From the NCBI GenBank assembly GCA_030649055.1, contig JAUSGH010000002.1, forward strand, positions 5,357 through 69,356: a stretch of DNA of 64,000 bases, read 5' to 3'. A model generated the notes under the pieces. That model was not told the DNA's origin. It ran no database searches and saw only the letters and a list, made by a program, of their open reading frames with translations. Source of the DNA: a bacterium. GTDB lineage: Bacteria > Patescibacteriota > Minisyncoccia > UBA6257 > JAUSGH01. Below are positions 1 to 64,000 of this stretch, piece after piece (positions within the stretch are counted from its first letter, which is position 1; the number at the start of each line of letters is the position of its first letter). Both the position numbers and the translations under genes were made by a program.

Positions 1-525
1 CGCAGAAACCTCATTTGACGTTACGATGGAATTACTAAATGCATCCTCGGCGCGCACGACAAAATAATATGTCGTGCCGTTCGTGAGTCCGGTGACGGTC
101 GTCGTAAGCACGTTGCCGACCGAGGTATACGCATAACCGCTTCCGGCAGTCGTGCTTCGTCCCACGTTATAACCCCCGACCGTCCAACCGAGTGCGCCCA
201 CCGATGCCGTCCATGTCACTGTCACTTGGGCATCACCCGCAGCGGCGGTAGCAACCGGCGCATTCACGTACGGGTAATACAGAAATCCACCCTTCACGTC
301 AAAATTTGTTATCGTACTTTCGCCGATGGCCGGCTGCTGCAGCGCGCCATACAACTGAAAGTTTGATGATGCTCCATATCCGCCCGGCACCGCAATAACC
401 GGCGCGGAGATACGAAAATTTGACGACGTAAATTCTTGCGCAAACGCGGGTGGTGCGAAAAGGAGAATGGCGGAAATTAAACCCGCTACATAGATTAAGC
501 TTGCTTTGCGAGTTATGATACTCAT
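1..525 (-). CDS. secreted fibronectin type III-like domain protein, N-terminal part (gene runs off the window start)
   Basis: Manual minus-strand translation from the ATG at 525-523 gives MSIITRKASLIYVAGLISAILLFAPPAFAQEF..., a signal peptide. It continues with no stop to position 1, ending ...GLTNGTTYYFVVRAEDAFSNSIVTSNEVSA (FN3-like). It overlaps the upstream LamG gene by 4 bp (ATGA). It is absent from the ORF track because it is truncated. Confidence 0.5.
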   Translation of the reverse strand, partial: MSIITRKASLIYVAGLISAILLFAPPAFAQEFTSSNFRISAPVIAVPGGYGASSNFQLYGALQQPAIGESTITNFDVKGGFLYYPYVNAPVATAAAGDAQVTVTWTASVGALGWTVGGYNVGRSTTAGSGYAYTSVGNVLTTTVTGLTNGTTYYFVVRAEDAFSNSIVTSNEVSA

Positions 526-2030
526 TGTCTTGCGGAAGACAGATAAAGCTCATTAATTTCTGTCGCATTCAATGCGCGGTTGTAGATGCGGACGTCGTCA
601 ATTTGGCCGTTAAAAGGCACGTTGCTCCAATTCAGATCATCACCAATTCTCATCCCGCTCACCCCTGCATCAATCAACGCTTTCGTGTGAGCAAAAGTTC
701 CGCTTACCGATGGAGCGCCGTTAAGATACGCCGTTACGGTTGATCCATTAATAGATACGACGACGTGATTCCAAACATTATTATTTATCGTGAAAGCGAA
801 CTGCCCCCACTCTTGATTACTTTGGCCATCGTACGACACAAAATCAAGGACGGTTCCGCTCGTGATACGCAATATCCAGTTCCCATTAAACCCGACTGCA
901 GAATATTTATTACTTGACGCAAGCGCCTGAAGACCAGTTGTTGAACGACGATTAAACCACATCGAAATAGTCATTGTGGTTCCGAGAGATAATGATGAAC
1001 TCGCGGGGACGGCAACATAATCACTGCTCCCATTAAACGAAAGCGCCTGGCCCACAACCCCAGCTCGCACGCTTTTGTTTGTAAGTCCGACAGCATCTCC
1101 ATTATTCCCATTCCCCGACTTATCTAATATCTCCGCGCTAGCGCTTGCCCAATTCACATCCGGCCCATTAAACGACCACATACCGACGAGTCCATTGTTG
1201 AAACTGCTATTTTGGTTCGCGTTAATTGTTGTGCGATAACTTCCCTCTTCATAAAGGCGCTTAATCTCGTCAACGCTTAATGCGCGGTTGTAGATACGGA
1301 CATCGTCTATAGGGCCTGGAAAATTACCGTATGCAGAATACCTGCCGATCTCGGCGTTTCGAGCCGTAGTGCCATAACCAATACCTGAATTCGCCACAGG
1401 GGTCATGTCAAGAATGCCATTTATATATACATTCATAAATGACCCAGTCCATGTTGCGGCGACATGATACCATTGATTTGCGGCGAGAACAGTTTTTGAA
1501 TCCGCCGTTACCCAGACGCCGTTAAATATATAAAGACGGATGACATTCGTGGAAAGACCCGTCAAGAAAAATCCGCCAGTTGAGTTAGATGCTTCCGGTG
1601 AAGCAAAAATGCCGCTCCATGTCACCATATTCGCGGTACGCTTAACCCAAGCCGATACCGTAAAAGCAGTAGTAGGCTTGAGCGTCGCGGATTGCGTAAG
1701 GGCAATGTAATCGTTACTACCATCAAAACTAGCTGCGTTGCCCACCCTACCAGAAGCAGTATGAAGATTTGCCACCGTAACATTGTCGTACATTGTTCCG
1801 GCGTTGTTGTTGCCGCTCCTATCGGTGGTCGTGGTGCACGTATCACACTCATCAAAATTCCAATGACCAACTAAGCCATTTTTCGGCGATGAGCGAATAC
1901 GCACAATCCCCTGCGCCACCTTCAATAATTTCATCGTCGCTTCCGCCAACGGCTGGCGCCAATAAAACCCGGCGCTAAAAATACCGAGTACAGTGGCGGC
2001 AATAATTATTTTTTTTTGACGGCCGTACAT
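522..2030 (-). CDS. secreted LamG / concanavalin-A-like lectin domain protein (two LamG-like repeats)
   Basis: 502-aa ORF with an N-terminal hydrophobic anchor. The motif DDVRIYNRAL(S/N)xxEI occurs twice, which is typical of LamG/ConA-like lectin domains. It overlaps the downstream FN3 gene by 4 bp. Confidence 0.65.
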   Translation of the reverse strand: MYGRQKKIIIAATVLGIFSAGFYWRQPLAEATMKLLKVAQGIVRIRSSPKNGLVGHWNFDECDTCTTTTDRSGNNNAGTMYDNVTVANLHTASGRVGNAASFDGSNDYIALTQSATLKPTTAFTVSAWVKRTANMVTWSGIFASPEASNSTGGFFLTGLSTNVIRLYIFNGVWVTADSKTVLAANQWYHVAATWTGSFMNVYINGILDMTPVANSGIGYGTTARNAEIGRYSAYGNFPGPIDDVRIYNRALSVDEIKRLYEEGSYRTTINANQNSSFNNGLVGMWSFNGPDVNWASASAEILDKSGNGNNGDAVGLTNKSVRAGVVGQALSFNGSSDYVAVPASSSLSLGTTMTISMWFNRRSTTGLQALASSNKYSAVGFNGNWILRITSGTVLDFVSYDGQSNQEWGQFAFTINNNVWNHVVVSINGSTVTAYLNGAPSVSGTFAHTKALIDAGVSGMRIGDDLNWSNVPFNGQIDDVRIYNRALNATEINELYLSSARQ

Positions 2031-2134
2031 AAATAATATTATCTAACCCGTCAGCACAATGCGGGTTTATTATTCAGTATAACACTCATGCGAGCTTCTT
2101 CTCAAAGAAGTCGTGATTTGCTAGCATAAATGAG

Positions 2135-3445
2135 ATGCAAAAATCACTCGTCTACTTCATCGGCATCGGCGGCATCGGCATCAGCGCCCTGGCGCGCTGG
2201 TTCCGCGCGAACGGCTACGACGTTGCCGGTTCCGACCTTACCAAAAGCTCCACGACGGATGAACTCGCACGCGAGGGCATTGCCGTTGCCATCGGCGCGC
2301 ACGACGAGAAACGCATGTCTAAAAAAATCACACGCATCATCTACAACCAAGCCATTCGCGATGACAATCCCGAACTCGTACGCGCCAAAGAACTCGGCAT
2401 TCCCGTCTCCACGTATCCGCAGGCATTGGGCGAGCTCACAAAAATTTATAGGACAATAGCCATCGCCGGCGCGCACGGCAAAAGCACCACGACCTCAATG
2501 GTCGCGCTTATCATGCAGCGCGCAAAAATGGATCCCACAGTCATCGTCGGCACCAAACTCAAAGAATTCGGCAACCGAAATTTCCGCCGTGGCGGAAGTG
2601 ATCACCTCGTCATTGAAGCGGACGAATGGAAGGCGTCATTTCTGAATTACTTCCCGTTCGCGGCACTGGTCACAAACATTGATCGCGAGCATTTGGATTT
2701 TTACAAAAACTTTACCGCTATAAAAAAAGCATTCGTCCGATTTTTGGAAAACGTGCATCCCTATGGTCTCGTGGTGCTGAACAAGGACGACAAAAATTTA
2801 TTCGCGCTCCGAAAGCGCATCAAGCGTCCGCTTGTGTGGTATACGATCAAAAGTAAGGAAGCGGACGCAATCAAAAAAGTGATGCAAATTCCGGGCGAGC
2901 ACAACTGGTCGGACGCGACCGGTGCCTACACGCTCTGCCGTGCCCTCGGTATCAAAAAAAGCGTCATTTTATCAGCAATTTCTCACTATACCGGTGCGTG
3001 GCGCCGCAGCGAATTCCGAGGGCGTTTCCTAGGGAGTGATGTCTACGACGACTACGGCCATCACCCCACCGAAATCAAAGCGACGCTCGCGGGATTCCGC
3101 GAAAAATTCCCTAATCGGAAAATCATTTGCGTCTTCCAACCGCATCAGCGCGAACGGTTGAAGTTACTGTTCAAAGATTTTGTCGGCGCGTTTGACTCGG
3201 CCGACGATGTCGTCCTACTCCCCCTGTACGCCGTCGCCGGCCGAGATGCCGGATCTGCGTCCGTCTCATCCGAAAAATTAGCGCTCGCGATTGAAAAGCG
3301 TTCCGGAAAAAATATCGCTGTCGCAACGTCGGTTTCCGCGCTCAAAAAAATTCTTGCCGACTTGCGCGTTCAGAATAAAGAAACTATCGTCATCATGATG
3401 GGCGCGGGAAGCATCAATGAGTGGAGCGACAAGTTAATCCAATAA
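2135..3445 (+). CDS. murC: UDP-N-acetylmuramate--L-alanine ligase-like Mur ligase
   Basis: N-terminal YFIGIGGIGISALA Rossmann motif, GAHGKSTTTSM P-loop and DEWKASF...NIDREHLDFY Mur ligase middle-domain motifs. 436 aa. Confidence 0.7.
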   Translation: MQKSLVYFIGIGGIGISALARWFRANGYDVAGSDLTKSSTTDELAREGIAVAIGAHDEKRMSKKITRIIYNQAIRDDNPELVRAKELGIPVSTYPQALGELTKIYRTIAIAGAHGKSTTTSMVALIMQRAKMDPTVIVGTKLKEFGNRNFRRGGSDHLVIEADEWKASFLNYFPFAALVTNIDREHLDFYKNFTAIKKAFVRFLENVHPYGLVVLNKDDKNLFALRKRIKRPLVWYTIKSKEADAIKKVMQIPGEHNWSDATGAYTLCRALGIKKSVILSAISHYTGAWRRSEFRGRFLGSDVYDDYGHHPTEIKATLAGFREKFPNRKIICVFQPHQRERLKLLFKDFVGAFDSADDVVLLPLYAVAGRDAGSASVSSEKLALAIEKRSGKNIAVATSVSALKKILADLRVQNKETIVIMMGAGSINEWSDKLIQ

Positions 3446-3470
3446 GTCCTATTGGTCTTATGAGTCCTAT

Positions 3471-4247
3471 TTGTCCTATATGAGCTTATTTGATTACAAA
3501 GACGAAGATCAGTTTAGGGAAAAATGTGGTTACACCATTGACGGCTTGTGGTATCCGCGCGTGACGAAAATTCTTGACATCAAGTCAAAGCCCGCGCTCT
3601 ATTATTACTACGGCGAAGCCAAAAGCTACAAAGCCGCACAAGAAGCAACCGAACTCTCCGCGAAAGAAGGCACGCTCGTCCACGAAACCGTACAGAAATT
3701 ATTAGTCGGCGAACATCCCCCGATTGATCCCTCTATCCGCCCCGCGGTGGAGGGCGCCATGAAATTCGTAGAGGAACACGGCATACAATTTGACGCGGCA
3801 TATATTGAAAAACGCATTTGCAACAAAGACGCGCGCTACGCGGGAACGATTGACGCGATTGCCTTAATCAACGGCCAGCTCGGCGTGCTGGACATCAAAA
3901 CCTCGCAGGCAATTTACCGCGACTACAACCTCCAAACCTCGGCATACATGGCGGCGCTGACACCGGAAATAAAAAACTTGAACACGCGCTGGATCTTCCG
4001 CATTGACCAAAATAAAACGTGCTTCCGTTGCAACGCAACCCTCCGGCCCAAAGGAGGACGCGAAAAAATCCGCCGCGGCAACCACGTGCTCTGCGCGGAA
4101 AACGATCACGACTGGGGCCCCCTAACCGGCGTTCCCGAACTTAAAGAAATGCCATTTTGGAAAGCAGATTTTGAAGGATTTTTGGGCGCCAAAAAACTCT
4201 GGGAGTGGGAGAACGAGAGCTGGTTAAAGAAAATTGGCTATTGTTAG
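3471..4247 (+). CDS. PD-(D/E)XK (RecB/Cas4-like) nuclease family protein with inserted Cys4 zinc ribbon
   Basis: Motifs GTIDAIAL...LDIKTS...QAIY match the D / (D/E)xK / QxxxY signature of RecB-family nucleases. CFRC...C...C cluster near the C-terminus. Confidence 0.55.
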   Translation: MSYMSLFDYKDEDQFREKCGYTIDGLWYPRVTKILDIKSKPALYYYYGEAKSYKAAQEATELSAKEGTLVHETVQKLLVGEHPPIDPSIRPAVEGAMKFVEEHGIQFDAAYIEKRICNKDARYAGTIDAIALINGQLGVLDIKTSQAIYRDYNLQTSAYMAALTPEIKNLNTRWIFRIDQNKTCFRCNATLRPKGGREKIRRGNHVLCAENDHDWGPLTGVPELKEMPFWKADFEGFLGAKKLWEWENESWLKKIGYC

Positions 4248-4279
4248 CCGATGTAAATTTCTCATATTTCATTAAGGTT

Positions 4280-4400
4280 GTCCTTCGATCAACTCAGGAA
4301 CTAAAATTTTTATTCCCTGAGCGGAGGCGCTAGCAAGCGCCGTAGTCGAAGGGCTACGATATTCAGAAATTTTATTCCCTGAGCTTGTCGAAGGGCTACT
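4280..4400. repeat. tandem cluster of RPE-like palindromic element arms (one left arm, two right arms, one carrying an internal hairpin insertion)
   Basis: TCCTTCGATCAACTCAGGA...TTATTCCCTGAGC[GGAGGCGCTAGCAAGCGCCGTAG]TCGAAGGGCTAC...TTATTCCCTGAGCTTGTCGAAGGGCTAC, between convergent genes. Confidence 0.75.
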
Positions 4401-4407
4401 ATGAACG

Positions 4408-6765
4408 CTATCCCCTCAGCCGCTTCATAATGTCTTCTTCGATTGCCCGCAAATCCCCTCCGTAACGCTTGCGGGATTGCTCGCGAAGAATATGCAGCGA
4501 ATCCTCTTGGTCCCTGGACGCGCGGATGGTTTGGATGTTAAAGGGAGGCGCTGTCTGCCCGCCAATCAGGAGCTTCGCGTACGCGTTGTAGTTATCAATG
4601 TTGATAAGGTCGCCTTTCGTAAACGTCGGCTCAAACTGCTTCACGAGAAACTCGGCATCCGCCGCTCCCACGCGGAACACGACTAAAGACCCGACGTTGC
4701 CGAACACCGCGTCGCGGATTTTCTCCTGCAGTTGCGCGATAAACTGGTGCGCAACAACGAGGTCTAGGTGATATTTGCGCGCCTCGGAAAGAATGGTGGC
4801 GATGGAATCCGTCGTAAAGTTTTGGAACTCATCAATGTAAAGATAAAAATCGCGCCGCTTCGGCTCCGGCACATCCACGCGCGATAATGATGCCATCAAA
4901 AGCTTCCCCACGATCACCATACCCAAAAGTCCGGCGTTAATGTCGCCGATGCGCCCCTTCGCGAGGTTCACGAGCAAAATTTTCCCTTCGTCCATCACTT
5001 TGCGGAAATTGAACGCCGACTTCCGCTGACCGATAATCGGGCGCACGTAATCGTTCGCGATGAAGTTGTTGAACTTGGAAGTGATATACGGCGTCATGTT
5101 GGCAAGCGACGCTTCGCCGCCGGCTTTCACCGCCTCTTTCTCCCAGAAATCAATTACCGTAGGGTTGTGAATCCGCGCGAGTTTTCGTTTCCGGAACTCC
5201 ACGTCCGTAAAAATACGCGGCACCTCCATCAGCGTTGCCGGTTCGTTCTCCGCGTCTTCCATCAGGAGCAGTAAGGCGTTCCGCATATACTGCTCAAACA
5301 TCGGGCCCATTGTTTCTTGCGAAAAAAGTTTATTGAAAATACCCTGCATTTCATTCACAATAAACGTCTTTTGCTCCGGATAATTCGGGTCATATTCCAG
5401 CATATTTAAGCCCAGCGGATACATCCGGTCGCCCGGGTCAAACACAATCACGTCGTCATAACGCTCCGGCGGAATTGCCGCGAGAATCGCGTCCACCAAA
5501 TCTCCATGCGGATCTATGATTGCCGCGCCTTTCCCGGCGGCGATGTCCGCCCGCACCATATTGACGAGCAGGTTAGATTTACCCGTGCCGGTCTGACCGA
5601 CAACATACACATGCCGCCGCCGATCCTCATCGGTAATATAAATCGGCTTGCGCTCGCCGCGATACAAACTTTCGCCGATAAGCGTGCCACCCTTAGGAAG
5701 CGCCGACGGAGGAGCCGCCTCGCGCGCCTTCACGGCCTTCACGCGCGGAATGTCCGTCGTCGCAATCGGGAAATGAAAAATACTCGCGAGTTCATCGGAG
5801 GAAAGTATCATCGCCTCACTAGAGTCATATTCGCGAAAAATATATTTATAAATGGCCTTGCGCGTGTCACTATATTGTTTCACCTGAAACTCGTTGCGCT
5901 GCGGCGAATAAAACTGCGCGAATGATCCGCTGAGTCCCTCCAATAATTCAGAAGCACGGTATGGCGTCGGCGCCGAAGCAATCAACCGCACATTCACGCT
6001 AAACAAAGGCTTGCTGATTTTTTGATCCAGCGCCTTAATCGCATCCTCGTCAATAATCTTTTGTTCTTTATCCTTTTTTTCTCTGTCCGCTTTGGAAAGC
6101 GGCAATTCAATGCGCGCATGCAACACGTGCTCCAGCTTTTCTCCTTTTTTGAGTTTTGAAATAAAATGCGAGATTTTTGACTTTGTTCCGCGCGGCGCTG
6201 CTGCCACAACAACCTGCAGGGCAATCCCCTCGCCCACCGTGTTCATTTTTGAGAAGTTACTGAGGAGAGGCGCGAACGTGTCCACTTTCGCCTCGGCGTA
6301 CGTGCGCACCGGCAACGCGTAATGCTTTTTGAGTTTCACGTACGCGGCAACCACCTCGCCCTGCGGGTTAAAAATGGTGTAGTCCTCATGCACGGTGTCC
6401 ACCTGCGATTGCGGCCACAGTCCCTGAATTTGCCGAGCGGCAAACTCCGCGTATGGCCGCTCCACCGCGATATAAAACACAATTTCCTCGCCAACATTAT
6501 GCACCGCGATTTCAAATACCGCAGGCGCGTCCGGTTTTACGAGCAACGACAGGAGCTGCGACGTAAGCGCAATTTCGTTCAACGGATCAGCGGTCGTTCC
6601 TTTGTGCTCTTCCGTCGCGCGCACCGGCAACCGCACCAAGAGCAGTCGGCGGTTCAGCGCCTGCGCCAGTCGCTGATGACGCAAATACCGCCGAAGAAAA
6701 TAACCCCCGACTATCGTAGCGCCAACCGCCGCGAATATGATACTGAATGTCAAAGGAGAAACCAT
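4408..6765 (-). CDS. VirD4/TraD/TraG-like (FtsK-HerA superfamily, DUF87-type) membrane-anchored ATPase
   Basis: 785 aa with an N-terminal TM helix. Walker A VYVVGQTGTGKSN followed by IIDPHGDL, Walker B YIDEFQNF, and VVAHQ, as in type IV secretion coupling proteins. Confidence 0.6.
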   Translation of the reverse strand: MVSPLTFSIIFAAVGATIVGGYFLRRYLRHQRLAQALNRRLLLVRLPVRATEEHKGTTADPLNEIALTSQLLSLLVKPDAPAVFEIAVHNVGEEIVFYIAVERPYAEFAARQIQGLWPQSQVDTVHEDYTIFNPQGEVVAAYVKLKKHYALPVRTYAEAKVDTFAPLLSNFSKMNTVGEGIALQVVVAAAPRGTKSKISHFISKLKKGEKLEHVLHARIELPLSKADREKKDKEQKIIDEDAIKALDQKISKPLFSVNVRLIASAPTPYRASELLEGLSGSFAQFYSPQRNEFQVKQYSDTRKAIYKYIFREYDSSEAMILSSDELASIFHFPIATTDIPRVKAVKAREAAPPSALPKGGTLIGESLYRGERKPIYITDEDRRRHVYVVGQTGTGKSNLLVNMVRADIAAGKGAAIIDPHGDLVDAILAAIPPERYDDVIVFDPGDRMYPLGLNMLEYDPNYPEQKTFIVNEMQGIFNKLFSQETMGPMFEQYMRNALLLLMEDAENEPATLMEVPRIFTDVEFRKRKLARIHNPTVIDFWEKEAVKAGGEASLANMTPYITSKFNNFIANDYVRPIIGQRKSAFNFRKVMDEGKILLVNLAKGRIGDINAGLLGMVIVGKLLMASLSRVDVPEPKRRDFYLYIDEFQNFTTDSIATILSEARKYHLDLVVAHQFIAQLQEKIRDAVFGNVGSLVVFRVGAADAEFLVKQFEPTFTKGDLINIDNYNAYAKLLIGGQTAPPFNIQTIRASRDQEDSLHILREQSRKRYGGDLRAIEEDIMKRLRG

Positions 6766-6775
6766 ATATGGTACT

Positions 6776-6806
6776 TATTCCCTGAGCTTGTCGAAGGGAT
6801 ACATTA
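6776..6806. repeat. RPE-like palindromic element, single arm
   Basis: TTATTCCCTGAGCTTGTCGAAGGGATAC. Confidence 0.7.
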
Positions 6807-7202
6807 AAGCAACCCGCGTCTGACCATCTCCTCATGCAACTTTCCCGTCAACGCATCGTGGAACATATCCAAAAGCGCCGGACCGTCTTTTTGCTTTGCG
6901 AGCGCCCGCGCCTCCGCAACCGCCGCGTCAATACCCTTGTGCCACGCAACGTCCACCAACTGCTCAACCTTCAACCGCATCTCGGGAGTCGCGTCGTCGG
7001 AATACGCTGGAAGCGGTGACGCGCCGGCCGATGCCGCCGCCTCATGCCCCGCCCCGCCCGCCGGTTCTCCCTCGCGGATTTTTGCGCCCAACGCGGCCTT
7101 AATCACCTCGCGGCTTTCAATTTCTTTTTGCCGCTCCACCTCCACCGCAAGCCGCTTCATATCCGCCTCTAAGCTACCATGTTCATCAAACTTTTGTTCC
7201 AT
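6804..7202 (-). CDS. hypothetical coiled-coil protein
   Basis: ORF track gives 6804..7454. Its N-terminal 84 codons run through tandem repeat elements, so the internal ATG at 7202 (MEQKFDEHG...), preceded by TATAAT, is the more plausible start. Confidence 0.4.
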   Translation of the reverse strand: MEQKFDEHGSLEADMKRLAVEVERQKEIESREVIKAALGAKIREGEPAGGAGHEAAASAGASPLPAYSDDATPEMRLKVEQLVDVAWHKGIDAAVAEARALAKQKDGPALLDMFHDALTGKLHEEMVRRGLL

Positions 7203-7226
7203 CGTTTTATTATAGCGCATCCTTGT

Positions 7227-7318
7227 CATTGCGAGGAGACCGACAGCCATCGGCCGACGAAGCAATCTTACATTATCGTCCGTCATTGCGAAGCCGACCG
7301 CGGTCGGCTGTGGCAATC
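7227..7318. repeat. two tandem GTCATTGCGAGG-[variable hairpin]-GAAGCAATCTTAC elements (family C)
   Basis: GTCATTGCGAGGAGACCGACAGCCATCGGCCGACGAAGCAATCTTACATT + GTCATTGCGAAGCCGACCGCGGTCGGCTGTGGCAATCTCAC. Related copies at 21781-21821 (inverted), 52381-52418 and a variant at 21700-21760. Confidence 0.6.
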
Positions 7319-7327
7319 TCACTCTCC

Positions 7328-7355
7328 TTATTTCCTGAGCCTGTCGAAGGAATAC
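7328..7355. repeat. RPE-like palindromic element, single arm
   Basis: TTATTTCCTGAGCCTGTCGAAGGAATAC. Confidence 0.7.
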
Positions 7356-7413
7356 ATTAAAAAGAAAACCAGCCGCCCCATCGGGAACGGCTGGCATTCG
7401 CGTCTGGCCTGTG

Positions 7414-7674
7414 CTACCCCAGCTTCTTCCTGTTCCTGGCCGCCTCAATCGCAACCGGAGGCGTGTTCTCCAACCTCACATCGGTTTCGCACGAAGGACA
7501 GGCAACGTGATACTCGAGGAATCCTTCCAAGCCCCCGACCTCCTTCACGTCTTCCGCCTTCACGCAGTAGACCGCAGCACAGTCCGGATGCTTGCAGGTC
7601 AACTTCTTGCTCCACTCCTTCGGACCTTCCAGGATCTCCGCCATGGCTAACTCCTCCAAAACGAACACATTCAT
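7414..7674 (-). CDS. small zinc-ribbon protein (CxxC...CxxC), hypothetical
   Basis: 86-aa ORF with Cys pairs (CKHPDC ... CPSC). No homology recognised. Confidence 0.3.
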   Translation of the reverse strand: MNVFVLEELAMAEILEGPKEWSKKLTCKHPDCAAVYCVKAEDVKEVGGLEGFLEYHVACPSCETDVRLENTPPVAIEAARNRKKLG

Positions 7675-7865
7675 TATACGCTCTATCTAAGCAAAAGTCA
7701 AGCATTTATACTCCACCATTACGCGGCCGCGTATTAGTGGAGTAATGTTAGTGCGCGCTCTCCCGCAAGCACAACGCTAAAAACCGTAAACGGCTCAACG
7801 GCAGTGCGCTGTTGAGCCGTTAAAAAACATAGGATTTATCTTCTTTTTTAACATCAAAAAATGCT

Positions 7866-8136
7866 TAAAATCAAAGGCGTGCAACGCCTACCTTATCATC
7901 ACTCCTACCTCCAAAGAATGGTGCTCCACAAAAAGGCGCGGCGCTCATTTTCGGCAACATATTGGAGCGATGCGTGAAATTCACGAGTAAAGAAATCGCG
8001 AAGTCGGAACAATGGCGCTGTGTGAATCCCGCAGGTCCGATGGCCATCGGACCGGAGGTTGAGTTCGCCTTGTTCCGGTAACTTCCGCGATTTTTTACGA
8101 ATAGAATTTCCGCGAGCGGAAATCGTTGCTGAAAAT
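7866..8136. other. conserved ~270-330 nt multi-hairpin element, copy 1 of 3 (candidate structured ncRNA / non-autonomous mobile element)
   Basis: Shares with copies at 16180-16451 and 53815-54140 a 5' hairpin plus TACCTTATCATCACTC, the core CGAAGTCGGAACAATGGCGCTGTGTGAATCCCG, a variable perfect hairpin (here GGTCCGATGG/CCATCGGACC) and GAAGGTTGAGTTCGCCTTGTTCCGGTAAC. Confidence 0.6.
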
Positions 8137-8242
8137 GAGCGCGGCGCCGCTCTAGTATTCGAGGCGGAGCGGGTAAGAAAAAGAATGGGGCGGCGAAACA
8201 CAAAAAATCGTCGACAAAAATAAGCGCGGCGGCATCCTAATC

Positions 8243-9238
8243 CTACCCGTGCTTAATTTCCACAACATCTCCATCCTGCACCACATACTCCTTCCCTTCC
8301 TGCCGTAGCCACCCCTTCTGCCTCGCCGCGCTCCACGTAACAGCCTCCAACAACTTCTGCCAATTAATCGTCTCCATACGGATAAACTTCTTCTCAAAAT
8401 CCGTATGAATCACGCCTGCGGCTTGCGGAGCTTTCATCCCGCGCTCAATCGTCCACGCCCGCGTCTCATCTTCGCCCGTCGTAAAAAAACTGATCAAGTT
8501 CAAGCTCTTATACGCCTCGCGCACCAACTCCGGAATTTCACTAACCACACCCACATCAACAACGAGATACGAGGCACCTAGCGCTGTAATTTTATCTTTG
8601 AGCGCCTGCGGCACGTCCGCCTCCACGCCATTCAACAAATAAATCTGCGGCTTCGCGGAAAGCAACTGTAAGCCGCTGATCGCCGGCTCATGCCCCATAT
8701 CCAAAATCAACTCGCCTTTTTCCAACCGCGCTTTTGCTTTCTCCAACACCACAAGCTCCGCCGCAGCTTCCTTTTTCCCTCCGCGCGCTTCCTTGCCGGC
8801 GCTCTCCATCCTCTTCGCCACTGTGTCCAAATCCTTCAACACCAATTCGGTGTTGATAATGTCCATGTCGCGCAACGGATCCACGGTATTCTCCACGTGG
8901 ATAATTTCGCTGCCGCCGAAGCACCGCAGCACCTCCACAATCGCGCTACACTCGCGTATGTGCGACAGGAACTTGTTTCCCAATCCTTCACCCGTACTCG
9001 CCCCTTTCACAAGCCCCGCGATGTCATAAAACTCCACGATCGCCGGCACCCGCTTCTTTGATTTACTCATCGCAACCAACTTATCCACCCGCTCGTCGGG
9101 AACAGGAACAATGCCCACATTTGGGTCAATGGTACAAAAAGGATAATTCGCGATATTCACCTCATTCTTCGTGAGGATTTTGAACAGCGTTGACTTGCCG
9201 ACATTCGGGAGGCCAACAATGCCGATGGATAGTTTCAT
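8243..9238 (-). CDS. ychF: ribosome-binding ATPase YchF (Obg-family GTPase)
   Basis: MKLSIGIVGLPNVGKSTLF G1 motif, NYPFCTIDPN and a C-terminal TGS-like domain. Start taken at the ATG at 9238; the ORF track extends to 9259. Confidence 0.9.
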   Translation of the reverse strand: MKLSIGIVGLPNVGKSTLFKILTKNEVNIANYPFCTIDPNVGIVPVPDERVDKLVAMSKSKKRVPAIVEFYDIAGLVKGASTGEGLGNKFLSHIRECSAIVEVLRCFGGSEIIHVENTVDPLRDMDIINTELVLKDLDTVAKRMESAGKEARGGKKEAAAELVVLEKAKARLEKGELILDMGHEPAISGLQLLSAKPQIYLLNGVEADVPQALKDKITALGASYLVVDVGVVSEIPELVREAYKSLNLISFFTTGEDETRAWTIERGMKAPQAAGVIHTDFEKKFIRMETINWQKLLEAVTWSAARQKGWLRQEGKEYVVQDGDVVEIKHG

Positions 9239-9357
9239 CCCGTTAGAAGCAGATCGCAATCAGCGCTCTGCAAAATTATTTACTGGTAATATGAATACCG
9301 TACAGTAAAAAGTAGCGACCGCAAACCTCGCGCGATCGCGGCTTCTAACGGGATTCA
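9234..9357. repeat. long inverted repeat (~20-bp arms, ~80-nt spacer) spanning the ychF start codon
   Basis: TCATCCCGTTAGAAGCAGATCGC ... GCGATCGCGGCTTCTAACGGGATTCA. Confidence 0.6.
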
Positions 9358-9467
9358 TCATTCAGTATTATACCGCTAAATCTTTCAAAAGAAAAGGCGT
9401 CTGACGCTTGCGATATTTTCCCCGTCATCCTACAATCATGAAAGCAGTTCCAGCATAAGGAGTCATT

Positions 9468-9776
9468 ATGCGTCGCTGTTTTACGCAATGCGGAAAGCAA
9501 GTCAGTGGTGAGGGTCTCACACTCGAATACCGGTATGGCGGCGACGCAGAGGAGGTTCGCTTTTGCTTCAAGGTAGTCGCTGTTGACCCCAAAACACTTC
9601 CGAAAGACCACGAAGCGCCGGTCGTCGGAACACTACTGCCGTTCTACCCGACATACACGGAAGGTGGAATGGCCCCTACATACCTTGAAACATGGCCGGA
9701 GATGGAACCCGGTTCGCTTCCCCGCCTCAAGATCGACGATCTTTACGGAGACAAGCCGGTGCTCACGTTCATCTAG
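9468..9776 (+). CDS. hypothetical protein
   Basis: 102-aa ORF preceded by AAGGAG 7 nt upstream of the ATG and followed by a rho-independent terminator. Confidence 0.5.
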   Translation: MRRCFTQCGKQVSGEGLTLEYRYGGDAEEVRFCFKVVAVDPKTLPKDHEAPVVGTLLPFYPTYTEGGMAPTYLETWPEMEPGSLPRLKIDDLYGDKPVLTFI

Positions 9777-9825
9777 TCCGCGGCTTCAACGGCAAACCGC
9801 CACTTCTTCCCCGCCCATAAAGGTC

Positions 9826-9863
9826 CCGCGCATCGCACTCCGATGCGCGGGCATTTCCTTTTG
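9826..9863 (+). terminator. rho-independent terminator
   Basis: CCCGCGCATCG-cactc-CGATGCGCGGG followed by CATTTCCTTTTG. Confidence 0.55.
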
Positions 9864-9907
9864 CGACCAATCAGCCATAATAAAATCACTAATTAAAAAA
9901 TTAATAT

Positions 9908-10450
9908 ATGGACAACAATCAACAAACTCCGGTGGGTTCACGAACAAAAACAGTAACATACGTCGTCGGCGCGGTCATTTTGCTTTTGATCATTTCCGGT
10001 TTGATCGGAAACCGCTTCGGGAAAAACGCCGTAGAGAAAGCGCTTGAAGCGCAGACCGGCGGCGATGTTACGGTAAACACCGACGCAAGCGGAGCAACAA
10101 CCGTTGAAACCAGTCAAGGAACATTTTCCACAGGAGGCGTGATGCCGAAAAACTGGCCATCAGACGCGCCAACATATCCCAAGGCAAGCATCACATACTC
10201 AGGGGCGGTAAATGATCCGTCGGGCACATCCGGCATCAGCGTTTCACTCACCACCACGGACTCCGTACAACAAGTCACCGATTATTTCGCTCAAGCATTA
10301 ACATCCGCCGGCTGGGAAATCGTATCAAACACCAAAATCCCTAGCGGCGGCTCCGTGCAAGCAAAAAAAGGCGCCCGGATATTCGCAGTCATCGCAATGC
10401 GGCTGGGAGAAAAAACAAATATTACGCTCGTAAGCGGAAGCACGAAATAA
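9908..10450 (+). CDS. hypothetical membrane-anchored/secreted protein
   Basis: 180 aa with an N-terminal TM/signal anchor (VVGAVILLLIISGLIG) and a Thr/Ser/Gly-rich ectodomain. Confidence 0.5.
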   Translation: MDNNQQTPVGSRTKTVTYVVGAVILLLIISGLIGNRFGKNAVEKALEAQTGGDVTVNTDASGATTVETSQGTFSTGGVMPKNWPSDAPTYPKASITYSGAVNDPSGTSGISVSLTTTDSVQQVTDYFAQALTSAGWEIVSNTKIPSGGSVQAKKGARIFAVIAMRLGEKTNITLVSGSTK

Positions 10451-10487
10451 TCGCCGCTTTTCTTTCTTGCTTCATTGTTTTCTTGAT

Positions 10488-10913
10488 TTATCGCTGCACC
10501 TCCTCTCCCTCCGCGATCATCCGGTCAAGCTCCTCCATCACGTCATCCGGTATCGGAATTGCCTTGCCGGGCTTACTTATCCCCGGATACCTCCACGCGC
10601 TGATGATAGTCATTTTTGGTTTGCATAGCGACACCCGCAGCGCCTCCAGTTTTGCGTCCCCATGCTTTATTGTTTTATTGCTTTGTTGCTTTTTTGCCTC
10701 CTGTACCATCACCCAAATTTCCTCCTTGCGCCTCGGCGTATCATTCCGCTGCATCACCGCCACCGTGTTCGGCGCGACTCCCTCCTCGCGCCGCGTGCCA
10801 TTCTTAATCACGCGCCGAATACGCCCCTCGCCGAGGCCATAGTGGATCATTTTACTTTTCACATGCGACGTCCAATGCGTAGCAGTATCATCTTTTGGAA
10901 ATCGTAGCAACAT
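10488..10913 (-). CDS. hypothetical protein
   Basis: 141-aa ORF with no recognisable motifs. Confidence 0.35.
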   Translation of the reverse strand: MLLRFPKDDTATHWTSHVKSKMIHYGLGEGRIRRVIKNGTRREEGVAPNTVAVMQRNDTPRRKEEIWVMVQEAKKQQSNKTIKHGDAKLEALRVSLCKPKMTIISAWRYPGISKPGKAIPIPDDVMEELDRMIAEGEEVQR

Positions 10914-11112
10914 GTATCAAAAGCATAAGACAAAGACATATAAAAATGAAGAAGCCCGCTTGCGCGGTCTTCCTCACGAGGACTGAGATCTCTCTAGCAG
11001 CACATTGCTGCACTGCGCGATCCTTCCTTACGGTTGAACCTTCTGTTCCTCTATCCTCACCTGTAATGGTGAACCAACGCGCCAAGTTGTCAAACGGGGG
11101 GTGTGGATAAGT

Positions 11113-11508
11113 TTACGGCAGCAAAAACCGCACCGGCACCTCCACCGCCGCATCGTGTTCCAGCAAACCGCTCGGGTTGTCTTTTTGAAACACGACTTTG
11201 CCGGTTGGCGTTCCGGGCGCGCGAAACTCCACGCTACCGGAAAACGGCACAAAATCCTCGGTCATCCACTCATCCTCGGCTTGCGCAATACCAACGCCAA
11301 GCTCCGCCCCGCTCGCGTCAAAAACGCGCACCGGAAAACTCGCTTCAAAAAACCAATACCCCCGCGCCTTGCCGGAAAATGCAAGCGGGCTTGCAATGAC
11401 GTCATCGGCTTTCGGAGTAAAAATCACTATCAGCGGCCGCTCACGCCACAACAGTAAAAAAATAAAGACGATCGCCGCAACCGCAGTGAGAATGAGTAGC
11501 TTTTTCAT
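11113..11508 (-). CDS. secreted Ig-like (GerMN/Gmad2-like) domain protein
   Basis: Signal anchor MKKLLILTAVAAIVFIFLLLW, then a beta-rich domain with a pattern like Gmad2/GerMN immunoglobulin-like domains. The domain family assignment is weak. Confidence 0.45.
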   Translation of the reverse strand: MKKLLILTAVAAIVFIFLLLWRERPLIVIFTPKADDVIASPLAFSGKARGYWFFEASFPVRVFDASGAELGVGIAQAEDEWMTEDFVPFSGSVEFRAPGTPTGKVVFQKDNPSGLLEHDAAVEVPVRFLLP

Positions 11509-11596
11509 GAGATATTTTTATTATATACAAATTTTGAGAGTTTTGTTATGCTATGGGCAGTATCCCGCCTGCATGAATCTGAAGGGAGTATAAGTT

Positions 11597-12199
11597 ATGA
11601 ACGGACTCGAAACCCCTGCGGTGGAATGGAGTGAGCGGCTAGGAACGCCAAACGGCGTACAGATTGCCCAGGTACTCCGACACTTCCACGAACGGCCCAT
11701 GCTTCTTGCGCCACCGGTTGATCATCTCGAGACAACGGCACGACCGTTTCTTGAAGCGATCGGTGTGAGCTGCAGCGACATCGCCGCCCTGACACTTGCG
11801 GACATCAAGAACAACCCGAACATCACGCTGACCAGCAGCTTTGCCGACATCGTCTGGAAGTGGGGCAATCTCCGCGAGCGCGCGGAAGAGTATGACGACG
11901 GCGGCGTTTCGGCGCTAGAAGTCATAAACACCGCGGCGTGCATGCTGGAGGAACGGCTCGCGAGGCCGATCTTCTGGGAAATCAGCCACGGATTGCCGCA
12001 CGGCACTGTACTGTCGCAAAATATCCAGACAGCAATGTTTGAAGGACTCTCCTTCACACTGATACACCTCGTCATCCTGCTCTCCATCGGCGACGGAGAT
12101 AGCGCCGAAACGCTTGGGCCGTGGTGCACGTTCTACCTGAACGGCAACATTCCCCTCGGCGTGAACGAGCATGACACGTTCCTGTTCCTCACGCGGTAG
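11597..12199 (+). CDS. hypothetical protein
   Basis: 200-aa ORF with GGGAG upstream of the ATG and a terminator hairpin at 12226-12262. Confidence 0.5.
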   Translation: MNGLETPAVEWSERLGTPNGVQIAQVLRHFHERPMLLAPPVDHLETTARPFLEAIGVSCSDIAALTLADIKNNPNITLTSSFADIVWKWGNLRERAEEYDDGGVSALEVINTAACMLEERLARPIFWEISHGLPHGTVLSQNIQTAMFEGLSFTLIHLVILLSIGDGDSAETLGPWCTFYLNGNIPLGVNEHDTFLFLTR

Positions 12200-12225
12200 A
12201 ACCCCGCGAGCCGCAAACAGCCGCG

Positions 12226-12262
12226 AAGCCCCCGCCACCTCGGCGCGGGGCTTCTTCTTTTG
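12226..12262 (+). terminator. rho-independent terminator
   Basis: GAAGCCCCCGCC-acctc-GGCGCGGGGCTTC followed by TTCTTTTG. Confidence 0.55.
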
Positions 12263-12303
12263 AGACGCAAACAGGGAATCCATCGCTTATTAAAATTCCC
12301 GCC

Positions 12304-12340
12304 GTTATACCCTCATTCGCGCGAATGGTGGAATGATAAG
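12304..12340. promoter_or_regulatory. palindromic operator-like motif GTTATACCCTCATTCGCGCGAATGGTGGAATGATAA (copy upstream of the membrane-protein gene)
   Basis: The dyad CCCTCATTCGCGCGAATG(A)GGG lies 43 nt upstream of the ORF at 12383. Related copies at 12761-12828, 13121-13178 and 16145-16180. Confidence 0.5.
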
Positions 12341-12382
12341 TTTGACATCCGCGCCGCCATCAGTTATCATATACGACAGTAA

Positions 12383-12688
12383 GTGGCAATCATTCGGTTA
12401 TCACCTGTTGGAGAAAATCCGATGGACACCCTGATAATCCTCGGTTCCATCTTCGGATGGCTCGCCATTGGCTTCGCGCACACCTCGCTCCAGCTTCACG
12501 CAACCCATGCGGCATTCGGCCGCAAGGATCGGTTTGTGGAGACGATCTGCGGACCCATCGCGCAAGTACTGGACAATTACGCGATCCTCTACATTCTCCT
12601 AGGTCCCGCGGGTCTCCTGTTCACGGGAACGTGGATCAGGCTCCGCGCGACGGTATCCGAGCCGATACCTCAGCCGACTAACAAGTAG
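12383..12688 (+). CDS. small membrane protein, hypothetical
   Basis: 101 aa with two to three hydrophobic helices, followed by a terminator at 12709-12754. Confidence 0.45.
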   Translation: MAIIRLSPVGENPMDTLIILGSIFGWLAIGFAHTSLQLHATHAAFGRKDRFVETICGPIAQVLDNYAILYILLGPAGLLFTGTWIRLRATVSEPIPQPTNK

Positions 12689-12708
12689 CCCCATCCGTCC
12701 CTCGACCC

Positions 12709-12754
12709 ACCACCCCGCGGTAGCCCTAGGCTACTCGGGGTGGTCTTAATTTTG
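12709..12754 (+). terminator. rho-independent terminator
   Basis: ACCACCCCG-18 nt loop-CGGGGTGGT followed by CTTAATTTTG. Confidence 0.5.
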
Positions 12755-12760
12755 CCAAAA

Positions 12761-12828
12761 CCGTTATACTCTCATTCGCTCATTCGTGCGCCTGCCCGCC
12801 TCTGGAGGGAATGGTGGAATGATAAACA
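12761..12828. promoter_or_regulatory. second copy (interrupted) of the CTCATTCG..GGAATGGTGGAATGATAA motif
   Basis: CCGTTATACTCTCATTCGC...GGGAATGGTGGAATGATAAACAG. Confidence 0.4.
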
Positions 12829-12845
12829 GAAAAATATTACAACCA

Positions 12846-13139
12846 CTATAGCAACGAGATGATATATTTTGCGGCCGGCTCTTGCTGTGTCGCGAGCCGA
12901 TAAAACACCCGCGAGCTATGCTGTGTCTTTTCTATGATGTTCGCGGCGCTCAATACGCCAAGATGCTTTGACGTCGCCTTGAGTGAAAGATCGATTTCCT
13001 CGGCGATACTGCCAACGAACGCCGATTGGTGTCGCTTGATATACTCCACAATCGCAAGGCGACGTTTGTTTGCTAGCGCCTTGAGTACGCGTTCCAAATT
13101 TTTTATATTTTGCATACGTTTCACTATATACCATTCCAC
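12846..13139 (-). CDS. ArsR/SmtB-family winged-helix transcriptional regulator
   Basis: 97 aa. LKALANKRRLAIVEYIK...SQSAFVGSIAEEIDLSLKATSKHLGVLSAANII matches the ArsR HTH pattern. The ORF-track start is GTG at 13139; an internal ATG (MQNIK) at 13115 is an alternative. Confidence 0.65.
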   Translation of the reverse strand: MEWYIVKRMQNIKNLERVLKALANKRRLAIVEYIKRHQSAFVGSIAEEIDLSLKATSKHLGVLSAANIIEKTQHSSRVFYRLATQQEPAAKYIISLL

Positions 13140-13178
13140 CGCATTCTACCATTCGCGCGAATGAGGGTATACGTAACG
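13121..13178. promoter_or_regulatory. palindromic operator-like motif (reverse orientation) at the arsR-family gene start
   Basis: CCATTCGCGCGAATGAGGGTATACG contains the perfect palindrome CCCTCATTCGCGCGAATGAGGG. It overlaps or is immediately upstream of the regulator start. Confidence 0.5.
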
Positions 13179-13186
13179 CCGCGATA

Positions 13187-14464
13187 TTAATATTTACGCA
13201 ATCTGGAACGTAGTTCGCGATGGTACTTCACCGCAAACCGGTGTGCTTCGTCGCGGACGCGGATGAGCATATCGCGATTACGCGCGACTGCGGTGTGGAG
13301 TTCGTGCGGATAGAAAAAGTCGTTGCGCTTGCGCTCTGGCCCCTTAGCGATGCCGACAACCGGCACGGGCAGTTTCAACTCCGCAATCACCGCGCGCGCG
13401 GCATTCACCTGCGGCAATCCCCCGTCAATCAAAAGCAAATCAGGCATCGGCCACTCATCGTGCGTAAATCGCCGACGCAGCACTTCCGCAAGCATCCCGA
13501 CATCGTTTGAGCCGATAATTGTTTTAATCCGAAACTTGCGATATTCGTTTTTATCTGGCGCGCCATCGGTGAACACCACCATAGAACCGACCGCCGAAGT
13601 GCCGCTGACGTGCGAAATGTCGTAGCCCTCAACACGATGAAAGTCGTTTTCTCGCGTCGCTTTATCACCCAATACCGCAATGTCGTGAATATGCTGCAAC
13701 GCCGCGATGCGCCGACGGATAACGACGGCTTCCTCAAATTTTAATTCTCGCGACAACACCCGCATCTCGCGCGTCAGATCGCGCAAAATCTTTTGCTTTT
13801 TCCCCTCAAAAAACGCGATAAGCTGCCGGATGATTTTTTTATAATCGCGAGATGTGATGACGCCAGCGCACGTCCCGGGACAAAGGCCGATTTGATAATT
13901 AAAACACGGCTTCAGTTTCGGTTGTCCTTCGATAAACTCAGGAACTAATTTTTTTATTTTATTGCCTGAGCTTGTCGAAGGCGTACCTTTGTTTATCTCG
14001 TGACTACTCCACGGAAAAATCCTGCGCAGAATATGCAACGCCTCACGCAGTGACGCGGCGGAAGTAAACGGCCCGAAGCGGCCAAGCGGCCTATCGTGCG
14101 ACAGCGCCTCGCGCTCACGAAGCAACAACACGCGCGGAAATACCTCGCGGGTAATCACGACATAGAGAAAACTCCGGTCGTCCTTTTCCAGCACATTATA
14201 CTGCGGCTGATACTTCTTAATGAGCCGCGCCTCCAAAATCAGCGCCTCAATGACGGTGTCTGTTTGTTCAACATCAACCCTTGCCACTTCGCTAACCATT
14301 TTTGCAATCCGCAACTCCTGTGGCCTCTGGAAGTATGAGAGTACCCTCCTCTTCAAATTCGCCGCCTTCCCGACATACAGAACCCGCCCGTGCGTGTCCT
14401 TCATAAAGTAAACACCGGGAGTTAACGGAAGTTGTTTTTTTAATTTTTTGATGTCAATAGACAT
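13187..14464 (-). CDS. uvrC: excinuclease ABC subunit C (short form, no C-terminal HhH), with in-frame palindromic-element insertion
   Basis: GIY-YIG N-terminus (LPLTPGVYFMKDTHGRVLYVGKAANLKRRV), UVR-like region and RNase H-like endonuclease domain (GYDISHVSGTSAVGSMV). 425 aa. Residues [23 protein letters not shown] are encoded by repeat element 13924-13988. Confidence 0.9.
   Translation of the reverse strand: MSIDIKKLKKQLPLTPGVYFMKDTHGRVLYVGKAANLKRRVLSYFQRPQELRIAKMVSEVARVDVEQTDTVIEALILEARLIKKYQPQYNVLEKDDRSFLYVVITREVFPRVLLLREREALSHDRPLGRFGPFTSAASLREALHILRRIFPWSSHEINKGTPSTSSGNKIKKLVPEFIEGQPKLKPCFNYQIGLCPGTCAGVITSRDYKKIIRQLIAFFEGKKQKILRDLTREMRVLSRELKFEEAVVIRRRIAALQHIHDIAVLGDKATRENDFHRVEGYDISHVSGTSAVGSMVVFTDGAPDKNEYRKFRIKTIIGSNDVGMLAEVLRRRFTHDEWPMPDLLLIDGGLPQVNAARAVIAELKLPVPVVGIAKGPERKRNDFFYPHELHTAVARNRDMLIRVRDEAHRFAVKYHRELRSRLRKY
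13924..13988. repeat. RPE-like palindromic element (full, both arms) inserted in-frame in uvrC
   Basis: TCCTTCGATAAACTCAGGA...TTATTGCCTGAGCTTGTCGAAGGCGTACC. Confidence 0.8.
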
Positions 14465-14651
14465 AACACGGGCAGAATTTCTAATTTCAAATTACTAATT
14501 AATGACAAAATAAGCTACACGCCGGGGGTGGTGGGGAGAGATTTTTTGAGGTGAGGGAGGGTCATTATTATAAAAATTCAAAAGTAAAAATTTAAGAACT
14601 CTGTAAGAGAATACGAGAATTGGGTTGCTAACACGAACTAAATCCAAAGGC

Positions 14652-16127
14652 TCACTGCTGAGTCAATGCGACCCCTGTTACCCCATTAACGATTGCTATA
14701 ATCTCTCTCGTACCCGGCCCTGACGGGTAATAAACGAAGTTAGCGGACGGTTTTCCGTCAACGCTGCTCAAAAGAGTGGGGCAAGAAATATTTGGCCCCT
14801 GCATTTGCGCCCCAGAGTTACTGCTTATTCCGCCGCTACAAAAACGATTCAATTCCGGAAAACGATCGATATAGGCGGACCCGATAAACATCCCACCATC
14901 AGCAGCACTAATCGTAACCTTGTTGGCGGCAACTCTTTGGTCGAATTCAAAATAAAAAACTTCTATACTGCAAACCTTTTTATTGTCCATATCTATTCGA
15001 CAAGGTGATGGATTTACGATAACCGCCGCATAGTTTTTTGTTGATCTCGTCGAAAGAGTTCCGTGTGTTTTTGCAACTTCTATGCCAATAACAGATTCAA
15101 TCTCGTATGAATAGCTAGTATTGTGCTCTAAATTAGATACGTGAACTATATGGCGAGTAGATAATCCCGACTCGGAATCATAAATCTTCGGTGGTAAATT
15201 CCCGCTTGAAAGAAAAACTTTTGAATTAGTCGGTTTATTTGTCATCCATTCAAATAACATCGCATCAAATGTTGAGGTGGCATTTATTAATGTAATTTCG
15301 AGTGGTTTTACCGTGGTTGATGTAGTCACTGGAGTTGGTGTGACTACTTGCGGCGCAAAGGACGGGGTAGTAGATTTTGTTGGAACTATCGGTGCTACGA
15401 CCCTTTTCTTGTTCTCCTCTACTTCTTTTTTAATCAACTCGCTCTTCAGTTCTTCAACCTCCTGTTTTAATTTCTCAACTTCGGTTACTTGTTTTTCCTC
15501 ATCTTTTGCTTTCAGCTCCGCCACTTCCCGCCTCAATTTCTCAACCTCGCCTTTGAGTTCAACGATCTGTTTCGCCGCTTCTTCTTGGCCTTTTTTGCTT
15601 GCTTCAATGGCTTGCTCAATCGCCGCCCTCGCTTCCTCCGGAACCCTAATCAAAACAGCAGATAACACTTCCTGATTTCTTGAGGCACCATCCTCAATCG
15701 CGGCAAACAAACTTTCCGCTTGTCCTTTGTCCTTAACTTCTTTGGACTTTTCTGTCGCCAAGGCAACGTTACCTTCATAGTCCGCGATAGCCGCTTTGAC
15801 CGCGTCCGGATTTTTATCTCCTGCGATGGCTTCTACCTCTGCCAACCGCTCGTCGGCGTACTCTAGTGCCTTTTTAGCTTTCGCTTCGGGATTGAATGAA
15901 AAAAATAGAGCGATCTTTTCAGAAACCGTATCAAAAATATAGAAAAAACTGCCCGGCTTTACACCTGCGGTTGTGGCGGCGAAGGCAGAAACTGGCAGTA
16001 TCAAAGCAATAGACAAAATAAATAAATGTAAGATTGCCACGGGTACGACCGCGGTCGACCCTCGCAATGACGAAATAGAGGATGTTTTCATGAATATAAG
16101 CATATACCGTTTCTTGCTTTTTTGCAA
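14652..16127 (-). CDS. secreted/membrane-anchored coiled-coil protein, hypothetical
   Basis: 491 aa with an N-terminal hydrophobic segment, a long E/K-rich coiled coil (EVEKLRREVAELKAKDEEKQVTEVEKLKQEVEELK) and a Thr/Pro-rich linker. Palindromic motif copy 16145-16180 just upstream. Confidence 0.5.
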   Translation of the reverse strand: MQKSKKRYMLIFMKTSSISSLRGSTAVVPVAILHLFILSIALILPVSAFAATTAGVKPGSFFYIFDTVSEKIALFFSFNPEAKAKKALEYADERLAEVEAIAGDKNPDAVKAAIADYEGNVALATEKSKEVKDKGQAESLFAAIEDGASRNQEVLSAVLIRVPEEARAAIEQAIEASKKGQEEAAKQIVELKGEVEKLRREVAELKAKDEEKQVTEVEKLKQEVEELKSELIKKEVEENKKRVVAPIVPTKSTTPSFAPQVVTPTPVTTSTTVKPLEITLINATSTFDAMLFEWMTNKPTNSKVFLSSGNLPPKIYDSESGLSTRHIVHVSNLEHNTSYSYEIESVIGIEVAKTHGTLSTRSTKNYAAVIVNPSPCRIDMDNKKVCSIEVFYFEFDQRVAANKVTISAADGGMFIGSAYIDRFPELNRFCSGGISSNSGAQMQGPNISCPTLLSSVDGKPSANFVYYPSGPGTREIIAIVNGVTGVALTQQ

Positions 16128-16144
16128 CCGCCAGTCATTAAACT

Positions 16145-16180
16145 CGTTATACCCTCATTCGTGCGAATGAGTCCATGACC
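16145..16180. promoter_or_regulatory. palindromic operator-like motif upstream of the 14652..16127 gene
   Basis: CGTTATACCCTCATTCGTGCGAATGAG. Confidence 0.45.
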
Positions 16181-16451
16181 TAAAATCAAAAGCGCGCGGC
16201 GCTACATTATCATCACTCTCCTCCCCCAAGATGCAGAGCGCATGGAGGCAACCCTTCTTTTGAGCCAGCATGTTGGAGCGAGGGCAGCACTGCGCGAAGC
16301 GGAAAACCGCGACGTCGGAACAATGGCGCTGTATGAATCCCGAAACCGAGCAGTCGCCCGAGGCGACTGCTCGTGAAGGTTGAGTTCGCCTTGTTTCGGT
16401 AACGTGCGCGGTTTGTAGCGAGCAGCAGTGCTCCGAGCGGAAACCGCTGGA
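16180..16451. other. conserved multi-hairpin element, copy 2 of 3
   Basis: Shares CGACGTCGGAACAATGGCGCTGTATGAATCCCG ... GAAGGTTGAGTTCGCCTTGTTTCGGTAAC. The central hairpin is replaced by GAGCAGTCGCC/GGCGACTGCTC and the 5' hairpin by GCGCG/CGGCGC. Confidence 0.6.
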
Positions 16452-16509
16452 GAGAAAGGAGGGTTGCCGACAGAGACAGAGATCCTTCGCTTCACTCAGG
16501 ATGACATAC

Positions 16510-19125
16510 CTAGCGCAGCACTTTCCTCAAATATTCTCCCGTAAAACTCCCCTTTGCCCTCGCAATAGTTTCCGGAGTGCCGACCGCCACCACCTCCCCT
16601 CCCTTCTCTCCTCCCTCCGGCCCCAAATCAATCACCCAATCCGCGGTTTTGATGACGTCCAGGTTGTGCTCAATAACGACAACCGTGTTGCCGCGATCCA
16701 CGAGCCGATGCAGAATCTTCAAAAGATTTTCAATGTCGGCGAAATGCAATCCCGTTGTCGGCTCATCCAACAAGTACAATGTGCGGCCGGTGTCGCGCTT
16801 CGCGAGTTCCGTAGAAAGTTTGATGCGCTGGGCTTCGCCGCCGGAAAGCGTTGTGGCGCTCTGCCCCAACCGTAAGTATCCCAGCCCCACTTCGTTCACA
16901 ATCTTCAACCGGTCATACACCCACGGAATGTCGCGAAAAAACACCACCGCCTCCTCCACCGTCATCTGCAGAATGTCGTAGATATTTTTGCCTTTGTAGT
17001 CCACCTCCAACGTTTCGCGGTCAAAACGTTTTCCTTTACACACATCGCACTGCACAAACACCGTCGGCAAAAAATGCATTTCAATCGCAATCGTGCCGTT
17101 GCCCTCGCAATGTTCACACCGCCCGCCGGGCACGTTGAAACTAAACCTTCCGACTTTCCACCCCCTTATACGGGCCTCCGCCGTTGAAGCAAAAAGATCG
17201 CGGATATAACTCCACGCGCCGATGTAGGTCGCGGGGTTTGACCGCGGCGTGCGGCCGATTGCTCCCTGGTCAATGGAGATGATGTTATTCAAGTATTCCA
17301 AGCCGAGAATGGCATTCAATGGATGTTTGTAGCCCTTCGACTCCCCGCCCGCTGGCGGTTCGCTCAGGGAATAATGATTAAACTTACGCGAAAGCGTTTT
17401 CTCCAGCACGTCATACACGAGTGTGCTTTTGCCCGAACCGGAAACGCCCGTCACCGCCACAAAACGCCGCAATGGGATGTCCACGTTGATATTTTTTAAG
17501 TTATTCGCCGAGGCGCCGCGGATTTTGAGCATGTCCCTATCAATCATTCGGCGCTTTTGCGGCACCGGAATTTTTTTATCGCCGCGGAGATAATCCACGG
17601 TCAATGACTTGCCCTTCGGCGTTCCTTTGCCGAGCACTTCTTTAAGCGGCCCCGCAACCACGATATTGCCGCCGTGTACTCCGGCAGCAGGGCCGATGTC
17701 CACCAAATAATCCGCCGTACGGATAGTGTCCTCGTCGTGTTCAACAACAATGACGGTATTCCCCAGATCGCGCAGTTGCTTTAAGGTCGCGAGCAGCTTA
17801 TCGTTATCGCGCTGATGCAGACCGATGGTCGGCTCGTCCAAAATATAGAGCGTGCCCACCAGCCGCGATCCGATCTGCGAAGCCAGCCGGATGCGCTGCG
17901 ACTCCCCTCCCGAGAGCGTTCCGGCTCTGCGGTCCAACGTCAGATAATCTAACCCCACATCCAACATAAATTTCAGCCGATTTCTGATTTCTTTAAGCGG
18001 CACTTCCGCGATTTCCGCCGCCGCTTTTTTTACCTTATTACCCAACAGATCAAAAAAATCGTACGCATGGCCCACGGAAAGCCCCGTAAGGTCGGCGATG
18101 TTTTTATTGTTGATGAGCACGTTCAGCGCCTCCGGCTTCAGACGTTTGCCTTTGCATTGCGGACAAATCTCTTCGGACCACACATCCACTACCCCCAAAC
18201 CGTGGCACGCCTCGCAGGCGCCATATGGGCTGTTAAATGAAAAGAGCCGCGGCTCAATTTCCGGAAACGCGAAATTGTCCTTCGGGCATGAAAACTTTGA
18301 GGAGAGCGTGAATTCTTTTTCTCCGATGATAAACGTCGCGACATCGTTGCCGTACTTCAAAGCGCTTTCCACCGCTTCCGCAAGCCGCGCGCGCACGTCT
18401 TTGACGCCGAAGTTTAATCCGGCGGGCATGTGGTCAACAATAAGCTCAATCGTGTGCTGTTTATACCGCGAAAGTTCAATGCGGCTGTGGAGCGACAATA
18501 TTTTCCCGTCAACGCGCACCTCCCCGAAACCGCCGTTCAAAAAGTCATAGAGCAGTTGATAATATTCCCCCTTGCGTCCAATGACCGCCGGAGCGAGCAC
18601 TATAATCTCTTGCTTGGCAGCGGTAGCCCCTCGACTGTGCTCGGGGACTATTTTATCGTTACTCCCTGAGCTTGTCGAAGGGTTACCTTTACTCGCAACT
18701 TCGATGACGGTATCAACAATTTCCTCCGGCGTCATTTTGCGGATTTCGTCTCCGCACGTCGGACAATACGGCTTGCCGATACGGGCAAACAGCACGCGGA
18801 GGTAGTCATAGATTTCCGTGAGCGTCGCGACGGTTGAGCGCGGATTGCCGGAATGGCTTTTCTGGTCAATAGAAATGGCAGGAGAGAGTCCCTCAATTTC
18901 ATCAACGTCCGGCTTATCCATTTTTCCCAAAAACTGCCGCGCGTACGCGGAAAGCGACTCTATGTAGCGCCGCTGACCCTCGGCAAAAATAGTGTCAAAA
19001 GCAAGCGATGACTTCCCCGAACCGGAAAGTCCCGTGAAGACGATTAAACTGTTACGCGGCAGCTCAAGAGAAATATTCTTGAGATTATGCTCGCGGGCGC
19101 CTTTGATAATGATTTTGTCGTTCAT
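16510..19125 (-). CDS. uvrA: excinuclease ABC subunit A with in-frame palindromic-element insertion
   Basis: 871 aa with two ABC ATPase modules ([15 protein letters not shown] and [11 protein letters not shown]), LSGGEAQR signatures and zinc-finger Cys clusters. Residues [23 protein letters not shown] are encoded by element 18625-18688. Confidence 0.95.
18625..18688. repeat. RPE-like palindromic element (full) inserted in-frame in uvrA
   Basis: CCCCTCGACTGTGCTCGGGGA...TTACTCCCTGAGCTTGTCGAAGGGTTACC. Confidence 0.8.
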
Positions 19126-19137
19126 GGGTTATTGTAA

Positions 19138-19216
19138 CGCTTCGACTTCGGTCCGACGGACATCGGACCTTCGCTCAGCGAATAAAACTTTATTGCCTGA
19201 GTTTATCGAAGGCTTA
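19138..19216. repeat. RPE-like palindromic element, intergenic uvrA-uvrB
   Basis: CTTCGACTTCG...GCTCAGCGAATAAAACTTTATTGCCTGAGTTTATCGAAGGCTTACC. Confidence 0.7.
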
Positions 19217-19218
19217 CC

Positions 19219-21324
19219 TTATTTTTTATCTTTCGTTTTTCGCCTCAACAAGTGTATTTCATCCCTCAATATCGCCGCGAGTTCAAAGTCCAATCGTTTT
19301 GACGCGTCCTTCATCTGTCTCATTTTTTCGGCAATGATGCGGTCAAGCGACCCTTGTTTCATTTTTGTCGCCGCGCCGAGCGCCGAAAATTCCGTTTTCA
19401 ATACTTCGGCGACTTCCTTCTCCCGTTTGACGTCAAACGCCGCGACAATGTCGTGGATTGCTTTGATGATGGTCTTCGGCGTGATGCCATGCGCCTTATT
19501 CCACGCAAGCTGGATATTCCGCCGGCGGTTGGTTTCAGAAATCGCGCGCGTGAGCGACCCGGTCATCACGTCGGCATACAGTACCACCTGGCCGTTCACG
19601 TTGCGCGCCGCGCGGCCGATGGTTTGGATGAGCGAAGTTTCACTCCGCAAAAATCCCTCTTTGTCGGCGTCAAGAATGGCAACGAGCGACACCTCCGGCA
19701 AGTCCAATCCTTCGCGCAACAGGTTCACGCCCACAAGCACGTCATAGTTGCCGCGGCGAAAATCTGAAAGAATCGTGATGCGGTCAATGGTCAGCACGTC
19801 GCTGTGCACATAATTCACCTTGATTTTCAACTCCTGCAAATACGCCGTGAGATCTTCCGCCATTTTTTTGGTGAGCGTGGTCACGAGCGTGCGTTCCTTC
19901 TTCTTCACGCGATCTTTGATGCGGGAAATTAAATCATCTATCTGACTAAGCGGTTGTCCCTCGACATGCTCGGGAACTATTTTATTTTTATTGCCTGAGC
20001 TTGTCGAAGGCCTACCGCCACCACTGACCGGGCGCACAATAATTTCCGGGTCTACCAGTCCCGTCGGCCGAATAATTTGTTCCACGATCTGCCCGCTCGC
20101 CAAGCTGCGTTCCAGTTCATAACCGCTTGGCGTTGCCGAGGTATAGATCGCCTGCGGCATACGCGCCTCAAACTCGGTGAACTTGAGCGGCCGGTTGTCC
20201 GCCGCACTAGGCAGACGAAAACCGAACTCAATAAGCGTTTTCTTTCGCGCCGCATCGCCCTCCGACATTCCGCGAATCTGCGGCACCGTCACGTGGCTTT
20301 CATCAATCACCATCAGGTAATCCGGCGCGCCGTCTTCGGTAACGGGAAAATACGAAAGCAGCGTATCCGGCGGCTCGCCTGCCGCGCGACCCGAAAGATG
20401 CCGAGAATAATTCTCAATGCCGTGGCAGTAGCCGATTTCTTTCATCATCGCCACGTCATAGCGCGTGCGGCGTTCCAACCGCTCCGCCTCCAGCAATTTT
20501 CCGTTTTGCTCAAAATAATGCAACCGCTCGCGGAGCTCCGCTTTAATCACCTTCATCGCGCGCGTTTTTTCCGGTCCCAGCGTGACGAAATGTTTTGCCG
20601 GAAATACATAAACCTCCGGCACTTCCTCGCGGCTACCGAATCCCTTCACAGGATCCACCGCAAAAATATGCGAGATTACGCCATCGTGAATATCAAACCG
20701 ATACAACAGATCCTGATCCGGCGCCATCATTTCCCACTGGTCGCCGCGCACGCGGAATGTGCCACGCGTGAGGTCCGCATTCGTGCGCGAAAACTGCATC
20801 GCGACCAACTTTTTCATAAGCTCCGCGCGCGTCACCGCATCACCCACTTTGAAATGCAGCATCTGTGATTCATACGCCTCCGGCGCGCCCAAGCCGTAAA
20901 TACACGACACCGACGCCACCACAATCACATCGCGTCGCGTGAGTAACGCCGCGGTTGCCGCGTGGCGCAGTTTATCAATCTCGTCGTTAATCATCGCTTC
21001 TTTATCAATGTAGGTGTCCGTCACCGGCAAATACGCCTCCGGCTGGTAGTAGTCATAATAGGACACGAAATAGTGCACAGAATTTTTCGGAAAAAACTCG
21101 CGATACTCGTTGCACAGCTGGGCGGCAAGGGTTTTATTCGGCGCAATGACGAGCGTCGGTTTTTGTACCGCCTGGATGACATTCGCGACGGTAAATGTTT
21201 TGCCGGAACCCGTGACGCCGAGAAGTGTCTGGTGCTTCATACCTTTCTTCAAACCAGAAACAAGCCACTCGATGGCTTTCGGCTGGTCCCCCGCGGGCAT
21301 AAAATTGGATTGCAACTTGAACAT
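19219..21324 (-). CDS. uvrB: excinuclease ABC subunit B with in-frame palindromic-element insertion
   Basis: 701 aa. [10 protein letters not shown] helicase motif I, DESH, beta-hairpin region and C-terminal UVR domain. Residues [22 protein letters not shown] are encoded by element 19955-20017, between the IVRP and QIDDL motifs. Confidence 0.95.
19955..20017. repeat. RPE-like palindromic element (full) inserted in-frame in uvrB
   Basis: TCCCTCGACATGCTCGGGAAC...TTATTGCCTGAGCTTGTCGAAGGCCTACC. Confidence 0.8.
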
Positions 21325-21699
21325 TATGTTGTTTTTATGCTTTCTTGCTTCGTTGCTTTCTTGTCCGAAATACCCAAACGCCCCCGCGTCTCACGACATA
21401 GGGGGTGGTAGCGCGAACTTCGCGCTCGGACATATTCAATTACATACATTCTGACACAAAAAGATGCCAAACGTCAAACCATTGACAAAACATGAGGAGG
21501 TCTTCGATGAACGGAGACGAATCGAGGGAAATGACGCAAAGGGAGAGGAACCACGCGGAGATCCAGAGAGTGATCACCGCGGCCGGACTCGTGCCGATGA
21601 ACTACACCGCCGTTCTCCTTCCTCACTAGCCCTAGCGCCTCTCGCAATACTTCGGCCACTTATCCTTCGGGACGGGTGGCCGATTCTATTTTTACACGT

Positions 21700-21870
21700 C
21701 GTCACTGTCATTCTCACGGAAGCGAGAATCCAGAGTTTTGCATTTCTAGATTCCGGATCAAGTCCGGAATGACAAAATACAATGTAAGATTGCTTCGTCG
21801 CCTCAGGCGACTCGCAATGACAGTCGCCACCTTTCTTACTTCTTACTTCCTACGTCCTACTTCTCCCCTA
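21700..21870. repeat. composite repeat-rich intergenic block (family C variants, family D)
   Basis: GTCATTCTCACGGAAGCGAGAATC, ATTCCGGATCAAGTCCGGAAT, AATGTAAGATTGCTTCGTCGCCTCAGGCGACTCGCAATGAC, then CTTACTTCTTACTTCCTACGTCCTACTTC. Confidence 0.55.
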
Positions 21871-22363
21871 ATATTGACAGATATCCTTTCGTTGTTGAGT
21901 TTTTCCAATCAAGCCCCAGCGTCTTCGCGAGCGCGTCTATTTTTTTCTTTGATGCTTCAATTTCTACAAATCGTAGCTTTCCGACAAAATCAAGCTCAAT
22001 GTGCGCGCCGGAAACTTTCCAATGCTCGCGCTGTTTTTTGTATTTAAACCACTGCGCAAATCCCAATAGTTTTAACATACGCGCAGTTTCGGAAACATCA
22101 GAAACGGTAATTTCGTACTCCTGCATCACCTTATATTTTCCGTGATTGCGCTCCGGAGTAATTTTAATTGTCAAAGCAGCGGGGCCGTTTTCCCGCTCAC
22201 GCAACCGTAGGGTTGCTTTCTGCTTCCGCAATGTTTTGTCGGGCGTATCAAAAAAATAATTCCGCTCCTCCCCTTTCCACTCGCATACCCCGCCTAATTT
22301 TTTTATGTTCGCGCGGACAGCGTTAAAACTTTTGACGCGGAATTTTACTTCGGTTTCGTTCAT
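21857..22363 (-). CDS. CYTH-domain protein (CyaB/thiamine-triphosphatase-like)
   Basis: N-terminal ETEVKFRV (ExExK signature of the CYTH fold). 168 aa. Confidence 0.65.
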   Translation of the reverse strand: MNETEVKFRVKSFNAVRANIKKLGGVCEWKGEERNYFFDTPDKTLRKQKATLRLRERENGPAALTIKITPERNHGKYKVMQEYEITVSDVSETARMLKLLGFAQWFKYKKQREHWKVSGAHIELDFVGKLRFVEIEASKKKIDALAKTLGLDWKNSTTKGYLSILGEK

Positions 22364-22490
22364 AAATTGTTGACGTTTTTACAGCTTAAGCTATGAACAT
22401 GTAAACAGTTAATGCACAAAAATTTGGCTCGGTAATAATGCAGATGCGAAAATATTTAATACGGTACCTATAGTTTCAGTATATATGAGT

Positions 22491-22523
22491 ATCCCCGCGG
22501 TCGCCTTAGGCGACCGCGGGGAT
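22491..22523. repeat. perfect 13-bp-stem palindrome ATCCCCGCGGTCGCC-TTA-GGCGACCGCGGGGAT
   Basis: Lies between the M16 peptidase 3' end and the CYTH gene. No U-tract follows. Confidence 0.5.
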
Positions 22524-22565
22524 CATATGCTCTTACTTCTTATTTCTTACGTCTTACTTCTCACT

Positions 22566-23831
22566 CTACGGCACGATGGATACCATGAGTGACCGGTCGG
22601 GAGCGAAGAGTTCTTCAACGCCCGCTACCGCGTCAGCCCATGTCGTTGTTTCGATGACCTTCACTAGTTCTTCTTGCGTCTGTACGCACCCGAAAATCGA
22701 GAGGTCGATGAGCGTCGCAAGCACAAGCCCGGAGAGCTGAACCTGCTTCAACCTCATCCCCAGAAGCAACTCGTCACGCTCCACCTCAAACCACTTGCGC
22801 CCCCGCCGCTTCACGAGCTCGGGAATCTGCTTGAATGCCTCCGCGCATGCCACGAAGTGGTCGGGAGCGGCATCGACGCCGAGCCGGCAGAATCGCAAGT
22901 CGCGGAACGTCTCGATGGTCGGCCGTACGGCGTAGACAATGCCGAGTTTCTCCCGAAGCGTCGCGAAGCACGCGGATGCCGCAACGTTCACGCATAACAT
23001 CGCGCGCTGTTCATGCATGAGCGTGAGCGGTGTCGCGCGCATGCGCAAGACAGAACACTCGCCGGCAGGCTCATCGTCGTTTGAAGGCAGGCCAAGCACG
23101 TCACTCGGACGAACGACATACTGGCCGCACCGGATGGGACTTGCCGCCATCGGAGCAACTATCGTACGCTTCGCGTCTCCGTCGTGCGGAAGCTTTGGGA
23201 ACGCTTCTGCTGCTGCCCGCATCACCTCGGAAAACGTGGTGCTTCCCGCGACAACGAGCGCCATGTTCGGCAACGTGTGATAACGGACGAAGTGATCCTT
23301 GATGGCGCCTGCCGTCCACCGATTGATACCTTCCGATGTTTCAACGCGAAGAACAGGGTGTCCTTCGGGAAACGCCGCGCGCAAGATGGCGCGATGCACC
23401 GGCGTTGTCCGCGGCCCCACTTCGGCAAGTTCACGCTGGTGGATTTCCTGAAGATGAGTGATGGAAAGATGCTTCGGAAACACTCGCGCGTATACCGCGA
23501 GGAATCGCAGCATCTCCCGAAGCCGAAGCGAAACGCCGCGTACCATCCACCACGTACTTTCCGCGCCGGTACTTCCCAAATCTTCCGGAAGAAATCCGCG
23601 CTCGATTGCGTATCGCCGCGCCTTCGACACATCGCCGGAATCGCTACCCGCAATACCCATCGCATGTTCTACCGCGTGCGAAAGACCCGGCATCTCGGGA
23701 GGATCCTGCCGAACCCCGGCGAACATCACGAGACCGGCCGAAACCTGCGGAGGGTCAATGCGCATTGACTTCACAAACACGCGAAGACCATGCTTCGTGA
23801 CACCGCACCGAAACGCAAAGATATCTCTCAT
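22566..23831 (-). CDS. M16-family (pitrilysin/insulinase-like) zinc peptidase
   Basis: HAVEHAMG resembles the inverted zinc motif HxxEH of M16 peptidases. 421 aa. The gene lies in a GC-rich segment. Confidence 0.6.
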   Translation of the reverse strand: MRDIFAFRCGVTKHGLRVFVKSMRIDPPQVSAGLVMFAGVRQDPPEMPGLSHAVEHAMGIAGSDSGDVSKARRYAIERGFLPEDLGSTGAESTWWMVRGVSLRLREMLRFLAVYARVFPKHLSITHLQEIHQRELAEVGPRTTPVHRAILRAAFPEGHPVLRVETSEGINRWTAGAIKDHFVRYHTLPNMALVVAGSTTFSEVMRAAAEAFPKLPHDGDAKRTIVAPMAASPIRCGQYVVRPSDVLGLPSNDDEPAGECSVLRMRATPLTLMHEQRAMLCVNVAASACFATLREKLGIVYAVRPTIETFRDLRFCRLGVDAAPDHFVACAEAFKQIPELVKRRGRKWFEVERDELLLGMRLKQVQLSGLVLATLIDLSIFGCVQTQEELVKVIETTTWADAVAGVEELFAPDRSLMVSIVP

Positions 23832-23928
23832 GACTCACGCTCCAAATCGGGACGGACATTTACCTGACACTCCTTCCACCATACCATTTCAATAGACAAA
23901 AAAGAATAATAACGCTAGAATGTAAGCG

Positions 23929-24681
23929 ATGAAAAACATTGATATACAAATTCAGCAGCTCCAACGCGACAAGTATCATTCCCGCTGGTCGCCGAAAATA
24001 TTAGCCGACATCGCGCGCCTCAAGGCGGGCGAGCCGCTGGATTATGTCATCGGCTGGGCGCCATTTTTGAGGTGCCGCATTGACCTTTCAGCGCATCCGT
24101 TAATCCCCCGCCCGGAAACCGAATTTTGGACAGAAGCGTTCATTTCGGACGCCGGTCATCGGACTCCAAACAAATCACTTCGCGTTTTAGATATTTTTTC
24201 CGGTTCCGGATGCATTGGCATCGCAATCTTAAAACATCTCCCAAAATCTCACGTTGATTTCGCGGACATTGACCCGCTCGTTCTACGTGGAATTAAAATC
24301 TCCGCTCGCAAAAATAGAATCCCGCCGTCACGCTACCACCTCATCCCCTCCGACATACTGAAAAACACCCGCGGCGTCTACAACGCCATCGTCGCCAACC
24401 CACCATACATCGGAACAAAAAAATACGTCCAACCGTCGGTATTAAAATACGAGCCGCGCAAGGCGCTCTTCGGTGGCAAGGACGGACTGCGCTTCATCAA
24501 GGCGCTCATCAAAACCGCGCCACAGCACCTTTCGCTAGACGGTGTACTTTGGATGGAATATGACCCGTCGCAAAAAAAAGCGATTGAAAAACTTTTTGCC
24601 GCGCAACAGTATCGCAACGTTCAATTTCATAAAGACCAATACAGCCGCTGGCGCTATGTTATGGCGCAAAGGCCAGCATAA
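23929..24681 (+). CDS. prmC: release factor glutamine N5-methyltransferase (HemK/PrmC family)
   Basis: VLDIFSGSGCIGIAI SAM-binding motif and IVANPPYI (NPPY) catalytic motif. 250 aa. Confidence 0.8.
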   Translation: MKNIDIQIQQLQRDKYHSRWSPKILADIARLKAGEPLDYVIGWAPFLRCRIDLSAHPLIPRPETEFWTEAFISDAGHRTPNKSLRVLDIFSGSGCIGIAILKHLPKSHVDFADIDPLVLRGIKISARKNRIPPSRYHLIPSDILKNTRGVYNAIVANPPYIGTKKYVQPSVLKYEPRKALFGGKDGLRFIKALIKTAPQHLSLDGVLWMEYDPSQKKAIEKLFAAQQYRNVQFHKDQYSRWRYVMAQRPA

Positions 24682-24730
24682 AAAACGAGTATCGGTCCGA
24701 CGGCTTTAAGCTGTCGGACCGATTAATTCC

Positions 24731-25096
24731 CTACTTCCTGCGCCACCCGCGCCGGTAGACGTTCCGCACCGCGAAGTATCGTGGCGGCGGAGCGTAGAGA
24801 TGGTCACGCACTGTCCTGTTCCACCGATCGGCATCCGCCACCGCCGCTTCCACCGGAAGCGGCACCGGCCATAACGTAACGAGGCAGTTGCGCCGTTCAT
24901 GGTCAAAGAGCGCCAGAACGCCGATGCCCATCGCGGTACGCTGAACTTCCGCTTGGTACCGCTCCGAGTACTCGCCGCGCCACAAAACCGTGTCTGGCCA
25001 CGTGGTCGCGTCCCACTGACCCCACTCCGTATGCGGCCGAACTCCGTCGTTCTCCATCGGGTCCTCCTTACAGCGACTGCGTGCCAAAACGCTCAA
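24731..25096 (-). CDS. hypothetical protein
   Basis: 121-aa ORF in a GC-rich segment. It overlaps the upstream ORF by 29 nt. Confidence 0.3.
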   Translation of the reverse strand: MSVLARSRCKEDPMENDGVRPHTEWGQWDATTWPDTVLWRGEYSERYQAEVQRTAMGIGVLALFDHERRNCLVTLWPVPLPVEAAVADADRWNRTVRDHLYAPPPRYFAVRNVYRRGWRRK

Positions 25097-25409
25097 ACAT
25101 CCGCTTCAACTTTTCGCAGACCTCGTTGAAGATCCGCTCCACATCCTTCCGCTTCAGGTGTTCCTGCTTACCGATCTCCCGAAACGAAAGCTCCTTGATG
25201 CTGTGCGCGACGAGCAGCCACCGGTCGCGCGGCGAAAGCGCCATAGCAAGCTTCCAAACATGTTGCGCGAGGTCATCCCGGTCAACTTCCTCGATCCCGT
25301 CGGCGCCGCACCTATCCGCGATTTGACGCGCCATTTTCATGACCTCAGCCTCCCCCAAGGAGTCCGCAAGGGGCTTCTTTTTCCTCGTTTTATACGTTTT
25401 TCGAGCCAC
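25068..25409 (-). CDS. sigma-70 region-4-like HTH DNA-binding protein
   Basis: LSPRDRWLLVAHSIKELSFREIGKQEHLKRKDVERI resembles the sigma-70 region 4 / ECF HTH. Confidence 0.4.
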   Translation of the reverse strand: MARKTYKTRKKKPLADSLGEAEVMKMARQIADRCGADGIEEVDRDDLAQHVWKLAMALSPRDRWLLVAHSIKELSFREIGKQEHLKRKDVERIFNEVCEKLKRMFERFGTQSL

Positions 25410-25454
25410 GAAACACCTCTTTTCTCTATGGTAGAAACTGTTTCTAATTTATCA

Positions 25455-25498
25455 CAAAACGAACAAAAAACACAAACAGCCCGCCTTGGGCGGACTGT
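25455..25498 (-). terminator. rho-independent terminator (minus strand)
   Basis: ACAGTCCGCC-CAA-GGCGGGCTGT on the minus strand, followed by TTTGTGTTTTTTGTTCGTTTTG. Confidence 0.55.
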
Positions 25499-25522
25499 TT
25501 GTCGTTCTTCACGCTGCGACTA

Positions 25523-25699
25523 CGCGCGCGGCGGAGCTGATTCCTTGCGCGCGCGATGACAATCGCGGCAAAGCAAATCCTTCAAACGATCTTCCTGTGG
25601 CTGAAACGGAAGTTCGGTGATCGCACCCTTACATTTTCCACACGCCCAGTTACCCTGAAACTTCGGGCGAGGAGCCATCGGTTGGTTAGCATCCATAAA
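25523..25699 (-). CDS. small Cys4 zinc-ribbon protein (58 aa), not in ORF track
   Basis: Manual translation gives MDANQPMAPRPKFQGNWACGKCKGAITELPFQPQEDRLKDLLCRDCHRARKESAPPRA. It is followed by the terminator at 25455-25498. No obvious SD. Confidence 0.3.
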
Positions 25700-25798
25700 G
25701 TATATTTGGTTGTTTGTTATTATTGACCTTTCACCGCGCCGAACGTGCGGTTTGTGGAATAATTGTATGCTATAAAACTAACCCGCGCAAACTGTTGC

Positions 25799-26272
25799 CT
25801 ACCCCCACCATTGATGCAAGCCTGGAAATTTACGGCAAATCGGCAAACGCTCGCACCATTCTTCAAGGCCCCACACACGCCCCGCGCGCGTCGCCGCAAG
25901 ATACAGCAACGCGGCGATATAAATGATGTGCTGATCAACAATAAACGCATTTGGGTTTGGATACGGAAAACCGAGTGGCAGATAATAGAGCAGCATGAGC
26001 AACGCGCCGAGCAACGAAGAAAACCGCACGCCGATGCCGAGTATCAGCGACACGCCCAGCAACGTAAGCCCCCATTCGTTGACAAAGTTAATGACGGGCA
26101 ATACGCCGGGCGACGCAAGCCACGCGAAAAGCCCAGTAAACGATTTCGCGTTTGTCAGGTATCCCGCCGCCGACCATTCCGCGTTAAGCACTTTTGTGAT
26201 ACCGGCGTAAAAGAACATCCATCCGAGCGTGAACCGTAAAAAGAATATTGATAATTTTTGAGCAGTCGTCAT
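25799..26272 (-). CDS. DoxX-family membrane protein
   Basis: 157 aa with four TM helices. The pattern FLRFTLGWMFFYAGITK...LLGVSLILGIGVRFSSLLGALL is typical of DoxX. Confidence 0.7.
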   Translation of the reverse strand: MTTAQKLSIFFLRFTLGWMFFYAGITKVLNAEWSAAGYLTNAKSFTGLFAWLASPGVLPVINFVNEWGLTLLGVSLILGIGVRFSSLLGALLMLLYYLPLGFPYPNPNAFIVDQHIIYIAALLYLAATRAGRVWGLEEWCERLPICRKFPGLHQWWG

Positions 26273-26322
26273 AGCGAATATGAAATATAAAACGCTGACC
26301 TTTTCCGATATTATAGCACAAG

Positions 26323-27039
26323 CTAGATATTTTTATACATCACATCTTTTCGCTCCACCACCACCGTCCATCCCGCGCGCTTCGCGTGAGCATATAATAG
26401 CGCGTTGGGATTAAAGCAGATCGGTTTTGAAACAAGTGATAAGAAACTGATATCGCCCTCCGTGTCGCCGACGCCAACAGAACCCCGGAGCGTCAGTCCT
26501 TCACTTGCTACCGCGCGCCGGACAATGTTCGCTTTGTCGGAGATAACATCAAGATGAAGAATATTTCCGGTAAAACGCTTGTGCTTATCAACCTCATACA
26601 TGCGGCCGTACACCTTATCAAAACCCAGCGTCTCACAAAACGGTTCAGCGAGTAATTTCGGCGATTGCGTAATCGCTAAAAGATAATACCCGCGACGCTT
26701 CAAGTCGTGGACCAAATCGCGCGTGTACCGGTACACACGATTTTTATGAAACGCCACAACTTTTTTCCCGACACGCAAAAAATCAACATATCGTACGCCC
26801 TTGATATGCTTCAAAAACGCGCGAACAACCGCGAGAATATATTCCTCATACGTCCCCCGTCGCTCAAGCCACTCCGTAAACGCGCGCGCGTATACGCGCC
26901 GCGCCCGAATAGGGAAAACGCCCTCTTGAATAAACGCGTCGGTGAGTTCAATCAGCAAACTGGACCGAAAAATCGTTCCGTCAATATCAAAAATCGCAAC
27001 TTTTCTTTTTTGCATATCTTTTATTGTATGCCTTGCCAT
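26323..27039 (-). CDS. HAD-superfamily hydrolase (subfamily IB-like phosphatase)
   Basis: Motif I VAIFDIDGTI, a motif II Ser/Thr, and VGDTEGD (motif IV). 238 aa. Confidence 0.7.
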   Translation of the reverse strand: MARHTIKDMQKRKVAIFDIDGTIFRSSLLIELTDAFIQEGVFPIRARRVYARAFTEWLERRGTYEEYILAVVRAFLKHIKGVRYVDFLRVGKKVVAFHKNRVYRYTRDLVHDLKRRGYYLLAITQSPKLLAEPFCETLGFDKVYGRMYEVDKHKRFTGNILHLDVISDKANIVRRAVASEGLTLRGSVGVGDTEGDISFLSLVSKPICFNPNALLYAHAKRAGWTVVVERKDVMYKNI

Positions 27040-27086
27040 TTAAAAATGAAACGGGGGGGGCTCCTAGGACCCCCCCCTCGCTCCGG

Positions 27087-27431
27087 CTACTTCGCGCCCG
27101 ACTCCATATGCTTCCCTACACAACCTTTGACCTCGCCATCAGTCGCGAGGACCTGCCCGCAGAGACGGCAGATCGGCTGTACCGGCCGAAGGCCGAGCGC
27201 CATGGCAATCTGCGCCTCCCAGACACCGTAGGAGTACACGTGACCCGTGTGCGGCTTAGGATCGCCAAGCAACTCGTCCAGGAAGTCCAGCTCGTCGGTC
27301 GCGAGTGAGCGATACTGCGGACCGTGAACCCAGATCATCGGCGTCCCGGTGCAGTTGCCCTCAAACACCACAAGATACTGCATCCCTTTTTCCAGCAACC
27401 GTTGCCGAACCATGTCAAGAACCGAACTCAT
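27087..27431 (-). CDS. hypothetical protein
   Basis: 114-aa ORF with a CRLCGQ...C cluster. Confidence 0.35.
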   Translation of the reverse strand: MSSVLDMVRQRLLEKGMQYLVVFEGNCTGTPMIWVHGPQYRSLATDELDFLDELLGDPKPHTGHVYSYGVWEAQIAMALGLRPVQPICRLCGQVLATDGEVKGCVGKHMESGAK

Positions 27432-27523
27432 GGATCACCCCCTCTCATACCGTTGAAATCCTGATTTGTGAACTGACTACAATGTACTACAGATAAATAT
27501 AAAAACAAGGGTATACTATAAAC

Positions 27524-28708
27524 ATGCGCCACTGGCACACCATCACACTCGTATTCATTCTCGCGTCCGTCGGGTTATTACTGGCGAATGCCGGTCCGAT
27601 TACTCCGATGCGCGTTCTTGGAATAAGCGCGGCGCTTGCGCTCCTCGGCCTCGTCTTCATCATCGCCAGGGGACTCATTGGCGACATATGGGCGCTACTC
27701 CCCGTCGTGATGCTCGGGTTCGCTCCGCCGTTTCTTGCATACGGCTCCGATGGGCTCCCTGGGATCTCGGCCGCGCTTGCGCTACTCACTGCGATATGGA
27801 CGTTCGCGTATTTTGTTCAGCATCCGTCGCGTTCCGGGCTCATCATCGCGGGATTTGCGTTCGGCGGGGCGCTCCTTGTTCACCCGATGGGATTTATGAC
27901 CGGCGCCATAAACGTAACACTTGCGTTTGCCGCGCTCATGACAAGCATTGCCGTTGATTGGAAAGATGTCGCTCCCGAAATGCGCCGCCACCGCTTTATC
28001 ATCCGCGCCATGCGTTACGCGCGCGGGACATCCGTGGTGCTAGGCATTGGCATCGCGCTCGCCTATCTTTTTTACGCGGCCGCGCCGGCAATGCCCACCG
28101 CGGAAGATACGCCACTCATCATTGCGTGGATTGGAGAAAACGCCGCGCTCCGCCCCTTCGGCGCATACCTCTTACACATCGTTCAATATATCCAAACGCT
28201 ACCGGCATTGAACGCGCACATAGGAACGGCGTTTGCGCTGACGCTTCCTCTGCCACTCTTAGGGCTTTTCGTCATTGCATTATGGTCGGGGATCAGCGGC
28301 ATGCTACGCGCGGCGTTTGAGGATATTATCGCGAAGGAACCCATGCTCATCAACCACATCGCGACAAATCCTGTCGGATTCGCGTTGCAACTGAGTACCG
28401 CGACGTATCTCGCAGTCGGCCTCGCCGATCCGAACAGCCGGGGCGCACTCATGCTCATACTCCCCCCGCTGACAATCCTCGCGGCAGGCGCGATCAAGCG
28501 GTGGTTTATTATTATTGACGAGGAATTGTTGCGCAACTCGTTACTGCGCGTACTCGTGCTTGCGCAAAACATCGGGAGCATTTCAATCAAGGCGCTCGTG
28601 CTTGCTATGCTTCTCCTCACCGCGATTATTACCGCCCTCATAAGCGCCCCGAACTTTTCCGCGTACACGAACGTTATCGGCAGAGTAATCACGAATATCG
28701 CAAATTAG
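27524..28708 (+). CDS. polytopic integral membrane protein, hypothetical (possibly glycosyltransferase-39/ArnT-like)
   Basis: 394 aa with about 10 predicted TM helices. The family assignment is tentative. Confidence 0.5.
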   Translation: MRHWHTITLVFILASVGLLLANAGPITPMRVLGISAALALLGLVFIIARGLIGDIWALLPVVMLGFAPPFLAYGSDGLPGISAALALLTAIWTFAYFVQHPSRSGLIIAGFAFGGALLVHPMGFMTGAINVTLAFAALMTSIAVDWKDVAPEMRRHRFIIRAMRYARGTSVVLGIGIALAYLFYAAAPAMPTAEDTPLIIAWIGENAALRPFGAYLLHIVQYIQTLPALNAHIGTAFALTLPLPLLGLFVIALWSGISGMLRAAFEDIIAKEPMLINHIATNPVGFALQLSTATYLAVGLADPNSRGALMLILPPLTILAAGAIKRWFIIIDEELLRNSLLRVLVLAQNIGSISIKALVLAMLLLTAIITALISAPNFSAYTNVIGRVITNIAN

Positions 28709-28714
28709 GCTCGG

Positions 28715-28787
28715 TAATAATGCGAATAGGCTACTCGTCATTATTCGCATTATTTATCCCCCATTCGCATTATTCGCGATTACTTCA
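28715..28787. repeat. ATTCGCATTATTCGCGATTAC-type tandem motif cluster (family F)
   Basis: TAATAATGCGAATAGG...CATTATTCGCATTATTTATCCCCCATTCGCATTATTCGCGATTAC. Related copies at 29563-29605, 35655-35735, 47655-47700, 50017-50060 and 50484-50503. Confidence 0.6.
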
Positions 28788-29544
28788 TCTTGTAGTACGC
28801 CTTCTGCTCAACCCGGAAATCAACAACGTTGATGTTCCGGAAGTCCTTCCGTCCCGAGAGAACGCTTAACGCCGTTGCCGCAAACGCCGAATCAAACCGC
28901 AGACTGAAGGCGAGCGTCGGAGCATTTCGCGCGGTCACCGTGACTTCCAGCAGGTTCCGGTCAAAAACAATATGCTCCACCATAAGGCCGGCGCCCTGCA
29001 CAATTTCAATGACGCGCTGCAAACGCATAAATTGATTGCCCGGAAGCACGGCAGCGCCGAGCGGTGGCAAAGCACCATCTTCGCTGATTGAGGTAATCAA
29101 CTGCCCATCAGCGAACGGCGCGTACTGAAACGCGATTCCCATTGGATCAACCCACGCGCACGCGTTTTCCGCCCCGCACCACACGAGTGCCCGCTCGCGG
29201 TCGGTGACGCTGACACGCAATACGCGTCGCGCAAAATCCCGCGACACTTCTACGCGCGAGAGCACAAGCTCAGGAAGCGCGATGCTTGAACTCCCCCACA
29301 CAAAAAAGTGGTCAAATCCCAAAAATCTGCCGAAAACATTTTTCAGCGGGTATGCCCGGAGATCAGCCAAAAGATCGGCGCGCGACACATGACTTTCGCC
29401 GGAAATTTCGATAGAGCGATAATAAAAAAATGGAAATTTCAGCACAACCGCCGCAAGCCCGATGAACATAAGGCCGAGAAGCGAAAACCACACCAAAAAT
29501 CCGATATGCTCCTGTGGTCGACCGCGAACGCCCGCACTTGTCAT
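28780..29544 (-). CDS. cell division protein FtsQ/DivIB-like (POTRA domain)
   Basis: N-terminal TM helix, then RSIEISGESHVSRADLLADL...LSRVEVSRDFARRVLRVSVTDRERALVW, a typical POTRA/FtsQ pattern. Confidence 0.5.
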   Translation of the reverse strand: MTSAGVRGRPQEHIGFLVWFSLLGLMFIGLAAVVLKFPFFYYRSIEISGESHVSRADLLADLRAYPLKNVFGRFLGFDHFFVWGSSSIALPELVLSRVEVSRDFARRVLRVSVTDRERALVWCGAENACAWVDPMGIAFQYAPFADGQLITSISEDGALPPLGAAVLPGNQFMRLQRVIEIVQGAGLMVEHIVFDRNLLEVTVTARNAPTLAFSLRFDSAFAATALSVLSGRKDFRNINVVDFRVEQKAYYKMK

Positions 29545-29600
29545 AGTATGTACAAACTCACCCCATTCGCATTATTTGCCGCCATTCGCATTATTCGCGA

Positions 29601-30734
29601 TTACTCCACGACAATTCGCTCAATCAACGGATTAATGCGCGTCAAGTATTCATAATACGAGGCGCCACCCGCGGCCGCGGCGATTTCCTCCGCGCTGATT
29701 TCTTCTTTTCCCTGCATACCCGTGAGCGTCACCCGGTCGCCGAACTTGCAAGGAATCCCCGTCACGTCCACAACAACAATATCCATAGACACTCTGCCAA
29801 GCACCCGCGCGCGATGCCCATTAATGAGCACCTCGCCGACCCCGGAAAGCGCCCGGGGGAATCCGTGCCAATAACCGACAGGCAACACCGCGAGCATTGA
29901 GTCGCGGCGCAGGCGCTCCACTAAATCATATCCGACATAATCCCCTTTCTTCGCTGTTTTTACCTCGCCGACAATGGTATGCCACGAGAGAATGGGCTGC
30001 AGATTTATTTCCGGAAGCTGGATGCGCAACTCTTTTGATGGGTAGAGACCGTAAAAGCCGATACCGACTCTAACGGCATCGTAATGATATTTTTTGTTGA
30101 CCATCGCTCCGGCGGTCGCGGCCGCGTGACGGACCAATTTCTTCCAGCCGGCTTTTTTGAGCATCCCGATCGCGCGGTCAAACGCCGCCGCCTGCATGTC
30201 AGTATAGGTCGGATAATTGATGTCCTTCGCGGATGCAAAATGCGTATACACGCCGGTCAAAAATTTTCCCGACGATGATTTCTTGAGAGCGTCGATAACT
30301 TCGGGCAGATCTTCAACATAAAAACCCTGCCGATGCATGCCGGTGTCAATTTTCAGATGAAATTCGGGGGCGTTCTTTTCAGCGCAAAGCGCGCGGAGCG
30401 CATCCATACCGGAGATAGTAAGCGTGACCTTATGTTCCTGCGCCAAAGGGTAAAGTTTCGGCAGCGTAAAACCAAGCACAAGAATCGGAGCCGTGATGCC
30501 ACGCTCGCGCATCGCAACCGCTTCAATGATGCTGTCCACGCAAAAGCCGTCAACGCCGGCTTGGAAGAGCAGCGGCGGCATGACAAAAATGCCGTGCCCA
30601 TAGGCATTGGATTTCACGACCGCGAAAAGCTTCACTTTCGCCGACAACAATTTCCGCATCGCGGCGGCGTTATGCAGCACCGCGCTGCGGCTTATTTCAA
30701 CCCATGTACGGACATCGTGCGCGAGAGATTTCAT
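29601..30734 (-). CDS. alr: alanine racemase
   Basis: PLP-binding motif AVVKSNAYGHG near the N-terminus. 377 aa with two-domain architecture. Confidence 0.9.
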   Translation of the reverse strand: MKSLAHDVRTWVEISRSAVLHNAAAMRKLLSAKVKLFAVVKSNAYGHGIFVMPPLLFQAGVDGFCVDSIIEAVAMRERGITAPILVLGFTLPKLYPLAQEHKVTLTISGMDALRALCAEKNAPEFHLKIDTGMHRQGFYVEDLPEVIDALKKSSSGKFLTGVYTHFASAKDINYPTYTDMQAAAFDRAIGMLKKAGWKKLVRHAAATAGAMVNKKYHYDAVRVGIGFYGLYPSKELRIQLPEINLQPILSWHTIVGEVKTAKKGDYVGYDLVERLRRDSMLAVLPVGYWHGFPRALSGVGEVLINGHRARVLGRVSMDIVVVDVTGIPCKFGDRVTLTGMQGKEEISAEEIAAAAGGASYYEYLTRINPLIERIVVE

Positions 30735-30827
30735 TGTATCTCTATATTATCGTATTAGTTGCAAAAAATCAAAAAACGGCGGACACTGAAAGTAGTTGAA
30801 TCCTCATTAGAGAAAGGAGGTGAAGCC

Positions 30828-31364
30828 GTGAACATCAAGAGTTTCATGGGCGCGAAGTCGCTCCGAATGCTCATCTACCCCATTCTTGGCGTGATGTTGC
30901 TCTCTGCCGTGTCACTACGACTCAAGATCTATGACGCATCGTTGTGGGCAACGGTGTGCCGCTGGTATAAGACCGAGCCGTGGAGCAAGATCATCAAGGA
31001 ATACGTCTTAGAAGCCGCGGTATACGAAGAGATCGTATTCCGTGGTCCGGCGTATGGGTTCCTCGTCGCGTCACTGTTCGCGGCGTGGCTCACGAAGCGC
31101 GTGACCGGACGTACACTGCTCACCGCCCGACGCATTGATGGCGTGGCGATTCACGACATCATCGCAGGGATACTTGCTGTCGCGGGCACCTACGTCTGGG
31201 CGGCAAAAGACCACCCCTACCCGCTTCCGACGTTCGCAATGGGACTCATCTTCGCGTCAATCATGATCAAAACGCGAAACATCTTGTGGAGCATAGGAGC
31301 CCACGCGTTCATCAACCTCTGTGTCATCGCGAGCGCGAAACTCGGTGGAACGATGCTCTACTAA
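30828..31364 (+). CDS. CPBP-family (CAAX protease / Abi) intramembrane metalloprotease
   Basis: EExxxR motif (AAVYEEIVFRG) and HAFINL. Start taken at the GTG after AAAGGAGGTG; the ORF track extends to 30759. Confidence 0.65.
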   Translation: MNIKSFMGAKSLRMLIYPILGVMLLSAVSLRLKIYDASLWATVCRWYKTEPWSKIIKEYVLEAAVYEEIVFRGPAYGFLVASLFAAWLTKRVTGRTLLTARRIDGVAIHDIIAGILAVAGTYVWAAKDHPYPLPTFAMGLIFASIMIKTRNILWSIGAHAFINLCVIASAKLGGTMLY

Positions 31365-31384
31365 AGAGGACCCCTAAGCCATGC

Positions 31385-32626
31385 TTATCGGTCCTCTTTG
31401 CCTATTTCGGCAAAGCCTGTATACGGCTGTAGCGCCTCCGGAATCTTGACTGAGCCGTCGGATTGCTGATACTGCTCCATAATCGCGATTATCGTACGGC
31501 CGATGGCAAACCCCGTGGCATTCAGCATGTGGACAAACTCATTGCCCTTCTCGGCCTTATATTTGATATTCACGCCACGCGACTGAAAATCCGTCGTGTT
31601 GGAGCACGAATGTGTTTCGCGGAATTTCCCCTCTCCCGGAATCCACGCCTCAATGTCGTAATGCCGCGCGTCGGTGAAACCCATGTCCCCCGTGCAAATC
31701 TGCACGACGCGATAATGCAAACCCAGCGCCTGCATGAGTTCTTCCTGCATAGAGAGCAAAAACTCATGCTCCTCGTTTGAGTGGTCCGGGTGAGCGTACG
31801 AAAACATTTCAACTTTATCAAATTGGTGCACGCGCAAAATACCTTTCGTATCTTTGCCGTATGAACCCGCCTCGCGCCGGAAGCACGTGGAAAAACCGAC
31901 GTAGCGGAGCGGCAGCGTTGTTGCGTCAAGCACTTCGCCCATATGCATGGGGCCGATGGTATGCTCCGCGCTTCCTACAAGGTACAAATCGTCCTTCGGC
32001 AAATAATACCGCTCCTCCTCCTGCCCGCCCGTGAGGCGCCCCATCCCCCTAAACACTTCCGGCTTAATCATCACCGGCGGCACCACCGGACAGAATCCTT
32101 TAGCGAAAAGTTTTTGCATCGCGAACTGCACCAGCGCGAATTCCAAAAGCGCCGCTTTGCCGAACAAGTACCCGAACCGGCTCCCCGACACCTTCGCCGC
32201 GCGCGCGGTGTCAATGATGCCGAGCGTTTCCGCGAGCGTCAGATAATCCTTCGGTTGAAAATCAAACTCCGGTTTTTTTCCGACCAAACGCAGCTCCTTA
32301 TTTTCTGATTCGTCCTTCCCGACCGGCCAGGACGGATCAGGGATATTCGGAAGCCGAGAAAGCAAGTCATCGCGCTTTAATTCCAGCGCGGGCAATTCTT
32401 TTTCCGCCTCTTTCAGCTCCGCCTTTATAACTTTCGCCTCGTCAATTTTTTTCTCTTTACTCAACGCATTCAGACGCGCGCGGAGATCCTCTGTGGCTTT
32501 TGTCCGCTCCCTCCAAGCCGCATCCACGGCCAAAAGCTCGTCCACCGCGGAAGCGGGAACACGCTTGGTTGCAAGACGAGCCTTTATCTCGTCCGGTGAT
32601 TTTCGGATAACCGCGATATCAAGCAT
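31385..32626 (-). CDS. serS: seryl-tRNA synthetase
   Basis: N-terminal coiled-coil arm plus class II motifs (FRRE, GSYGKDTKGILRVHQFDKVE, GFAIGRTI). 413 aa. Confidence 0.95.
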   Translation of the reverse strand: MLDIAVIRKSPDEIKARLATKRVPASAVDELLAVDAAWRERTKATEDLRARLNALSKEKKIDEAKVIKAELKEAEKELPALELKRDDLLSRLPNIPDPSWPVGKDESENKELRLVGKKPEFDFQPKDYLTLAETLGIIDTARAAKVSGSRFGYLFGKAALLEFALVQFAMQKLFAKGFCPVVPPVMIKPEVFRGMGRLTGGQEEERYYLPKDDLYLVGSAEHTIGPMHMGEVLDATTLPLRYVGFSTCFRREAGSYGKDTKGILRVHQFDKVEMFSYAHPDHSNEEHEFLLSMQEELMQALGLHYRVVQICTGDMGFTDARHYDIEAWIPGEGKFRETHSCSNTTDFQSRGVNIKYKAEKGNEFVHMLNATGFAIGRTIIAIMEQYQQSDGSVKIPEALQPYTGFAEIGKEDR

Positions 32627-32638
32627 GAATGATTAAGA

Positions 32639-33280
32639 CTACGGAAGTTTACGCAAAATTCGCGCTACAACATCACGCGTCTCTGCCTCGGTGGCGCAGA
32701 ACGCCGGATTGCTTGAAGTGATATCCACGAGCCAGACGCCCTTCTTGACGCTAAAATTATATCCGGATTGCACATCGGAAAACGGGTCCGGAACCGTATA
32801 CGCCTTTTCACCAAGTCCGACGACGTCAATCGTTTTGAATCCGATCGTCCCAAAATTCGCCCGCCCTTCGGCAAAAATAGCATCCGCCGATTCCGCGCCT
32901 TTTCCGTCCGCTCGACTGACGTTAACCAAGAATTCCCCATCCTCCTCCCCGCCCTCCGCTTTCATTTTGCAGGTTTGGGGAAACGCGTTGATATCCCACG
33001 GATCACTGCTGTTCCACTGCGTTTGCTTCACGCCCGGGCACGCCGCGCGCACGTCGTTCCAAAAATACGTACAATCCACAAACCCCTCGTCGGTGTACAA
33101 GCTCGTCGCGGGAAATGGCGCGCCTGCCTCTTCTTCAGGCACGCCCTCATCAACAAAAGACGCGGCATCTTCATCCGATACCATATCGTCCAACACCGCT
33201 CCGTTTCCGCCGAGCAACACAACTGCTCCCCCGACAACAACCGCGATCACAACCAAATAAATAAGAATCTTCATATGCAT
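32639..33280 (-). CDS. secreted hypothetical protein
   Basis: 213 aa with signal anchor MKILIYLVVIAVVVGGAVVLL and an acidic low-complexity region. Confidence 0.45.
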   Translation of the reverse strand: MHMKILIYLVVIAVVVGGAVVLLGGNGAVLDDMVSDEDAASFVDEGVPEEEAGAPFPATSLYTDEGFVDCTYFWNDVRAACPGVKQTQWNSSDPWDINAFPQTCKMKAEGGEEDGEFLVNVSRADGKGAESADAIFAEGRANFGTIGFKTIDVVGLGEKAYTVPDPFSDVQSGYNFSVKKGVWLVDITSSNPAFCATEAETRDVVARILRKLP

Positions 33281-33294
33281 TACGCACTACGCCG

Positions 33295-33744
33295 TTATTG
33301 CTGCGGCACAGCCGAATAATACTTCCCAATCTTTCCGACAAGCAACTTCGCGTACGCGTAACGGGTCACGACGGTTCCGACAACCGCGACCAGCGGCGCC
33401 ATTCCGACAATGCTCGCGAATCCCATGCTCGTCAGCAGCGAAAGCGCAGCGCCGATAAGGTACGGATAGAACAGCAGTTTGAACAGCGTATTAAATTTAT
33501 TGCCGAGATACTTTTTGTTAATCGCGAGCACCTGCGGATACCACTGCGAAAGCACGTAACCCATAATCGCTCCGATAATGGCGCCGTTCACCGCCGCATT
33601 CACCACTCCACCAACAATGGAAAGACTGTAACCGAGCAATGCCGAGAATGCGATATTGCTGATAATACTTTCCGCCACGGTTGCTCCCGCGTTATACACC
33701 GCGCTCCAAATCATCGTGTCCTTCGTTTTTTGATCAAATGTCAT
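33295..33744 (-). CDS. small membrane protein, hypothetical
   Basis: ORF track gives 33295..33888, which overlaps the upstream gene. The internal ATG at 33744 (MTFDQKTK...) avoids the overlap. Gly/Ala-rich TM helices. Confidence 0.4.
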   Translation of the reverse strand: MTFDQKTKDTMIWSAVYNAGATVAESIISNIAFSALLGYSLSIVGGVVNAAVNGAIIGAIMGYVLSQWYPQVLAINKKYLGNKFNTLFKLLFYPYLIGAALSLLTSMGFASIVGMAPLVAVVGTVVTRYAYAKLLVGKIGKYYSAVPQQ

Positions 33745-33751
33745 AATACTT

Positions 33752-34192
33752 TTATTTATGTAATAAACTGCTGTGATTAATGTTCGGCTCGAAACCCGCG
33801 ATTTCGACGATCTCGGGCACATAACCGAGCTGCTCAATATTCTTTTCCAAATCTTCGCGCAATAATGCCTGGTCATACCCAAGCGCAATCACGTCCGGTT
33901 GATATTTCTTCACTACCTCCCAGCTAGAAAGTTCGCGATCGCCGATGACGACCTCATCGACACTATCTTCCGCTTCAAGATGCGCGAGGCGTTCACCGAC
34001 GTCAACCTTCGGCAAATGCCCTTTCAGGTGTTCCACAATATGATCCTGCGCCACAACGGCAATGAGATATTCGCCGAACGCTCTTGCTTCTTTCAAAAGC
34101 GCCTTATGCCCCTCGTGGATACCGTCGAATACGCCGAATACCATGACCTTTTTCATACTGGTGTTATAGGTCCTATGGGACTTATAGGACAA
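33752..34192 (-). CDS. cytidylyltransferase-like nucleotidyltransferase (HxGH family, FAD synthetase/GCT-like)
   Basis: MVFGVFDGIHEGH is the (T/H)xGH motif of the alpha/beta phosphodiesterase nucleotidyltransferase superfamily. Likely start MKKVMVFG at about 34156. Confidence 0.55.
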   Translation of the reverse strand: MSYKSHRTYNTSMKKVMVFGVFDGIHEGHKALLKEARAFGEYLIAVVAQDHIVEHLKGHLPKVDVGERLAHLEAEDSVDEVVIGDRELSSWEVVKKYQPDVIALGYDQALLREDLEKNIEQLGYVPEIVEIAGFEPNINHSSLLHK

Positions 34193-34199
34193 ATGGGAC

Positions 34200-35651
34200 T
34201 TATAATTTTTTCGGTCGCAATGTCGGAAAGAATACGCATTCCCTCGCCGGCTTATCTACGAGTATAGCAAACAATCGTTCGGAAACGCCAAACCCGGCCG
34301 CGGGCGGCATGCCGTATTCCAACGCCTCAAGAAAGTCTTCGTCTAAACGCTGCGCCTCCTTATCGCCCGCTTCGCGTAAGCGCGATTGCTCAAGAAACCG
34401 CTCGCGCTGATCCGCGGGATCGTTATTCTCCGAAAATCCTTTCCCAAGCTCGGTGCCACACGCGACAACCTGGAACCTGGCGACTCGCCCCGAAAGCGTT
34501 GCTGATCGTTTTGCCAGCGGCTCAATATCCGCCGGAGGGTTCACAAGAAAACACGGCGCAATAAGCGTTGACCGGACGACTTTTTTAAACAACAAATCGA
34601 TCAGACGGCCACGCCCGAGTTTGGGATCGGGTTTGAAACCGCGCTTCACCGACTCAGCAAAAAGCTCATCGCGCGTCGCGGATTCGAGCGATAGCCCCAC
34701 GAGTTTTTTAAACACGTCATAGTATTCAATTTTCGGCCAGCGCTTGCTCCAGTCGATGACTTGTCCCTGCCAGGACCGCTTCAATTTCCCGAACACGGAT
34801 TTGATAACGGACTTATACAATTTTTCAACCAGTGACATCAGCGCGCCGTACTCCGCATACGCCCAGTAAAACTCCAACTGGGTATAATCCTGCAAATGTT
34901 CGTGGTCAATGCCTTCGTTCCGGAAAATACGTCCGAGCTCAAACACTTTTTCATATCCGCCGACCAACAGTTTCTTCTGCGGAAGCTCCAGCGAAATGCG
35001 GAGATATAAATCAATGTCCAGGGCATGATGATGCGTCACGAACGGTTCGGCGTCTGCTCCTCCCGGGGTAGACTCCAAGGCGGGAGTTTCCACTTCCAAG
35101 AACCCGTCGTTAATAAGCCCGGCGCGAAACGCGTTCCAAAACCGGCTCTTCATACGAAACATTTCGCGGAGCTCAGGATGAAGCATCAGGTCCAGGTATC
35201 GTTGCCGGAGCCGCGTCTCAACCTCTTCCAGACCGAAATGTTCGGACGGAATCGGACGGATAGTTTTTGTCGCAAGCATAACCTTTTTCGCGGCAATGCT
35301 TTTTTCTCCGCGCTGGGTGACAAACAACGTTCCGGTAATGCTCAAAAAATCACCGATATCAAGATTATCGCGCAACAAATCAAACGCCGGCAGTTCATCT
35401 TTTTTGAGCACCGCCTGCAACGCGCCGCTCTCGTCCTTAAGGTCAAGAAACACCACGCCGCCGTGACCGCGCATGCCCACGACGCGCCCCACGACGGAAA
35501 TACGCTTTTTTGATTTTGTGAGCGCTGTGAAATGTTCCAACGCGACACCGATGGCATGCGTACGCGGCACAGATTCCGGATAACACAACACACCGGCAGA
35601 TGTGAGTGCCGCAAGCTTCTTCTTCCGTTCAGCGATAAGGTCTTCTAACAT
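34200..35651 (-). CDS. lysS: lysyl-tRNA synthetase (class II)
   Basis: N-terminal OB anticodon-binding domain (SVVGRVVGMRGHGGVVFLDLKD) plus class II core motifs (FRNEG, GGADAEPF). 483 aa. Confidence 0.95.
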   Translation of the reverse strand: MLEDLIAERKKKLAALTSAGVLCYPESVPRTHAIGVALEHFTALTKSKKRISVVGRVVGMRGHGGVVFLDLKDESGALQAVLKKDELPAFDLLRDNLDIGDFLSITGTLFVTQRGEKSIAAKKVMLATKTIRPIPSEHFGLEEVETRLRQRYLDLMLHPELREMFRMKSRFWNAFRAGLINDGFLEVETPALESTPGGADAEPFVTHHHALDIDLYLRISLELPQKKLLVGGYEKVFELGRIFRNEGIDHEHLQDYTQLEFYWAYAEYGALMSLVEKLYKSVIKSVFGKLKRSWQGQVIDWSKRWPKIEYYDVFKKLVGLSLESATRDELFAESVKRGFKPDPKLGRGRLIDLLFKKVVRSTLIAPCFLVNPPADIEPLAKRSATLSGRVARFQVVACGTELGKGFSENNDPADQRERFLEQSRLREAGDKEAQRLDEDFLEALEYGMPPAAGFGVSERLFAILVDKPARECVFFPTLRPKKL

Positions 35652-35736
35652 GGAGTAATCGCGAATAATGCGAATGGGAGTCCGAAGTTATTCGCGTTAT
35701 TTTTATTTGCAATTCGCGATATTTGCGAACACTATA

Positions 35737-36195
35737 CTAATCTATTTTCGCAATCTTATACATCACCTCCCCTTTCGGCGTCTTTACCTTCACGCTTTCT
35801 CCGGGTTCACGTCCCAAAAACGCTTTTCCAAGCGGCGATTCATTTGAAATCTTTCCAGATTCAGGATCTGTTTCGTTTGATCCGACAATGGTAAATTTCA
35901 TTTTCTCTCCATCTTTTGTCACTTCAATCGTAGAACCGACCTCAACTTTTGTGCGGCTGGTTGTTTTGGAAATAACACTCGCATTTTTGATGATGTCTTC
36001 AACCTCAAAGATGCGCGATTCCACTTGCGCCTGCTCTTCGCGCGCCTCAAAATATTCGGAGTTTTCCGAAAGATCGCCGAGTTCCTTCGCGCGCTTCAAG
36101 CGATCGGCAACCTCAATGCGCTTTGTTGTTTTTAGCTCATTCAACTCCGCTTTTAATTCCTCGAGGCGTTCCGGTGACAAATACTGTTGGTCCAT
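35737..36195 (-). CDS. greA: transcription elongation factor GreA
   Basis: N-terminal coiled coil with the acidic tip (LSENSEYFEAREEQ) and a C-terminal FKBP-like domain. 152 aa. Confidence 0.9.
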   Translation of the reverse strand: MDQQYLSPERLEELKAELNELKTTKRIEVADRLKRAKELGDLSENSEYFEAREEQAQVESRIFEVEDIIKNASVISKTTSRTKVEVGSTIEVTKDGEKMKFTIVGSNETDPESGKISNESPLGKAFLGREPGESVKVKTPKGEVMYKIAKID

Positions 36196-36197
36196 AA

Positions 36198-36956
36198 TTA
36201 TGATGAAGGTGAATCCTTTTTATTCGTTGGTAATTGATACGTATCCCGAAACAACATCCACCGCACCCGCACCGCGTCAATCAGCGACTCAATGTAACGA
36301 TGATAATCAAAGCGTCGTGGATTATCATTCGACCAGAAAATGGGAAACTCGTGCGTGCGATACCCCAGCTGGGCTCCCAAGGCAATCACTTCACCTACCC
36401 AGCCGGCAGAGTCAACACGCGTCAGCGGAAATACCCGTTCCGCCGCGCTTTCCGAAAAACAATACCATCCACTTTCCGTGTCCCACACACGAGGGGTCAA
36501 AATCGCCTGCATGAGGAAGTTATGTAGTAGTCTAAACAAACTATCACGGACGCGCAAGAGCGGCCGCACGCGACCACGAGCCACCACGCGCGAACCGACA
36601 GCAATGTCAAACCCGCGCTGAAGATACGGGAATGCTTTATGAAACTCCACCACCGAGGACGAATTTGTGGGATAAAGCACAACACGCCACTTTCCCGAGG
36701 CGGCGCGCATACCCTCGCGCACCGCGGCGCCTAACCCTTTGCGCGTACCCGAGGTAAGCAGACGGATGTTCCCGAGGAGCATCCTGAACCGACGCGCGAT
36801 TTCCGCGGTTGCGTCGGTTGAGGCATCGTCTGCAACGATAATTTCAAACTGCATATTCGCCTGCGTGAGGTGATGGTCAATATCAATGAGCGCCAACGGT
36901 AGCGTCCGGGCGTTATTGAGTGTAGGAATAATGACCGAAATGAACGGCTTTGACAT
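36198..36956 (-). CDS. family 2 glycosyltransferase (DPM1-like)
   Basis: ISVIIPTLNNARTL and ADDASTD (the DxD-type motif of GT-A fold glycosyltransferases). Confidence 0.75.
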   Translation of the reverse strand: MSKPFISVIIPTLNNARTLPLALIDIDHHLTQANMQFEIIVADDASTDATAEIARRFRMLLGNIRLLTSGTRKGLGAAVREGMRAASGKWRVVLYPTNSSSVVEFHKAFPYLQRGFDIAVGSRVVARGRVRPLLRVRDSLFRLLHNFLMQAILTPRVWDTESGWYCFSESAAERVFPLTRVDSAGWVGEVIALGAQLGYRTHEFPIFWSNDNPRRFDYHRYIESLIDAVRVRWMLFRDTYQLPTNKKDSPSS

Positions 36957-36990
36957 ACTTTCAGTATATCACTACAATAAAGGGCGTCAT

Positions 36991-37746
36991 ATGGTAACGC
37001 TAAAATCAAAGGAGGAGGTCGCCATCATGGCGGTTGGCGGCAAAATGTTGGCGGAAGTTATCCGCAACGTTGCCGCGGAGGCGCGTGAAGGCGTGAGTCT
37101 AAAAACATTGGACGCGCTCGCGGAAAAACTCATCCGGCGTGCGGGCGCCTTGCCCGCATTTTTGGGCTACCGACCACACGGTGCCGGCAAGCCATATCCC
37201 GCGACCATCTGCGCCTCGGTAAACGACATTATCGTCCACGGCATTCCCACGCAATACAAATTGCGCTCCGGCGATGTACTAAAGCTTGATTTCGGACTCC
37301 GGCATGAAGGCTTTTGCCTTGACGCGGCCGTCACCGTAGCAATAGGGACAATCACAACCGAAGCATCGCGACTCATTGAAGCGACAAAAAAGGCGTTACT
37401 GCTTGGCATCAAAGCCGCCCAGCCGGGAAAACATTTGGGCGACATCGGTGCCGCAATTGCCACCTACGTACATGGAAAAAAATTCGGCATCGCCGAAGGA
37501 CTGACGGGCCACGGCATCGGCCACGAGCTCCACGAAGACCCGAGCGTGTATAATTTCGGAAAATCCGGCACCGGTTTGGAACTGGTGCCGGGACTTGTCA
37601 TCGCTATTGAACCGATGACAACCGCAGGAAGCGGAAAACTCGTGCAGTTGCCCGACGACAGCTATGCCACCGCGGACAGTTCAATATCCGCGCACTTTGA
37701 ACACACCATCGCGATTACGGAGAAAGGACCGATAATTCTTACATAG
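36991..37746 (+). CDS. map: methionine aminopeptidase type I
   Basis: Pita-bread fold metal ligands (D..D..H..E..E context: GDVLKLDFGLRHEGFCLD, HGIGHELHEDP, EPMT). Start at the ATG at 36991. Confidence 0.9.
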   Translation: MVTLKSKEEVAIMAVGGKMLAEVIRNVAAEAREGVSLKTLDALAEKLIRRAGALPAFLGYRPHGAGKPYPATICASVNDIIVHGIPTQYKLRSGDVLKLDFGLRHEGFCLDAAVTVAIGTITTEASRLIEATKKALLLGIKAAQPGKHLGDIGAAIATYVHGKKFGIAEGLTGHGIGHELHEDPSVYNFGKSGTGLELVPGLVIAIEPMTTAGSGKLVQLPDDSYATADSSISAHFEHTIAITEKGPIILT

Positions 37747-37764
37747 TAAATCCCAAGCACGAAG

Positions 37765-37880
37765 CACTAAATCCTAAACAAATTCAAATAACCAAAATCC
37801 CAAAGAACATGCAGTTCTGCATTTTGAGCATTTGAGTTTTGATACTGTTTAGAATTTAGATATTGGGATTTAGGATTTAT
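37765..37880. terminator. convergent-gene terminator region (map/adk) with nested inverted repeats
   Basis: ATGCAG-TT-CTGCAT followed by TTTTGAGCATTTGAGTTTTG terminates map. The outer inverted repeat AATCCTAAAC...GTTTAGAATT / ATCCCAA...TTGGGAT flanks both genes. Confidence 0.5.
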
Positions 37881-38569
37881 TTTGCCATTCCAAGCTTCTC
37901 TAAGATTGTGGCAAAAACCAAGTACGGCATCGGCTCCCCGTCAATCTCAACAATCTCATAGCCGCGTTCGCGGAGTTTCGCCAAAATCGGCGCGGTGCGC
38001 TGTTCGAATTCTTGCAAACGAACTTTGATAATCTCCGGCGTGTCCAACGTGCGCTTGCGGAACGATCCTCCGCACAACGGACAAATTTTCGGTTGCGCGT
38101 CCGGAAGATACATCACCGGCGTTCCACATACCGAACAAAGCATACGATTGCTGTTGCGATACACCGTCGTTTCCGGCTTAATCTTTAAATAAATGACGTG
38201 GACATTACCGCGGCCATAGAGATCCTCTAAAAGATCAACAAGCCCGCGCTTGCCACCCTCGGCAGTGAACGCTTCAAGTTCGGTACGCGGCGAACCGCTA
38301 AAGACAATCCCCAGGCCGGAGGAATGGATACGCTTTGTTTGCGCGGCGACAATGGAATACGCCCACATCGGGTCGCATAACCGACCGGAATCAAAATTAT
38401 CGCGCTGTTCCTGAATCACCAAGTCGTTGGCATTCGCCGGATCATGCACGGTCATCTCCATAAACTTTCCCGTATCAAAATGAATAAGGCCGAGCTTCGC
38501 GGCCAAAAGATTTGCCTGCGTCCCCTTCCCCGCTCCCGGCGAACCGTAGACGATAAGTGCCCTTTTCAT
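37877..38569 (-). CDS. adk: adenylate kinase (zinc-lid type)
   Basis: LIVYGSPGAGKGTQA P-loop and a lid with CSVCG...CPLCGG. Start at the ATG at 38569. Confidence 0.9.
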   Translation of the reverse strand: MKRALIVYGSPGAGKGTQANLLAAKLGLIHFDTGKFMEMTVHDPANANDLVIQEQRDNFDSGRLCDPMWAYSIVAAQTKRIHSSGLGIVFSGSPRTELEAFTAEGGKRGLVDLLEDLYGRGNVHVIYLKIKPETTVYRNSNRMLCSVCGTPVMYLPDAQPKICPLCGGSFRKRTLDTPEIIKVRLQEFEQRTAPILAKLRERGYEIVEIDGEPMPYLVFATILEKLGMAK

Positions 38570-38640
38570 ACCGTTATTATAAAAGCAAGAAAGCAAGAAA
38601 GCAAGAAATAGAAACGCCGGTCGCCTCCAGGCGACCGGCG

Positions 38641-39375
38641 CTAGCGCGATACACGCTCCCGAAGGAACGTAGGGTCAGCGGTAGCGGTGATGCAGTCCAT
38701 CACCTGCGCCGCTCCCTCCGTGGTTTTCAGGAATTCCAGCACGGGCGTTTTTGTTTCCGGCAAGTTCCCGCGAATGAATTGCCAAACCCACGGATGACGA
38801 CCCGCGAGTATCCAATTCAGCCGAATCGCGTCAATGCATTCGCGGATCCGCCGAAACTGTTCCGCGAACTGCAGCGACGAAATGCGGCTGTGCGTGAGCC
38901 ACTGCGCAACCGTGTTCTTGTCCAATCCGTCCCCGATAATGAGGGCGAATTCCGTGGCGCGAAGCGACGTCTTGCCGTCCAGCGTCAAATCGCGGCACAG
39001 CCCGCGAACGAGCTCGCCCCATGCTGACCAGACAACACGCCGGCTTGGCACATAAAACGCGAATCCCCCATTCCCGAGTTTGGTCATCGCTCCCAAGCCA
39101 AGCACGCCGATATCGGTGATGTCTCGGTATGGGATGGCGCGTCCGCCGAACGATGCCGTTGCGTTGTCCTCTGGCGACACTGCGTTCGCCGCGCGTCGGA
39201 ACGCGCGCCAAAGCATCCGCGCCGAACGCTTATCCATAAGCTCCCGAAAAACCGGCTCATTACGCGTTGAAACATCAACGAGCAAGAGTTCATCGGGAGG
39301 CGTAGCGAGAAGCGCCGCGTCAGATGCGTCAAGCACCGCGACCGCGTAGACGCTCAAGTCAAAAATCCTAGCCAT
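38641..39375 (-). CDS. hypothetical protein (GC-rich islet)
   Basis: 244-aa ORF with no recognisable motifs. Higher GC than the surrounding ribosomal genes. Confidence 0.4.
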   Translation of the reverse strand: MARIFDLSVYAVAVLDASDAALLATPPDELLLVDVSTRNEPVFRELMDKRSARMLWRAFRRAANAVSPEDNATASFGGRAIPYRDITDIGVLGLGAMTKLGNGGFAFYVPSRRVVWSAWGELVRGLCRDLTLDGKTSLRATEFALIIGDGLDKNTVAQWLTHSRISSLQFAEQFRRIRECIDAIRLNWILAGRHPWVWQFIRGNLPETKTPVLEFLKTTEGAAQVMDCITATADPTFLRERVSR

Positions 39376-39397
39376 TGCGTTACTCCCGATAGAAAAA

Positions 39398-39425
39398 GTA
39401 GTTCCTGAGTTTATCGAAGGACTAC
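39398..39425. repeat. RPE-like palindromic element, single arm
   Basis: GTAGTTCCTGAGTTTATCGAAGGACTAC. Confidence 0.65.
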
Positions 39426-39517
39426 ATTAGAATACTTTTTTTAGCATAACAAAATAAAAAATAAAATGAAAACACCGATCGCCCTAAGGCGATCGGTGTT
39501 GAACTTTTGAGATACGC

Positions 39518-39925
39518 TTACGCGAGAATCCGCAGAACACGCTCGGCGCCGCGTGCGGTGCGCAGCAATTCCATCGGACGCCGCCTACCGAAGTGCCGCG
39601 AACGGTCATTGAAAAAGAAGTAGCACATGCCACCCTCCTTGGTGCGGGAAGCCGCATCCAGGCACTCACGCAAGCGCTGCAGCAGAACCTGTGTCTGTCG
39701 GTCGGGAATCTGACACCCCGTGCGCCAGCGATCCACCTCCAGCCCGAACGTCACGATGCAGGTGCGATTGCTCGGCCGGAGCAGATACGCAAGTCCGTTG
39801 GGGCTAAGCAACAGCCGCCTTGAGGGTGAGAGGTCTCGCATGAGCTGCCGGACGAACGCGCTCCAGAGCGCGGCCTGCCGACGGAAAGTCTCCCGCTCCA
39901 CCGTTTTCCGTGCCCATGTCGTCAT
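39518..39925 (-). CDS. hypothetical protein (GC-rich islet)
   Basis: 135-aa ORF flanked by oppositely oriented palindromic-element arms at 39398-39425 and 40034-40057. Confidence 0.35.
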   Translation of the reverse strand: MTTWARKTVERETFRRQAALWSAFVRQLMRDLSPSRRLLLSPNGLAYLLRPSNRTCIVTFGLEVDRWRTGCQIPDRQTQVLLQRLRECLDAASRTKEGGMCYFFFNDRSRHFGRRRPMELLRTARGAERVLRILA

Positions 39926-40033
39926 TGCGCGTCTCCCTTTCTACAACGAGAATTCCTCATACCTACACTGCCCACACTATAGCAATACCGCAGGCAAAAA
40001 TCAATGAGATAAGAGGCGCAAACAAATACATAA

Positions 40034-40057
40034 CCCTTCGACAAGCTCAGGGAATAA
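40034..40057. repeat. RPE-like palindromic element, single arm (opposite orientation)
   Basis: CCCTTCGACAAGCTCAGGGAATAA. Confidence 0.65.
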
Positions 40058-40105
40058 AACGCAAAGGTTGAAAGATATAAATATAAAACTAAAGACAAAG
40101 AAGAA

Positions 40106-40213
40106 CGGCTCGCTTTCGAAATGAAATGAGTGCTAGAAGCCACGACAAAGCTGTACCCACAGGGGTACTGCGAGGAGGGGCGACAACGCAATCGCTCATT
40201 TCGAAAGCGAGCC
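40106..40213 (-). terminator. large stem-loop immediately 3' of secY (19-bp stem, ~70-nt loop with inner hairpin), followed by a U-rich tract on the minus strand
   Basis: CGGCTCGCTTTCGAAATGA...TCATTTCGAAAGCGAGCC, with the inner hairpin GTACCCACAGGGGTAC. Confidence 0.45.
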
Positions 40214-40218
40214 CCAAA

Positions 40219-41493
40219 CTACTCCATCCCTTCGTACTCACGCATCGTAAGCTGCGCCTCCAACTGCTGCATCGTCTCCAGCGCCACAGAAACAACGATT
40301 AAGAGTGCCGTGCCTCCGATGGTCAAGGTCGCGATGCCAGTGATGCTTTGCGTGATAATCGGCAAAACCGCAATCAATCCCAAAAACATTGCGCCAAACA
40401 ACGTCACGCGGTTCACGAGCTTGCTCAAGAAATCGCCGGATGGCTCCCCCGGCCGGATGCCCGGAATAAATCCCCCGCTCCGCTGCAAATTTTTCGCGAT
40501 TTCTTTCGGATCAAACGTGACCGCGGTGTAAAAGTACGTAAACACGACGACCAACACAAAATAGGAAATGCCGTAAATGAGCTGGTTATTCAGCAATCCG
40601 GCCACAAGGTCGTTCAAACGCACCGAAAGATCGGTTGAGACCACGGAAACGATCTGCGCCAAAAATTGCGGAAAAAGCAAAATGGAGATCGCGAAGATAA
40701 TCGGAATAACACCCGCCTGATTGACGCGCAACGGCAAATAACTCATAGATCCGCCGTACACCTTATTGCCGCGAACCCGCTTGGAATATGCTACGGGAAC
40801 TTTACGCTCTCCCTGATTCACAAACACAACACCGGCGATGACAATAATACTCATCACGACAAATGCGATATAAGTCGGAAGCATCGCGACGTCATAAGAC
40901 AACACCGCTGTCCGGACAGCTTGCGGCAGGGCGCTGACAATACCCGCGAAAATGATAAGCGAAGTACCGTTGCCTATTTTTTTCTCCGTAATCAACTCGC
41001 CGATCCAGACAAGAATCATCGTGCCCGTCATGATGATGATGACGTTGCGCATGATTTCAAAAACATCCAACGCCGGAAGTACGCCCTGACTGCGCAGCAA
41101 ATTCAGAAACCCATACGCCTGGAGTCCGGCAAGCGGCACCGTAATGTAACGGGAAATACGGTTGAACTTCGCCCGACCCTGTGCCCCTTCTTCGTAATAG
41201 ATCACTTTCAAGTTCGGGAAAATCATGGTCAAAAGCTGCATGATGATAGTCGCCGTGATATACGGGCCAACGCCAAGCATCATGATAGAAAGATTGGAAA
41301 GCGTGCCACCGGAGAATACGTTCAAAAAGCCCAACAACTGATTGGAACCCAAAAACTCCCGGAGACGCACCGCGTCAATGCCCGGAATCGGAATGGCGGC
41401 AAAAATACGAAACACCACGAGCAAAAACGCGATGCTTAAAATCTTGTTTCGGATATCGGGAATTTTTAACGCCGCTGCGAGTTTTGCAAACAT
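40219..41493 (-). CDS. secY: preprotein translocase subunit SecY
   Basis: 424 aa with 10 TM helices and conserved SecY segments (GIMPFI-like GIDAV, the LxGGTxxNLS plug region, GGFIPGIRPG). Confidence 0.95.
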   Translation of the reverse strand: MFAKLAAALKIPDIRNKILSIAFLLVVFRIFAAIPIPGIDAVRLREFLGSNQLLGFLNVFSGGTLSNLSIMMLGVGPYITATIIMQLLTMIFPNLKVIYYEEGAQGRAKFNRISRYITVPLAGLQAYGFLNLLRSQGVLPALDVFEIMRNVIIIMTGTMILVWIGELITEKKIGNGTSLIIFAGIVSALPQAVRTAVLSYDVAMLPTYIAFVVMSIIVIAGVVFVNQGERKVPVAYSKRVRGNKVYGGSMSYLPLRVNQAGVIPIIFAISILLFPQFLAQIVSVVSTDLSVRLNDLVAGLLNNQLIYGISYFVLVVVFTYFYTAVTFDPKEIAKNLQRSGGFIPGIRPGEPSGDFLSKLVNRVTLFGAMFLGLIAVLPIITQSITGIATLTIGGTALLIVVSVALETMQQLEAQLTMREYEGME

Positions 41494-41499
41494 AGTATG

Positions 41500-41547
41500 A
41501 TTTGAAACTATCCGCGTTTTTCCGCGTTACTATCCGCGTCCGTCCGC
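41500..41547. repeat. ATCCGCG-type repeat (family E) abutting the secY start codon
   Basis: CTATCCGCGTTTTTCCGCGTTACTATCCGCGTCCGTCCGCTTCTATGC. Related copies at 47093-47140, 53192-53292 and 60893-60940. Confidence 0.6.
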
Positions 41548-41549
41548 TT

Positions 41550-41972
41550 CTATGCAACCACTTTACCACCCGCCGCTTCAATCTTTTTCTTCGCGCTCAA
41601 AGATACCGGAAGTTTTTCAACCGTCAACGCTTTTGCAAGAGTCCCCTCGCCCAAAATTTTGACCGGCGCTCCGGCGTCACGAATAAGTCCCGCCGCAACC
41701 AACGTGTCACGCGTGACCACAGCGCCCGCAACAGCATCAAGATCCTTGACATTCACCACCTGCATCGCCAATTTGTGCGGCTTATGATTATAACCGCGCA
41801 GCTTCGGCAAACGCATAATCAAATCACGTTCAGCCGGACGCATTCGGTGACCGGAACGGGATTTCTGACCCTTTTGTCCGCGACCGGATGTGTTTCCCCG
41901 CTTGCCGCCACGTCCGATGGTCGGTTTTGCGCGCTTTTGCGCAGTTTTTCTTTTTAGTTCATGCAATAACAT
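41550..41972 (-). CDS. rplO: 50S ribosomal protein L15
   Basis: GRGGKRGNTSGRGQKGQKSRSG motif. 140 aa. Confidence 0.9.
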   Translation of the reverse strand: MLLHELKRKTAQKRAKPTIGRGGKRGNTSGRGQKGQKSRSGHRMRPAERDLIMRLPKLRGYNHKPHKLAMQVVNVKDLDAVAGAVVTRDTLVAAGLIRDAGAPVKILGEGTLAKALTVEKLPVSLSAKKKIEAAGGKVVA

Positions 41973-41979
41973 GTGAGTG

Positions 41980-42624
41980 CTATTTTATTTTACTCTTTCT
42001 CAATTGCTTTAACGCTTCCATGGTCGCCAAGGCATTCGTCAGCTTGTTCGGCGTGCGTCCTAATGTTTTTGCCACAACGTCGCGAATCCCAGCGAGCGAG
42101 AGCACGGTACGCGCGGCACCTCCGGCCCGCAATCCATGACCTTCAATAGCCGGCTTCAAACGGATGCGCGCCGCGGAAAACTTCGCTTCTACTTCGTGCG
42201 GAATAGTACGCCCTTTAAGCGGAATAAGAAAAACGTTTTTACGCGCCGCTGTTTTCGCTTTATCAATCGCACCGGCGACGTCCAGTCCTTTCGCAATACC
42301 GACACCGACTCTTCCCTTAGCGTCACCGACAACCATCGTAACACGGAACCGCATACGCTTACCACCGGCAACCACGCGCGTAACGCGACGAATATCAAGC
42401 GTTTTTTCTTGAAATTCATCCATCTTTTTATCCGGAAAAGGCATCCGGCGACGTTGTCCACCGAAACGATGCCCACCTCCTTGCGCTCCAAAACCACGGT
42501 CCCCCTGCGGACGCGCCGATGGAGCTCCGGATCCCGGAAACACCGGAGCTGAAACTTTTGCCGCCGGGGCTTTTGCCACGGACGCGCTTGCGGTATTCGG
42601 TTGTGCTGGTTTTTGTTCGTCCAT
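41980..42624 (-). CDS. rpsE: 30S ribosomal protein S5 (with Gly/Arg-rich N-terminal extension)
   Basis: RVTRVVAGGKRMRFRVTMVVGDAKGRVGVGIAKG S5 dsRBD and C-terminal domain. No L30 gene between rpsE and rplO. Confidence 0.9.
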   Translation of the reverse strand: MDEQKPAQPNTASASVAKAPAAKVSAPVFPGSGAPSARPQGDRGFGAQGGGHRFGGQRRRMPFPDKKMDEFQEKTLDIRRVTRVVAGGKRMRFRVTMVVGDAKGRVGVGIAKGLDVAGAIDKAKTAARKNVFLIPLKGRTIPHEVEAKFSAARIRLKPAIEGHGLRAGGAARTVLSLAGIRDVVAKTLGRTPNKLTNALATMEALKQLRKSKIK

Positions 42625-42662
42625 AACTTTAAACTTGAAGCTTTAAATCTTTAAACCGGCAG

Positions 42663-43025
42663 TTAGAGCGCCAGCCCTCCTTCACGCGCGCCCTCAGCAA
42701 CCGCCTTCACGCGCCCATGATATTTATATTGGCCTTTGTTGAAAATCGCGGAAGCGATGCCGGCTTTCTTCGCCGCCGCGGCAATAATGCCGCCCAACTC
42801 CTTCGCGGCCGCTAATTTTTGCAGTTTTGCTTTCCCTTTATGCAACGCGCGCGTAGATGCCGAAGCAATCGTAAGGCCTTTTTCATCGTTAATCAACTGC
42901 ACGGAAGTATAATGATTGCTCCGAAAAACCGAAAGCCGCGGCGTTGAAGCGGATCCGAAAATCTTCGCCCGGTTTCGCGCTTTGCGCAATTGCTTATTCA
43001 GATTTTTTCGTTTGGTCAATCGCAT
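42663..43025 (-). CDS. rplR: 50S ribosomal protein L18
   Basis: RLSVFRSNHYTSVQLIND and C-terminal FNKGQYKYHGRVKAVAEGAREGGL. Confidence 0.9.
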   Translation of the reverse strand: MRLTKRKNLNKQLRKARNRAKIFGSASTPRLSVFRSNHYTSVQLINDEKGLTIASASTRALHKGKAKLQKLAAAKELGGIIAAAAKKAGIASAIFNKGQYKYHGRVKAVAEGAREGGLAL

Positions 43026-43031
43026 ATAGGT

Positions 43032-43589
43032 TTATTTCGCCGCCGTAGCTCCCGCGCCCGCTACTTTCTTGCCCGATTTACGCCGGACAACTTCACCCTG
43101 ATAATGAATACCTTTACCCTGATACGGCTCCGGCTTCTTGATCTTCCGTATCTTCGCGGCCGCTTCTCCCACAAATTCGCGGTTCACCCCGGACACCTTG
43201 ATGACTCCCTTTTCAACCACAACCGTGACTCCTTCCGGAGGCGTAAATTTTACCGGATGCGTAAAGCCGACATTCAGCACCAATGTTTTCCCTTCCATAG
43301 CGGCTTTAAAACCAATACCTTCAATTTCCAATGCTTTTGAAAATCCCTGACTCACACCCTGGACGGCGTTCGCGGCAAGCGCCCGCATGGTTCCCCAGTT
43401 CGCCCTCGCCTGTACTTTATCACTCGCGGCCGTAAAAACCAAATTACCGTCTTTTTGTTCAACGGAAATATAATCCAAAATTGGGAGCGTCACCGCGCCG
43501 AGCTTGCCTTGCACGGAAAGTGTTTTTCCATCCACGGTTACCGTGACGCCTTCAATAATTTTTACCGGTTGTTTTCCAATTTTAGACAT
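43032..43589 (-). CDS. rplF: 50S ribosomal protein L6
   Basis: MSKIGKQPVKI...VTV, two-domain L6 pattern, and KGIHYQGE near the C-terminus. Confidence 0.9.
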   Translation of the reverse strand: MSKIGKQPVKIIEGVTVTVDGKTLSVQGKLGAVTLPILDYISVEQKDGNLVFTAASDKVQARANWGTMRALAANAVQGVSQGFSKALEIEGIGFKAAMEGKTLVLNVGFTHPVKFTPPEGVTVVVEKGVIKVSGVNREFVGEAAAKIRKIKKPEPYQGKGIHYQGEVVRRKSGKKVAGAGATAAK

Positions 43590-43635
43590 ATCTTTCTGCT
43601 GTTTAAATCTTTAAATATTGAAATAGTTTTTGAAA

Positions 43636-44016
43636 TTACCAAATTTCAAAAAGCAGTATCCCTCCAACCTTCGCTTTCCGAGCTTCAGTGGCAGTCAAGA
43701 TACCTTTCGGAGTAGAGAGCGCAAGCAAACCAAATCCTTGATGCGCGGCGGGGAGCTTTTTATAACTCACCGAGACTCTGCGCGATGGCTTTGCGTACAA
43801 TTTCACTCCGTGGATAACTCCGCCGTCAGCGTCATAACGAAGCTTCGCCTCAATGATACGCTTCGGCATTCTCCCCTTCTTTTCCGCGGACTCAAGATAT
43901 TTATGCTTCGCCAAAAGCTCCGCGACAGCAAAATCCATGCGCGAAAACGGCGCCTTGACACTTGCTAAGCGCGCTTGCTGTCCATTTTTAATTCTTGTAA
44001 GAAGGTCTGCTAACAT
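43636..44016 (-). CDS. rpsH: 30S ribosomal protein S8
   Basis: MLADLLTRIKNGQQAR N-terminus and C-terminal GGILLFEIW. Confidence 0.9.
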   Translation of the reverse strand: MLADLLTRIKNGQQARLASVKAPFSRMDFAVAELLAKHKYLESAEKKGRMPKRIIEAKLRYDADGGVIHGVKLYAKPSRRVSVSYKKLPAAHQGFGLLALSTPKGILTATEARKAKVGGILLFEIW

Positions 44017-44056
44017 AATGGGTATATTTAAACGTTTAAATATTTAAATATTTTTG

Positions 44057-44242
44057 TTACCAACTCGCTTTTTTCACTCCGGGAATTTGTCCTTTCCCTG
44101 CCATTTCTCGGAAACAAATGCGGCAAAGACCGAACGCTCTCATATAACCGCGTTTGCGCCCGCAGCGGAAACAACGGCGCACCTTTCGACTGGAAAATTT
44201 CGGTTTTTTATTCGCTCGCGCGATAACAGAAGTCTTTGCCAT
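44057..44242 (-). CDS. rpsN: 30S ribosomal protein S14 (zinc-binding type Z, 61 aa)
   Basis: [48 protein letters not shown] with Cys4. The ORF track begins upstream at 44347; the internal ATG is taken. Confidence 0.85.
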
Positions 44243-44255
44243 TTGCTTTTTGTTT

Positions 44256-44792
44256 TTATGCTTTCTTGCTTTCTTGCTTTTTGAACGGAACGCCGATTTC
44301 ACGATAAATCTCGAGCGCTGATTCACGCACACGCCGCCGTGGAACAACGGTGACCTCCATGCCGAAATTTACCTTCACAGTTTCCATATTGACTTCTGGA
44401 AATACTATATGCTCTTTGATGCCGATGGTCAAATTGCCATGCTCATCAACGGCGGTATTGCTGATCCCACGGAAATCACGCACGCGAGGAAGAACGGTGT
44501 AAAGCACTTTCGCGAGGAAATCACGCATCCTCCGGCGCCGCAACGTGGCCTTAAGACCAATCGTCGTTCCCTCACGAATTTTAAAACCCGCGATAGATTT
44601 CTTTGCGGGGGCAAACATCGGTTTTTGTCCCGTGATAGCCGAAAATTCCGCGACAACTTCCGGCAACACCTTATCCGCAAAATTCGCGGACTGCGAGAGC
44701 CGTCCGATTCCGGAATTCACGACAACTTTTTCAATTTTTGAGAAAGGATCGTTCTTCATATATATTAGATTACCCCTCCGCACTTTTTGCAA
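44256..44792 (-). CDS. rplE: 50S ribosomal protein L5
   Basis: L5 pattern ...VNSGIG...FKIREG...GMEVTVV. The start may be the internal ATG at 44759. Confidence 0.9.
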
Positions 44793-45067
44793 ATACGCAC
44801 TTTTTTATCGCCCTCAAACCGTGCACCGGGGCGCGTCACCTTGTCACAATTCGGACAAACGATCGCAACATTGGAAATTTGGATCGGCCGCGGAACGGAA
44901 ACAACCTCTCCCTTCTCGCCCTGCTTTTTGGCGCGTTGATGACGTTTCTGCGTGACGCCCTCAACCAACACAGTATGCGATTGCGTGTTTATGTGCAAAA
45001 GCTTTCCGGTCTTTCCCCGGTCTTTACCCACCATCACTTTTACATTGTCATTTTTCTTGAGCTTCAT
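44765..45067 (-). CDS. rplX: 50S ribosomal protein L24 with C-terminal zinc-ribbon extension
   Basis: MKLKKNDNVKVMVGKDRGKTGKL KOW motif and a C-terminal CPNC...CKKCGG. Start at the ATG at 45067; the ORF track extends to 45184. Confidence 0.85.
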   Translation of the reverse strand: MKLKKNDNVKVMVGKDRGKTGKLLHINTQSHTVLVEGVTQKRHQRAKKQGEKGEVVSVPRPIQISNVAIVCPNCDKVTRPGARFEGDKKVRICKKCGGVI

Positions 45068-45074
45068 ATTGAAA

Positions 45075-45443
45075 TTACAAAATTTCTTCCGCCAAAGGAA
45101 TAATGCCGTCATATCCGCGCTCTTTGACCTCGCGGGCGATAGGACCGAAAAGACGCGTACCGCGCGGCTGCTTCTTTTCATCAATCAATACCACCGCGTT
45201 ATCATCAAAACGGATATACGAACCGTCCGGTCTGCGCAACGGATTGCGTTGACGCACGATTACCGCCTTCACAATGTCTTTTTTCTTCACGGCTTTGCGC
45301 GGATCGGCAACCTGCACGGAAGCGATAATGATATCGCCCACTGTTGCATAGCGCTTTCGGCTGCCGCCGAGCACGCGGAAACACCGGACGGTACGCGCGC
45401 CGGAGTTATCCGCGACATTTAAAATAGAACGTTCTTGAATCAT
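45075..45443 (-). CDS. rplN: 50S ribosomal protein L14
   Basis: [18 protein letters not shown]-terminus. Start at 45443, a 4-bp overlap with rpsQ. Confidence 0.9.
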
Positions 45444-45682
45444 GATTGTTTGCCGGTAACCTTCCACCGTTTATCACGCGACATCGGCCGAGTCTCCTCA
45501 ATAACCACCTTATCACCGGTATGATACGCGCGTTCTTCATCGTGCGCCTTTAAACGGCGCGATACGCGGTATTGTTTCAGATATTTCGAGTTCATTTTCA
45601 TCTCCGACACTTCAACCACGACGGTTTTCTGCATCTTGTCGGAAACGACCACTCCTTTTAATTGACGGTGTTTGATTTCCAT
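45440..45682 (-). CDS. rpsQ: 30S ribosomal protein S17
   Basis: [18 protein letters not shown] and HDEE...GDKV OB-fold pattern. 80 aa. Confidence 0.9.
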
Positions 45683-45691
45683 ACGTATATG

Positions 45692-45892
45692 TTACGCGGT
45701 TACGGAAAGTTTTAAAAATGTTTCAACTCGGGCAATATTCTTTTTTATCTCGCGCACCTCGCGCACATTTTTCACCTTTCCGTTCTCCAAATCATTTTTA
45801 AGCGTCCAAAGACGATCGCGAAATTCAACGAGCAATTTCTCAAGTTCCGGCTTCGGTTTACGCTTCATTTCCTGAATTGCGGTGCGTTTCAT
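45692..45892 (-). CDS. rpmC: 50S ribosomal protein L29
   Basis: 66-aa helical protein in the conserved L16-L29-S17 position, with LxxLxxELxxLRxxLA-like EKLLVEFRDRLWTLK. Confidence 0.8.
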   Translation of the reverse strand: MKRTAIQEMKRKPKPELEKLLVEFRDRLWTLKNDLENGKVKNVREVREIKKNIARVETFLKLSVTA

Positions 45893-45948
45893 AGTATATA
45901 GTGAGCGGGAAAATTATGCAAATGATTATTTATAGTGAGCTGGTCGAA

Positions 45949-46359
45949 CTATTTGATGACAATCCGTGTTTTTACCGCCAATTTAAATCCGGCAAGTCGC
46001 AGCGCCTCGCGCGCAACAGACTCCGGAACGCCGTCCATTTCAAATAACATTCTGCCCGGACGCACCGGAAACACATAGTGGTCAACCGAACCCTTACCGC
46101 CACCCATGGTAACTTCCGGCGGACGCGCGGTCACCGGCTTATCGGGGAAAATGCGGATCCAAATACGGCCTTCGCGCTTAATGAAGTTCGTCATCGTGCG
46201 GCGCGCGGCTTCAATTTGGCGTGAGTCAATCCAGCTGGACTCCAGCGCTTTTAAGCCATAACTTCCGAATGCAAGCGTCAGTCCGCGCGTTTCAACATTG
46301 CGCCCGCGTGAGCGTCCTTTGTTCCACTTGCGATGTTTTACTTTTTTCGGCATTAACAT
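45949..46359 (-). CDS. rplP: 50S ribosomal protein L16
   Basis: [16 protein letters not shown] and [13 protein letters not shown] motifs. Confidence 0.9.
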
Positions 46360-46374
46360 ATGTGTGTAGCAAAC

Positions 46375-47082
46375 TTATCGCGCCGTCGGCATCTTCTTTG
46401 AATCAACTTTCTCAAACACTTCGCCTTTATAAATCCAAACCTTGATACCCACAGTTCCGTAGCTCGCGAACGCGGTCCCCTCGCCGTAATCAATCCAAGC
46501 GCGCAACGTCTGAAGCGGAATCTTGCCGGTGCCAAGCCACTCACGGCGGGAAATTTCCGCGCCGTCCAAACGGCCCGAAAGTTTGATTTTCGCTCCTTTT
46601 ACGTCGCGGTTCTGCATAACGCTCGCCAAATGCTTTTTGAGCGTACGCCGGAACGGCAACCGCTTTTCAAGATCCCACGCGATGTTTTGCGCGACGTTCA
46701 CCGCCGAAATCTCCGTACGCTTCAGCTCCTCCACGTTCAAGCTGATGGAAACTTTGCGTTTCTCCTCGCCCTTCTTGCGCGCGCGCCACAGCTTTTGTAG
46801 CGTTGCCTCAATAGCGGCGCTCAATAACTCAATACCCTTTCCGCCGCGACCGATAATAAGACCGGGACGCGCGGCTTTGATAAAAATTTTATAGCTGTTC
46901 GCGGTACGTTCAATTTCAACTTTGGAAACGCCGGCCGTGCCAATTTTTTCATCAATAATATGGCGAATGGTTTCGTCTTCCTGCAAAAAATCGCGAAACA
47001 AGCGCTGTTTCGGAAACCAGCGCGCGTTCCAGTCCTCCACAATCCCGAGCCGCAATGAAGTTGGTCTGACTTTTTGTCCCAT
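46375..47082 (-). CDS. rpsC: 30S ribosomal protein S3
   Basis: MGQKVRPTSLRLGI N-terminus, KH domain, and C-terminal GRLDGAEISRREW. Confidence 0.9.
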   Translation of the reverse strand: MGQKVRPTSLRLGIVEDWNARWFPKQRLFRDFLQEDETIRHIIDEKIGTAGVSKVEIERTANSYKIFIKAARPGLIIGRGGKGIELLSAAIEATLQKLWRARKKGEEKRKVSISLNVEELKRTEISAVNVAQNIAWDLEKRLPFRRTLKKHLASVMQNRDVKGAKIKLSGRLDGAEISRREWLGTGKIPLQTLRAWIDYGEGTAFASYGTVGIKVWIYKGEVFEKVDSKKMPTAR

Positions 47083-47092
47083 ATCTTTTGAT

Positions 47093-47140
47093 TATCTGCG
47101 TTCATCCGCGTTGTTATCCGCGTCTTTCCGCTTCTATTCT
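47093..47140. repeat. ATCCGCG-type repeat (family E) abutting the rpsC start codon
   Basis: TCTGCGTTCATCCGCGTTGTTATCCGCGTCTTTCCGCTTCTATTC. Confidence 0.6.
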
Positions 47141-47141
47141 C

Positions 47142-47642
47142 TTATACCGACTTTCTGTTAAAAATCCTCTTTAAAAATCCGGTCTTTTCTTTGCCTGATG
47201 TGCTCGATGTTCCCGCAGTTGTCTTCGGTGTTTTCGGCGCCTTATGCTCACGCGCTTCTTTTTTCGGTTTTTCGGGCTTCGCCATCACGAAGCGCGCGAC
47301 ACGTGTACGCGCGGATTCCGCGAGCGTCAACACCACATGGCTCATTTTTTTCTGCAGCGGCGTTGCCCGTCCCATGGCGCGCGGAAGCGAACGCTTCAGC
47401 ATCGGTCCCTGATCAACAGTAATACTAAACACAATAAGGCGATCCATGTCCATGTTCTTTACTTTCGCATTCGCGCTTGCCGAACGCAGAAGCTTCAGGA
47501 GCGGATGCGCGGCGCGGCGCGCATGGTACAACAACTGCGCCTCGGCTTCGTTCACGGGAAGTCCGCGGATAACATCGGCAACAAGACGCACCTTACGGGG
47601 TGCCATATGCAGATATTGAAGTTTTGCGGTTGCCTGTGTCAT
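47142..47642 (-). CDS. rplV: 50S ribosomal protein L22 (with basic C-terminal extension)
   Basis: APRKVRLVADVIRGLPVNEA...DRLIVFSITVDQGPMLKR. Confidence 0.9.
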   Translation of the reverse strand: MTQATAKLQYLHMAPRKVRLVADVIRGLPVNEAEAQLLYHARRAAHPLLKLLRSASANAKVKNMDMDRLIVFSITVDQGPMLKRSLPRAMGRATPLQKKMSHVVLTLAESARTRVARFVMAKPEKPKKEAREHKAPKTPKTTAGTSSTSGKEKTGFLKRIFNRKSV

Positions 47643-47704
47643 AAACGTTGTATCCTATTCGCGTTATTTTTAGAGCCTTATTCGCGATATTCGTGATTAC
47701 TATA

Positions 47705-48061
47705 CTATTTCTTCGGTACGGCGCTATTTGCGGCTTCGTTTGTTTTTTGCGCCGCGGCTTTTGCCGCTTCCGCCTGCGCGTTTGCCGCTTCAAGCTCGCG
47801 CTGCATCTTACCGCCATGTTTCGTGAATTTCCGAGTTTGAGAAAACTCACCCAACCGATGCCCCACCATTTCTTCCTTAATCGTCACGTTGTTGAATATT
47901 TTTCCGTTGTGAATGCCGATAACAAAGCCTACCATCTCCGGAGAAATTTCCGATGCACGCGCCCATGTTTTTATCGGCGTCAAATCACCAAGCTTCAACT
48001 TGGAAATCTTTTTCAAAAGATGTGGGGCAACGTACGGCCCTTTTTTGCTTGAACGTGACAT
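47705..48061 (-). CDS. rpsS: 30S ribosomal protein S19 (with Ala/Lys-rich C-terminal extension)
   Basis: [19 protein letters not shown]...[17 protein letters not shown]. Confidence 0.9.
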
Positions 48062-48100
48062 ACAATAATCTTTAAATCTTTAAATTTTAAGCATTCCGAT

Positions 48101-48931
48101 TTAGCGCACCTTTGGCCTCCGCTGGGTAATAAACTGCGTGGACCACTTTTTATGCTTACGGGTTTTTCTGCCGCCGGTGACTTTGCCCCAGCGTGTCTTC
48201 GGACGCTTGGTTCCTCTCGGCTGCTTACCTTCACCACCACCATACGGATGGTCCACCGGGTTCATTGCGGATCCTCGCACAGTCGGGCGAATACCCAGCC
48301 AACGCGAACGTCCCGCTTTTCCGATATTAACCAAATTCCACTCCGCGTTGGAAAGCTGACCGACGGAAGCATAGCCGTTCCACGGCACACGACGCGTTTC
48401 TTTTGATGAAAGACGCAAATCCGTATAGCCATCGCTTTGCCCCATGACTTCCGCGTATGTTCCCGCCGAACGCGCAATTTTCCCTCCGTTCCCCGGGCGC
48501 ATCTCCACATTATACACAAACATGCCCGTAGGGAAATGCTTCAACATCAGACGGTTGCCGGTCACGAGCGGCGCAGACTCCGCGACAACAATTTCGTCCC
48601 CTACCTTCATCCCCTGCGGCGCCAAGATATAACGTCGCTCGCCGTCCCGATAAAGCGCAAGCGCGATAAACGCGGTCCGATACGGATCGTATTCAATCGT
48701 TTCAATGCGTGCCGGAATATTCAACTTATCCTGCTTAAAATCCACCATGCGATACGCCTTTTTATTACCGCCACCTTGGTGACGGACGGTAATCCGGCCC
48801 TTATGATTGCGGCCCGCGTGGGACTGCAGGTGGCGCGTCAACGGCTTAAAACGGACATCGGTCGTGACCGTGGAATAGTCAACCGTTGTCATTTGCCGCC
48901 GTGATGGACTTGTAGGATTATAGGATTTCAT
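48101..48931 (-). CDS. rplB: 50S ribosomal protein L2
   Basis: GRNHKGRITVRHQGGGNKKAYR and SAMNPVDHPYGGGEGK motifs. 276 aa. Confidence 0.95.
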   Translation of the reverse strand: MKSYNPTSPSRRQMTTVDYSTVTTDVRFKPLTRHLQSHAGRNHKGRITVRHQGGGNKKAYRMVDFKQDKLNIPARIETIEYDPYRTAFIALALYRDGERRYILAPQGMKVGDEIVVAESAPLVTGNRLMLKHFPTGMFVYNVEMRPGNGGKIARSAGTYAEVMGQSDGYTDLRLSSKETRRVPWNGYASVGQLSNAEWNLVNIGKAGRSRWLGIRPTVRGSAMNPVDHPYGGGEGKQPRGTKRPKTRWGKVTGGRKTRKHKKWSTQFITQRRPKVR

Positions 48932-48988
48932 CTTTTTCTTCTACTCTTTTTCTTATCTCTTACTTCTTACGTCTCATTTCTCTTATTG
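48932..48988. repeat. CTTACTTCTTACGTCT-type pyrimidine-rich repeat (family D) abutting the rplB start
   Basis: TCTTTTTCTTCTACTCTTTTTCTTATCTCTTACTTCTTACGTCTCATTTCTCTTATTGCGG. Copies at 21833-21870, 22528-22565, 52335-52380 (inverted), 57283-57332 and 58268-58307. Confidence 0.6.
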
Positions 48989-49285
48989 CGGCAGTATATC
49001 CAATTTCTCGCCTTTTTTCAAGGTCACGATGACTTTCTTCGGGCGCTGTTCCAATCTGCTTCCGCGACCGGAACGTTTCGGCTTCGGCTGCTGGGTGATA
49101 GCATTGGTTTTTATGACATGCACACCATAGGTACGCTCAACGGCTTTTTTCACCTCCGATTGCGTCGCGCCTTCGGCAACTAAAAAAACATACTTTCCTT
49201 CAGCCGCGGCTGCCGTAGACTTTTCGGAAATCACTGGCCGCCGAAGAACAAACTTATTAAATTGTTTTGTTGCCCTGTTATCCAT
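48983..49285 (-). CDS. rplW: 50S ribosomal protein L23
   Basis: VLRRPVISEKST and a C-terminal Lys-rich extension. 100 aa in the conserved L4-L23-L2 position. Confidence 0.85.
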   Translation of the reverse strand: MDNRATKQFNKFVLRRPVISEKSTAAAAEGKYVFLVAEGATQSEVKKAVERTYGVHVIKTNAITQQPKPKRSGRGSRLEQRPKKVIVTLKKGEKLDILPQ

Positions 49286-49294
49286 ATTGCGTTA

Positions 49295-50041
49295 TTACGG
49301 TTTCGCGGTTCTTTTCGGCAATATCTTCCGTTTTTTCACCGCCTCAACCGAAACTGCTGCTGCCGGAGCCGGTACTGCCTTCTTGTTTTTTGAAACGGCA
49401 TAGTGTTCAGCCATCGTTCCTGCCGCGTCCTTATCAATCACAATCGCACGATAGCGAAGCAAGTCGTAGACATTCAGCGATGTCGGCGCGATTGTTTTCA
49501 TATCCGGCACATTAGCTGAAGCGCGAAACACCATTTTATTTCCCATTGCGGGAATAAGCAACGCGTGACGGGATGACAACACGCCACCGAGTGATTTCAG
49601 CAACTCCTTCGTCTTCGGCGCTTCCGGCATATGCTCAATAAATTTCACCTCTCCCTTTCTCAACCGCTCGGACACAATCGCCGCAAATGCCGCGCGAAGC
49701 ATTTTCTTGTTTATTTTTTGCGCATACGTGCGCTCGGAAACCGGTCCATGAGAAGCGCCACCACCTTTCCAAATCGGAGAACGAATAGAACCATGACGCG
49801 CGCGTCCGGTATGCTTCTGTTTCCACGGCTTTCTTCCGCCGCCACGCACTTCACCGCGTCCCTTCGCGTGCGCCCAAGGTTTCCGCGCATTCGCCATTTG
49901 CGCGACTAGCGCCTGATGCGCCAAGTCCGCGCTCCACTTGCGACCGAAAAACGCGTCCGAGAGTTCGATGTCGGAGGTCGTTGTTCCGTCCAAGTTGTAT
50001 ACAGGCGCTTTCATAGTGTTATTCGCATTATTTCGTTTCAA
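49295..50041 (-). CDS. rplD: 50S ribosomal protein L4
   Basis: GRGEVRGGGRKPWKQKHTGRARHGSIRSPIWKGGG motif. The start may be the internal ATG at about 50014 (MKAPVYNLDG). Confidence 0.9.
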   Translation of the reverse strand: MKRNNANNTMKAPVYNLDGTTTSDIELSDAFFGRKWSADLAHQALVAQMANARKPWAHAKGRGEVRGGGRKPWKQKHTGRARHGSIRSPIWKGGGASHGPVSERTYAQKINKKMLRAAFAAIVSERLRKGEVKFIEHMPEAPKTKELLKSLGGVLSSRHALLIPAMGNKMVFRASANVPDMKTIAPTSLNVYDLLRYRAIVIDKDAAGTMAEHYAVSKNKKAVPAPAAAVSVEAVKKRKILPKRTAKP

Positions 50042-50057
50042 TTCGCATTGTTCGCGA

Positions 50058-50555
50058 TTACTTTGTGATTTCCAAAACGCTGCGTTTATTGTATCCCGGA
50101 ACCGCTCCGCAGATTTTCATAATACGGGACGCGGCATCAATTTCAACAAGCTCCAAATTCTTTATGGTCTTGCGCACACCGCCCATGCGTCCGGCCATGC
50201 GCCGTCCCGGAATAATACGCTGCGGCGACGTGTTGCCAATAGAGCCCGGCGCGCGGAGACGATTTTTCTGACCGTGCGTTTTCGGTCCACCATGAAAACC
50301 GTGCCGCTTCACAACCCCCTGAAAACCGTGGCTTTTGGTGATGCCGGAAACACGCACCAAATCCCCCTCGGCAAAGCCGGAGAGGTCCGCTCCCTCCTCA
50401 ACCTGGATAATGGACACGGGGAAAACCGCGTCATTTTTCCAAACCTGAGTCATATGCAATTTTTTTCCCTTGACCTTCATATTGTTATTCGCGATTACTC
50501 CCCATATTTTACAAAAGACATCTGTGCGCGCGAGGTGGCGCCAGATGTCCTTCAT
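50058..50555 (-). CDS. rplC: 50S ribosomal protein L3 (short form)
   Basis: MKVKGKKLHMTQVW...GFQGVVKRHGFHGGPKTHGQKNRLRAPGSIG. The likely start is the internal ATG at 50480, which gives about 140 aa, shorter than typical L3. Confidence 0.85.
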   Translation of the reverse strand: MKDIWRHLARTDVFCKIWGVIANNNMKVKGKKLHMTQVWKNDAVFPVSIIQVEEGADLSGFAEGDLVRVSGITKSHGFQGVVKRHGFHGGPKTHGQKNRLRAPGSIGNTSPQRIIPGRRMAGRMGGVRKTIKNLELVEIDAASRIMKICGAVPGYNKRSVLEITK

Positions 50556-50569
50556 ATATAGGACGTCCC

Positions 50570-50902
50570 CTATACCATCTTTATTTCAATATCCACTCCC
50601 GCCGGCATATTAAGCGACGAAAGCGACTCAATAATCTGGGCAGTCGGGTTTAGAATGTCAATCAACCGCTTGTGGACGCGAAGCTCAAACTGCTCTCGCG
50701 CGTCTTTATGCACGAATGTCGAGCTGTTCACGGTATAGCGATGCATGTCGGTAGGCAACGGAACCGGCCCAACCACCTCGGCATCATACCGCTTCACCGC
50801 GTCAACAATCTGCTTGCAGGAGTTATCAATCAATTTATGATCGTACGCCTTGATGCGCAAGCGCAATTTCTCCTTCTCCGTTTTGTCCGTTGCAGAGCTC
50901 AT
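50570..50902 (-). CDS. rpsJ: 30S ribosomal protein S10
   Basis: [20 protein letters not shown]...[29 protein letters not shown]. Confidence 0.9.
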
Positions 50903-50907
50903 AGTGA

Positions 50908-52107
50908 CTATTTGGTGATCTTTGTTACAACGCCTGCGCCCACGGTCTTGCCGCCTTCGCGGATGGCAAACCTCTGCTTTTCCTCAAGCGCCACCGGCGC
51001 GATGAGTTTTACCGTCATCTTCACCGTGTCGCCCGGCATCACCATTTCCATACCCGTCGGCAACGTCATTTCGCCCGTCACGTCCGTGGTGCGAATGTAG
51101 AACTGCGGCTTGTATCCGCCAAAAAACGGGGTGTGCCGTCCGCCTTCCTCTTTGGAAAGCACGTACACTTCGCAGTCAAAATCCGTATGCGGATTCACAC
51201 TGCCCGGCTTCGCGATGACCTGTCCGCGCTCCACGTCTTCTTTCTTCAAACCGCGAAGCAAAATACCCACGTTGTCTCCCGCGCGACCTTCGTCGAGCAG
51301 TTTATTGAACATTTCAATGCCGGTCACAACGGTTTTCTGCGTCGGCCGAAGACCGATGACGTCAACTTCCTCGTTGACTTTCGCGATACCGCGCTCAATG
51401 CGCCCGGTCACGACAGTTCCGCGTCCTTCAATAGAGAAGATGTCTTCGATCGGCATCAAGAACGGCTTCGTGATGTCACGGATCGGATCCGGGATAAATT
51501 CATCCAGCGCCTTCACAAGGTCAAAGATCGGTTTGCACGCCGGATCATCGACGGATTTTGCTTCAAGCGCCTTCAATGCTGAACCGCGGATAATCGGAGT
51601 CGTGTCACCCGGGAATTCGTATTTCGTCAAAAGCTCGCGGACTTCGGATTCAACGAGGTCGATGAGTTCCGGATCGTCCACCATGTCACACTTGTTCAAA
51701 AACACGACAAGCGCCGGCACGCCGACCTGGCGAGCAAGCAAAATGTGTTCTCTCGTCTGCGGCATCGGACCATCCGCCGCCGAAACAACAATGATCGCGC
51801 CGTCCATCTGAGCGGCACCCGTAATCATGTTCTTGATGTAGTCCGCGTGTCCTGGAGCATCAATGTGCGCATAGTGGCGCTTTTCGGATTCATATTCCGA
51901 GTGATGCAACGCAATGGTAATACCGCGCGCCTTTTCTTCCGGAGCGCTGTCAATCTGGTCCACGTTCTCCTCCTTCTTCGCGAGACCTTTCATAAAAAGG
52001 ACGTGCGTCAAGGCGGCCGTCAAGGTCGTTTTGCCGTGGTCAACGTGACCGATCGTTCCGACGTTTACGTGCGGCTTTGTACGCTCAAATTTTGCTTTTT
52101 CTGCCAT
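50908..52107 (-). CDS. tuf: elongation factor Tu
   Basis: [14 protein letters not shown]1 motif, [12 protein letters not shown], and the EF-Tu domains 2 and 3. 399 aa. Confidence 0.97.
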
Positions 52108-52439
52108 ATGCGTTTTTTAATTATTATTTTATAAAAATGTGTCGACGAAAACGATTATTAGTAAATGATAAACTATTGAGGGTAAAGATGTCAATACCCC
52201 GTGCCAAATGGCGAAGTATTGTTTAATCTTGCGGAGTATTCAGTGGTGACTACGCGTTATCCACACAAACATGTTAAATGCTACTGACCCTTTATGCTTC
52301 GCCATTTTGCACAGGGTCAATAGGGGCTCTGGGGATAGGCGCAGAGAGAAGTAAGACGTAAGAAATAAGAGGTAAGAAAAACGCAGACGGTCATTGCGAG
52401 TGAAGCGAAGCAATCTTACATTAAGAAATGTTCCCATAA

Positions 52440-53146
52440 AATGGAAGTGCCGTGAGTCAAATATATAAACGAGAAGGAGCCGTGAACCACGAAGGGTCCA
52501 CGGCTCCTGCTGCTACTCACGATGCTGTGCCTACTCGGCAAACCAGACACATCGGGCTGCCTCACCCACCTAGATCCATGCTTGCTGCGATGAGATGGGG
52601 GCGAGAGTCCGAGCATTGCGGTCTGCGCGAGGCAGTCATGTGAGGTTGGGACGGTTGCCCATGATCCTCAACGATCCAACGTTGAATAAGGAAAGGGCAC
52701 GTGTCCCGGGTGCTTGCGTTAGGCACGAGGTTCACTCGACAGCGTCACACGGACGCATAGCTACAGAAACGGCTTGTGGTCCCTGTAGTCACGGTGCCGT
52801 GGTCAGGCCGAGGCGCCCGTCGAGGTCGAGGTGCTTGGTCGAGCTGGTCGTCGAGAATGTCAATTCATAGCACACCAGACAGACCAGCGCGGGATCCCGA
52901 AGTCTCATGATGAGCTCCTTAGTTCGAGTCCTTGTTGGAGCCGCAAGTGACACACACTCGCTTGACCCAGCGAGACAGGGCGGGCGCCTCCGGAGTCCGA
53001 AAACATCCGGAAGCGCCCGAGAGGGTACTTTCTCGTGCATTACCCGTTAGGGCGGCGCTCGGGACATGACCCACTCCTTTTCTCCCCCAAACGCATTAGC
53101 GGGGGCAATAGCGTCATTTGGAAGGTGCTGTCAATCTCAATCGTTA
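52440..53146 (-). other. ORF-poor GC-rich hairpin-rich transcribed region (candidate large structured RNA or long leader) downstream of a sigma-70 promoter
   Basis: No ORF longer than about 100 codons and no recognisable protein. Multiple perfect hairpins (e.g. GGAGCCGTG...CACGGCTCC, GGCGCCTCCGGA...TCCGGAAGCGCC). An internal SD-preceded 39-codon ORF at 52789..52908. Confidence 0.4.
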
Positions 53147-53153
53147 AACGCCA

Positions 53154-53182
53154 GTATACACCCTCCCGAGTGTTTTGTCAAG
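53154..53182 (-). promoter_or_regulatory. near-consensus sigma-70 promoter (TTGACA-17 nt-TATACT) reading leftward toward the GC-rich region and tuf
   Basis: Minus strand GGGTCTTGACAAAACACTCGGGAGGGTGTATACTGGCG. The -35 is at 53182-53177 and the -10 at 53159-53154. Confidence 0.6.
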
Positions 53183-53191
53183 ACCCTCTGG

Positions 53192-53292
53192 GTAGAAGCG
53201 GATTAACGCGGATTTTACACGCGCGGAACCACGCGGAAGCTTTTTTCCGCGTTTATCTGCGTTGTCATCCGCGTCTTTCCGCTTCTATATCT
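53192..53292. repeat. ATCCGCG-type repeat cluster (family E), direct and inverted copies, immediately upstream of the promoter
   Basis: GTAGAAGCGGATTAACGCGGATTTT...CCGCGTTTATCTGCGTTGTCATCCGCGTCTTTCCGCTTCTATATCTCC. Confidence 0.6.
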
Positions 53293-53803
53293 CCACATCT
53301 CCGCACGCCACATACACCTTCACCTCTTCACTGTTTTTGTGGACATTAATCGCAAGCGGCAACTGCGCCTTTAATGCATCCAGTGAAACATCAAGCACGG
53401 AGTCGGATGCGCCGCCCACCAGATACGCAAGCGGATATTTAACCGCTCCCGGATTCGGGCACGCGCCTATGTGAATGTGCGCCGGCTGACTCACGCCACT
53501 CGGCGCGCCGGTAAGCTTCAACGCTACGCGAGTTTTCCCTCCAACGTCTGTGAGCGTCGCGGTGCCGAATTCGCCGGACTTGTTTTGCGCGGAAAGCTCC
53601 ACAACAACCGAATTCGCCTCAACGGCTTCGGAATCCAGCACAAACTCCTCGTCTAATAACACAACATCTGCATCAGACAACATATCCAAATCCTCGGTCA
53701 ACGAAGCACCGCGTCCGTTAAACATAACAACGAGCACCGCCACCGCAACGATCCCCACAAAAATAAGTAAATAGTTTTTCATATATTTATTATACAACAT
53801 CAA
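53285..53803 (-). CDS. secreted CHRD-domain-like protein
   Basis: Signal anchor LLIFVGIVAVAVLVVMF. The motif SQPAHIHIGACPNPGAVKYPL resembles the CHRD-domain AHIHxG pattern. Confidence 0.5.
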   Translation of the reverse strand: MMLYNKYMKNYLLIFVGIVAVAVLVVMFNGRGASLTEDLDMLSDADVVLLDEEFVLDSEAVEANSVVVELSAQNKSGEFGTATLTDVGGKTRVALKLTGAPSGVSQPAHIHIGACPNPGAVKYPLAYLVGGASDSVLDVSLDALKAQLPLAINVHKNSEEVKVYVACGDVEI

Positions 53804-53814
53804 CTACGATAAGA

Positions 53815-54140
53815 GTGCCGCGCCGCAGGCGCTACCTTATCATCACTCACTCACCAACGTGAGGAGAAGGACGAAAAAGCGTTTTTACTTCTGCGCGAAC
53901 CATAAGCGCAGCGACGGTAGTAAAATAGGAATTCAAAAGGGTGCCTTGTTCATTTTAGGCAACATATTGCAGCGATGCGTGAAATTCACGAGTAAAGAAA
54001 TCGCGAAGTCGGAACAATGGCGCTGTGTGAATCCCGAAACCCCCGCAGTGCGGGGGTGAAGGTTGAGTTCGCCTTGTTCCGGTAACTTTCGCGGTTTCTT
54101 ACGAGTAGAATTTCCGCGAGCGGAAATCGTTGCCGAAAAT
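53815..54140. other. conserved multi-hairpin element, copy 3 of 3
   Basis: The core is identical to copy 1 (CGAAGTCGGAACAATGGCGCTGTGTGAATCCCG ... GAAGGTTGAGTTCGCCTTGTTCCGGTAAC). The central hairpin is replaced by CCCCCGC-AGT-GCGGGGG and the 5' hairpin by GCGCC-GCAG-GCGC. Confidence 0.6.
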
Positions 54141-54163
54141 AAACAAGGCGACCGAGAGACAAA

Positions 54164-55216
54164 TTACACTTCAATAACTTTTTCCCAAGGAAGTCCTTCT
54201 TTTCCAAAATGCCCATACGCCGCGGTCTGCAAATAAATCGGCCGGCGCAATTGCAACCGCTCAATAATCGCGTTTGGTCGGAAATCAAACTTTTTCGCCA
54301 CGAGCTTCGCCAAGCTATGCCCTTTTTCATCCACCGCCTCCACCATCATCGGTTCAGCTCTGCCAATGGCATACGACACCGACACAAGACATTGCTTTGC
54401 GTGACCATTCGCCACTAAATTTTTCGCCACAAACCGGCACATATACGCCGCCGAACGGTCCACTTTTGACGGGTCCTTTCCCGAAAACGCTCCGCCGCCA
54501 TGTTGAATAAGTCCACCGTAGGTGTCTACCATGATTTTCCGTCCCGTGAGTCCAGTATCCGCCTCAAATCCGCCCTGCACAAACCGCCCCGTAGGATTCA
54601 CGAGAATCTCAACGCCGGTGAGATCGCCAACTGCGGGCGCAATAAGTTCTTTTGTAAGCGTCGCTTTGATTTCCGCATGCTCCACCGATGCCTCATGCTG
54701 TGTGCTTACCAGCACCGACACAACGTTTTTTCCTTGCATCGTCACCTGCGCCTTGCCATCCGGTTTGATCCAAGAAACCCTGCCCGCACGGCGCAAATCC
54801 TCCAACCCGCGCGTGAGCTTATGCACGAACACTACCCCTTTCGGCAAAAATTCCGGCGTTTCATTCGTCGCGTAACCATACATAATCCCCTGGTCACCCG
54901 CGCCGCCCGTATCCACACCCATCGCGATGTCAGGCGACTGCTCCACAACGTTCGTAATCACTTTCAGATTATTCTGATGACCGATGTCTTTATACACGCG
55001 CTTCGCAATACCCGCATAGTCCACTTTCGCACGCGTCGATACCTCTCCCCCTACAATCAACATCCCGTGTCCGCCGAACGATTCCATCGCCACACGGCTT
55101 TTCGGATCCTGCCGCAAACACTCATCCAACACCGCGTCCGAAACCTGATCGCAAATCTTATCCGGATGCCCCGAGGTTACGCTTTCTACTGTATAAAGTT
55201 TTGGATAATACCCCAT
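54164..55216 (-). CDS. metK: S-adenosylmethionine synthetase
   Basis: ESVTSGHPDKICDQVSDAVLD, GAGDQGIMYGYA and GGGAFSGKDPSKVDRSAAY motifs. Start at the ATG at 55216 (MGYYPKLYTVESV). Confidence 0.95.
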   Translation of the reverse strand: MGYYPKLYTVESVTSGHPDKICDQVSDAVLDECLRQDPKSRVAMESFGGHGMLIVGGEVSTRAKVDYAGIAKRVYKDIGHQNNLKVITNVVEQSPDIAMGVDTGGAGDQGIMYGYATNETPEFLPKGVVFVHKLTRGLEDLRRAGRVSWIKPDGKAQVTMQGKNVVSVLVSTQHEASVEHAEIKATLTKELIAPAVGDLTGVEILVNPTGRFVQGGFEADTGLTGRKIMVDTYGGLIQHGGGAFSGKDPSKVDRSAAYMCRFVAKNLVANGHAKQCLVSVSYAIGRAEPMMVEAVDEKGHSLAKLVAKKFDFRPNAIIERLQLRRPIYLQTAAYGHFGKEGLPWEKVIEV

Positions 55217-55526
55217 ATATAAACGGAAATCTTTCCCTTTAGGAAAGATGTAATAATGTATCTTTCCCCGCGTTCGACAACGCGCGAGCATGACGCTCAA
55301 AGGGCTGGAATTGACACTACGTTTCCGTTTTCGAAATGGATCCCGGGTCTACTGCCTCGGGATTGTTTTTCGATTACAAAAAACAAGTTGTCGCCGGATC
55401 TTCGGGCCAGTTCCCGCACACGCGAAACAGTTCGCGCAATTCCCCGGACTCTTGATGATTAAGTTGTAACTTCTACTATAGCTTCCAATATATCAAACTC
55501 GAAAATAAACGCAAGAGTTTCGCTAT

Positions 55527-55766
55527 CTAAAACTCCGCCAAGATCACTACCTCCGATTTCTTCACCTCCAAGATGCCGCCTACAACGGGAATAGTTTCTT
55601 TTTTCTCTGCGCCGTCAATCACAATATCCCCCGCCATAAGCGGCGTGATGAGCGGGATGTGTCCGGGCAATACCTGCATCCGACCGGAAACCGCCGGCAC
55701 GGAGACGGACTTCGCCTTTCCCACGAACACTTCTTTGCTTAGTGAGTAGATAGAGAGTTGTATCAT
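55527..55766 (-). CDS. atpC: F1 ATP synthase epsilon subunit (short, beta-sandwich only)
   Basis: Lies in the atp operon after atpD. 79 aa with the PGHIPLITPL motif. Confidence 0.8.
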   Translation of the reverse strand: MIQLSIYSLSKEVFVGKAKSVSVPAVSGRMQVLPGHIPLITPLMAGDIVIDGAEKKETIPVVGGILEVKKSEVVILAEF

Positions 55767-55804
55767 GCAATGTCTAAGTTCTAATTCCTAATGTCTGATT
55801 ATTG

Positions 55805-55875
55805 TATTCCTTCGACTTCGCTACGCTCCGCTCAGGAAATAAATTTTTATTCGCTGAGTGCGTCGAAGCGATACC
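55805..55875. repeat. RPE-like palindromic element (full), intergenic atpD-atpC
   Basis: TTCCTTCGACTTCGCTACGCTCCGCTCAGGAAATAAATTTTTATTCGCTGAGTGCGTCGAAGCGATACC. Confidence 0.7.
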
Positions 55876-55913
55876 GTCATTAGAAATTAGAAATTTGTGA
55901 TTAGAAATTTTCC

Positions 55914-57287
<1,374 letters not shown>

Positions 57288-57335
57288 TTATTTCCTATAT
57301 CTTACTTCTTAATTCTTACGTCTTACTTCCCCCCC

Positions 57336-58265
57336 CTACACCGCCATCGCATCCTTTGCTGATGCCATTTCGACCAACTCCTGCGTAATGCTTTCTTGTC
57401 TGGCTTTATTCAGCGCCTGTTGCAATGTTTTCATGATATTCTCCGCGTTTTCCGTCGCGCTCTTCATCGCCACCATACGAGCGGCGTGTTCGGAAGCGTT
57501 TGATTCAAAAATAAGGTGCAGGACTTCCACTTTGACGAGTGCCAACACCAGCGTCTCAAAAATTTTCTGATACGACGGCTCAAACTTATAATATTGTTCG
57601 GATTTTTCATCGACGCGGACGAGCTCGGCATAACGGCCGGACTTCGGCACAATGCCGCGCACAATTTTCTCCAACTCCGGAAGCGAGAGCGGCAGCACCT
57701 CGTGAAATTCCACTTTCTGCACCAGCGCGGAAATAAATGTCGTGGAGCAAAATACAATTTTAGTATACGCACCTGCTTGATATTGCTCCACGAGCCAGTT
57801 GAACACCGGCTCCGCGTCGTAGATTGTCGTGATTTCGGAAAAGTTCGTGAAGGCAAAGGGCATCGTCGCGTTACGCTTCGCAAAATACTCTTTTGACTTA
57901 CGCCCAACAGGAAGCACATGAAGCACTTCGACATCTTTATGCGATTCAATATACCGCGCCGCAGCGCGGAGCACGCCGCTGTTGTAGGCGCCACAAAGTC
58001 CGCGATCGGAAGTGACCACCACCAAACAAATTTTCTCCGGGCCCTCATGTGTACCAAAGTACGGGCTCGTGAGTTCTGCGCGCAGCGCGTACTGCAATAC
58101 ATTCCGCAACAGCGCCAATGCATGCTTCGCGTACGGGCGCGCGCGCATCGCGACGCCTTCAGATTTGCGCATCTTCGCCGCCGCGACCATCTGCATGGCG
58201 CGCGTAATTTGCTTGATGTTCGCCGTCACCCGGATTTTATTTTTGAGTTGATGCTTTGATGCCAT
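57336..58265 (-). CDS. atpG: F1 ATP synthase gamma subunit
   Basis: N-terminal helix IKQITRAMQMVAAAKMRK and C-terminal ITQELVEMASAKDAM. Confidence 0.9.
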   Translation of the reverse strand: MASKHQLKNKIRVTANIKQITRAMQMVAAAKMRKSEGVAMRARPYAKHALALLRNVLQYALRAELTSPYFGTHEGPEKICLVVVTSDRGLCGAYNSGVLRAAARYIESHKDVEVLHVLPVGRKSKEYFAKRNATMPFAFTNFSEITTIYDAEPVFNWLVEQYQAGAYTKIVFCSTTFISALVQKVEFHEVLPLSLPELEKIVRGIVPKSGRYAELVRVDEKSEQYYKFEPSYQKIFETLVLALVKVEVLHLIFESNASEHAARMVAMKSATENAENIMKTLQQALNKARQESITQELVEMASAKDAMAV

Positions 58266-58297
58266 ATCTTTCTTTCTTACTTCCTACTTCTTACGTC

Positions 58298-59848
58298 TTA
58301 CTTCTTTGCCACAAGCCGCGGCATAAAATCCGCGAGCACCGCCTTAAGCTTCGCCTCGGTTGCATCGTCAAATGCCTTTGTCTCACGGATGCTCTGGAGA
58401 ATATCAGGATGCCGGTCGCGCAAATGCGCCCGGAGTTTTAACTCCGCCTCGCGCACGGACTCCAGCGGAAGCTCATCCAAAAATCCGCCGATACCCATGT
58501 AAAACACGCAGGTTTGTTCCTCAAACGGCATGGCGTCATATTGCGGCTGTTTCAGAAGTTCGGTGAGGTGTTGGCCTCGGTCAATGCGCTTGCGCGTCGC
58601 CTCATCAAGGTCTTGCGCAAATTGGGAAAACGCGGCGAGCTCTTCAAATTGCGCAAGCTCCAGTTTCAATTTTGACGCGACTTTCTTGACGGCTTTTGTT
58701 TGCGCCGCGGAACCCACGCGCGACACCGAAAGTCCGATGTTCACCGCCGGCCGCTGGCCTTTCGCGAACAAATCGTTCTCAAGATAAATCTGACCGTCGG
58801 TGATGGAGATGACATTTGTCGGAATGTACGCAGACACGTCACCCAGCTGCGTTTCAATAATCGGAAGCGCGGTAAGCGATCCCCCGCCCTTTTCCTTCGT
58901 CACTTTTGACGCGCGCTCCAACAAACGGGAATGGAGATAAAAAATATCACCCGGGTATGCTTCGCGTCCGGAAGGCCGGCGGAGCAACAGCGCCATCTGC
59001 CGCCACGCCCACGCGTGCTTGGACAAGTCGTCGTAAATAATTAAGGCATCCCGTCCCTTATCGCGGAAGTACTCGCCCATGCTGCATCCCGCGAACGGCG
59101 CGATGTACCAAAGCGATGCCGGGTCCGCCGCGCCGGCGACAACCACGATAGTGTATTCCATCGCCCCGCGTGATTCAAGCTCCTTCACGATTCCGGCAAC
59201 TTTGGAATATTTCTGACCGATGGCGACATATACGCAAATAGGCCGGGTTTCCTTCGGTTCGTTAAGCTGGCTCAGAATCGCGTCAATCGCAAGCGCGGTT
59301 TTTCCGGTTTGACGGTCACCGATGATCAGTTCGCGCTGGCCACGTCCAATCGGAATTGTACCGTCAATAACTTTAATGCCCGTTGCGAGCGAGACATTCA
59401 CCGGTTCGCGGTCAATGACCGGAGGCGCCGGCCGTTCAATCGGTAGATACGTCACTTTTGATTCATCAAAACTGCCCTTGCCGTCCAAGGGAATCCCCAC
59501 CGGGCTTACCACGCGGCCTAAAAGCGCCTCCCCTGTTGGCACCGAAAGCACTTGTCCTGTTTTATGTACGAGATCGCCTTCGTGAATATGGCTGTATTCG
59601 CCGAGCACCACCGCGCCCACGCTGTATTCCTCAAGATTCAAGACCAGCGCCGGCGTCGCGGTTTTTTTAGAACCTTCCGGCCACGGCTCAATCAACACTT
59701 TTTCCGACATCATTGCCCCGCGCAACCCTTCAATCTGCACAATGCCGTCGGCAACGGAAACCACGCGCCCGACCTCTTCACTCTTGGCGCCAAGTTCGGT
59801 TCCCTCAAGTTCCGCTTTTAAAATTTGTACAATATTATCTTCCTTCAT
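58298..59848 (-). CDS. atpA: F1 ATP synthase alpha subunit
   Basis: GDRQTGKTALAID P-loop. 516 aa. Confidence 0.97.
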   Translation of the reverse strand: MKEDNIVQILKAELEGTELGAKSEEVGRVVSVADGIVQIEGLRGAMMSEKVLIEPWPEGSKKTATPALVLNLEEYSVGAVVLGEYSHIHEGDLVHKTGQVLSVPTGEALLGRVVSPVGIPLDGKGSFDESKVTYLPIERPAPPVIDREPVNVSLATGIKVIDGTIPIGRGQRELIIGDRQTGKTALAIDAILSQLNEPKETRPICVYVAIGQKYSKVAGIVKELESRGAMEYTIVVVAGAADPASLWYIAPFAGCSMGEYFRDKGRDALIIYDDLSKHAWAWRQMALLLRRPSGREAYPGDIFYLHSRLLERASKVTKEKGGGSLTALPIIETQLGDVSAYIPTNVISITDGQIYLENDLFAKGQRPAVNIGLSVSRVGSAAQTKAVKKVASKLKLELAQFEELAAFSQFAQDLDEATRKRIDRGQHLTELLKQPQYDAMPFEEQTCVFYMGIGGFLDELPLESVREAELKLRAHLRDRHPDILQSIRETKAFDDATEAKLKAVLADFMPRLVAKK

Positions 59849-59861
59849 ATAGAATCACGGA

Positions 59862-59915
59862 ATGGTTCGACTTCGCTCACCGAATAATATTTCCTGAGCT
59901 TGTCGAAGGATTTCC
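59862..59915. repeat. RPE-like palindromic element (full), intergenic atpH-atpA
   Basis: GTTCGACTTCGCTCACCGAATAATATTTCCTGAGCTTGTCGAAGGATTTCC. Confidence 0.7.
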
Positions 59916-59917
59916 TA

Positions 59918-60304
59918 TTAATCTCGTAACCGTTGTAATTTATTTGTTATTGTTCCGTCGACCAAGACGTCGCTACCAAGACGGAGTGCAACTCCGCCGA
60001 TAACGCGCGGATCAATACGTTCCGCAAATACATACCCCCTTGCTTTGAGGCGCGTTTCAAGCTTTTTCCTTGCAGAACCGCCAAGCGGCCGAGCCGTGAC
60101 AACTTCCGCCACTGTCCCGTCTTTTGCCGCCCACAACCGTTCAAACTCCTTCACCACCTTACCAGCAATCTTTAAATCATTTGAACGCTTCAAGAGCTTC
60201 TTGAAGTTTGCAATGCGCGCCGCAACTATCGCGGGTTTTGCATCCCGCAATGCTTCCACGAGCAGTCGCGCATATACTGTTTGTTTGTGCTGGATGAGAG
60301 ACAT
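59918..60304 (-). CDS. atpH: F1 ATP synthase delta (OSCP) subunit, short
   Basis: 128 aa in the conserved position between atpF and atpA. C-terminal IGGVALRLGSDVLVDGTITNKLQRL matches the delta pattern. Confidence 0.8.
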   Translation of the reverse strand: MSLIQHKQTVYARLLVEALRDAKPAIVAARIANFKKLLKRSNDLKIAGKVVKEFERLWAAKDGTVAEVVTARPLGGSARKKLETRLKARGYVFAERIDPRVIGGVALRLGSDVLVDGTITNKLQRLRD

Positions 60305-60396
60305 ATAAGCAATAAAGCATTAAATCAATAAAGCAAGAAGTTACAAGTTAGTTTTACGTTTTTTTACTTTGCTTCCATGCTTTCTTGCTTTTATGC

Positions 60397-60891
60397 TTAC
60401 ATGAGTGTTTTCATGACTTCTTCCACCGCGCGCTCGTCGTCTTCGGCGGTTACTTTGCGCAAAAGGATTTTCTCCGCCACCATAATAGCCGCCGCGCGAA
60501 TGTCAGCTTTCGCGCCATGCAACGCGTCGCGCGCCATCGTATCCGATTGCGCTTTGGCTTTTTGAAGCATGTCCTCGGCAACCGCCTTCGCGCGTCCTTC
60601 CACTTCGCGCAATCGCGCCTCTGCCTGCACCTTCGTCGCTCCCATCAACTGCTCCGCCTCCGCGTCAGCACGCGACAAAATTTCTTTGCGCGTGATATCA
60701 GCGCGGGCGATTTCTTTCTGCGCCTCCTCATGCATCGCCAAACCTTTTTCAATAGTGGATTTACGATCCTCAATCATGCGCACAATCTTCGGGAAGACAA
60801 AGCGCTTGAGGATCCAAAACACCACCAAAAAATTAAATGCTTGGGCAAAGAGTAACTTTCCGTTAATGCCGAGTTTGGTGAACAACTCCAT
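60397..60891 (-). CDS. atpF: Fo ATP synthase subunit b
   Basis: Single N-terminal TM helix (LFAQAFNFLVVFWILKRFVF) and a long charged helix. Start at the ATG at 60891. Confidence 0.85.
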   Translation of the reverse strand: MELFTKLGINGKLLFAQAFNFLVVFWILKRFVFPKIVRMIEDRKSTIEKGLAMHEEAQKEIARADITRKEILSRADAEAEQLMGATKVQAEARLREVEGRAKAVAEDMLQKAKAQSDTMARDALHGAKADIRAAAIMVAEKILLRKVTAEDDERAVEEVMKTLM

Positions 60892-60892
60892 A

Positions 60893-60940
60893 GTTATCCG
60901 CGACAATCCGTGTCGCTATCCGCGTCCTTCCGCTTCTACG
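60893..60940. repeat. ATCCGCG-type repeat (family E) abutting the atpF start codon
   Basis: GTTATCCGCGACAATCCGTGTCGCTATCCGCGTCCTTCCGCTTCTACGC. Confidence 0.6.
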
Positions 60941-60941
60941 C

Positions 60942-61169
60942 TTACGCAAAAAGAATAATGAGCGCCACAACCAACGCGTAAATGGCGATAGCTTCAATGA
61001 AAGCGGTCGCCAAAATCATCGCCGGCTGGATTTTTGAGGCCGCCTCCGGATTCCGTCCGATGGCTTCCATCGCTTTCGTCGCGAGCTTACCGATAGCAGT
61101 CGCCGACGCGAGCGCGCCGACACCGATGGCAATCGCCGCGGCGATAAATTTTACCATTTCTGCATCCAT
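60942..61169 (-). CDS. atpE: Fo ATP synthase subunit c
   Basis: 75-aa hairpin with GRNPEA loop and the conserved carboxylate context (FIEAIAIY). Confidence 0.9.
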   Translation of the reverse strand: MDAEMVKFIAAAIAIGVGALASATAIGKLATKAMEAIGRNPEAASKIQPAMILATAFIEAIAIYALVVALIILFA

Positions 61170-61206
61170 AATGTGAGATTTGTTTAATGGTTAATGAATA
61201 ATAGTG

Positions 61207-61281
61207 TTCGACCTGATTGTATTCCTTCGACAGGCTCAGGAAATAACATCACTTACTCCCTGAGCTTGTCGAAGGGCTACA
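61207..61281. repeat. RPE-like palindromic element (full), at the 3' end of atpB
   Basis: TTCCTTCGACAGGCTCAGGAAATAACATCACTTACTCCCTGAGCTTGTCGAAGGGCTAC. Confidence 0.75.
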
Positions 61282-61286
61282 TATAT

Positions 61287-62063
61287 TTAATGCGCGGGAA
61301 CCGCGTGTGTTTCATGCGATTCGTGCGTCTCCGTAGCAAACTTGATGAATATGAGCGTAAGCATAGCAAAGACCAGCGCTTGAATAAAGCCCACGAAGAT
61401 TTCCAGCAGCAAAAACGGCGTCGGCGCCACAATCGGCGCAAGATTCATAATGATGAGCAAGAGTACCTCGCCCGCGAACACATTACCGAACAACCGGAAG
61501 GAAAACGACATCACCTTCGCGAACTCCCCAACTAATTCAAGCAAGCCGACAAAAAAATGTATCGGCCCTTCGCGGAAATTAAAAAACTTGCTCCAATGCC
61601 CCCACGCGCCCAATTTTTTCATTCCGTAGATCTGAATAGCGACAACGGAGACGAGAGCTAAGGCAAGCGTCGTGTTCAAATCGCTGTTTGCCGACCTGAA
61701 AAATGGAACGAATTCTTTTACGCCTTCATGCACTTCATAAAAACCAATAGACCCGATGCCGGGCAAAATGCCAAGCCAGTTATTAAAAAGAATAAAGAAA
61801 AAAATCGTGGCAATAAAGGGAAGATACTGTTTCGCGGCGGCTCTCGTCCCCAGCGTCTCCTCCATAAAATCAAGAATGCCGCCAATCAGGATTTCCGTGA
61901 TATTTTGTCCGCTCCGCGGAACCATCTTGAGCGACCGCGCGATAAGCAAGGCTGTCAGCCCCACAATCGCCGAAACCACAAGACCCAACACCAAACTATT
62001 GGCGAGCGGGAATTCGCCGATATGCGCAAGTATTTCCGGTTTTAAACTTACGTGCAATTCCAT
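61287..62063 (-). CDS. atpB: Fo ATP synthase subunit a
   Basis: 258 aa with a polytopic profile. Contains the conserved Arg in SFSFRLFGNVFAGE and the C-terminal LQALVFAMLTLIFI. Confidence 0.9.
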   Translation of the reverse strand: MELHVSLKPEILAHIGEFPLANSLVLGLVVSAIVGLTALLIARSLKMVPRSGQNITEILIGGILDFMEETLGTRAAAKQYLPFIATIFFFILFNNWLGILPGIGSIGFYEVHEGVKEFVPFFRSANSDLNTTLALALVSVVAIQIYGMKKLGAWGHWSKFFNFREGPIHFFVGLLELVGEFAKVMSFSFRLFGNVFAGEVLLLIIMNLAPIVAPTPFLLLEIFVGFIQALVFAMLTLIFIKFATETHESHETHAVPAH

Positions 62064-62186
62064 AATAATGCTCTCAAGTATAAAAAAAGTTGCTTAAAAA
62101 TGCAATACCACCGAATTGTATTTTTCCTCAAATTGTGCCATTATTCTCCGCAGTGGTTAGTTCAACGATTTTGGAGGTTAGGCCCA

Positions 62187-62968
62187 TGTTGGCTCTCGTC
62201 ACGCTCTCAACCTGGCAGACCATTGCGATTGGCGCGCTTGTCGCGCTACTCCTCGTACTCTGGCTCAGCGCGCGCCGGTGGTCGGTGGAGCGCCTCGTCA
62301 TGGTGCGCGCTCACTATAAGGATGGCGCCGAGAAGGACTTCATCACGTATCCGTGGCGCCTCAAGGAGCTCTACAAGGCGATCAAGGGAAACCCGCGGAC
62401 GCTTCACTGCGACGACTACTTCCCCCGCGATCTTCCCATCAACTCCAGCGTCACGTGTGTAAGCCTCCACCCATTCGGGTACCATAGTCACCCGTGGCAC
62501 AACAACGACTCGCTTCAGAGTCACTTTCAGTGGGAGAGGACACTTTGGAGCAGCGCACACGCCCTACTCACGAGCGTGCTGAGCGACTTTGGGCTGGAGG
62601 ACAATCAACCGATGCTACCCGAAATACTCAACCTCCTCTCGCACCAGCGTTTGGACGCGCTGAGGTTAAAAGCGGCGAGGGACAATCCCTCAGCCGCATA
62701 TTGCCTCAACAACGGCGAGGTCGCCTATCTCCAGCGTCTGCGCGACTGCCTGGATGTGACGATGGAGAAAAGGTGGGCGAGGGACACCCGTTATGTGCGG
62801 CTTAACGGCGGTCTGCCCGACACGGATGCGTGCGTGATGACACTGCTGGATACTGACGAAGGCGCGAAGTGTGTCATCGCCTACATCAACCGCGGCTGGC
62901 AACCCGAACCGACACCTCCCATGCCGCCCGAGCCATGCATACAGACAAGGACTGGCGGACACTGCTAG
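62187..62968 (+). CDS. hypothetical membrane-anchored protein (GC-rich)
   Basis: Start MLALVTLSTW is preceded by GGAGG 8 nt upstream. N-terminal TM helix. The ORF track begins upstream at 62090. Confidence 0.45.
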
Positions 62969-63075
62969 GCACCATCTCCTCACATCTCAAACCCCCGCCG
63001 CTCGTACCAACGAGATGCGGGGGTCCTTCATTTTTATATTAGACCCACTTCGCTCAAAGCATACCTGCCCACCCA

Positions 63076-63555
63076 TCAACTCCCCGATTCCCGCTTCCTC
63101 ATCTTCAGTACAGTCAAAACCCCGCCGATAAACAGCAACAATGATGTCGTGGCGGAAATCATACAATACGCGCAAATTTCATGAAGGATGAAAAACTGCA
63201 GATACACAAACCACGCGGAGGCAAAGAGTCCCGTGACAGAAAGTGCCGCCGCCGCTAACATAAAACGGGAATTTTTTGTATAAAGCGCCGCGCTTGCAAA
63301 TATGACGATAGCGAGATAATACGCAACGCCGAAAAATGCGACCGGTACTCCGGCGAACACCGAGTACGCGCTTGCAAGTACATTATCGCAACCCGTACCG
63401 ATAAGGCAGGTACCCGGCATGAGAGAAAAATGCCGAATCGAAAGATACGTCGCGTCCGTGAGGCCGATGAGCCCCAGTACTAAAAACGCCGCCGCAAACC
63501 ATCGCGGCACAATAGAAACGGGTGATTGAGTTATTGTTTCATTCGGCTCCATGTG
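63076..63555 (-). CDS. vitamin K epoxide reductase (VKOR/DsbB-like) family membrane protein
   Basis: TM helices with a CxxC pair (CAYC) and an upstream loop Cys pair (CLIGTGC). Start taken at the internal ATG at 63555 (MEPNETI); the ORF track extends to 63750. Confidence 0.55.
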   Translation of the reverse strand, partial: HMEPNETITQSPVSIVPRWFAAAFLVLGLIGLTDATYLSIRHFSLMPGTCLIGTGCDNVLASAYSVFAGVPVAFFGVAYYLAIVIFASAALYTKNSRFMLAAAALSVTGLFASAWFVYLQFFILHEICAYCMISATTSLLLFIGGVLTVLKMRKRESGS

Positions 63556-63607
63556 CCGACAATATAACACATACACAAGACGCTTGCAAACATAGCCACC
63601 GAACGTA

Positions 63608-64000
63608 CTACGGTACCGTATACGGCGCCGTTGTCGCGACCGATGAAACATATCCGAATTCATCAACCGCGCGCACGCCAAAAACATACGTGTTGGATGA
63701 AGTCGCGAAGGAATACGTATATTTGAAATCGGGGCTGTTGGCGCCGGCAACGCCCTGCGTGAACCGCACCCATTCGTTATCCGGAAAACGTTCTACAGCG
63801 GTGGAAGTCGCGCGATTGACTTCATAACCGATTTCGCGATTCATGCCGTCGGAGTCGGTTGAAGAAGGATCCCATCCGATGACGGCCTTGGAAAGCCCCG
63901 CGTCATACCGTTCCACGAGCGCCGATGCCGGCGGCGTGGGGGGCGCCGTGACCGGCGCTACGTCGCTGAAATAGTACTTGGTCTTATCCGCCGCGGCGAA
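63608..64000 (-). CDS. fibronectin type III-like domain protein, C-terminal part (gene enters from beyond the window end)
   Basis: The frame stays open from 64000 down to the stop at about 63608. The sequence ...YTYSFATSSNTYVFGVRAVDEFGYVSSVATTAPYTVP is FN3-like. It lies directly upstream of the VKOR gene. Confidence 0.5.
   Translation of the reverse strand, partial: FAAADKTKYYFSDVAPVTAPPTPPASALVERYDAGLSKAVIGWDPSSTDSDGMNREIGYEVNRATSTAVERFPDNEWVRFTQGVAGANSPDFKYTYSFATSSNTYVFGVRAVDEFGYVSSVATTAPYTVP

Follow-up and report, generated by a model that had tools for sequence, protein, structure and literature searches.

The locus studied here raises the question of why a palindromic motif recurs four times within 4 kb, beside a gene for an ArsR-family regulator, in a 64,000-nucleotide stretch of a Patescibacteria genome (the whole analyzed stretch, hereafter the window). 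Patescibacteria are uncultured bacteria with tiny genomes and few regulators, and to our knowledge next to nothing is known of how transcription is controlled in this group (candidate phyla radiation). The preliminary description of the window had read the motif as the operator of the adjacent regulator and proposed a small autoregulated regulon, a reading that the comparative evidence supports. We put at about 0.78 the probability that the 89-aa ArsR/SmtB-family regulator encoded next door uses the motif as its operator; the protein would then control its own gene together with a small, highly variable regulon.

Within the window, the motif occurred in three intact copies and a fourth, split one, all inside 12304-16180, while the other ~60 kb had none. 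A search of the whole 64 kb for the core CCCTCATTCGCGCGAATG, allowing up to three mismatches, gave matches at 12310, 13150, and 16152 only, where 0.07 would be expected by chance (shuffles); being palindromic, the core matches on both strands. When the 64 kb was scanned down to 8 bits with a weight matrix derived from 82 related loci, copies c1, c3, and c4 scored 37.5, 35.0, and 27.7 bits, respectively, and no other site was identified. The coordinates of all four copies given in the preliminary description were borne out, and the copy called interrupted (c2) is a true split copy with halves 30 nt apart. The dyad CCCTCATTCG-CG-CGAATGAGGG, said to be perfect at the regulator, is not: c3 reads CCCTCATTCG-CG-CGAATGGTAG and is symmetric over 6-2-6 only. 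The most symmetric copy in the window is c4, with CTCATTCG-TG-CGAATGAG (CTCATTCG-CA-CGAATGAG on the minus strand). The gene starts used previously were ORF maxima, and the corrected ATGs lie at 13115 for the regulator, 12422 for the membrane protein, and 16103 for the DUF5667 protein. The motif had also been placed at or over the regulator start; c3 instead sits 25-58 nt upstream of ATG 13115.

Copy c1 (12304..12340, plus strand; GTTATACCCTCATTCGCGCGAATGGTGGAATGATAA; weight-matrix match at 12308-12337) lies past the terminator-like site of the upstream gene (12238-12250) and directly 5' of the -35 element of a clear sigma-70-type promoter (12342..12370, plus strand; TTGACA-17-TATCAT, 11/12 consensus matches). 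This promoter is located between c1 and ATG 12422, wholly 3' of the site, which places the dyad centre at about -57. This geometry fits activation as well as repression. The candidate target of c1 is the gene for an 88-aa membrane protein (12422..12688, plus strand), which starts with ATG and has a GGAGA Shine-Dalgarno sequence; the gene call on L001 likewise gave 88 aa. Its product had no family match in Pfam or NCBIfam, and the gene was missing from the arsR neighbourhood in loci L002 and L006. A terminator-like hairpin (12728..12746, plus strand) separates it from the convergent arsR gene. Copy c2 (12763..12825, plus strand) consists of a left half (12763-12778) and a right half (12809-12825), the latter identical to c1 at 17/17 bases. 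The insert between them (12779-12808) comprises an 8-nt CTCATTCG duplication and the GC-rich mini-hairpin CCTGCCCGCCTCTGGAGG, and the same insertion was also found at this operator point in other loci. Copy c2 is oriented into the 3' end of arsR and has no gene downstream. A regulatory role is not supported for this disrupted site without a gene to control, which is probably a decayed operator split by a short GC-rich insertion.

The arsR gene (12846..13115, minus strand; 89 aa) has an extended -10 region, TGGTATATAGT, as read from the sequence (13123..13133, minus strand). This region ends 7-9 nt before the ATG, a layout common to relatives (e.g., L008, L009, and L015), suggesting that the arsR mRNA is leaderless or nearly so. 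Copy c3 (13140..13173, minus strand), the putative autoregulatory site, is located upstream of arsR and is accompanied by an extra GGTGGAATG repeat at 13131-13139. Farther along are uvrC (13187..14464, minus strand; Pfam GIY-YIG, UVR, and UvrC_RNaseH_dom), also found behind a site in L006 and L038, and a gene for a 483-aa protein with a signal peptide and coiled coil (14652..16103, minus strand; Pfam DUF5667, E = 1.8e-20). The DUF5667 gene is the candidate target of c4 (16146..16179, minus strand), which lies 43 nt upstream of its start and scores better on the minus strand, the same strand as the gene that it precedes. A terminator-like hairpin closing the uvrA transcript (16191..16203, minus strand) lies just upstream of c4, indicating that c4 begins a new transcription unit. 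The uvrC gene may share a transcript with the DUF5667 gene, starting at the promoter that c4 would control, or may have its own promoter, given the 187-nt gap.

The 89-aa regulator matched Pfam HTH_20 (9.9e-09) and HTH_5 (1.1e-06), both over the cutoff, as well as NCBIfam NF033788 (score 62.3 vs cutoff 55), with an HTH domain only. It was 100% identical to P0001, and no database record was found for the exact 97-aa ORF product, since translation truly begins at the ATG further downstream. The closest solved structures were HlyU, Lmo1102, NolR, and CzrA, with further PDB matches to SmtB and BigR, and the profile of the regulator family matched 29 ArsR-family chains in PDB. Judged by these matches, the regulator is a true winged-helix protein of the ArsR/SmtB family. 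Columns E8, K12, A15, N16, R18, R19, I41, L43, S44, K46, T48, S49, H51, L52, and Y72 were invariant in 30 homologues; among them, S44, K46, T48, S49, H51, and L52 of the recognition helix parallel the invariant core of the DNA site. No conserved metal- or thiol-sensing site of Cys, His, Asp, or Glu residues was found in the 30 homologues, which had no conserved Cys, a sole conserved His in the recognition helix, and a short, variable C-terminal helix. Metal or oxidant inducers, as suggested in the preliminary description, are therefore unlikely. No metal-transport or resistance family occurred among the 25 most frequent families of neighbours and targets, and we infer from the sequences that a metal signal is absent.

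At least 476 species-representative genomes of uncultured Patescibacteria carried the regulator-operator pair, and our comparison set comprised 82 related loci from Patescibacteria MAGs of different species. These loci shared a ~30-bp element upstream of arsR with the consensus TTCTCTAATTCG-CG-CGAATGGTAGAATA. In the 160 nt preceding arsR, the highest-scoring site reached at least 25 bits in 74 of the 82 loci, and the remaining eight retained the ATTCGNNCGAAT core, a core with one mismatch, or a split core. That essentially all 82 loci have the motif in front of the orthologous regulator gene supports the operator reading, as does the 12-2-12 form of its dyad, which is perfect in L028 and L046; 12-2-12 dyad operators are typical of the ArsR/SmtB family. 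A second copy was usually found 3' of the arsR gene, and the arsR stop codon fell inside the next site in 26 of 69 loci. Further support comes from the wing of the protein, where the residue covaries with the base 5' of ATTCG (Ser with C, Leu with A) in at least five separate clusters of the protein dendrogram, by a test that makes no correction for phylogeny; L016, L017, L010, L039, L059, and L079 are exceptions. We found no literature on the motif or the regulator in Patescibacteria.

It is quite unlikely that another factor, such as an alternative sigma factor or a different regulator, recognizes the motif and that arsR is simply one conserved member of its regulon. Binding by the ArsR-family protein is itself a prediction from sequence, the right arm (T/G)NGAAT sometimes serves as a promoter hexamer, and TGGTAGAAT precedes the start codon by 6-9 nt in L022, L027, L041, and L066, all of which would suit such a factor. 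However, the dyad symmetry and 12-2-12 pattern suit a dimeric winged-helix protein of the ArsR family, the wing residue of this very protein covaries with the site, and two sites are tightly linked to every arsR gene, as autoregulation predicts. A true -10-like TAGAAT was present in the right arm of only ~16% of sites, the commonest forms being GCGAAT and GAGAAT. The motif was thus rejected as the promoter itself, and the low share indicates that the right arm belongs to the binding site, with a second role as -10 element in a subset only.

An unbiased metagenome scan revealed further copies away from arsR, and these were mostly intergenic and aimed at a nearby gene start, in agreement with an operator function. 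Leaving aside sites at contig edges, a gene start in the same orientation lay within 200 nt of 192 of 303 sites, and 23 sites had an opposite-strand start alone; only ~15% of sites were inside long ORFs, although the genomes are mostly coding. Within 150 nt of arsR, sites numbered 63 per 10 kb, a density that dropped to ~0.2 per 10 kb at distances above 2 kb; enrichment beside arsR was thus ~300-fold. The preliminary description had allowed that the motif might be frequent genome-wide with no bias toward promoters, and relatives did not show this, with their low density and a strong bias in position and orientation. The regulon is estimated, by extrapolation from 12-kb loci, at very roughly 10-25 sites per genome.

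These data also bear on the idea of the motif as a dispersed repeat, REP- or MITE-like, without a regulatory role, which we consider very unlikely and disfavour. Such repeats are likewise palindromic, intergenic, and present in several copies per genome, but the low copy number, the concentration at arsR, the bias toward co-oriented starts, and the constant position with respect to one gene in very divergent genomes are at odds with this idea. In addition, the conserved stretch is limited to ~32 nt, with no conserved body beyond it. Single-strand DNA folds of the copies were no more stable than those of shuffled sequences (z = -0.15, 0.00, and +0.93), with c4 alone at -2.45, which favours a double-stranded protein-binding site, and a hairpin or REP function was rejected on account of these unstable folds. 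Searches for structured RNA returned nothing in the whole window at Rfam gathering thresholds and one chance-level match only in 12200-16560 at E up to 5, and no tRNA or tmRNA was found.

The genes behind the sites were hypervariable, with 139 Pfam families among 145 proteins; across the family, the regulon is not confined to the three genes of the window. Many of these very variable targets act on nucleic acids, and DNA repair is a partial theme: uvrC, dinB, rarA, mpg, fpg, udg, ogt, and GIY-YIG and PD-(D/E)XK nucleases recur, although they are a minority and most targets are unrelated to repair. A role as an SOS-like master regulator of DNA repair was rejected on this ground. The regulator resembles LexA in being a predicted autoregulated repressor with a dispersed palindromic box and several repair targets, but it has only 89 aa and lacks the LexA/S24 peptidase domain. 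Moreover, Patescibacteria already have a described DNA-damage network built on LexA (Sanchez-Osuna, Barbe and Erill 2017, as given in reference 9 of PMC8565304), which likewise speaks against an SOS-like master role.

Sites of 40-48 bits were near-identical across distant genomes and stood before unrelated genes. This strength exceeds that of typical transcription-factor regulons and hints at an extra constraint or copying of sites. We weighed whether the sites serve mainly as junctions for recombination or insertion, at whose palindromic core single genes with their own site are shuffled as cassettes around arsR. This is unlikely as the main function; the regulatory role would then be secondary or additional, and the two readings are compatible. 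The hypervariability and near-identity just described speak for it, together with the decay of site density with distance from arsR and the arsR stop codon within the next site. GC-rich mini-hairpins also occurred at the same operator point in at least eight loci. The arms of c4 form a left-arm/left-arm chimera of two site types, one identical to the site upstream of arsR in L002 and L006 and the other identical to c1, which fits excision of an arsR cassette from an L006-like order uvrA-[site]-arsR-[site]-uvrC. On the other hand, no recombinase gene appeared to be consistently near the sites, gene conversion or selection for a symmetric operator could equally produce the chimera, and regulation alone explains the orientation toward gene starts. 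Only two of the 12 internal breakpoints between near-identical loci fell at a site (only 12 were informative). A phage or mobile-element origin was rejected, with 0 matches in viral contigs, and this count also weighs against junctions. Integron attC arrays are similar in that imperfect palindromes bound single diverse genes clustered beside one conserved gene. Unlike them, the sites here lack attC architecture and a stable single-strand fold and lie upstream of genes, overlapping promoters, and no integrase family was among the 25 most frequent families behind the sites. That the operator copies double as junctions of cassette-like shuffling into a regulator-centred accessory island is likewise doubtful; a fragile core would then also attract the site-specific GC-hairpin insertions.

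Returning to the operator reading, the system can be compared with characterized ArsR-family members. It shares with SmtB, CzrA, and CadC the small winged-helix dimer fold (sequence matches to 1r1t, 1r1u, and 1u2w), an imperfect 12-2-12 inverted repeat at or beside its own promoter, and, by prediction, autoregulation. It differs in having no conserved alpha3N or alpha5 metal-site residues, no link to metal efflux or resistance within the 25 most frequent families, and a dispersed, variable regulon instead of a single operon. SmtB and CzrA sites are of the TGAA/TTCA type, to which the operator ATTCG-NN-CGAAT is unrelated. The best structure matches were HlyU of Vibrio (3jth/4k2e, E = 6e-13) and NolR of Sinorhizobium (4omy). 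Like HlyU, NolR, PagR, SdpR, and BigR, which have ~90-100 aa, lack metal sites, bind palindromes, and control several promoters, the regulator is small and predicted to bind several palindromic sites. HlyU is an anti-silencer/activator, SdpR requires a membrane partner, and BigR uses a Cys pair. The regulator scored 43.6 against the SdpR model NF033789 (cutoff 100), and, unlike the SdpR type, the membrane protein gene beside arsR is not kept in L002 and L006. It also scored below the cutoff of the BigR model, and no Cys is conserved in its family. We know of no such non-metal member from Patescibacteria or with this operator.

Taken together, the ~30-bp element, with its invariant inner dyad ATTCG-NN-CGAAT and outer half-sites (A)TTCT/(A)GAAT 8 bp away, would be a 12-2-12-type site that is probably occupied by one or two dimers. 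What is observed is that the motif is conserved, consistently placed and oriented toward gene starts, that the regulator belongs to the ArsR/SmtB family, and that its wing covaries with the site; we infer binding by the regulator and the sign of regulation. The site sits on or just upstream of the -35 element of promoters with a weak -35 or an extended -10, where the bound protein would most likely block RNA polymerase and cause repression. In the window, arsR would be autoregulated through c3, probably with a leaderless mRNA, c1 would control the membrane protein gene, and c4 the DUF5667 gene and possibly uvrC. In Patescibacteria generally, the predicted targets cluster beside the regulator gene and differ greatly among genomes.

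At ~30 bp and more than 40 bits, the site is easily recognized, and the motif could be used to annotate promoters and small regulons straight from MAGs. The regulator-operator pair also provides a concrete system that is testable in vitro. The variable targets and their clustering beside the regulator gene suggest that accessory genes form a regulated island, a finding that would have broader interest if borne out. If cassette shuffling is true, it would represent an integron-like gain, in small-genome Patescibacteria, of genes already wired to one regulator.

We confirmed that four copies of the palindromic motif (c1 to c4) lie at the places assigned to them in the preliminary description. 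An 18-nt core, with up to three mismatches allowed, matched only at 12310, 13150, and 16152 (0.07 expected from shuffles). A weight matrix built from 82 related loci found the same three sites only in the full 64 kb at a threshold as lax as 8 bits, namely c1 before the gene for a membrane protein (37.5 bits), c3 upstream of arsR (35.0 bits), and c4 upstream of a gene for a DUF5667 protein (27.7 bits). In c2, both halves are intact (12763-12778 and 12809-12825), with 30 nt between them. The copy at the regulator had been described as a perfect dyad, which it is not; the most symmetric copy is c4. The gene starts reported earlier were those of the longest possible ORFs; the actual starts are ATG codons at 13115 for arsR (12846-13115, minus; 89 aa, identical to the database protein P0001), 12422 for the membrane protein (88 aa), and 16103 for the DUF5667 protein (483 aa).

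The minus strand carries, in order, a 701-aa ORF (19219-21324) that is probably uvrB, uvrA (16510-19125), a GC-rich spacer of ~300 nt (16204-16509) that separates the uvrA stop codon from a terminator-like hairpin (16203-16191), c4, the DUF5667 gene, uvrC, c3, arsR, and c2. On the plus strand, towards arsR, are a terminator (12238-12250), c1, a promoter (TTGACA-17-TATCAT, 12342-12370), the 88-aa gene, and a second terminator (12728-12746). Therefore, c1, c3, and c4 each head one transcription unit. Copy c2 is located between two convergent genes and has no downstream gene to act on. The arsR -10 region, TGGTATATAGT (13133-13123, minus), ends 7-9 nt before the ATG, suggesting that the arsR mRNA may be leaderless in the window. 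In the window (13113-13133, minus) and in the related loci L008, L009, L015, and L021, the arsR ATG follows a -10 box by 6-9 nt and has no Shine-Dalgarno sequence, which suggests leaderless mRNAs for the regulator clade-wide. Additionally, the spacer at 16204-16509 gives a better fold than shuffled sequences (z = -2.76) and has a long-range inverted repeat with arms at 16247-16269 and 16446-16468; it had no Rfam match, and its sole ORF appears non-coding. Its role may be that of a structured 3' UTR or of a small RNA not described before.

The regulator is a true ArsR/SmtB-family protein by its sequence, with matches to Pfam HTH_20 and HTH_5 and to NCBIfam NF033788 above the cutoff. Its closest solved structures are HlyU, Lmo1102, NolR, Rv2034, CzrA, and BigR. 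An alignment of 30 homologues (49-80% identity to the window regulator) showed an invariant recognition helix, LS-K-TSKHL, and no conserved Cys or metal-ligand pattern; therefore, the regulator is not a classical metal sensor. Homologues were found only in Patescibacteria-type MAGs. The complete or near-complete genomes OY970216.1 (804,691 bp) and JAHFLF010000001.1 (601,890 bp) are among those that encode the regulator, and SRR13727527 contains a contig of 100% identity. A second arsR paralogue, 1-3 kb from the first and with its own operator copies, was observed in L009 (6815-7090) and L015 (3053-3313).

A scan of species-representative genomes identified at least 476 loci encoding a relative of the regulator, of which 80 were retrieved; two closer relatives, L002 and L006, were added by protein identity to give the comparison set of 82. 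The element was present upstream of arsR in all 82 loci, with the consensus TTCTCTAATTCG-CG-CGAATGGTAGAATA. In 74 loci, the best arsR-upstream site reached 25 bits or more; in the remaining eight, the core ATTCG-NN-CGAAT was kept intact, with one mismatch, or interrupted by an insertion. Conservation was limited to ~32 nt (327 unique sites). Several loci, such as L028 and L046, had a perfect 12-2-12 palindrome upstream of arsR, which is the form typical of ArsR/SmtB operators. Most loci also had a second site directly after arsR; in L002 and L006, the closest relatives of the window, this site has the inverted orientation of c2. Of 69 loci, 26 have the second site starting exactly 5 nt ahead of the arsR stop, which makes the TAA of CTAATTCG the stop codon itself. 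The stop inside the next operator (..TTCTC-TAA-TTCG..) was seen in L017, L021, L022, L053, L064, L066, and 20 more loci; the same bases therefore serve as the last regulator codons and as the left arm of the downstream site.

The site also varies together with the protein. Most loci (56) have A directly 5' of ATTCG; C stands there in 11, including the lineage of the window, and T in 14. At the variable position of the wing stretch RS-[L/S]-QMFY, 9 of the 11 C loci encode Ser, and 50 of the 56 A loci encode Leu; the Ser-C pairs are spread over at least five separate clusters of the protein dendrogram. This covariation, which has exceptions and whose counts ignore phylogeny, is the pattern predicted for direct readout by the ArsR wing.

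A metagenome scan by consensus, blind to arsR, yielded at least 120 stretches. Among 112 sites with sufficient flank, 38 adjoin arsR and 74 do not. The sites are directional and promoter-near: excluding sites at contig edges, 192 of 303 lay no more than 200 nt from a co-oriented gene start (mostly 0-60 nt), 23 had an opposite-strand start alone, and ~15% were inside long ORFs. Sites were densest within 150 nt of arsR (63 per 10 kb); the density dropped to 2.9, 1.4, and 0.8 per 10 kb in successive steps up to 2 kb and to ~0.2 per 10 kb at greater distances. This profile corresponds, as a very rough estimate, to 10-25 sites in each genome, with a concentration near the regulator, and the window matches it with four sites inside 4 kb and none in the remaining 60 kb. 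No copies were found in the viral contigs scanned for the motif. Single-strand folds of the window copies, except c4, were no better than those of shuffled sequences, which argues for a duplex protein-binding site over a hairpin element.

Most sites have a -10-like hexamer 13-15 nt beyond the outer GAAT and a poor -35 region; by this spacing, the site covers the -35 region. In a subset (L022, L027, L041, and L066), the right arm itself supplies an extended -10 in the form of TGGTAGAAT, with the start codon 6-9 nt further on. A bound dimer could exclude RNA polymerase under either promoter layout, which makes repression with autoregulation the most likely mode, at somewhat better than even odds. 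At c1, where the whole of the strong promoter is downstream of the site and the dyad is centred near -57, activation may occur.

The genes behind the sites were extremely diverse (139 Pfam families for 145 proteins). Recurring families were NUDIX (5), GIY-YIG (4), HAD and the Mur-ligase C-terminal domain (3 each), and UvrC, MPG glycosylase, TatD, PIF1, PD-(D/E)XK, TGT, Sua5, M24 peptidase, and YchF (2 each), and single targets included DinB, RarA, DnaQ-like exonuclease, Fpg, UDG, Ogt, HsdR, Fic, and antitoxins (from N-terminal sequences, with no family search). The biggest group (n = 14) encodes a Cys-rich zinc-ribbon protein of 570-620 aa that belongs to no Pfam or NCBIfam family and lacks a homologue in the window. 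Its zinc-ribbon-like N-terminus reads CQNCK..F..FY.K..VP.PT.CP.CR.QRR, and tandem paralogues are frequent; it was observed in L014, L032, L053, L058, L083 (e.g., 6287-7990), L089, L094, L130, L146, L167, and L173. Targets for nucleic-acid repair or modification are over-represented by eye and still a minority. A LexA-based damage network has already been described for Patescibacteria (Sanchez-Osuna, Barbe and Erill 2017, cited in PMC8565304). For these two reasons, we dropped the reading of the targets as an SOS regulon. Genes for uvrA, uvrC, and probable uvrB are clustered around arsR in the window (13187-21324, minus), and L006 has the order uvrB-uvrA-arsR-uvrC. The linkage of arsR to nucleotide-excision-repair genes is conserved in the sub-lineage of the window and absent in L002.

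Some sites have odd features. In copy c2, CCTGCCCGCC-TCT-GGAGG interrupts the operator after ATTCGTGCG (12779-12808), and very similar GC-rich mini-hairpins occur at the same operator point in eight or more further loci of various organisms; examples are in L102, L095 (4996), L038 (3709), L072 (2376), L153, L024 (7317), and L030. Within 1.59 Mb, 7 of the 18 occurrences of CCTGCCCGCC are inside operators. The mini-hairpin has the form CCTG[CT]C[CT]GCC-loop-GG[AC]GGG, measures 17-30 nt, and follows ATTCGNGCG as an insert in genomes that are unrelated; L153 and L024 have an additional hairpin in the left half of the operator. Copy c4 (16146-16179), compared with the uvrA-side sites of L002 (5926-5978) and L006 (5925-5977), is chimeric: its minus-strand left arm is the arsR-upstream site of these loci (identical over 23 nt), and its other arm is the left arm of c1 (identical over 17 nt). 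The order in L006 with sites is uvrB-uvrA-[site]-arsR-[site]-uvrC, by which c4 resembles the scar of an arsR unit lost from between uvrA and uvrC. These sequences suggest that a past rearrangement at the operator core moved arsR from the uvrA/uvrC gap to after uvrC; recombination at the palindromic core would have cut the unit out before its re-insertion. This chimerism, together with the L006 gene order, the hypervariable targets, and the mini-hairpin insertions at a fixed operator point, would fit a general shuffling of genes as cassettes at operator sites, a reading that we regard as unlikely. In a direct test on a small set, 2 of 12 breakpoints lay at sites.

Taken together, conservation, placement, and covariation support in silico the proposal of the preliminary description that the motif is the operator, here a predicted one, of an ArsR-family regulator that controls its own gene and a small local regulon. 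Our literature searches, as far as they reach, found no description of the motif or regulator in Patescibacteria. The module is notable as a clade-wide and easily recognisable form of regulation in the poorly understood Patescibacteria, and for the odd behaviour of its sites.

Follow-up and report, generated by a model that had tools for sequence, protein, structure and literature searches.

A REP/RPE-type palindromic repeat inserted in frame in the uvrA, uvrB and uvrC genes of a Patescibacteria genome

We found a non-autonomous palindromic repeat of the REP/RPE type at 13 places in a 64-kb stretch of a Patescibacteria genome (hereafter the window, the part of that genome covered here), and its four copies within genes all lie in frame in uvrA, uvrB or uvrC, the genes of nucleotide excision repair (NER). 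Palindromic repeats in repair genes are of a known kind, and what is new is an unusually clear case from the Patescibacteria. Our preferred reading, to which we assign a probability of about 0.7, is that these are selfish repeats that were inserted in frame and have been kept as passengers in tolerant loops of the Uvr proteins, with local spread.

The original prediction that the window holds an element family with inverted arms is borne out well beyond chance. The 17-nt core, CCTGAGCTTGTCGAAGG, has 15 matches with up to three mismatches in the 64-kb window versus 0.17 expected from shuffles (shuffle maximum 2), and a repeat search of the window recovered the same family, including many inverted pairs. 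The arm is about 28 nt long (5'-KGTAK-N-CCTTCGACAAGCTCAGG-RAATAA) and in most cases stands opposite an inverted copy of itself, the GTAG-like ends facing outward (an "HH dimer" in REP terms). Such inverted dimers, of about 65-80 bp, or compounds of them make up 7 of the 13 places, and some arms hold an extra GC hairpin in the middle. The consensus KGTAK before the core was read by eye from 18 aligned arms, an alignment that leaves out a chance match at 23419; the exact GTAG occurs in about 6 of these arms and GTAG or GTAT in about 10, the remainder having GTAA, GTAC, GTTG or other ends.

A single arm alone forms a stem of only 4-5 bp, (C)CCT/AGG(G), with an 11-nt loop, and among 137 core copies from other genomes longer unit-level stems showed no enrichment, numbering 8 compared with 3.8 in permuted controls (control maximum 8). 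RNA folding places the strong pairing between the two arms of a dimer, in agreement with the long hairpin that had been proposed (z -6.2 to -7.8 for the in-gene dimers). Since the two arms are inverted copies, terminal inverted repeats are present. No direct repeat flanks any dimer when the ends are read directly, and the comparison of filled and empty uvrA sites gave no target-site duplication either. The 64-kb window contains no parent insertion sequence with matching ends and gave no tblastn match for a RAYT-like ORF, the query being an E. coli YafM sequence. Besides, no Rfam family, introns included, matches the element.

Nine of the 13 places are intergenic, against an intergenic share of the window of only 12% (P = 3e-6). 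All nine are located between co-directional or convergent ORFs, near 3' ends, and two abut stop codons; the copies are found mostly in short spacers separating co-directional genes. The copies outside genes that had been predicted were all recovered, and all are intergenic on the gene map, including the one at 7327, which is overlain by an ORF that extends too far; a TATAAT box and the true ATG follow downstream of this copy. The intergenic places, given without strand, are:

4273..4400, three clustered arms flanked by convergent genes, with an inner GC hairpin in one of them (fold -48.1 kcal/mol, z -5.0)
6774..6806, solo arm occupying a 38-nt spacer, where its ACATTA end provides or adjoins the TAA with which the gene upstream stops
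7327..7359, solo arm in an intergenic region rich in repeats (overlying ORF without Pfam hit)
19126..19218, compound copy filling the uvrB-uvrA spacer and abutting the uvrB stop, with an outer stem and two inner hairpins (fold -33.1 kcal/mol, z -4.7)
39396..39428, solo arm, intergenic
40030..40059, solo arm in opposite orientation downstream of secY, in an 89-aa ORF without Pfam hit
55801..55877, degenerate dimer within an atp operon spacer, one arm being extended (fold -22.6 kcal/mol, z -2.3)
59862..59917, atp operon spacer, dimer whose first arm is degenerate
61216..61284, best-preserved dimer, intergenic (fold -40.0 kcal/mol, z -10.8)

The uvr genes hold all four of the other places (P about 1e-4 by length). 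As predicted, the hosts are uvrC, uvrA and uvrB, each scoring above its NCBIfam cut-off. These genes and their in-frame copies, with folds in the mRNA sense, are:

13187..14464, reverse strand, uvrC, 425 aa, a short form without the C-terminal HhH2 domain (NCBIfam TIGR00194, 361 bits, cut-off 285)
13921..13988, reverse strand, inverted dimer in uvrC, about residues 159-181 (fold -27.1 kcal/mol, z -6.6)
16510..19125, reverse strand, uvrA, 871 aa, without the ~115-aa insertion domain (NCBIfam NF001503, 1269 bits, cut-off 1147; alignment to 2r6f)
17329..17374, reverse strand, single arm in uvrA, split by a GC-rich inner hairpin, about residues 584-599 (nhmmer half-hits and sequence)
18622..18690, reverse strand, inverted dimer in uvrA, about residues 146-168 (fold -35.4 kcal/mol, z -7.8)
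19219..21324, reverse strand, uvrB, 701 aa (NCBIfam NF003673, 964 bits, cut-off 743; PDB alignments)
19952..20017, reverse strand, inverted dimer in uvrB, about residues 436-458 (fold -31.3 kcal/mol, z -6.2)

All in-gene copies, 46-69 nt long, keep the frame and contain no stop codon. The three dimers are where they had been predicted, in frame and with exactly the peptides quoted, but a fourth copy, the single arm at 17329-17374 in uvrA, had been missed. It reads TTATTCCCTGAGC[GAACCGCCAGCGGGCGGGGAG]TCGAAGGGCTAC, i.e., 16 residues, and has the architecture of the intergenic copy at 4308-4360. Because it is translated in another element frame than the dimers, the proposal that the same frame is used each time holds for the three dimers only. 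A private variant, "CTCAGGCAATAAA", is common to the uvrC copy, the uvrB copy and the copy in the uvrB-uvrA spacer, so the uvr insertions are not fully independent events.

Aligned with 9gy7 and 2d7d, UvrB has a clean 24-aa insertion between chain residues 429 and 429/430, and translation together with these alignments places it between the IVRP and QIDDL motifs, as had been claimed. AlphaFold2 gives a pLDDT below 50 for UvrB residues 436-455, which are located between a strand (427-431) and a helix (461-474). The only UvrC segment with a pLDDT below 50 is residues 160-175, within the dimer-encoded insert; residues 150-187, which hold this insert, have no predicted secondary structure, and the PDB matches of UvrC cover the GIY-YIG and RNase-H-like domains only. 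Based on these models, the UvrB and UvrC inserts are predicted to lie in disordered loops, which agrees with the loop positions expected beforehand. The uvrA dimer, on the other hand, corresponds to a stretch without counterpart in the solved UvrA: residues 143-172 have nothing opposite in the structure alignment with 2r6f. The dimer falls in the part aligning to the UvrB-binding domain, whose boundaries we take to be those of 2R6F.

Comparison with relatives supports insertion rather than an ancestral Uvr feature, since the sites are empty in solved structures and near relatives. The uvrA dimer site is filled in a UvrA protein of 98% identity and empty in others of 90%, 88%, 78% and 76%; among the contigs compared it is empty in L001, P0122, P0124 and P0125, and L001, the closest contig, also lacks the uvrC copy. 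Contig L246 carries copies in all three genes (identity 98% for UvrA, 94% for UvrB and 90% for UvrC). The DNA of its uvrA dimer is 100% identical to that of the window, versus 88.8% for the uvrA genes, its uvrC copy differs by a 6-nt in-frame indel, and its orthologous uvrB copy differs in the arm variants and by an in-frame indel of 3 nt, the uvrB copy being less conserved than its flanks. The single-arm copy of uvrA is also present in P0121 and P0122, decayed in L001/P0123, and absent from P0124 and P0125. Judged against structures and near relatives, every in-gene copy is a net in-frame insertion; the uvrA and uvrC dimers, absent from close relatives in the orthologue alignments that had been proposed as a check, were gained after the split from relatives of ~88-90% identity, and the single-arm copy is older than the dimers and decaying. 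As the same sequence has intergenic copies, the repeated unit is the DNA and not the peptide. The inserts would be translated as part of the Uvr proteins, which fits the in-frame 3-nt and 6-nt indels between orthologous copies in the two genomes.

The same loops have been filled by other sequences in homologues. At the UvrB loop, 21 of the 119 nearest homologues have inserts of at least 14 aa at the identical position, and these comprise at least 12 unrelated sequences (counted by eye). The UvrA loop is expanded in 33 of 120 homologues, and the UvrC spacer in 15 of 62 parsed representatives. Five of these inserts, those of L123, L124, L125, L252 and L253, also form palindromes, with folds of -19 to -51 kcal/mol. 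Additional full or partial copies are present elsewhere in the locus for L125, L123, L252 and L253; for L124 the sole match there is a weak one of 24 nt. The L125 insert belongs to a different family, whose only three copies in 20 kb are one each in uvrB, uvrA and uvrC. Another family has insertions in uvrA and uvrB of L251, a second family is found in UvrC of L246, and P0122 has a third UvrA insertion site. Other palindromic repeats, unrelated to the window family, occupy the same UvrA, UvrB and UvrC loops in related Patescibacteria. Indels of at least 8 aa were found in 11 of 15 comparisons of uvr genes versus 3 of 20 comparisons of neighbouring genes in the same genome pairs (Fisher P = 0.0012), the control set of neighbouring genes being small as all loci of the relatives were picked for containing uvr genes.

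The 17-nt core is not private to the host lineage and recurs in many phyla, where it is not followed by CTAC and lacks the GTAG end. Metagenomic dimers with the same core, selected by motif, are inserted in frame in TilS, IspE, a proline-racemase homologue, a GT2 glycosyltransferase, a TreY-like enzyme, an SDR, an MptE/Maf-like protein and another UvrB, so that UvrB is one of eight confirmed protein hosts. The sole RAYT-like ORF found close to a core copy is in L012 and is flanked by other hairpins.

Rickettsia palindromic elements (RPEs) had been named as the closest precedent. Reportedly, Ogata and colleagues in 2000 and Claverie and Ogata in 2003 described their in-frame insertion into genes. 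RPE-1 is ~100-150 bp, longer than the window element, and we know of no RPEs outside Rickettsia. Like the window element, RPEs are selfish palindromes that have entered conserved genes in frame and add a peptide where it is tolerated, but they belong to a different lineage and the window core spans phyla; the two are compared here by description. Among bacterial MITEs, the Coxiella elements QMITE1 and QMITE2 create in-frame fusions, as do the Correia and Nezha elements. MITEs such as the Coxiella QMITEs share with the window element a non-autonomous nature, hairpin-forming terminal inverted repeats and, in some, an overlap with coding sequences. In contrast, the window element has no target-site duplication and no parent insertion sequence in the window, and it is much smaller than most MITEs. 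Coxiella QMITE1 and QMITE2 prefer the 3' ends of DNA-repair genes (PMC5896051), whereas the uvr insertions of the window are internal.

The precedent in palindromic in-frame insertion stands, but a closer one is provided by the repair-gene REPs of Di Nocera et al. 2013 (PMC3733652). That survey found GTAG- and CGTC-tagged REPs, including RPE-4 and RPE-6 of R. conorii, which were equated with CGTC REPs, inside uvrA, uvrB and other repair genes, with two palindromic units in R. conorii uvrB. The REP-carrying repair genes are often the sole REP-tagged coding sequences of a genome, and this bias, seen across phyla, was noted as unexplained, with speculation on a mutator state (PMC3733652). The predicted restriction of coding hits to NER genes is correct in the window, where all four are in uvrA, uvrB or uvrC, but it is hence a rediscovery. 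Tagged REPs (PMC3733652) resemble the window element in several ways: the palindromic units are small, one end is GTAG-like, most units form dimers with GTAG outward, and alternative loops hold an inner GC-rich hairpin. They also lie in co-directional or convergent spacers near stop codons, their intragenic dimers encode 20-30 aa, and the intragenic copies cluster in repair genes, uvrA and uvrB among them. The window element differs in its host, as Patescibacteria were outside the survey, in having exactly GTAG in only ~6 of 18 arms, against >90% of members in most REP families (PMC3733652), and in a core found in many phyla without the GTAG end. A REP unit has a 5-13-bp stem and a 2-20-nt loop, compared with the 4-5 bp of a window arm, and REPs are associated with, and flank, a RAYT (IS200/IS605-type tyrosine transposase) gene, none being seen in the 64-kb window. 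Repeat hits on the same loop by unrelated families were limited in that survey to recB of Xanthomonas (PMC3733652), whereas Uvr loops of Patescibacteria were struck repeatedly.

Under our preferred reading, copies would arise anywhere by transposition or conversion, through an enzyme encoded outside the window. Persistence within a gene would need a length that is a multiple of three, a stop-free frame and a loop tolerating 16-24 extra residues. The frame giving PSTSSG/PELVEG would be one of few open frames, the three loops in UvrA, UvrB and UvrC would serve as recurrent landing pads, and the triple uvr hit would have been aided by local spread inside the uvr locus. Most probably, the added peptides are carried along as neutral passengers. 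Against this reading, the window showed neither a RAYT-like ORF nor a target-site duplication at any dimer, and tolerance alone is a weak explanation: a 785-aa TraG-like protein, SecY, ATP synthase subunits and SerRS in the window carry no insert, and the same repair-gene bias exists in unrelated phyla (PMC3733652). The full identity of the uvrA dimer DNA between two genomes also hints at nucleotide-level constraint or recent conversion rather than simple neutrality.

We consider it rather unlikely that the link with NER is not neutral, i.e., that the repeats are targeted to uvr genes or the insertions are selected, so that repeats and NER genes co-evolve. UvrABC could then be weakened or retuned, leading to a mutator or recombination-prone state, or could attack less the hairpin or cruciform DNA formed by the repeats. 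The confinement of all four genic copies to uvr genes (P about 1e-4 by length) points in this direction, together with the independent families in L125 (three uvr genes), L251 (uvrA and uvrB), L246 (UvrC) and P0122 (third UvrA site), the indel enrichment over neighbouring genes, UvrB among the eight hosts of the motif-selected dimers, and the position of the uvrA insert in the part aligning to the UvrB-binding domain. The bias across phyla (PMC3733652) and the repair-gene neighbourhood bias in Coxiella (PMC5896051) agree with it. However, the inserts lie in predicted disordered loops, the same element family is also found in unrelated enzymes of other phyla, close relatives manage without inserts, and the relatives' loci, chosen for their uvr genes, offer few control genes.

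An RNA-level cis-element, in which the hairpins coordinate post-transcriptional control of the uvrA, uvrB and uvrC messages (e.g., as a nuclease or protein site) and the peptide is a by-product, is improbable. Stable mRNA-sense hairpins in all three genes and the uvrB-uvrA spacer would suit such a role, as would the marking of all three uvr genes by another family in L125 and the full conservation of the uvrA dimer DNA against 88.8% for the gene. Yet atp operon spacers and other sites carry the same hairpin, the uvrA dimer is missing from L001 and P0122 and the uvrC copy from L001, the flanks of the uvrB copy are better conserved than the copy itself, and Rfam gave no match.

Removal of the insert before the mature protein is formed, by an intron-like, intein-like or bypass mechanism leaving the Uvr proteins unaltered, is very improbable. 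A strong hairpin inside a coding region is the only, general, point in its favour; in-gene copies keep the frame without stops, orthologous copies differ by frame-preserving 3-nt and 6-nt indels, an intein or self-splicing intron would need far more than 46-69 nt, no Rfam intron matches, and R. conorii proteins with an N-terminal RPE-1 are expressed in vivo according to evidence cited by Di Nocera et al. (PMC3733652). An ancestral segment, chance similarity or an assembly artefact, for which we found no supporting point, is refuted by the empty sites, the 15 core matches versus 0.17 in shuffles and the recovery of the same in-frame insert in ENA, JGI and Logan contigs, which are separate public sources, and neither of the outcomes named in advance against the prediction occurred.

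Overall, several families of short palindromic repeats have colonised this genome, which is Paceibacteria-like and is assigned to the Patescibacteria by the source names of its nearest UvrA and UvrB homologues, and the 17-nt core shared across phyla may be kept by a common recognition factor. It is doubtful, but conceivable, that uvr genes are specific recurrent targets of such repeats, and that the inserts or mRNA hairpins alter NER to the benefit of the repeats or the host. If true, unrelated families would have independently colonised three Uvr loops in many Patescibacteria and uvr genes in other phyla, and the possible gain would be reduced incision at hairpin or cruciform DNA, or raised mutation or recombination.

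The palindromic element is far more frequent in the window than chance would allow. Its 17-nt core, CCTGAGCTTGTCGAAGG, was matched 15 times with at most three mismatches, against a mean of 0.17 and a maximum of 2 in dinucleotide-preserving shuffles, so that the objection of fortuitous similarity between the sites does not hold. The family also emerged from a repeat search of the window (as D2, D5, D10 and numerous inverted pairs), and a profile derived from the arms located 19 arms at 13 places. Nine of these 13 are intergenic, while intergenic DNA makes up 12% of the window (P = 3e-6). The four copies in genes all lie in uvr genes, which represent 10.7% of the ORF-covered sequence (P ~ 1e-4 if the copies are independent):

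13187-14464, minus strand: uvrC, with an inverted dimer of the element at 13921-13988
16510-19125, minus strand: uvrA, with an inverted dimer at 18622-18690 and a single-arm copy at 17329-17374
19219-21324, minus strand: uvrB, with an inverted dimer at 19952-20017

NCBIfam identified the three ORFs as UvrC, UvrA and UvrB, each above the curated cut-off, and the original prediction was correct on the hosts, on the positions of the three dimers, on the preserved frame and on the inserted peptides, which are translated exactly as quoted. It had counted three hits in coding sequences, all in nucleotide-excision repair (NER) genes; the confinement to these genes stands, while the number is four, the second uvrA copy having been missed. 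This fourth copy appeared as two adjoining half-hits of the arm profile, and reading of the sequence resolved it into a single arm split by a GC-rich inner hairpin, TTATTCCCTGAGC[GAACCGCCAGCGGGCGGGGAG]TCGAAGGGCTAC, an architecture matched by the intergenic copy at 4308-4360. Its 16-aa translation uses a different element frame, so the proposal that the same frame is translated each time applies to the three dimers only. Outside the uvr genes, all copies are intergenic in a simple gene map, as had been expected: the ORF around the copy at 7327 is over-extended, with a TATAAT box and the likely true start downstream of the copy, and the 89-aa ORF that contains the copy at 40030 had no Pfam match.

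The predicted capacity to form long hairpins was borne out, as the uvrC, uvrA and uvrB dimers each fold in mRNA sense into a single long hairpin of -27.1, -35.4 and -31.3 kcal/mol (z = -6.6, -7.8 and -6.2, respectively); the best of the intergenic copies folds at -40 kcal/mol (z = -10.8). The element matched no Rfam family at gathering or permissive thresholds. A description of the single arm as a variable stem plus a conserved 13-nt loop was rejected, since stem extension past the core did not exceed permuted controls, and an 80-nt folding-energy scan for further hairpins in genes was too unspecific at 52% GC.

Comparison with orthologues lacking the element, both solved structures and empty sites in relatives, confirmed that these are net insertions. 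In alignments with solved UvrB sequences, two blocks of the window UvrB are covered, residues 2-435 and 460-696, with chain residue 429 on both sides, and the 24 residues between the aligned blocks are a clean insertion. Geobacillus UvrA (2r6f) likewise covers residues 3-142 and 173-312 of the window UvrA and has nothing opposite 143-172. In the closest fetched contig (L001; UvrB 85% and UvrA 88% identical), the uvrA site is empty, uvrC is 16 aa shorter at the insert site, and uvrB has, at the position of the window insert, an unrelated insertion of 24 aa; no good copy of the core was found in its 22 kb. The UvrA homologue of 98% identity (P0121) has the dimer insert, and those of 90, 88, 78 and 76% (P0122-P0125) do not. 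The single-arm insert is shared by the homologues of 98% and 90%, can still be recognised in decayed form in that of 88%, and is missing from those of 78% and 76%. These different distributions imply that uvrA alone has received two insertions, at different times.

A groundwater contig (L246, from samples ERZ978523 and JGI 3300001380; UvrA 97.6%, UvrB 93.7% and UvrC 89.5% identical to the window) carries orthologous copies in all three genes, and the window copies differ from these by a 3-nt indel in uvrB and a 6-nt indel in uvrC, both frame-preserving, as expected of translated sequence. Three different public collections (ENA, JGI and Logan) contain contigs with the same in-frame insert, which excludes an assembly artefact. 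The structure alignments, the filled and empty sites and the shuffles thus support that the in-frame palindromic insertion is real and was correctly interpreted: a repeated palindromic DNA unit has entered three NER genes in frame, with relative ages that can be read from the relatives.

The inserts occupy flexible loops. In AlphaFold2 models built with alignments of homologues, the UvrC model has a mean pLDDT of 90.3, and its only segment below 50, residues 160-175, lies in the insert, within a stretch without secondary structure. This insert is flanked by FPWSS and KPCFNYQIGLCPGTC, in the cysteine-rich segment that follows the GIY-YIG domain. Residues 436-455 of the UvrB insert have pLDDT below 50 and lie between a strand (427-431) and a helix (461-474). 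The uvrA dimer is situated shortly past the first zinc module, in the part that corresponds to the UvrB-binding domain of 2R6F. UvrA lacks the ~115-residue insertion domain (residues 302-419 of the 2r6f chain have no counterpart), a feature of the clade. UvrC is a short form of ~425 aa, in which the middle segment of the TIGR00194 profile (positions ~240-360) is unmatched and a C-terminal part, presumably the (HhH)2 domain, is missing; UvrC of ~400-460 aa is common among the nearest representatives.

The main new result of the analysis is that these same loops have been hit recurrently, by other repeat families. The UvrB loop is minimal in 73 of the 119 parsed nearest homologues, longer by 3-7 residues in 25 and by 14-44 in 21, the last including at least 12 unrelated sequences, counted by eye. 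The UvrA loop has baseline length in 87 of the 120 nearest homologues and is longer in 33, many of them with peptide patterns such as VIPAQAGIQ..LRRDD and HSERSEAS..LRSAQNDK, of a kind typical of palindromic repeats. The UvrC spacer measures ~11 residues in most of the 62 parsed representatives; in 15 it reaches 20-71, and the peptides there are again repeat-like. Inserts from five contigs (L123, L124, L125, L252 and L253) are strong palindromes of -19 to -51 kcal/mol, with full or partial further copies elsewhere in the locus in four of them and a weak 24-nt match only in L124. The family in L125, GGAATCAGG...CCTAATTCC, is unrelated to the present element, and its only three copies in 20 kb lie in uvrB and uvrA, in the same two loops as in the window, and in uvrC; this is a true replicate of the triple uvr hit. 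In another contig (L251), the present family occurs as a single-arm variant (NPSA[NS]SGRG), in the same uvrA loop and in another loop of uvrB.

Further sites are also used. The UvrC of L246 (16655-18010 of that contig) holds a second family, a 33-aa insert (SFPRMRESR..FRIKSGMTT) in the RNase-H-like domain, and a third UvrA site carries a 14-aa insert, ARQFASLQAIAGGP, in P0122 (contig L250) and one of ~10 aa (..DSRLRGNDK) in L124. Internal indels of at least 8 aa occurred in 11/15 comparisons of uvr genes and 3/20 of neighbouring genes in the same genome pairs (Fisher P = 0.0012), the control being a small set of 12 non-uvr families beside uvr genes, in loci fetched for containing uvr genes. 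A split uvrB in L253 is probably due to a sequencing error and not to insertion of an element, since the frameshift is located elsewhere and further genes of that contig are broken up too.

The window contains several other repeats. One palindromic family, GAGATTGC-(variable hairpin)-TCGCAATGAC, with peptides like IASS..RNDG, lies at 7240-7330, 21765-21830 and 52346-52420, and also makes up the whole UvrA insert in L124 and a portion of the UvrB insert in L123. A long-hairpin repeat of ~160-200 nt occurs at 7929-8146, 16240-16467 and 53934-54150, directly 3' of minus-strand genes (a YchF-like gene, uvrA and a 378-aa gene). Its minus-strand consensus fold has ~54 bp, 14 pairs with compensatory changes and an apical hairpin different in each copy; the only Rfam match was S15-leader-like and sub-threshold, and the 110-aa and 97-aa ORFs over two copies are probably spurious. 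Four families of direct repeats with a period of 8-10 nt (GCAAGAAA, GAAGTAAGACGTAAGA, GGATAACAACGCGGATGAACGC and CATTCGCATTATTCGCGATTACT) lie in short spacers just upstream of gene starts in the cases read, including uvrB, and may be promoter or leader elements.

Short periodic direct repeats in the window, by coordinate group
Group 1: 21321-21368, 44234-44289, 60353-60400, 10451-10701, 38579-38617
Group 2: 21834-21876, 22531-22573, 48951-48993, 57286-57342, 58275-58317
Group 3: 41498-41553, 47092-47147, 53243-53288, 60894-60939
Group 4: 28741-28785, 29562-29606, 35647-35734, 47658-47702, 50019-50063

Between uvrC and uvrA, a 491-aa ORF (14652-16127) with an N-terminal hydrophobic segment and a Glu/Lys-rich stretch had no NCBIfam match; it is absent at the corresponding position in L001, L123, L124, L125 and L246, where the uvrA-uvrC gene order differs.

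Some of the copies within the uvr locus are related to one another. In an alignment of arms by their outer ends, the uvrC, uvrB and uvrB-uvrA spacer copies share the variant GGTAnn-CCTTCGA..CTCAGGCAATAAA, found in no other window copy, which suggests that short-range spread or conversion within the 6-kb locus contributed to the triple hit; judged from this variant, the uvr hits are not fully independent. In the uvrB copy the perfect arm comes first in the window, while in L246 an 'ATAAAC' variant comes first and the perfect arm second, and such swapped arms point to conversion or re-insertion. The two genomes do not differ at all in the uvrA dimer (18622-18690, and 10440-10510 in L246) and the ~60 nt upstream of it (100% identity), with uvrA genes at 88.8% on the DNA level, and the uvrB copy is less conserved than its own flanks. 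Element identities of 100% (uvrA), 93% (uvrC) and 78-80% (uvrB) are inconsistent and support no conclusion on selection.

In a scan of one genome per species, the exact core was found at at least 120 loci, those listed belonging to Bacteroidota, Cyanobacteria, Chloroflexota, Proteobacteria, Actinobacteria, Acidobacteriota, Planctomycetota, Nitrospirota, Verrucomicrobiota, several Patescibacteria groups and others. Since ~70 matches are expected by chance in the whole genome collection, the context of the core matters. Among the 137 matches listed, 67 have an inverted partner within 150 nt, 32 a direct partner, and 25 the hexamer GTTCGC before the core; inverted pairs or tandem arrays are frequent (e.g., L017, L092 and L114). 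The flanks cgttcgC-core and gtcaC-core recur elsewhere, where the GTAG end is absent (L003-L122, L126-L245). Plasmid and phage collections gave one weak Sphingobium match and none, respectively, and a 73-aa concatenation of the three insert peptides retrieved no protein candidate sharing words. In an anammox-related contig (L012), ~80-130 nt upstream of a dimer of the present core, a 166-aa ORF (4565-5065) gave a weak tblastn match to a REP-associated tyrosine transposase (RAYT) query; on reading, it has a HUH-like motif (LNHIHLI) and a YIHANP motif. The hairpins on either side of this ORF (GGGTTCA..TGAACCC) are its own and differ from the core, and its role as mobiliser of the core is unsupported.

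Dimers in the arrangement of the window occur at at least 120 metagenome loci. Long open frames contain 21 of the 129 listed, with eight confirmed protein hosts (seven by Pfam, one by BLAST).

Confirmed protein hosts among the metagenome dimers listed
UvrB, in another Patescibacteria-like contig (L130), at a site different from that in the window UvrB
TilS, with three tandem copies
IspE
Proline-racemase homologue
GT2 glycosyltransferase
TreY-like amylase-family enzyme
Short-chain dehydrogenase
MptE/Maf-like protein

The element thus often resides in frame in coding sequences outside NER as well; even so, from gene number alone fewer UvrB proteins would be expected than the one seen among the eight hosts. 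We consider a non-neutral or targeted link with NER unlikely; the present data sharpen the question. We favour a joint explanation, to which we assign a probability of about 0.7: copies would arise widely and be retained where the frame is kept, no stop codon is read and the loop tolerates them, short-range spread would have helped within the uvr locus, and the inserts would be translated and mostly neutral.

Repetitive extragenic palindromes (REPs) have been sorted into GTAG- and CGTC-tagged superfamilies (Di Nocera, De Gregorio, Rocco 2013; PMC3733652). They are mainly arranged as dimers with the GTAG ends outside, have loops with inner self-complementary GC-rich parts and lie near 3' ends of genes, and intragenic dimers encode 20-30 aa (PMC3733652). 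Repair genes are the only REP-tagged coding sequences in many species, for example uvrB of R. conorii, which contains two units (equated with RPE-4 and RPE-6), uvrA of Thioalkalivibrio, and uvrA of Opitutus terrae, in both of its gene copies; mutator phenotypes were speculated upon (PMC3733652). The 2013 study thus documented in-frame palindromic repeats in uvr genes of Proteobacteria, Verrucomicrobia and Rickettsia and left the repair-gene bias unexplained (PMC3733652), and Coxiella MITEs lie at 3' ends of repair genes (PMC5896051). The restriction to NER genes, called striking in the original prediction, is therefore real in the window but not a novelty. The window element works like these REPs and is a putative member of the GTAG superfamily: its GTAG end is only partly conserved, the stem of a single arm is very short, and tblastn with a RAYT query (E. 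coli YafM) detected no RAYT-like gene in the 64 kb. Direct reading of the dimer ends showed no target-site duplication, which sets the element apart from MITEs. Literature searches with the DNA core and the peptides as strings gave nothing relevant, the motif being printed in no open-access paper, and searches on Patescibacteria and repeats returned no paper on these elements.

The window adds the first case in Patescibacteria, gains dated by filled and empty sites in relatives of 76-98% identity, three defined landing loops hit repeatedly by unrelated repeat families, and replicates with one and the same family in two, or in all three, of the uvr genes. For annotation, the inserts lengthen conserved proteins and intergenic copies give rise to spurious small ORFs. 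The repair-gene bias, until now anecdotal, becomes testable, both by counting independent gains on the tree against those in other genes and through natural Uvr variants with and without inserts.

Follow-up and report, generated by a model that had tools for sequence, protein, structure and literature searches.

In the 64,000-nucleotide stretch of DNA analysed here (the window), which comes from an uncultured, ultra-small bacterium of the CPR (Patescibacteria), secY and adk are 1.65 kb apart, and the DNA between them holds two ORFs, two single arms of a palindromic repeat and a 107 nt hairpin. An earlier note on this DNA had reported secY, adk, the ORFs, the arms and the hairpin, and we recovered each of them at the same coordinates. 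Listed from secY to adk, the features of the junction are:

40219-41493, minus strand: secY (Pfam SecY, E 5e-100), the last gene of the spc-type ribosomal-protein cluster upstream of the islet
40107-40213, minus strand: long hairpin (perfect 18-nt arms) directly behind the secY stop, with a U-rich stretch after it
40035-40057, plus strand: single ‘type B’ copy of the palindromic element (CCTTCGACAAGCTCAGGGAATAA), exact 17-mer match
39976-40004, minus strand: ORF2 promoter-like site by consensus match only (TTGATT, 17 nt, TG-n-TATAGT; 9/12 consensus matches, extended -10)
39518-39925, minus strand: ORF2, 135 aa, a stand-alone Xre/DUF2384 (MbcA/ParS/NatR-type) antitoxin-like protein by its PF09722 match
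39471-39500, minus strand: predicted intrinsic terminator after ORF2 (13-bp stem and T-run)
39443-39451, minus strand: conserved extended -10-like motif TGTTATGCT, the putative ORF1 promoter, from a five-locus alignment
39398-39425, minus strand: single ‘type A’ copy of the palindromic element (GTAGTCCTTCGATAAACTCAGGAACTAC) in the ORF1 5′ leader, 17-mer match with 2 mismatches
38641-39375, minus strand: ORF1, 244 aa, an N-terminal alpha/beta domain (approximately aa 1-112) and an Xre/DUF2384-like module (approximately aa 113-244)
38613-38642, minus strand: predicted intrinsic terminator after ORF1 (13-bp stem with 10 G-C pairs, T-run)
38576-38608, minus strand: putative adk promoter read from the sequence (TTGCTT at 38599-38604, 17 nt, TATAAT at 38576-38581, 6 nt to the ATG)
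37877-38569, minus strand: adk (adenylate kinase with a zinc-ribbon lid; Pfam ADK, E 1.5e-12)

The two flanking genes share 89 % (SecY) and 84 % (Adk) amino acid identity with their counterparts in the Harrisonbacteria locus L001. Because secY and adk are only 5-65 nt apart in many relatives, the 1.65 kb counts as additional DNA, specific to the lineage, at a junction that is otherwise conserved, as the earlier note had proposed. Among the secY loci of relatives, approximately 19 tight junctions (five of them from non-CPR outgroups) were found against 17 gapped ones, with gaps of 0.3-2.2 kb. The gapped junctions contain unrelated orphan genes that differ between relatives, and none of the gap genes tested from other relatives proved to be a member of the ORF1/ORF2 family. 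The secY-adk junction in the Paceibacteria/Harrisonbacteria clade thus repeatedly takes lineage-specific orphan genes.

The islet had also been described as distinctly GC-richer than its surroundings. The excess is real, with a GC content of 0.596 for ORF1 and 0.632 for ORF2 compared to 0.527±0.038 for 67 long ORFs (+1.8 and +2.8 sd), but it is modest, because several other genes in the window are equally GC-rich (for example, 24731-25096 at 0.639 and 22566-23831 at 0.596). The elevation affects GC1 and GC2, and not GC3 alone, because the encoded proteins are rich in arginine and alanine. At the adk end of the junction, three 8-nt tandem repeats (AAAGCAAG, 38582-38608; repeat unit CTTGCTTT, ×3) form part of the putative adk promoter. 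Locus L001 has a similar arrangement, and the sequence at 38576-38608 may serve as a promoter for adk.

The hairpin behind secY is a pronounced structure, with 18-nt arms (40107-40124 and 40196-40213) that are 100 % complementary and a minimum free energy of -55.2 kcal/mol (z = -5.7). The earlier note had counted it among the features of the islet. It is not special to this islet, however, as relatives with a gapped junction also have long hairpins just behind secY: those of L001 (z -9.5 to -11.5), L006, L015, L036, L042 and L045 lie at the equivalent position and are unrelated in sequence. An Rfam search returned no family at the gathering threshold, only terminator-like sub-threshold matches. 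The structure is probably an operon-end terminator or an mRNA-stabilizing element, and would form the 3′ end of the secY transcript. We also considered whether it could be another repeat copy, an idea that was dropped as its arms are unique in the window.

Neither ORF had been thought to have recognizable homology, a view that needs revision. Residues 104-134 of ORF2 match PF09722 (Xre/MbcA/ParS, DUF2384; E 1.1e-5) at 25.8 bits against a cut-off of 24.5 bits, a short match of 31 residues that is barely over the threshold, and ORF1 is linked to the same family by paralogy. The C-terminal half of ORF1 resembles ORF2 (BLASTP E 8e-6), and both resemble a 290-aa paralog in locus L001, here L001-290 (E 8e-23 for ORF1 and 6e-5 for ORF2). 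PF09722 is matched by four of the nine family modules, with ORF2 giving the top score. The Pfam scan of ORF1 itself gave no match, and its homologues P0002 and P0003 give weak PF09722 matches (E 0.01-0.05). No Pfam HTH model matched ORF1, ORF2 or the family modules. In a profile search, the HTH of an Rgg-type regulator was matched marginally (E 1.3).

Structure prediction, which the earlier note had suggested, placed NatR and Xre antitoxins first for both ORFs (NatR, 8qnq and 8qnl; Xre, 9r35 and 6gw6), but with poor models and E values from 0.03 to above 1, so that these matches are not significant alone. The five top Foldseek matches of the ORF1 model were all NatR and Xre antitoxins (E 0.03-1.1), and the top matches of the ORF2 model, likewise NatR and Xre, were not significant. 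Confidence in both AlphaFold2 models is low (pLDDT 58 and 64), because the underlying alignments contain only four to five sequences. PDB sequence and profile searches gave no significant match, and comparison of both ORFs with PADLOC, PHROGs, NCBIfam and, by tblastn, plasmids and phages gave nothing useful. A profile of the C-terminal module, searched for links to mainstream DUF2384 proteins, returned family members only.

The family is very small. Only approximately five clusters of ORF1 homologues were found in 1.84 billion representatives, no further copy or orthologue of ORF2 was found among 5.8 billion clusters, and an exhaustive HMM search yielded five proteins, one of which (P0009) is a spurious repetitive sequence. 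ORF2 is the most divergent member, at 25-32 % identity. The N-terminal alpha/beta domain of ORF1 is lineage-specific. The paralog P0008/L001-290 is membrane-anchored, and fits poorly with a classical DNA-binding regulator. No RES toxin gene (PF08808) was found beside ORF1 or ORF2, and ORF1 has no RES match in searches of the 64-kb window with Pfam, NCBIfam and PADLOC. Our verdict, read from sequence comparison, is that ORF1 and ORF2 appear to be a lineage-specific, toxin-less pair of Xre/DUF2384-like paralogs.

Strong predicted terminators, one behind each gene, and promoter-like sites indicate that the two genes are separate transcription units. The ORF1 promoter would lie at 39443-39451, where the motif TGnTAT(G/T/C)(C/A)T is found upstream of the ORF1 homologues in the window, L001, L002, L004 and L005. 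The T-run of the predicted ORF2 terminator is also kept in the five-locus alignment. ORF2 has a ribosome-binding site (GGGAG) and start context similar to those of ORF1. NCBI annotates a 107-aa version of ORF2; we favour the 135-aa start because homology begins at W21.

Comparison with relatives bears directly on the age of the islet. ORF1 homologues lie directly before adk in L001, L002 and L003 (Candidatus Harrisonbacteria contigs; 75 % amino acid identity) and in L004 (46 % identity), while L005 carries a homologue with 40 % identity in a different context and with no partner gene seen upstream. The terminator, promoter and RBS context of ORF1 is conserved among relatives, a conservation that rests on few contigs, some of them very short. 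ORF1 is under purifying selection, with a dN/dS of 0.26 against L001. Its dS of 0.64 is below the 1.06-1.42 of its neighbours, which could reflect later exchange between lineages. The gene upstream of the ORF1 homologue is the membrane-anchored 290-aa paralog in L001, and in L004 it is one that ends in ...KGTKQVMDHI..., the DUF2384-like motif of the family. The earlier note had taken retention of the same two genes at this position across the lineage, with host-like composition, to speak against an insertion; ORF1 is retained at this position, but the case is weaker for the secY-proximal slot, where a paralog is found and never an orthologue.

The arms that flank ORF2 belong to a repeat family that is common in this DNA, with 15 copies of the 17-mer in the window (≤3 mismatches) compared to 0.09 expected. 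The 23-mer of the type B copy was found, without mismatch, in at least 120 metagenome contigs; the metagenome loci that bear the element yielded no further copy of the cassette. Single arms also occur elsewhere in the window, at 6781, 7334, 18665, 19196 and 59893. The two arms of the islet (39399-39420 and 40035-40056) represent different subtypes, A and B, and show 82 % complementarity over 22 nt. In the alignment, the type A arm is present at the same site in L004, and L001, L002 and L005, which lack it, have a gap of 18 nt there; the ORF1 leader of the window is approximately 24 nt longer than in these three loci. The alignment suggests that the type A arm is an independent short indel in a conserved leader, and not a cassette boundary. 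An element family that inserts genome-wide accounts for the arms without any mobilization of genes. A possible role of the element as a sigma-70 promoter (TCGACA/GAATAA) was dropped, as the spacings do not fit.

Our data are most consistent with a model that we regard as probable, in which the islet consists of tandem, independently transcribed paralogs of a very small, lineage-restricted family whose members share a module with a divergent antitoxin fold of the Xre/DUF2384 type, and in which the two flanking arms stem from separate insertions of a small, RPE-like palindromic element. The shared module would be built as in NatR, ParS, MbcA and the Pseudomonas putida Xre, with a helical HTH-like part followed by a C-terminal partner-binding PF09722 region. 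ORF2 would be the bare module, and ORF1 the same module behind the family-specific N-terminal domain. ORF1 would have been inherited together with adk, and the secY-proximal slot filled by different family members in each lineage, such as the 135-aa protein here and the 290-aa membrane-anchored protein in L001. We infer that the two proteins may be orphan antitoxins that work on their own, as Xre-like regulators or as partner-binding proteins, with the HTH-like part binding DNA and the DUF2384 part binding a protein partner. That partner might be the N-terminal domain of ORF1 itself, or a RES-type toxin that targets NAD and either is encoded elsewhere or comes from outside.

The earlier note had instead proposed a recent two-gene insertion at the secY-adk junction, possibly mobilized by the palindromic arms as a small composite element. 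Several observations point in that direction: the segment at 39396-40218 lacks a counterpart at the DNA level in the closest relative found, ORF2, flanked by oppositely oriented arms, is a singleton and has the highest GC content of its neighbourhood, assembly breaks fall just upstream of the ORF1 homologue in three cases, and the dS of ORF1 is lower than that of the flanking genes. We nevertheless give this explanation little credence. ‘Recent’ is contradicted by the presence of ORF1 before adk in L001-L004, by its conserved promoter and terminator context in these four other loci and by the constraint on its sequence; at least ORF1 has been inherited in the lineage, in a place where relatives keep other small genes, which argues against a recent mobile insertion. 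Mobilization by the arms fares no better, because the arms differ in subtype and are imperfectly complementary, the ORF1-side arm is a separate small indel common to the window and L004, single arms are frequent elsewhere in the window, the islet lacks a transposase, an integrase and a tRNA, and the cassette was found nowhere else. A decaying ORF2, left over from a full-length paralog like the 290-aa gene of L001 and leaving ORF1 as the only functional gene, would explain why ORF2 has the C-terminal module only, diverges most and lacks orthologues. This seems unlikely for a gene with an intact frame, an RBS, a promoter-like site, a clean terminator, the best PF09722 score in the family and a GC3 of 0.75, typical of coding sequence; N-terminal-domain remnants were looked for upstream of ORF2 and none were found.

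The similarity to antitoxins also raises the prospect of a novel type II toxin-antitoxin (TA) pair, in which ORF2 is a DUF2384 antitoxin and ORF1 either a new toxin, with its N-terminal domain replacing RES, or a single-chain fused TA. The gene order (antitoxin-like gene first, larger gene second) is that of Xre-RES loci, the N-terminal domain of ORF1 has no known relatives in the searches made, and, like many TA and defence genes, the family evolves fast and is patchily distributed. A strong predicted intrinsic terminator and a separate conserved promoter-like motif between the genes weigh against a pair, as do the lack of catalytic-looking N-terminal residues common to the ORF1 family and P0008/L001-290, the length of the N-terminal domain (approximately 112 aa, below that of a RES domain), the lack of a PADLOC match, and the persistence of ORF1 with varying upstream partners or, in L005, none seen; we judge it very unlikely. 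Also unlikely is that the ORF1 family forms a new single-chain or split conflict module, with an uncharacterized N-terminal effector or sensor checked by the built-in DUF2384 module and the separately expressed solo ORF2 or the membrane-anchored paralog as a second neutralizer, or that the toxin-less antitoxins confer immunity against RES-type NAD-depleting toxins from the hosts or competitors of episymbionts.

The preferred reading, a toxin-less paralog pair, relates the islet to several known systems. RES-Xre (DUF2384) type II TA systems include ParST of Sphingobium, MbcTA of Mycobacterium tuberculosis, NatRT of Pseudomonas aeruginosa and Xre-RES of P. putida, and in such systems the toxin active site is blocked by the antitoxin C-terminus (PMC7758455). 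ORF2 resembles these antitoxins in size (107-135 aa) and in its C-terminal PF09722 region, and the C-terminal half of ORF1 is homologous to ORF2. The sequence similarity of both ORFs to the known family is marginal. Unlike RES-Xre loci, the islet has no adjacent RES-domain toxin gene, a terminator separates ORF2 from ORF1 so that they would not form an operon, and ORF1 carries an added uncharacterized N-terminal domain while the paralog of a relative is membrane-anchored. As stand-alone genes with their own predicted promoters and terminators and no adjacent cognate toxin, ORF1 and ORF2 resemble orphan (solo) antitoxins and Xre-family regulators, from which they differ in being tandemly duplicated, confined to a handful of Harrisonbacteria-like CPR genomes and conserved in position by adk. 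Like genomic islets at other conserved operon junctions, the site holds unrelated lineage-specific genes in different relatives, but it has no integrase, tRNA or direct-repeat boundaries, and its contents are mostly orphan genes and not recognized cargo.

The secY-adk junction, highly conserved in bacteria generally, serves one CPR clade as a recurrent site for the landing or retention of orphan genes, and here it appears to carry a duplicated, toxin-less relative of RES/Xre antitoxins. Should ORF1 and ORF2 turn out to be orphan antitoxins or immunity factors, the pair would inform on the ways in which episymbionts with reduced genomes deal with toxins that target NAD; should they be simple regulators, the result is an ordinary one.

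We rank the palindromic element as a more notable by-product of this work than the gene pair itself. The element recalls Rickettsia palindromic elements (RPEs) and REP- or MITE-like repeats in being short, palindromic, multi-copy and intergenic, and RPEs in particular in also lying in frame within conserved protein-coding genes. It differs from all of these in belonging to another sequence family and another phylum (CPR), in the frequency of single half-elements and in the occurrence of its exact 23-mer in many metagenome contigs. A literature search yielded no paper that joins ‘palindromic elements’ with the Candidate Phyla Radiation, and a keyword search nothing that describes this element. 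A small palindromic element, present in many groundwater CPR contigs, that enters essential repair genes in frame in the manner of RPEs may be of wider interest. Copies lie in frame within uvrA, uvrB and uvrC, flanked on either side by Pfam domains, and the copy in uvrB forms a clean insert of 24 aa exactly where solved UvrB structures (PDB) have none.

Two genes, two single copies ('arms') of a palindromic element and a large hairpin occupy the secY-adk interval, as the earlier note described. The minus-strand order is rplO, secY, ORF2, ORF1, adk, and map is on the plus strand, convergent with adk. The features of the interval are listed below.

37877-38569, minus strand: adk, after ORF1
38613-38642, minus strand: clean, sequence-predicted intrinsic terminator after ORF1
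38641-39375, minus strand: ORF1 (244 aa), between ORF2 and adk
39399-39420: ORF1-side arm of the palindromic element, type A
39443-39451, minus strand: TGnTATnCT extended -10-like motif upstream of ORF1, kept in five loci
39471-39500, minus strand: clean, sequence-predicted intrinsic terminator after ORF2
39518-39925, minus strand: ORF2 (135 aa), after secY
40035-40056: secY-side arm, type B
40107-40213: large hairpin with perfect 18-nt arms (MFE -55 kcal/mol, z = -5.7)
40219-41493, minus strand: secY, with rplO adjoining upstream

The GC-rich character ascribed to the islet is real but modest: ORF2 (GC 0.632) and ORF1 (0.596) both exceed the mean of 67 long ORFs in the window (0.527 +/- 0.038), yet several of the window's other genes match them. 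Part of the excess reflects Arg/Ala-rich protein composition, since it extends to GC1 and GC2 and is not confined to GC3.

Several concordant, individually marginal lines of evidence relate both proteins to the DUF2384 antitoxins. PF09722 (formerly DUF2384) is the C-terminal toxin-binding domain of Xre/MbcA/ParS antitoxins. Residues 104-134 of ORF2 match this Pfam model just above its curated cut-off (25.8 versus 24.5 bits, E 1.1e-5), and the NCBI annotation names a 107-aa version of ORF2 a DUF2384 protein. ORF1 itself has no match in a Pfam search; its similarity to ORF2 lies in the C-terminal 115-130 residues (BLASTP E 8e-6), two of its homologs match PF09722 weakly, and the model is matched by four of nine family modules. 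The earlier note was thus mistaken in stating that the two ORFs have no recognizable homology. AlphaFold models were poor (pLDDT 58 and 64) because the alignments held only four to five sequences. Foldseek searches of the PDB with these low-confidence models ranked the DUF2384 antitoxins NatR (8qnq, 8qnl) and Pseudomonas putida Xre (9r35, 6gw6) top for both proteins (E 0.03-1 with the ORF1 model, at least 1 with that of ORF2). The family is very small: 1.84 billion representatives, searched exhaustively with an HMM, contained four real members, among them P0008 (277 aa), a full-length paralog with an extra N-terminal transmembrane helix and coiled coil that corresponds to a 290-aa gene in the closest locus found, L001.

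In the islet, a relative of the RES-type antitoxins is duplicated, extended by a domain and lacks a toxin; its occurrence is limited to a few CPR genomes. Whereas RES-type systems include a RES toxin, the islet pair has no adjacent toxin, and searches with ORF1 and ORF2 gave no match to a RES toxin, nor any other signature of defence systems, phages or plasmids. ORF1 differs further from RES-type antitoxins in its added N-terminal region of about 112 residues, predicted to form mixed strands and one long helix, which matched nothing in our searches. The two products may act as stand-alone Xre/DUF2384-type regulators or as partner-binding 'orphan antitoxins', a reading much more likely than that of a genuine novel toxin-antitoxin pair, which we consider improbable.

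Among 50 secY loci from GTDB species representatives, secY and adk lie only 5-65 nt apart in about 19 (14 Patescibacteria and five non-CPR outgroups) and 110-169 nt apart in three more; 17 have gaps of 0.3-2.2 kb holding mutually unrelated genes, most without a Pfam match, and in some adk is not near secY. Compared with the ancestral tight junction, therefore, the islet is inserted DNA, as the earlier note had supposed. It is conserved in its lineage, and across the clade this junction serves as a general hot spot. In L024 (5766-7026), L040 (1314-2517) and L019 (1871-2428) the same slot encodes membrane proteins of about 190 aa that match no Pfam family, either singly or as a paralogous pair, and therefore tandem orphan-gene duplication at this junction is not unique to the window. 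The map gene (36886-37746) runs opposite to secY and adk in the window, L001, L002, L006, L045 and L046, but shares their direction (secY-adk-map) in all other relatives examined; every inverted-map locus with secY visible has a gapped junction (L002 stops short of secY).

L001 (Candidatus Harrisonbacteria, GCA_016186785; SecY 89 % and Adk 84 % identical) has the order secY, long palindrome, 290-aa paralog, ORF1 homolog (75 %), adk. An ORF1 homolog also adjoins adk in L002 and L003, and in L004 adk directly follows a 46 %-identical homolog, itself preceded by a gene ending in the family's DUF2384-like motif (...KGTKQVMDHI...); in L005 a 40 %-identical homolog has a different context. Against L001, dN/dS is 0.26 for ORF1 and 0.07-0.13 for secY, adk and map, which marks ORF1 as a real gene subject to purifying selection. 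Together with the homologs before adk in L001-L004, this argues against a 'recent' insertion. At synonymous sites ORF1 has diverged only about half as far (dS 0.64; 38641-39375 versus L001 5388-6122) as secY, adk and map (1.06-1.42), even though its protein has changed more than theirs; later exchange between lineages or GC/codon constraints could account for the low value.

The earlier note took the arms for the ends of a composite element that had mobilized the islet. DNA homology with L001 (blastn) is broken only over 39396-40218, the ORF1 promoter region remaining alignable with relatives (MAFFT), and the ORF1-side arm coincides with an 18-nt alignment gap, the window leader exceeding that of L001 by about 24 nt. 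This arm is missing from L001, L002 and L005 but shared with L004, the two arms belong to different subtypes, the islet has no transposase, and no second copy of the ORF2 cassette was found among 5.8 billion clusters or the element-bearing metagenome loci. Furthermore, the element behaves like Rickettsia palindromic elements, small self-inserting elements that do not carry neighbouring genes. Recent element-mediated insertion is accordingly an unlikely origin, much less favoured than the orphan-antitoxin or regulator reading.

Arguably, the element is more interesting than the islet itself. The window holds 15 CCTTCGACAAGCTCAGG-like copies (0.09 expected), as face-to-face pairs and single copies of two subtypes, and a 23-mer of the element has exact matches in at least 120 metagenome contigs, most of them of groundwater origin. 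As with the Rickettsia elements, copies with the CCTTCGACAAGCTCAGG core lie in frame within protein-coding genes, in the window within three repair genes:

13926-13981: in uvrC
18665-18681: in uvrA
19958-20010: in uvrB

Conserved protein-coding genes elsewhere (L113, L087, L090, L095, L115, L119-L122) also contain in-frame copies. In such positions the element encodes ...PSTSSGN...VPE(F/H)(I/V)EG.... Residues 436-459 of UvrB form a clean 24-residue insertion in the alignment with solved UvrB structures, which lack residues there. Keyword searches of a paper library turned up no account of this element in CPR bacteria. A compound copy between convergent genes (4282-4394) consists of a forward arm and then two in reverse, one of the latter with an internal GC-rich hairpin between its CCTGAGC and GTCGAAGG boxes; many metagenome copies have a similar variable insert.

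Nor does the hairpin after secY mark the insertion of the islet. In L001 this position is taken by a near-perfect palindrome of about 190 nt (z -9.5 to -11.5), and in many relatives with an interrupted junction (L001, L006, L008, L011, L015, L019, L023, L036, L042 and L045) long hairpins (100-190 nt, z down to -9.5) directly follow the secY stop, within the first 200 nt. Their sequences are unrelated; a long stem-loop probably closes the ribosomal-protein operon where adk no longer directly follows secY.

With a predicted terminator and a putative promoter for each gene, the islet resembles a pair of monocistronic units rather than an operon. ORF2, which is unlikely to be a decaying remnant, has a promoter-like site (TTGATT-17-TGnTATAGT) and a GGGAG RBS, with RBS and start-codon surroundings like those of ORF1. 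Upstream of ORF1, the T-run of the preceding gene's terminator, the extended -10-like motif and the RBS keep their layout in the five loci. The adk promoter-like site (TTGCTT-17-TATAAT, 38576-38608) ends 6 nt short of the ATG and is overlapped by an 8-nt unit repeated three times in tandem (AAAGCAAG as read on the plus strand, CTTGCTTT in gene direction). This arrangement, which is similar in L001 (about 6160-6207), points to a leaderless adk mRNA and perhaps an operator. The convergent 3′ ends of adk and map flank a palindromic region of about 130 nt (37748-37880). It matches an L001 intergenic region (10609-10736) in both orientations and probably represents a bidirectional terminator-type repeat that both loci share and that differs from the CCTTCGAC element.
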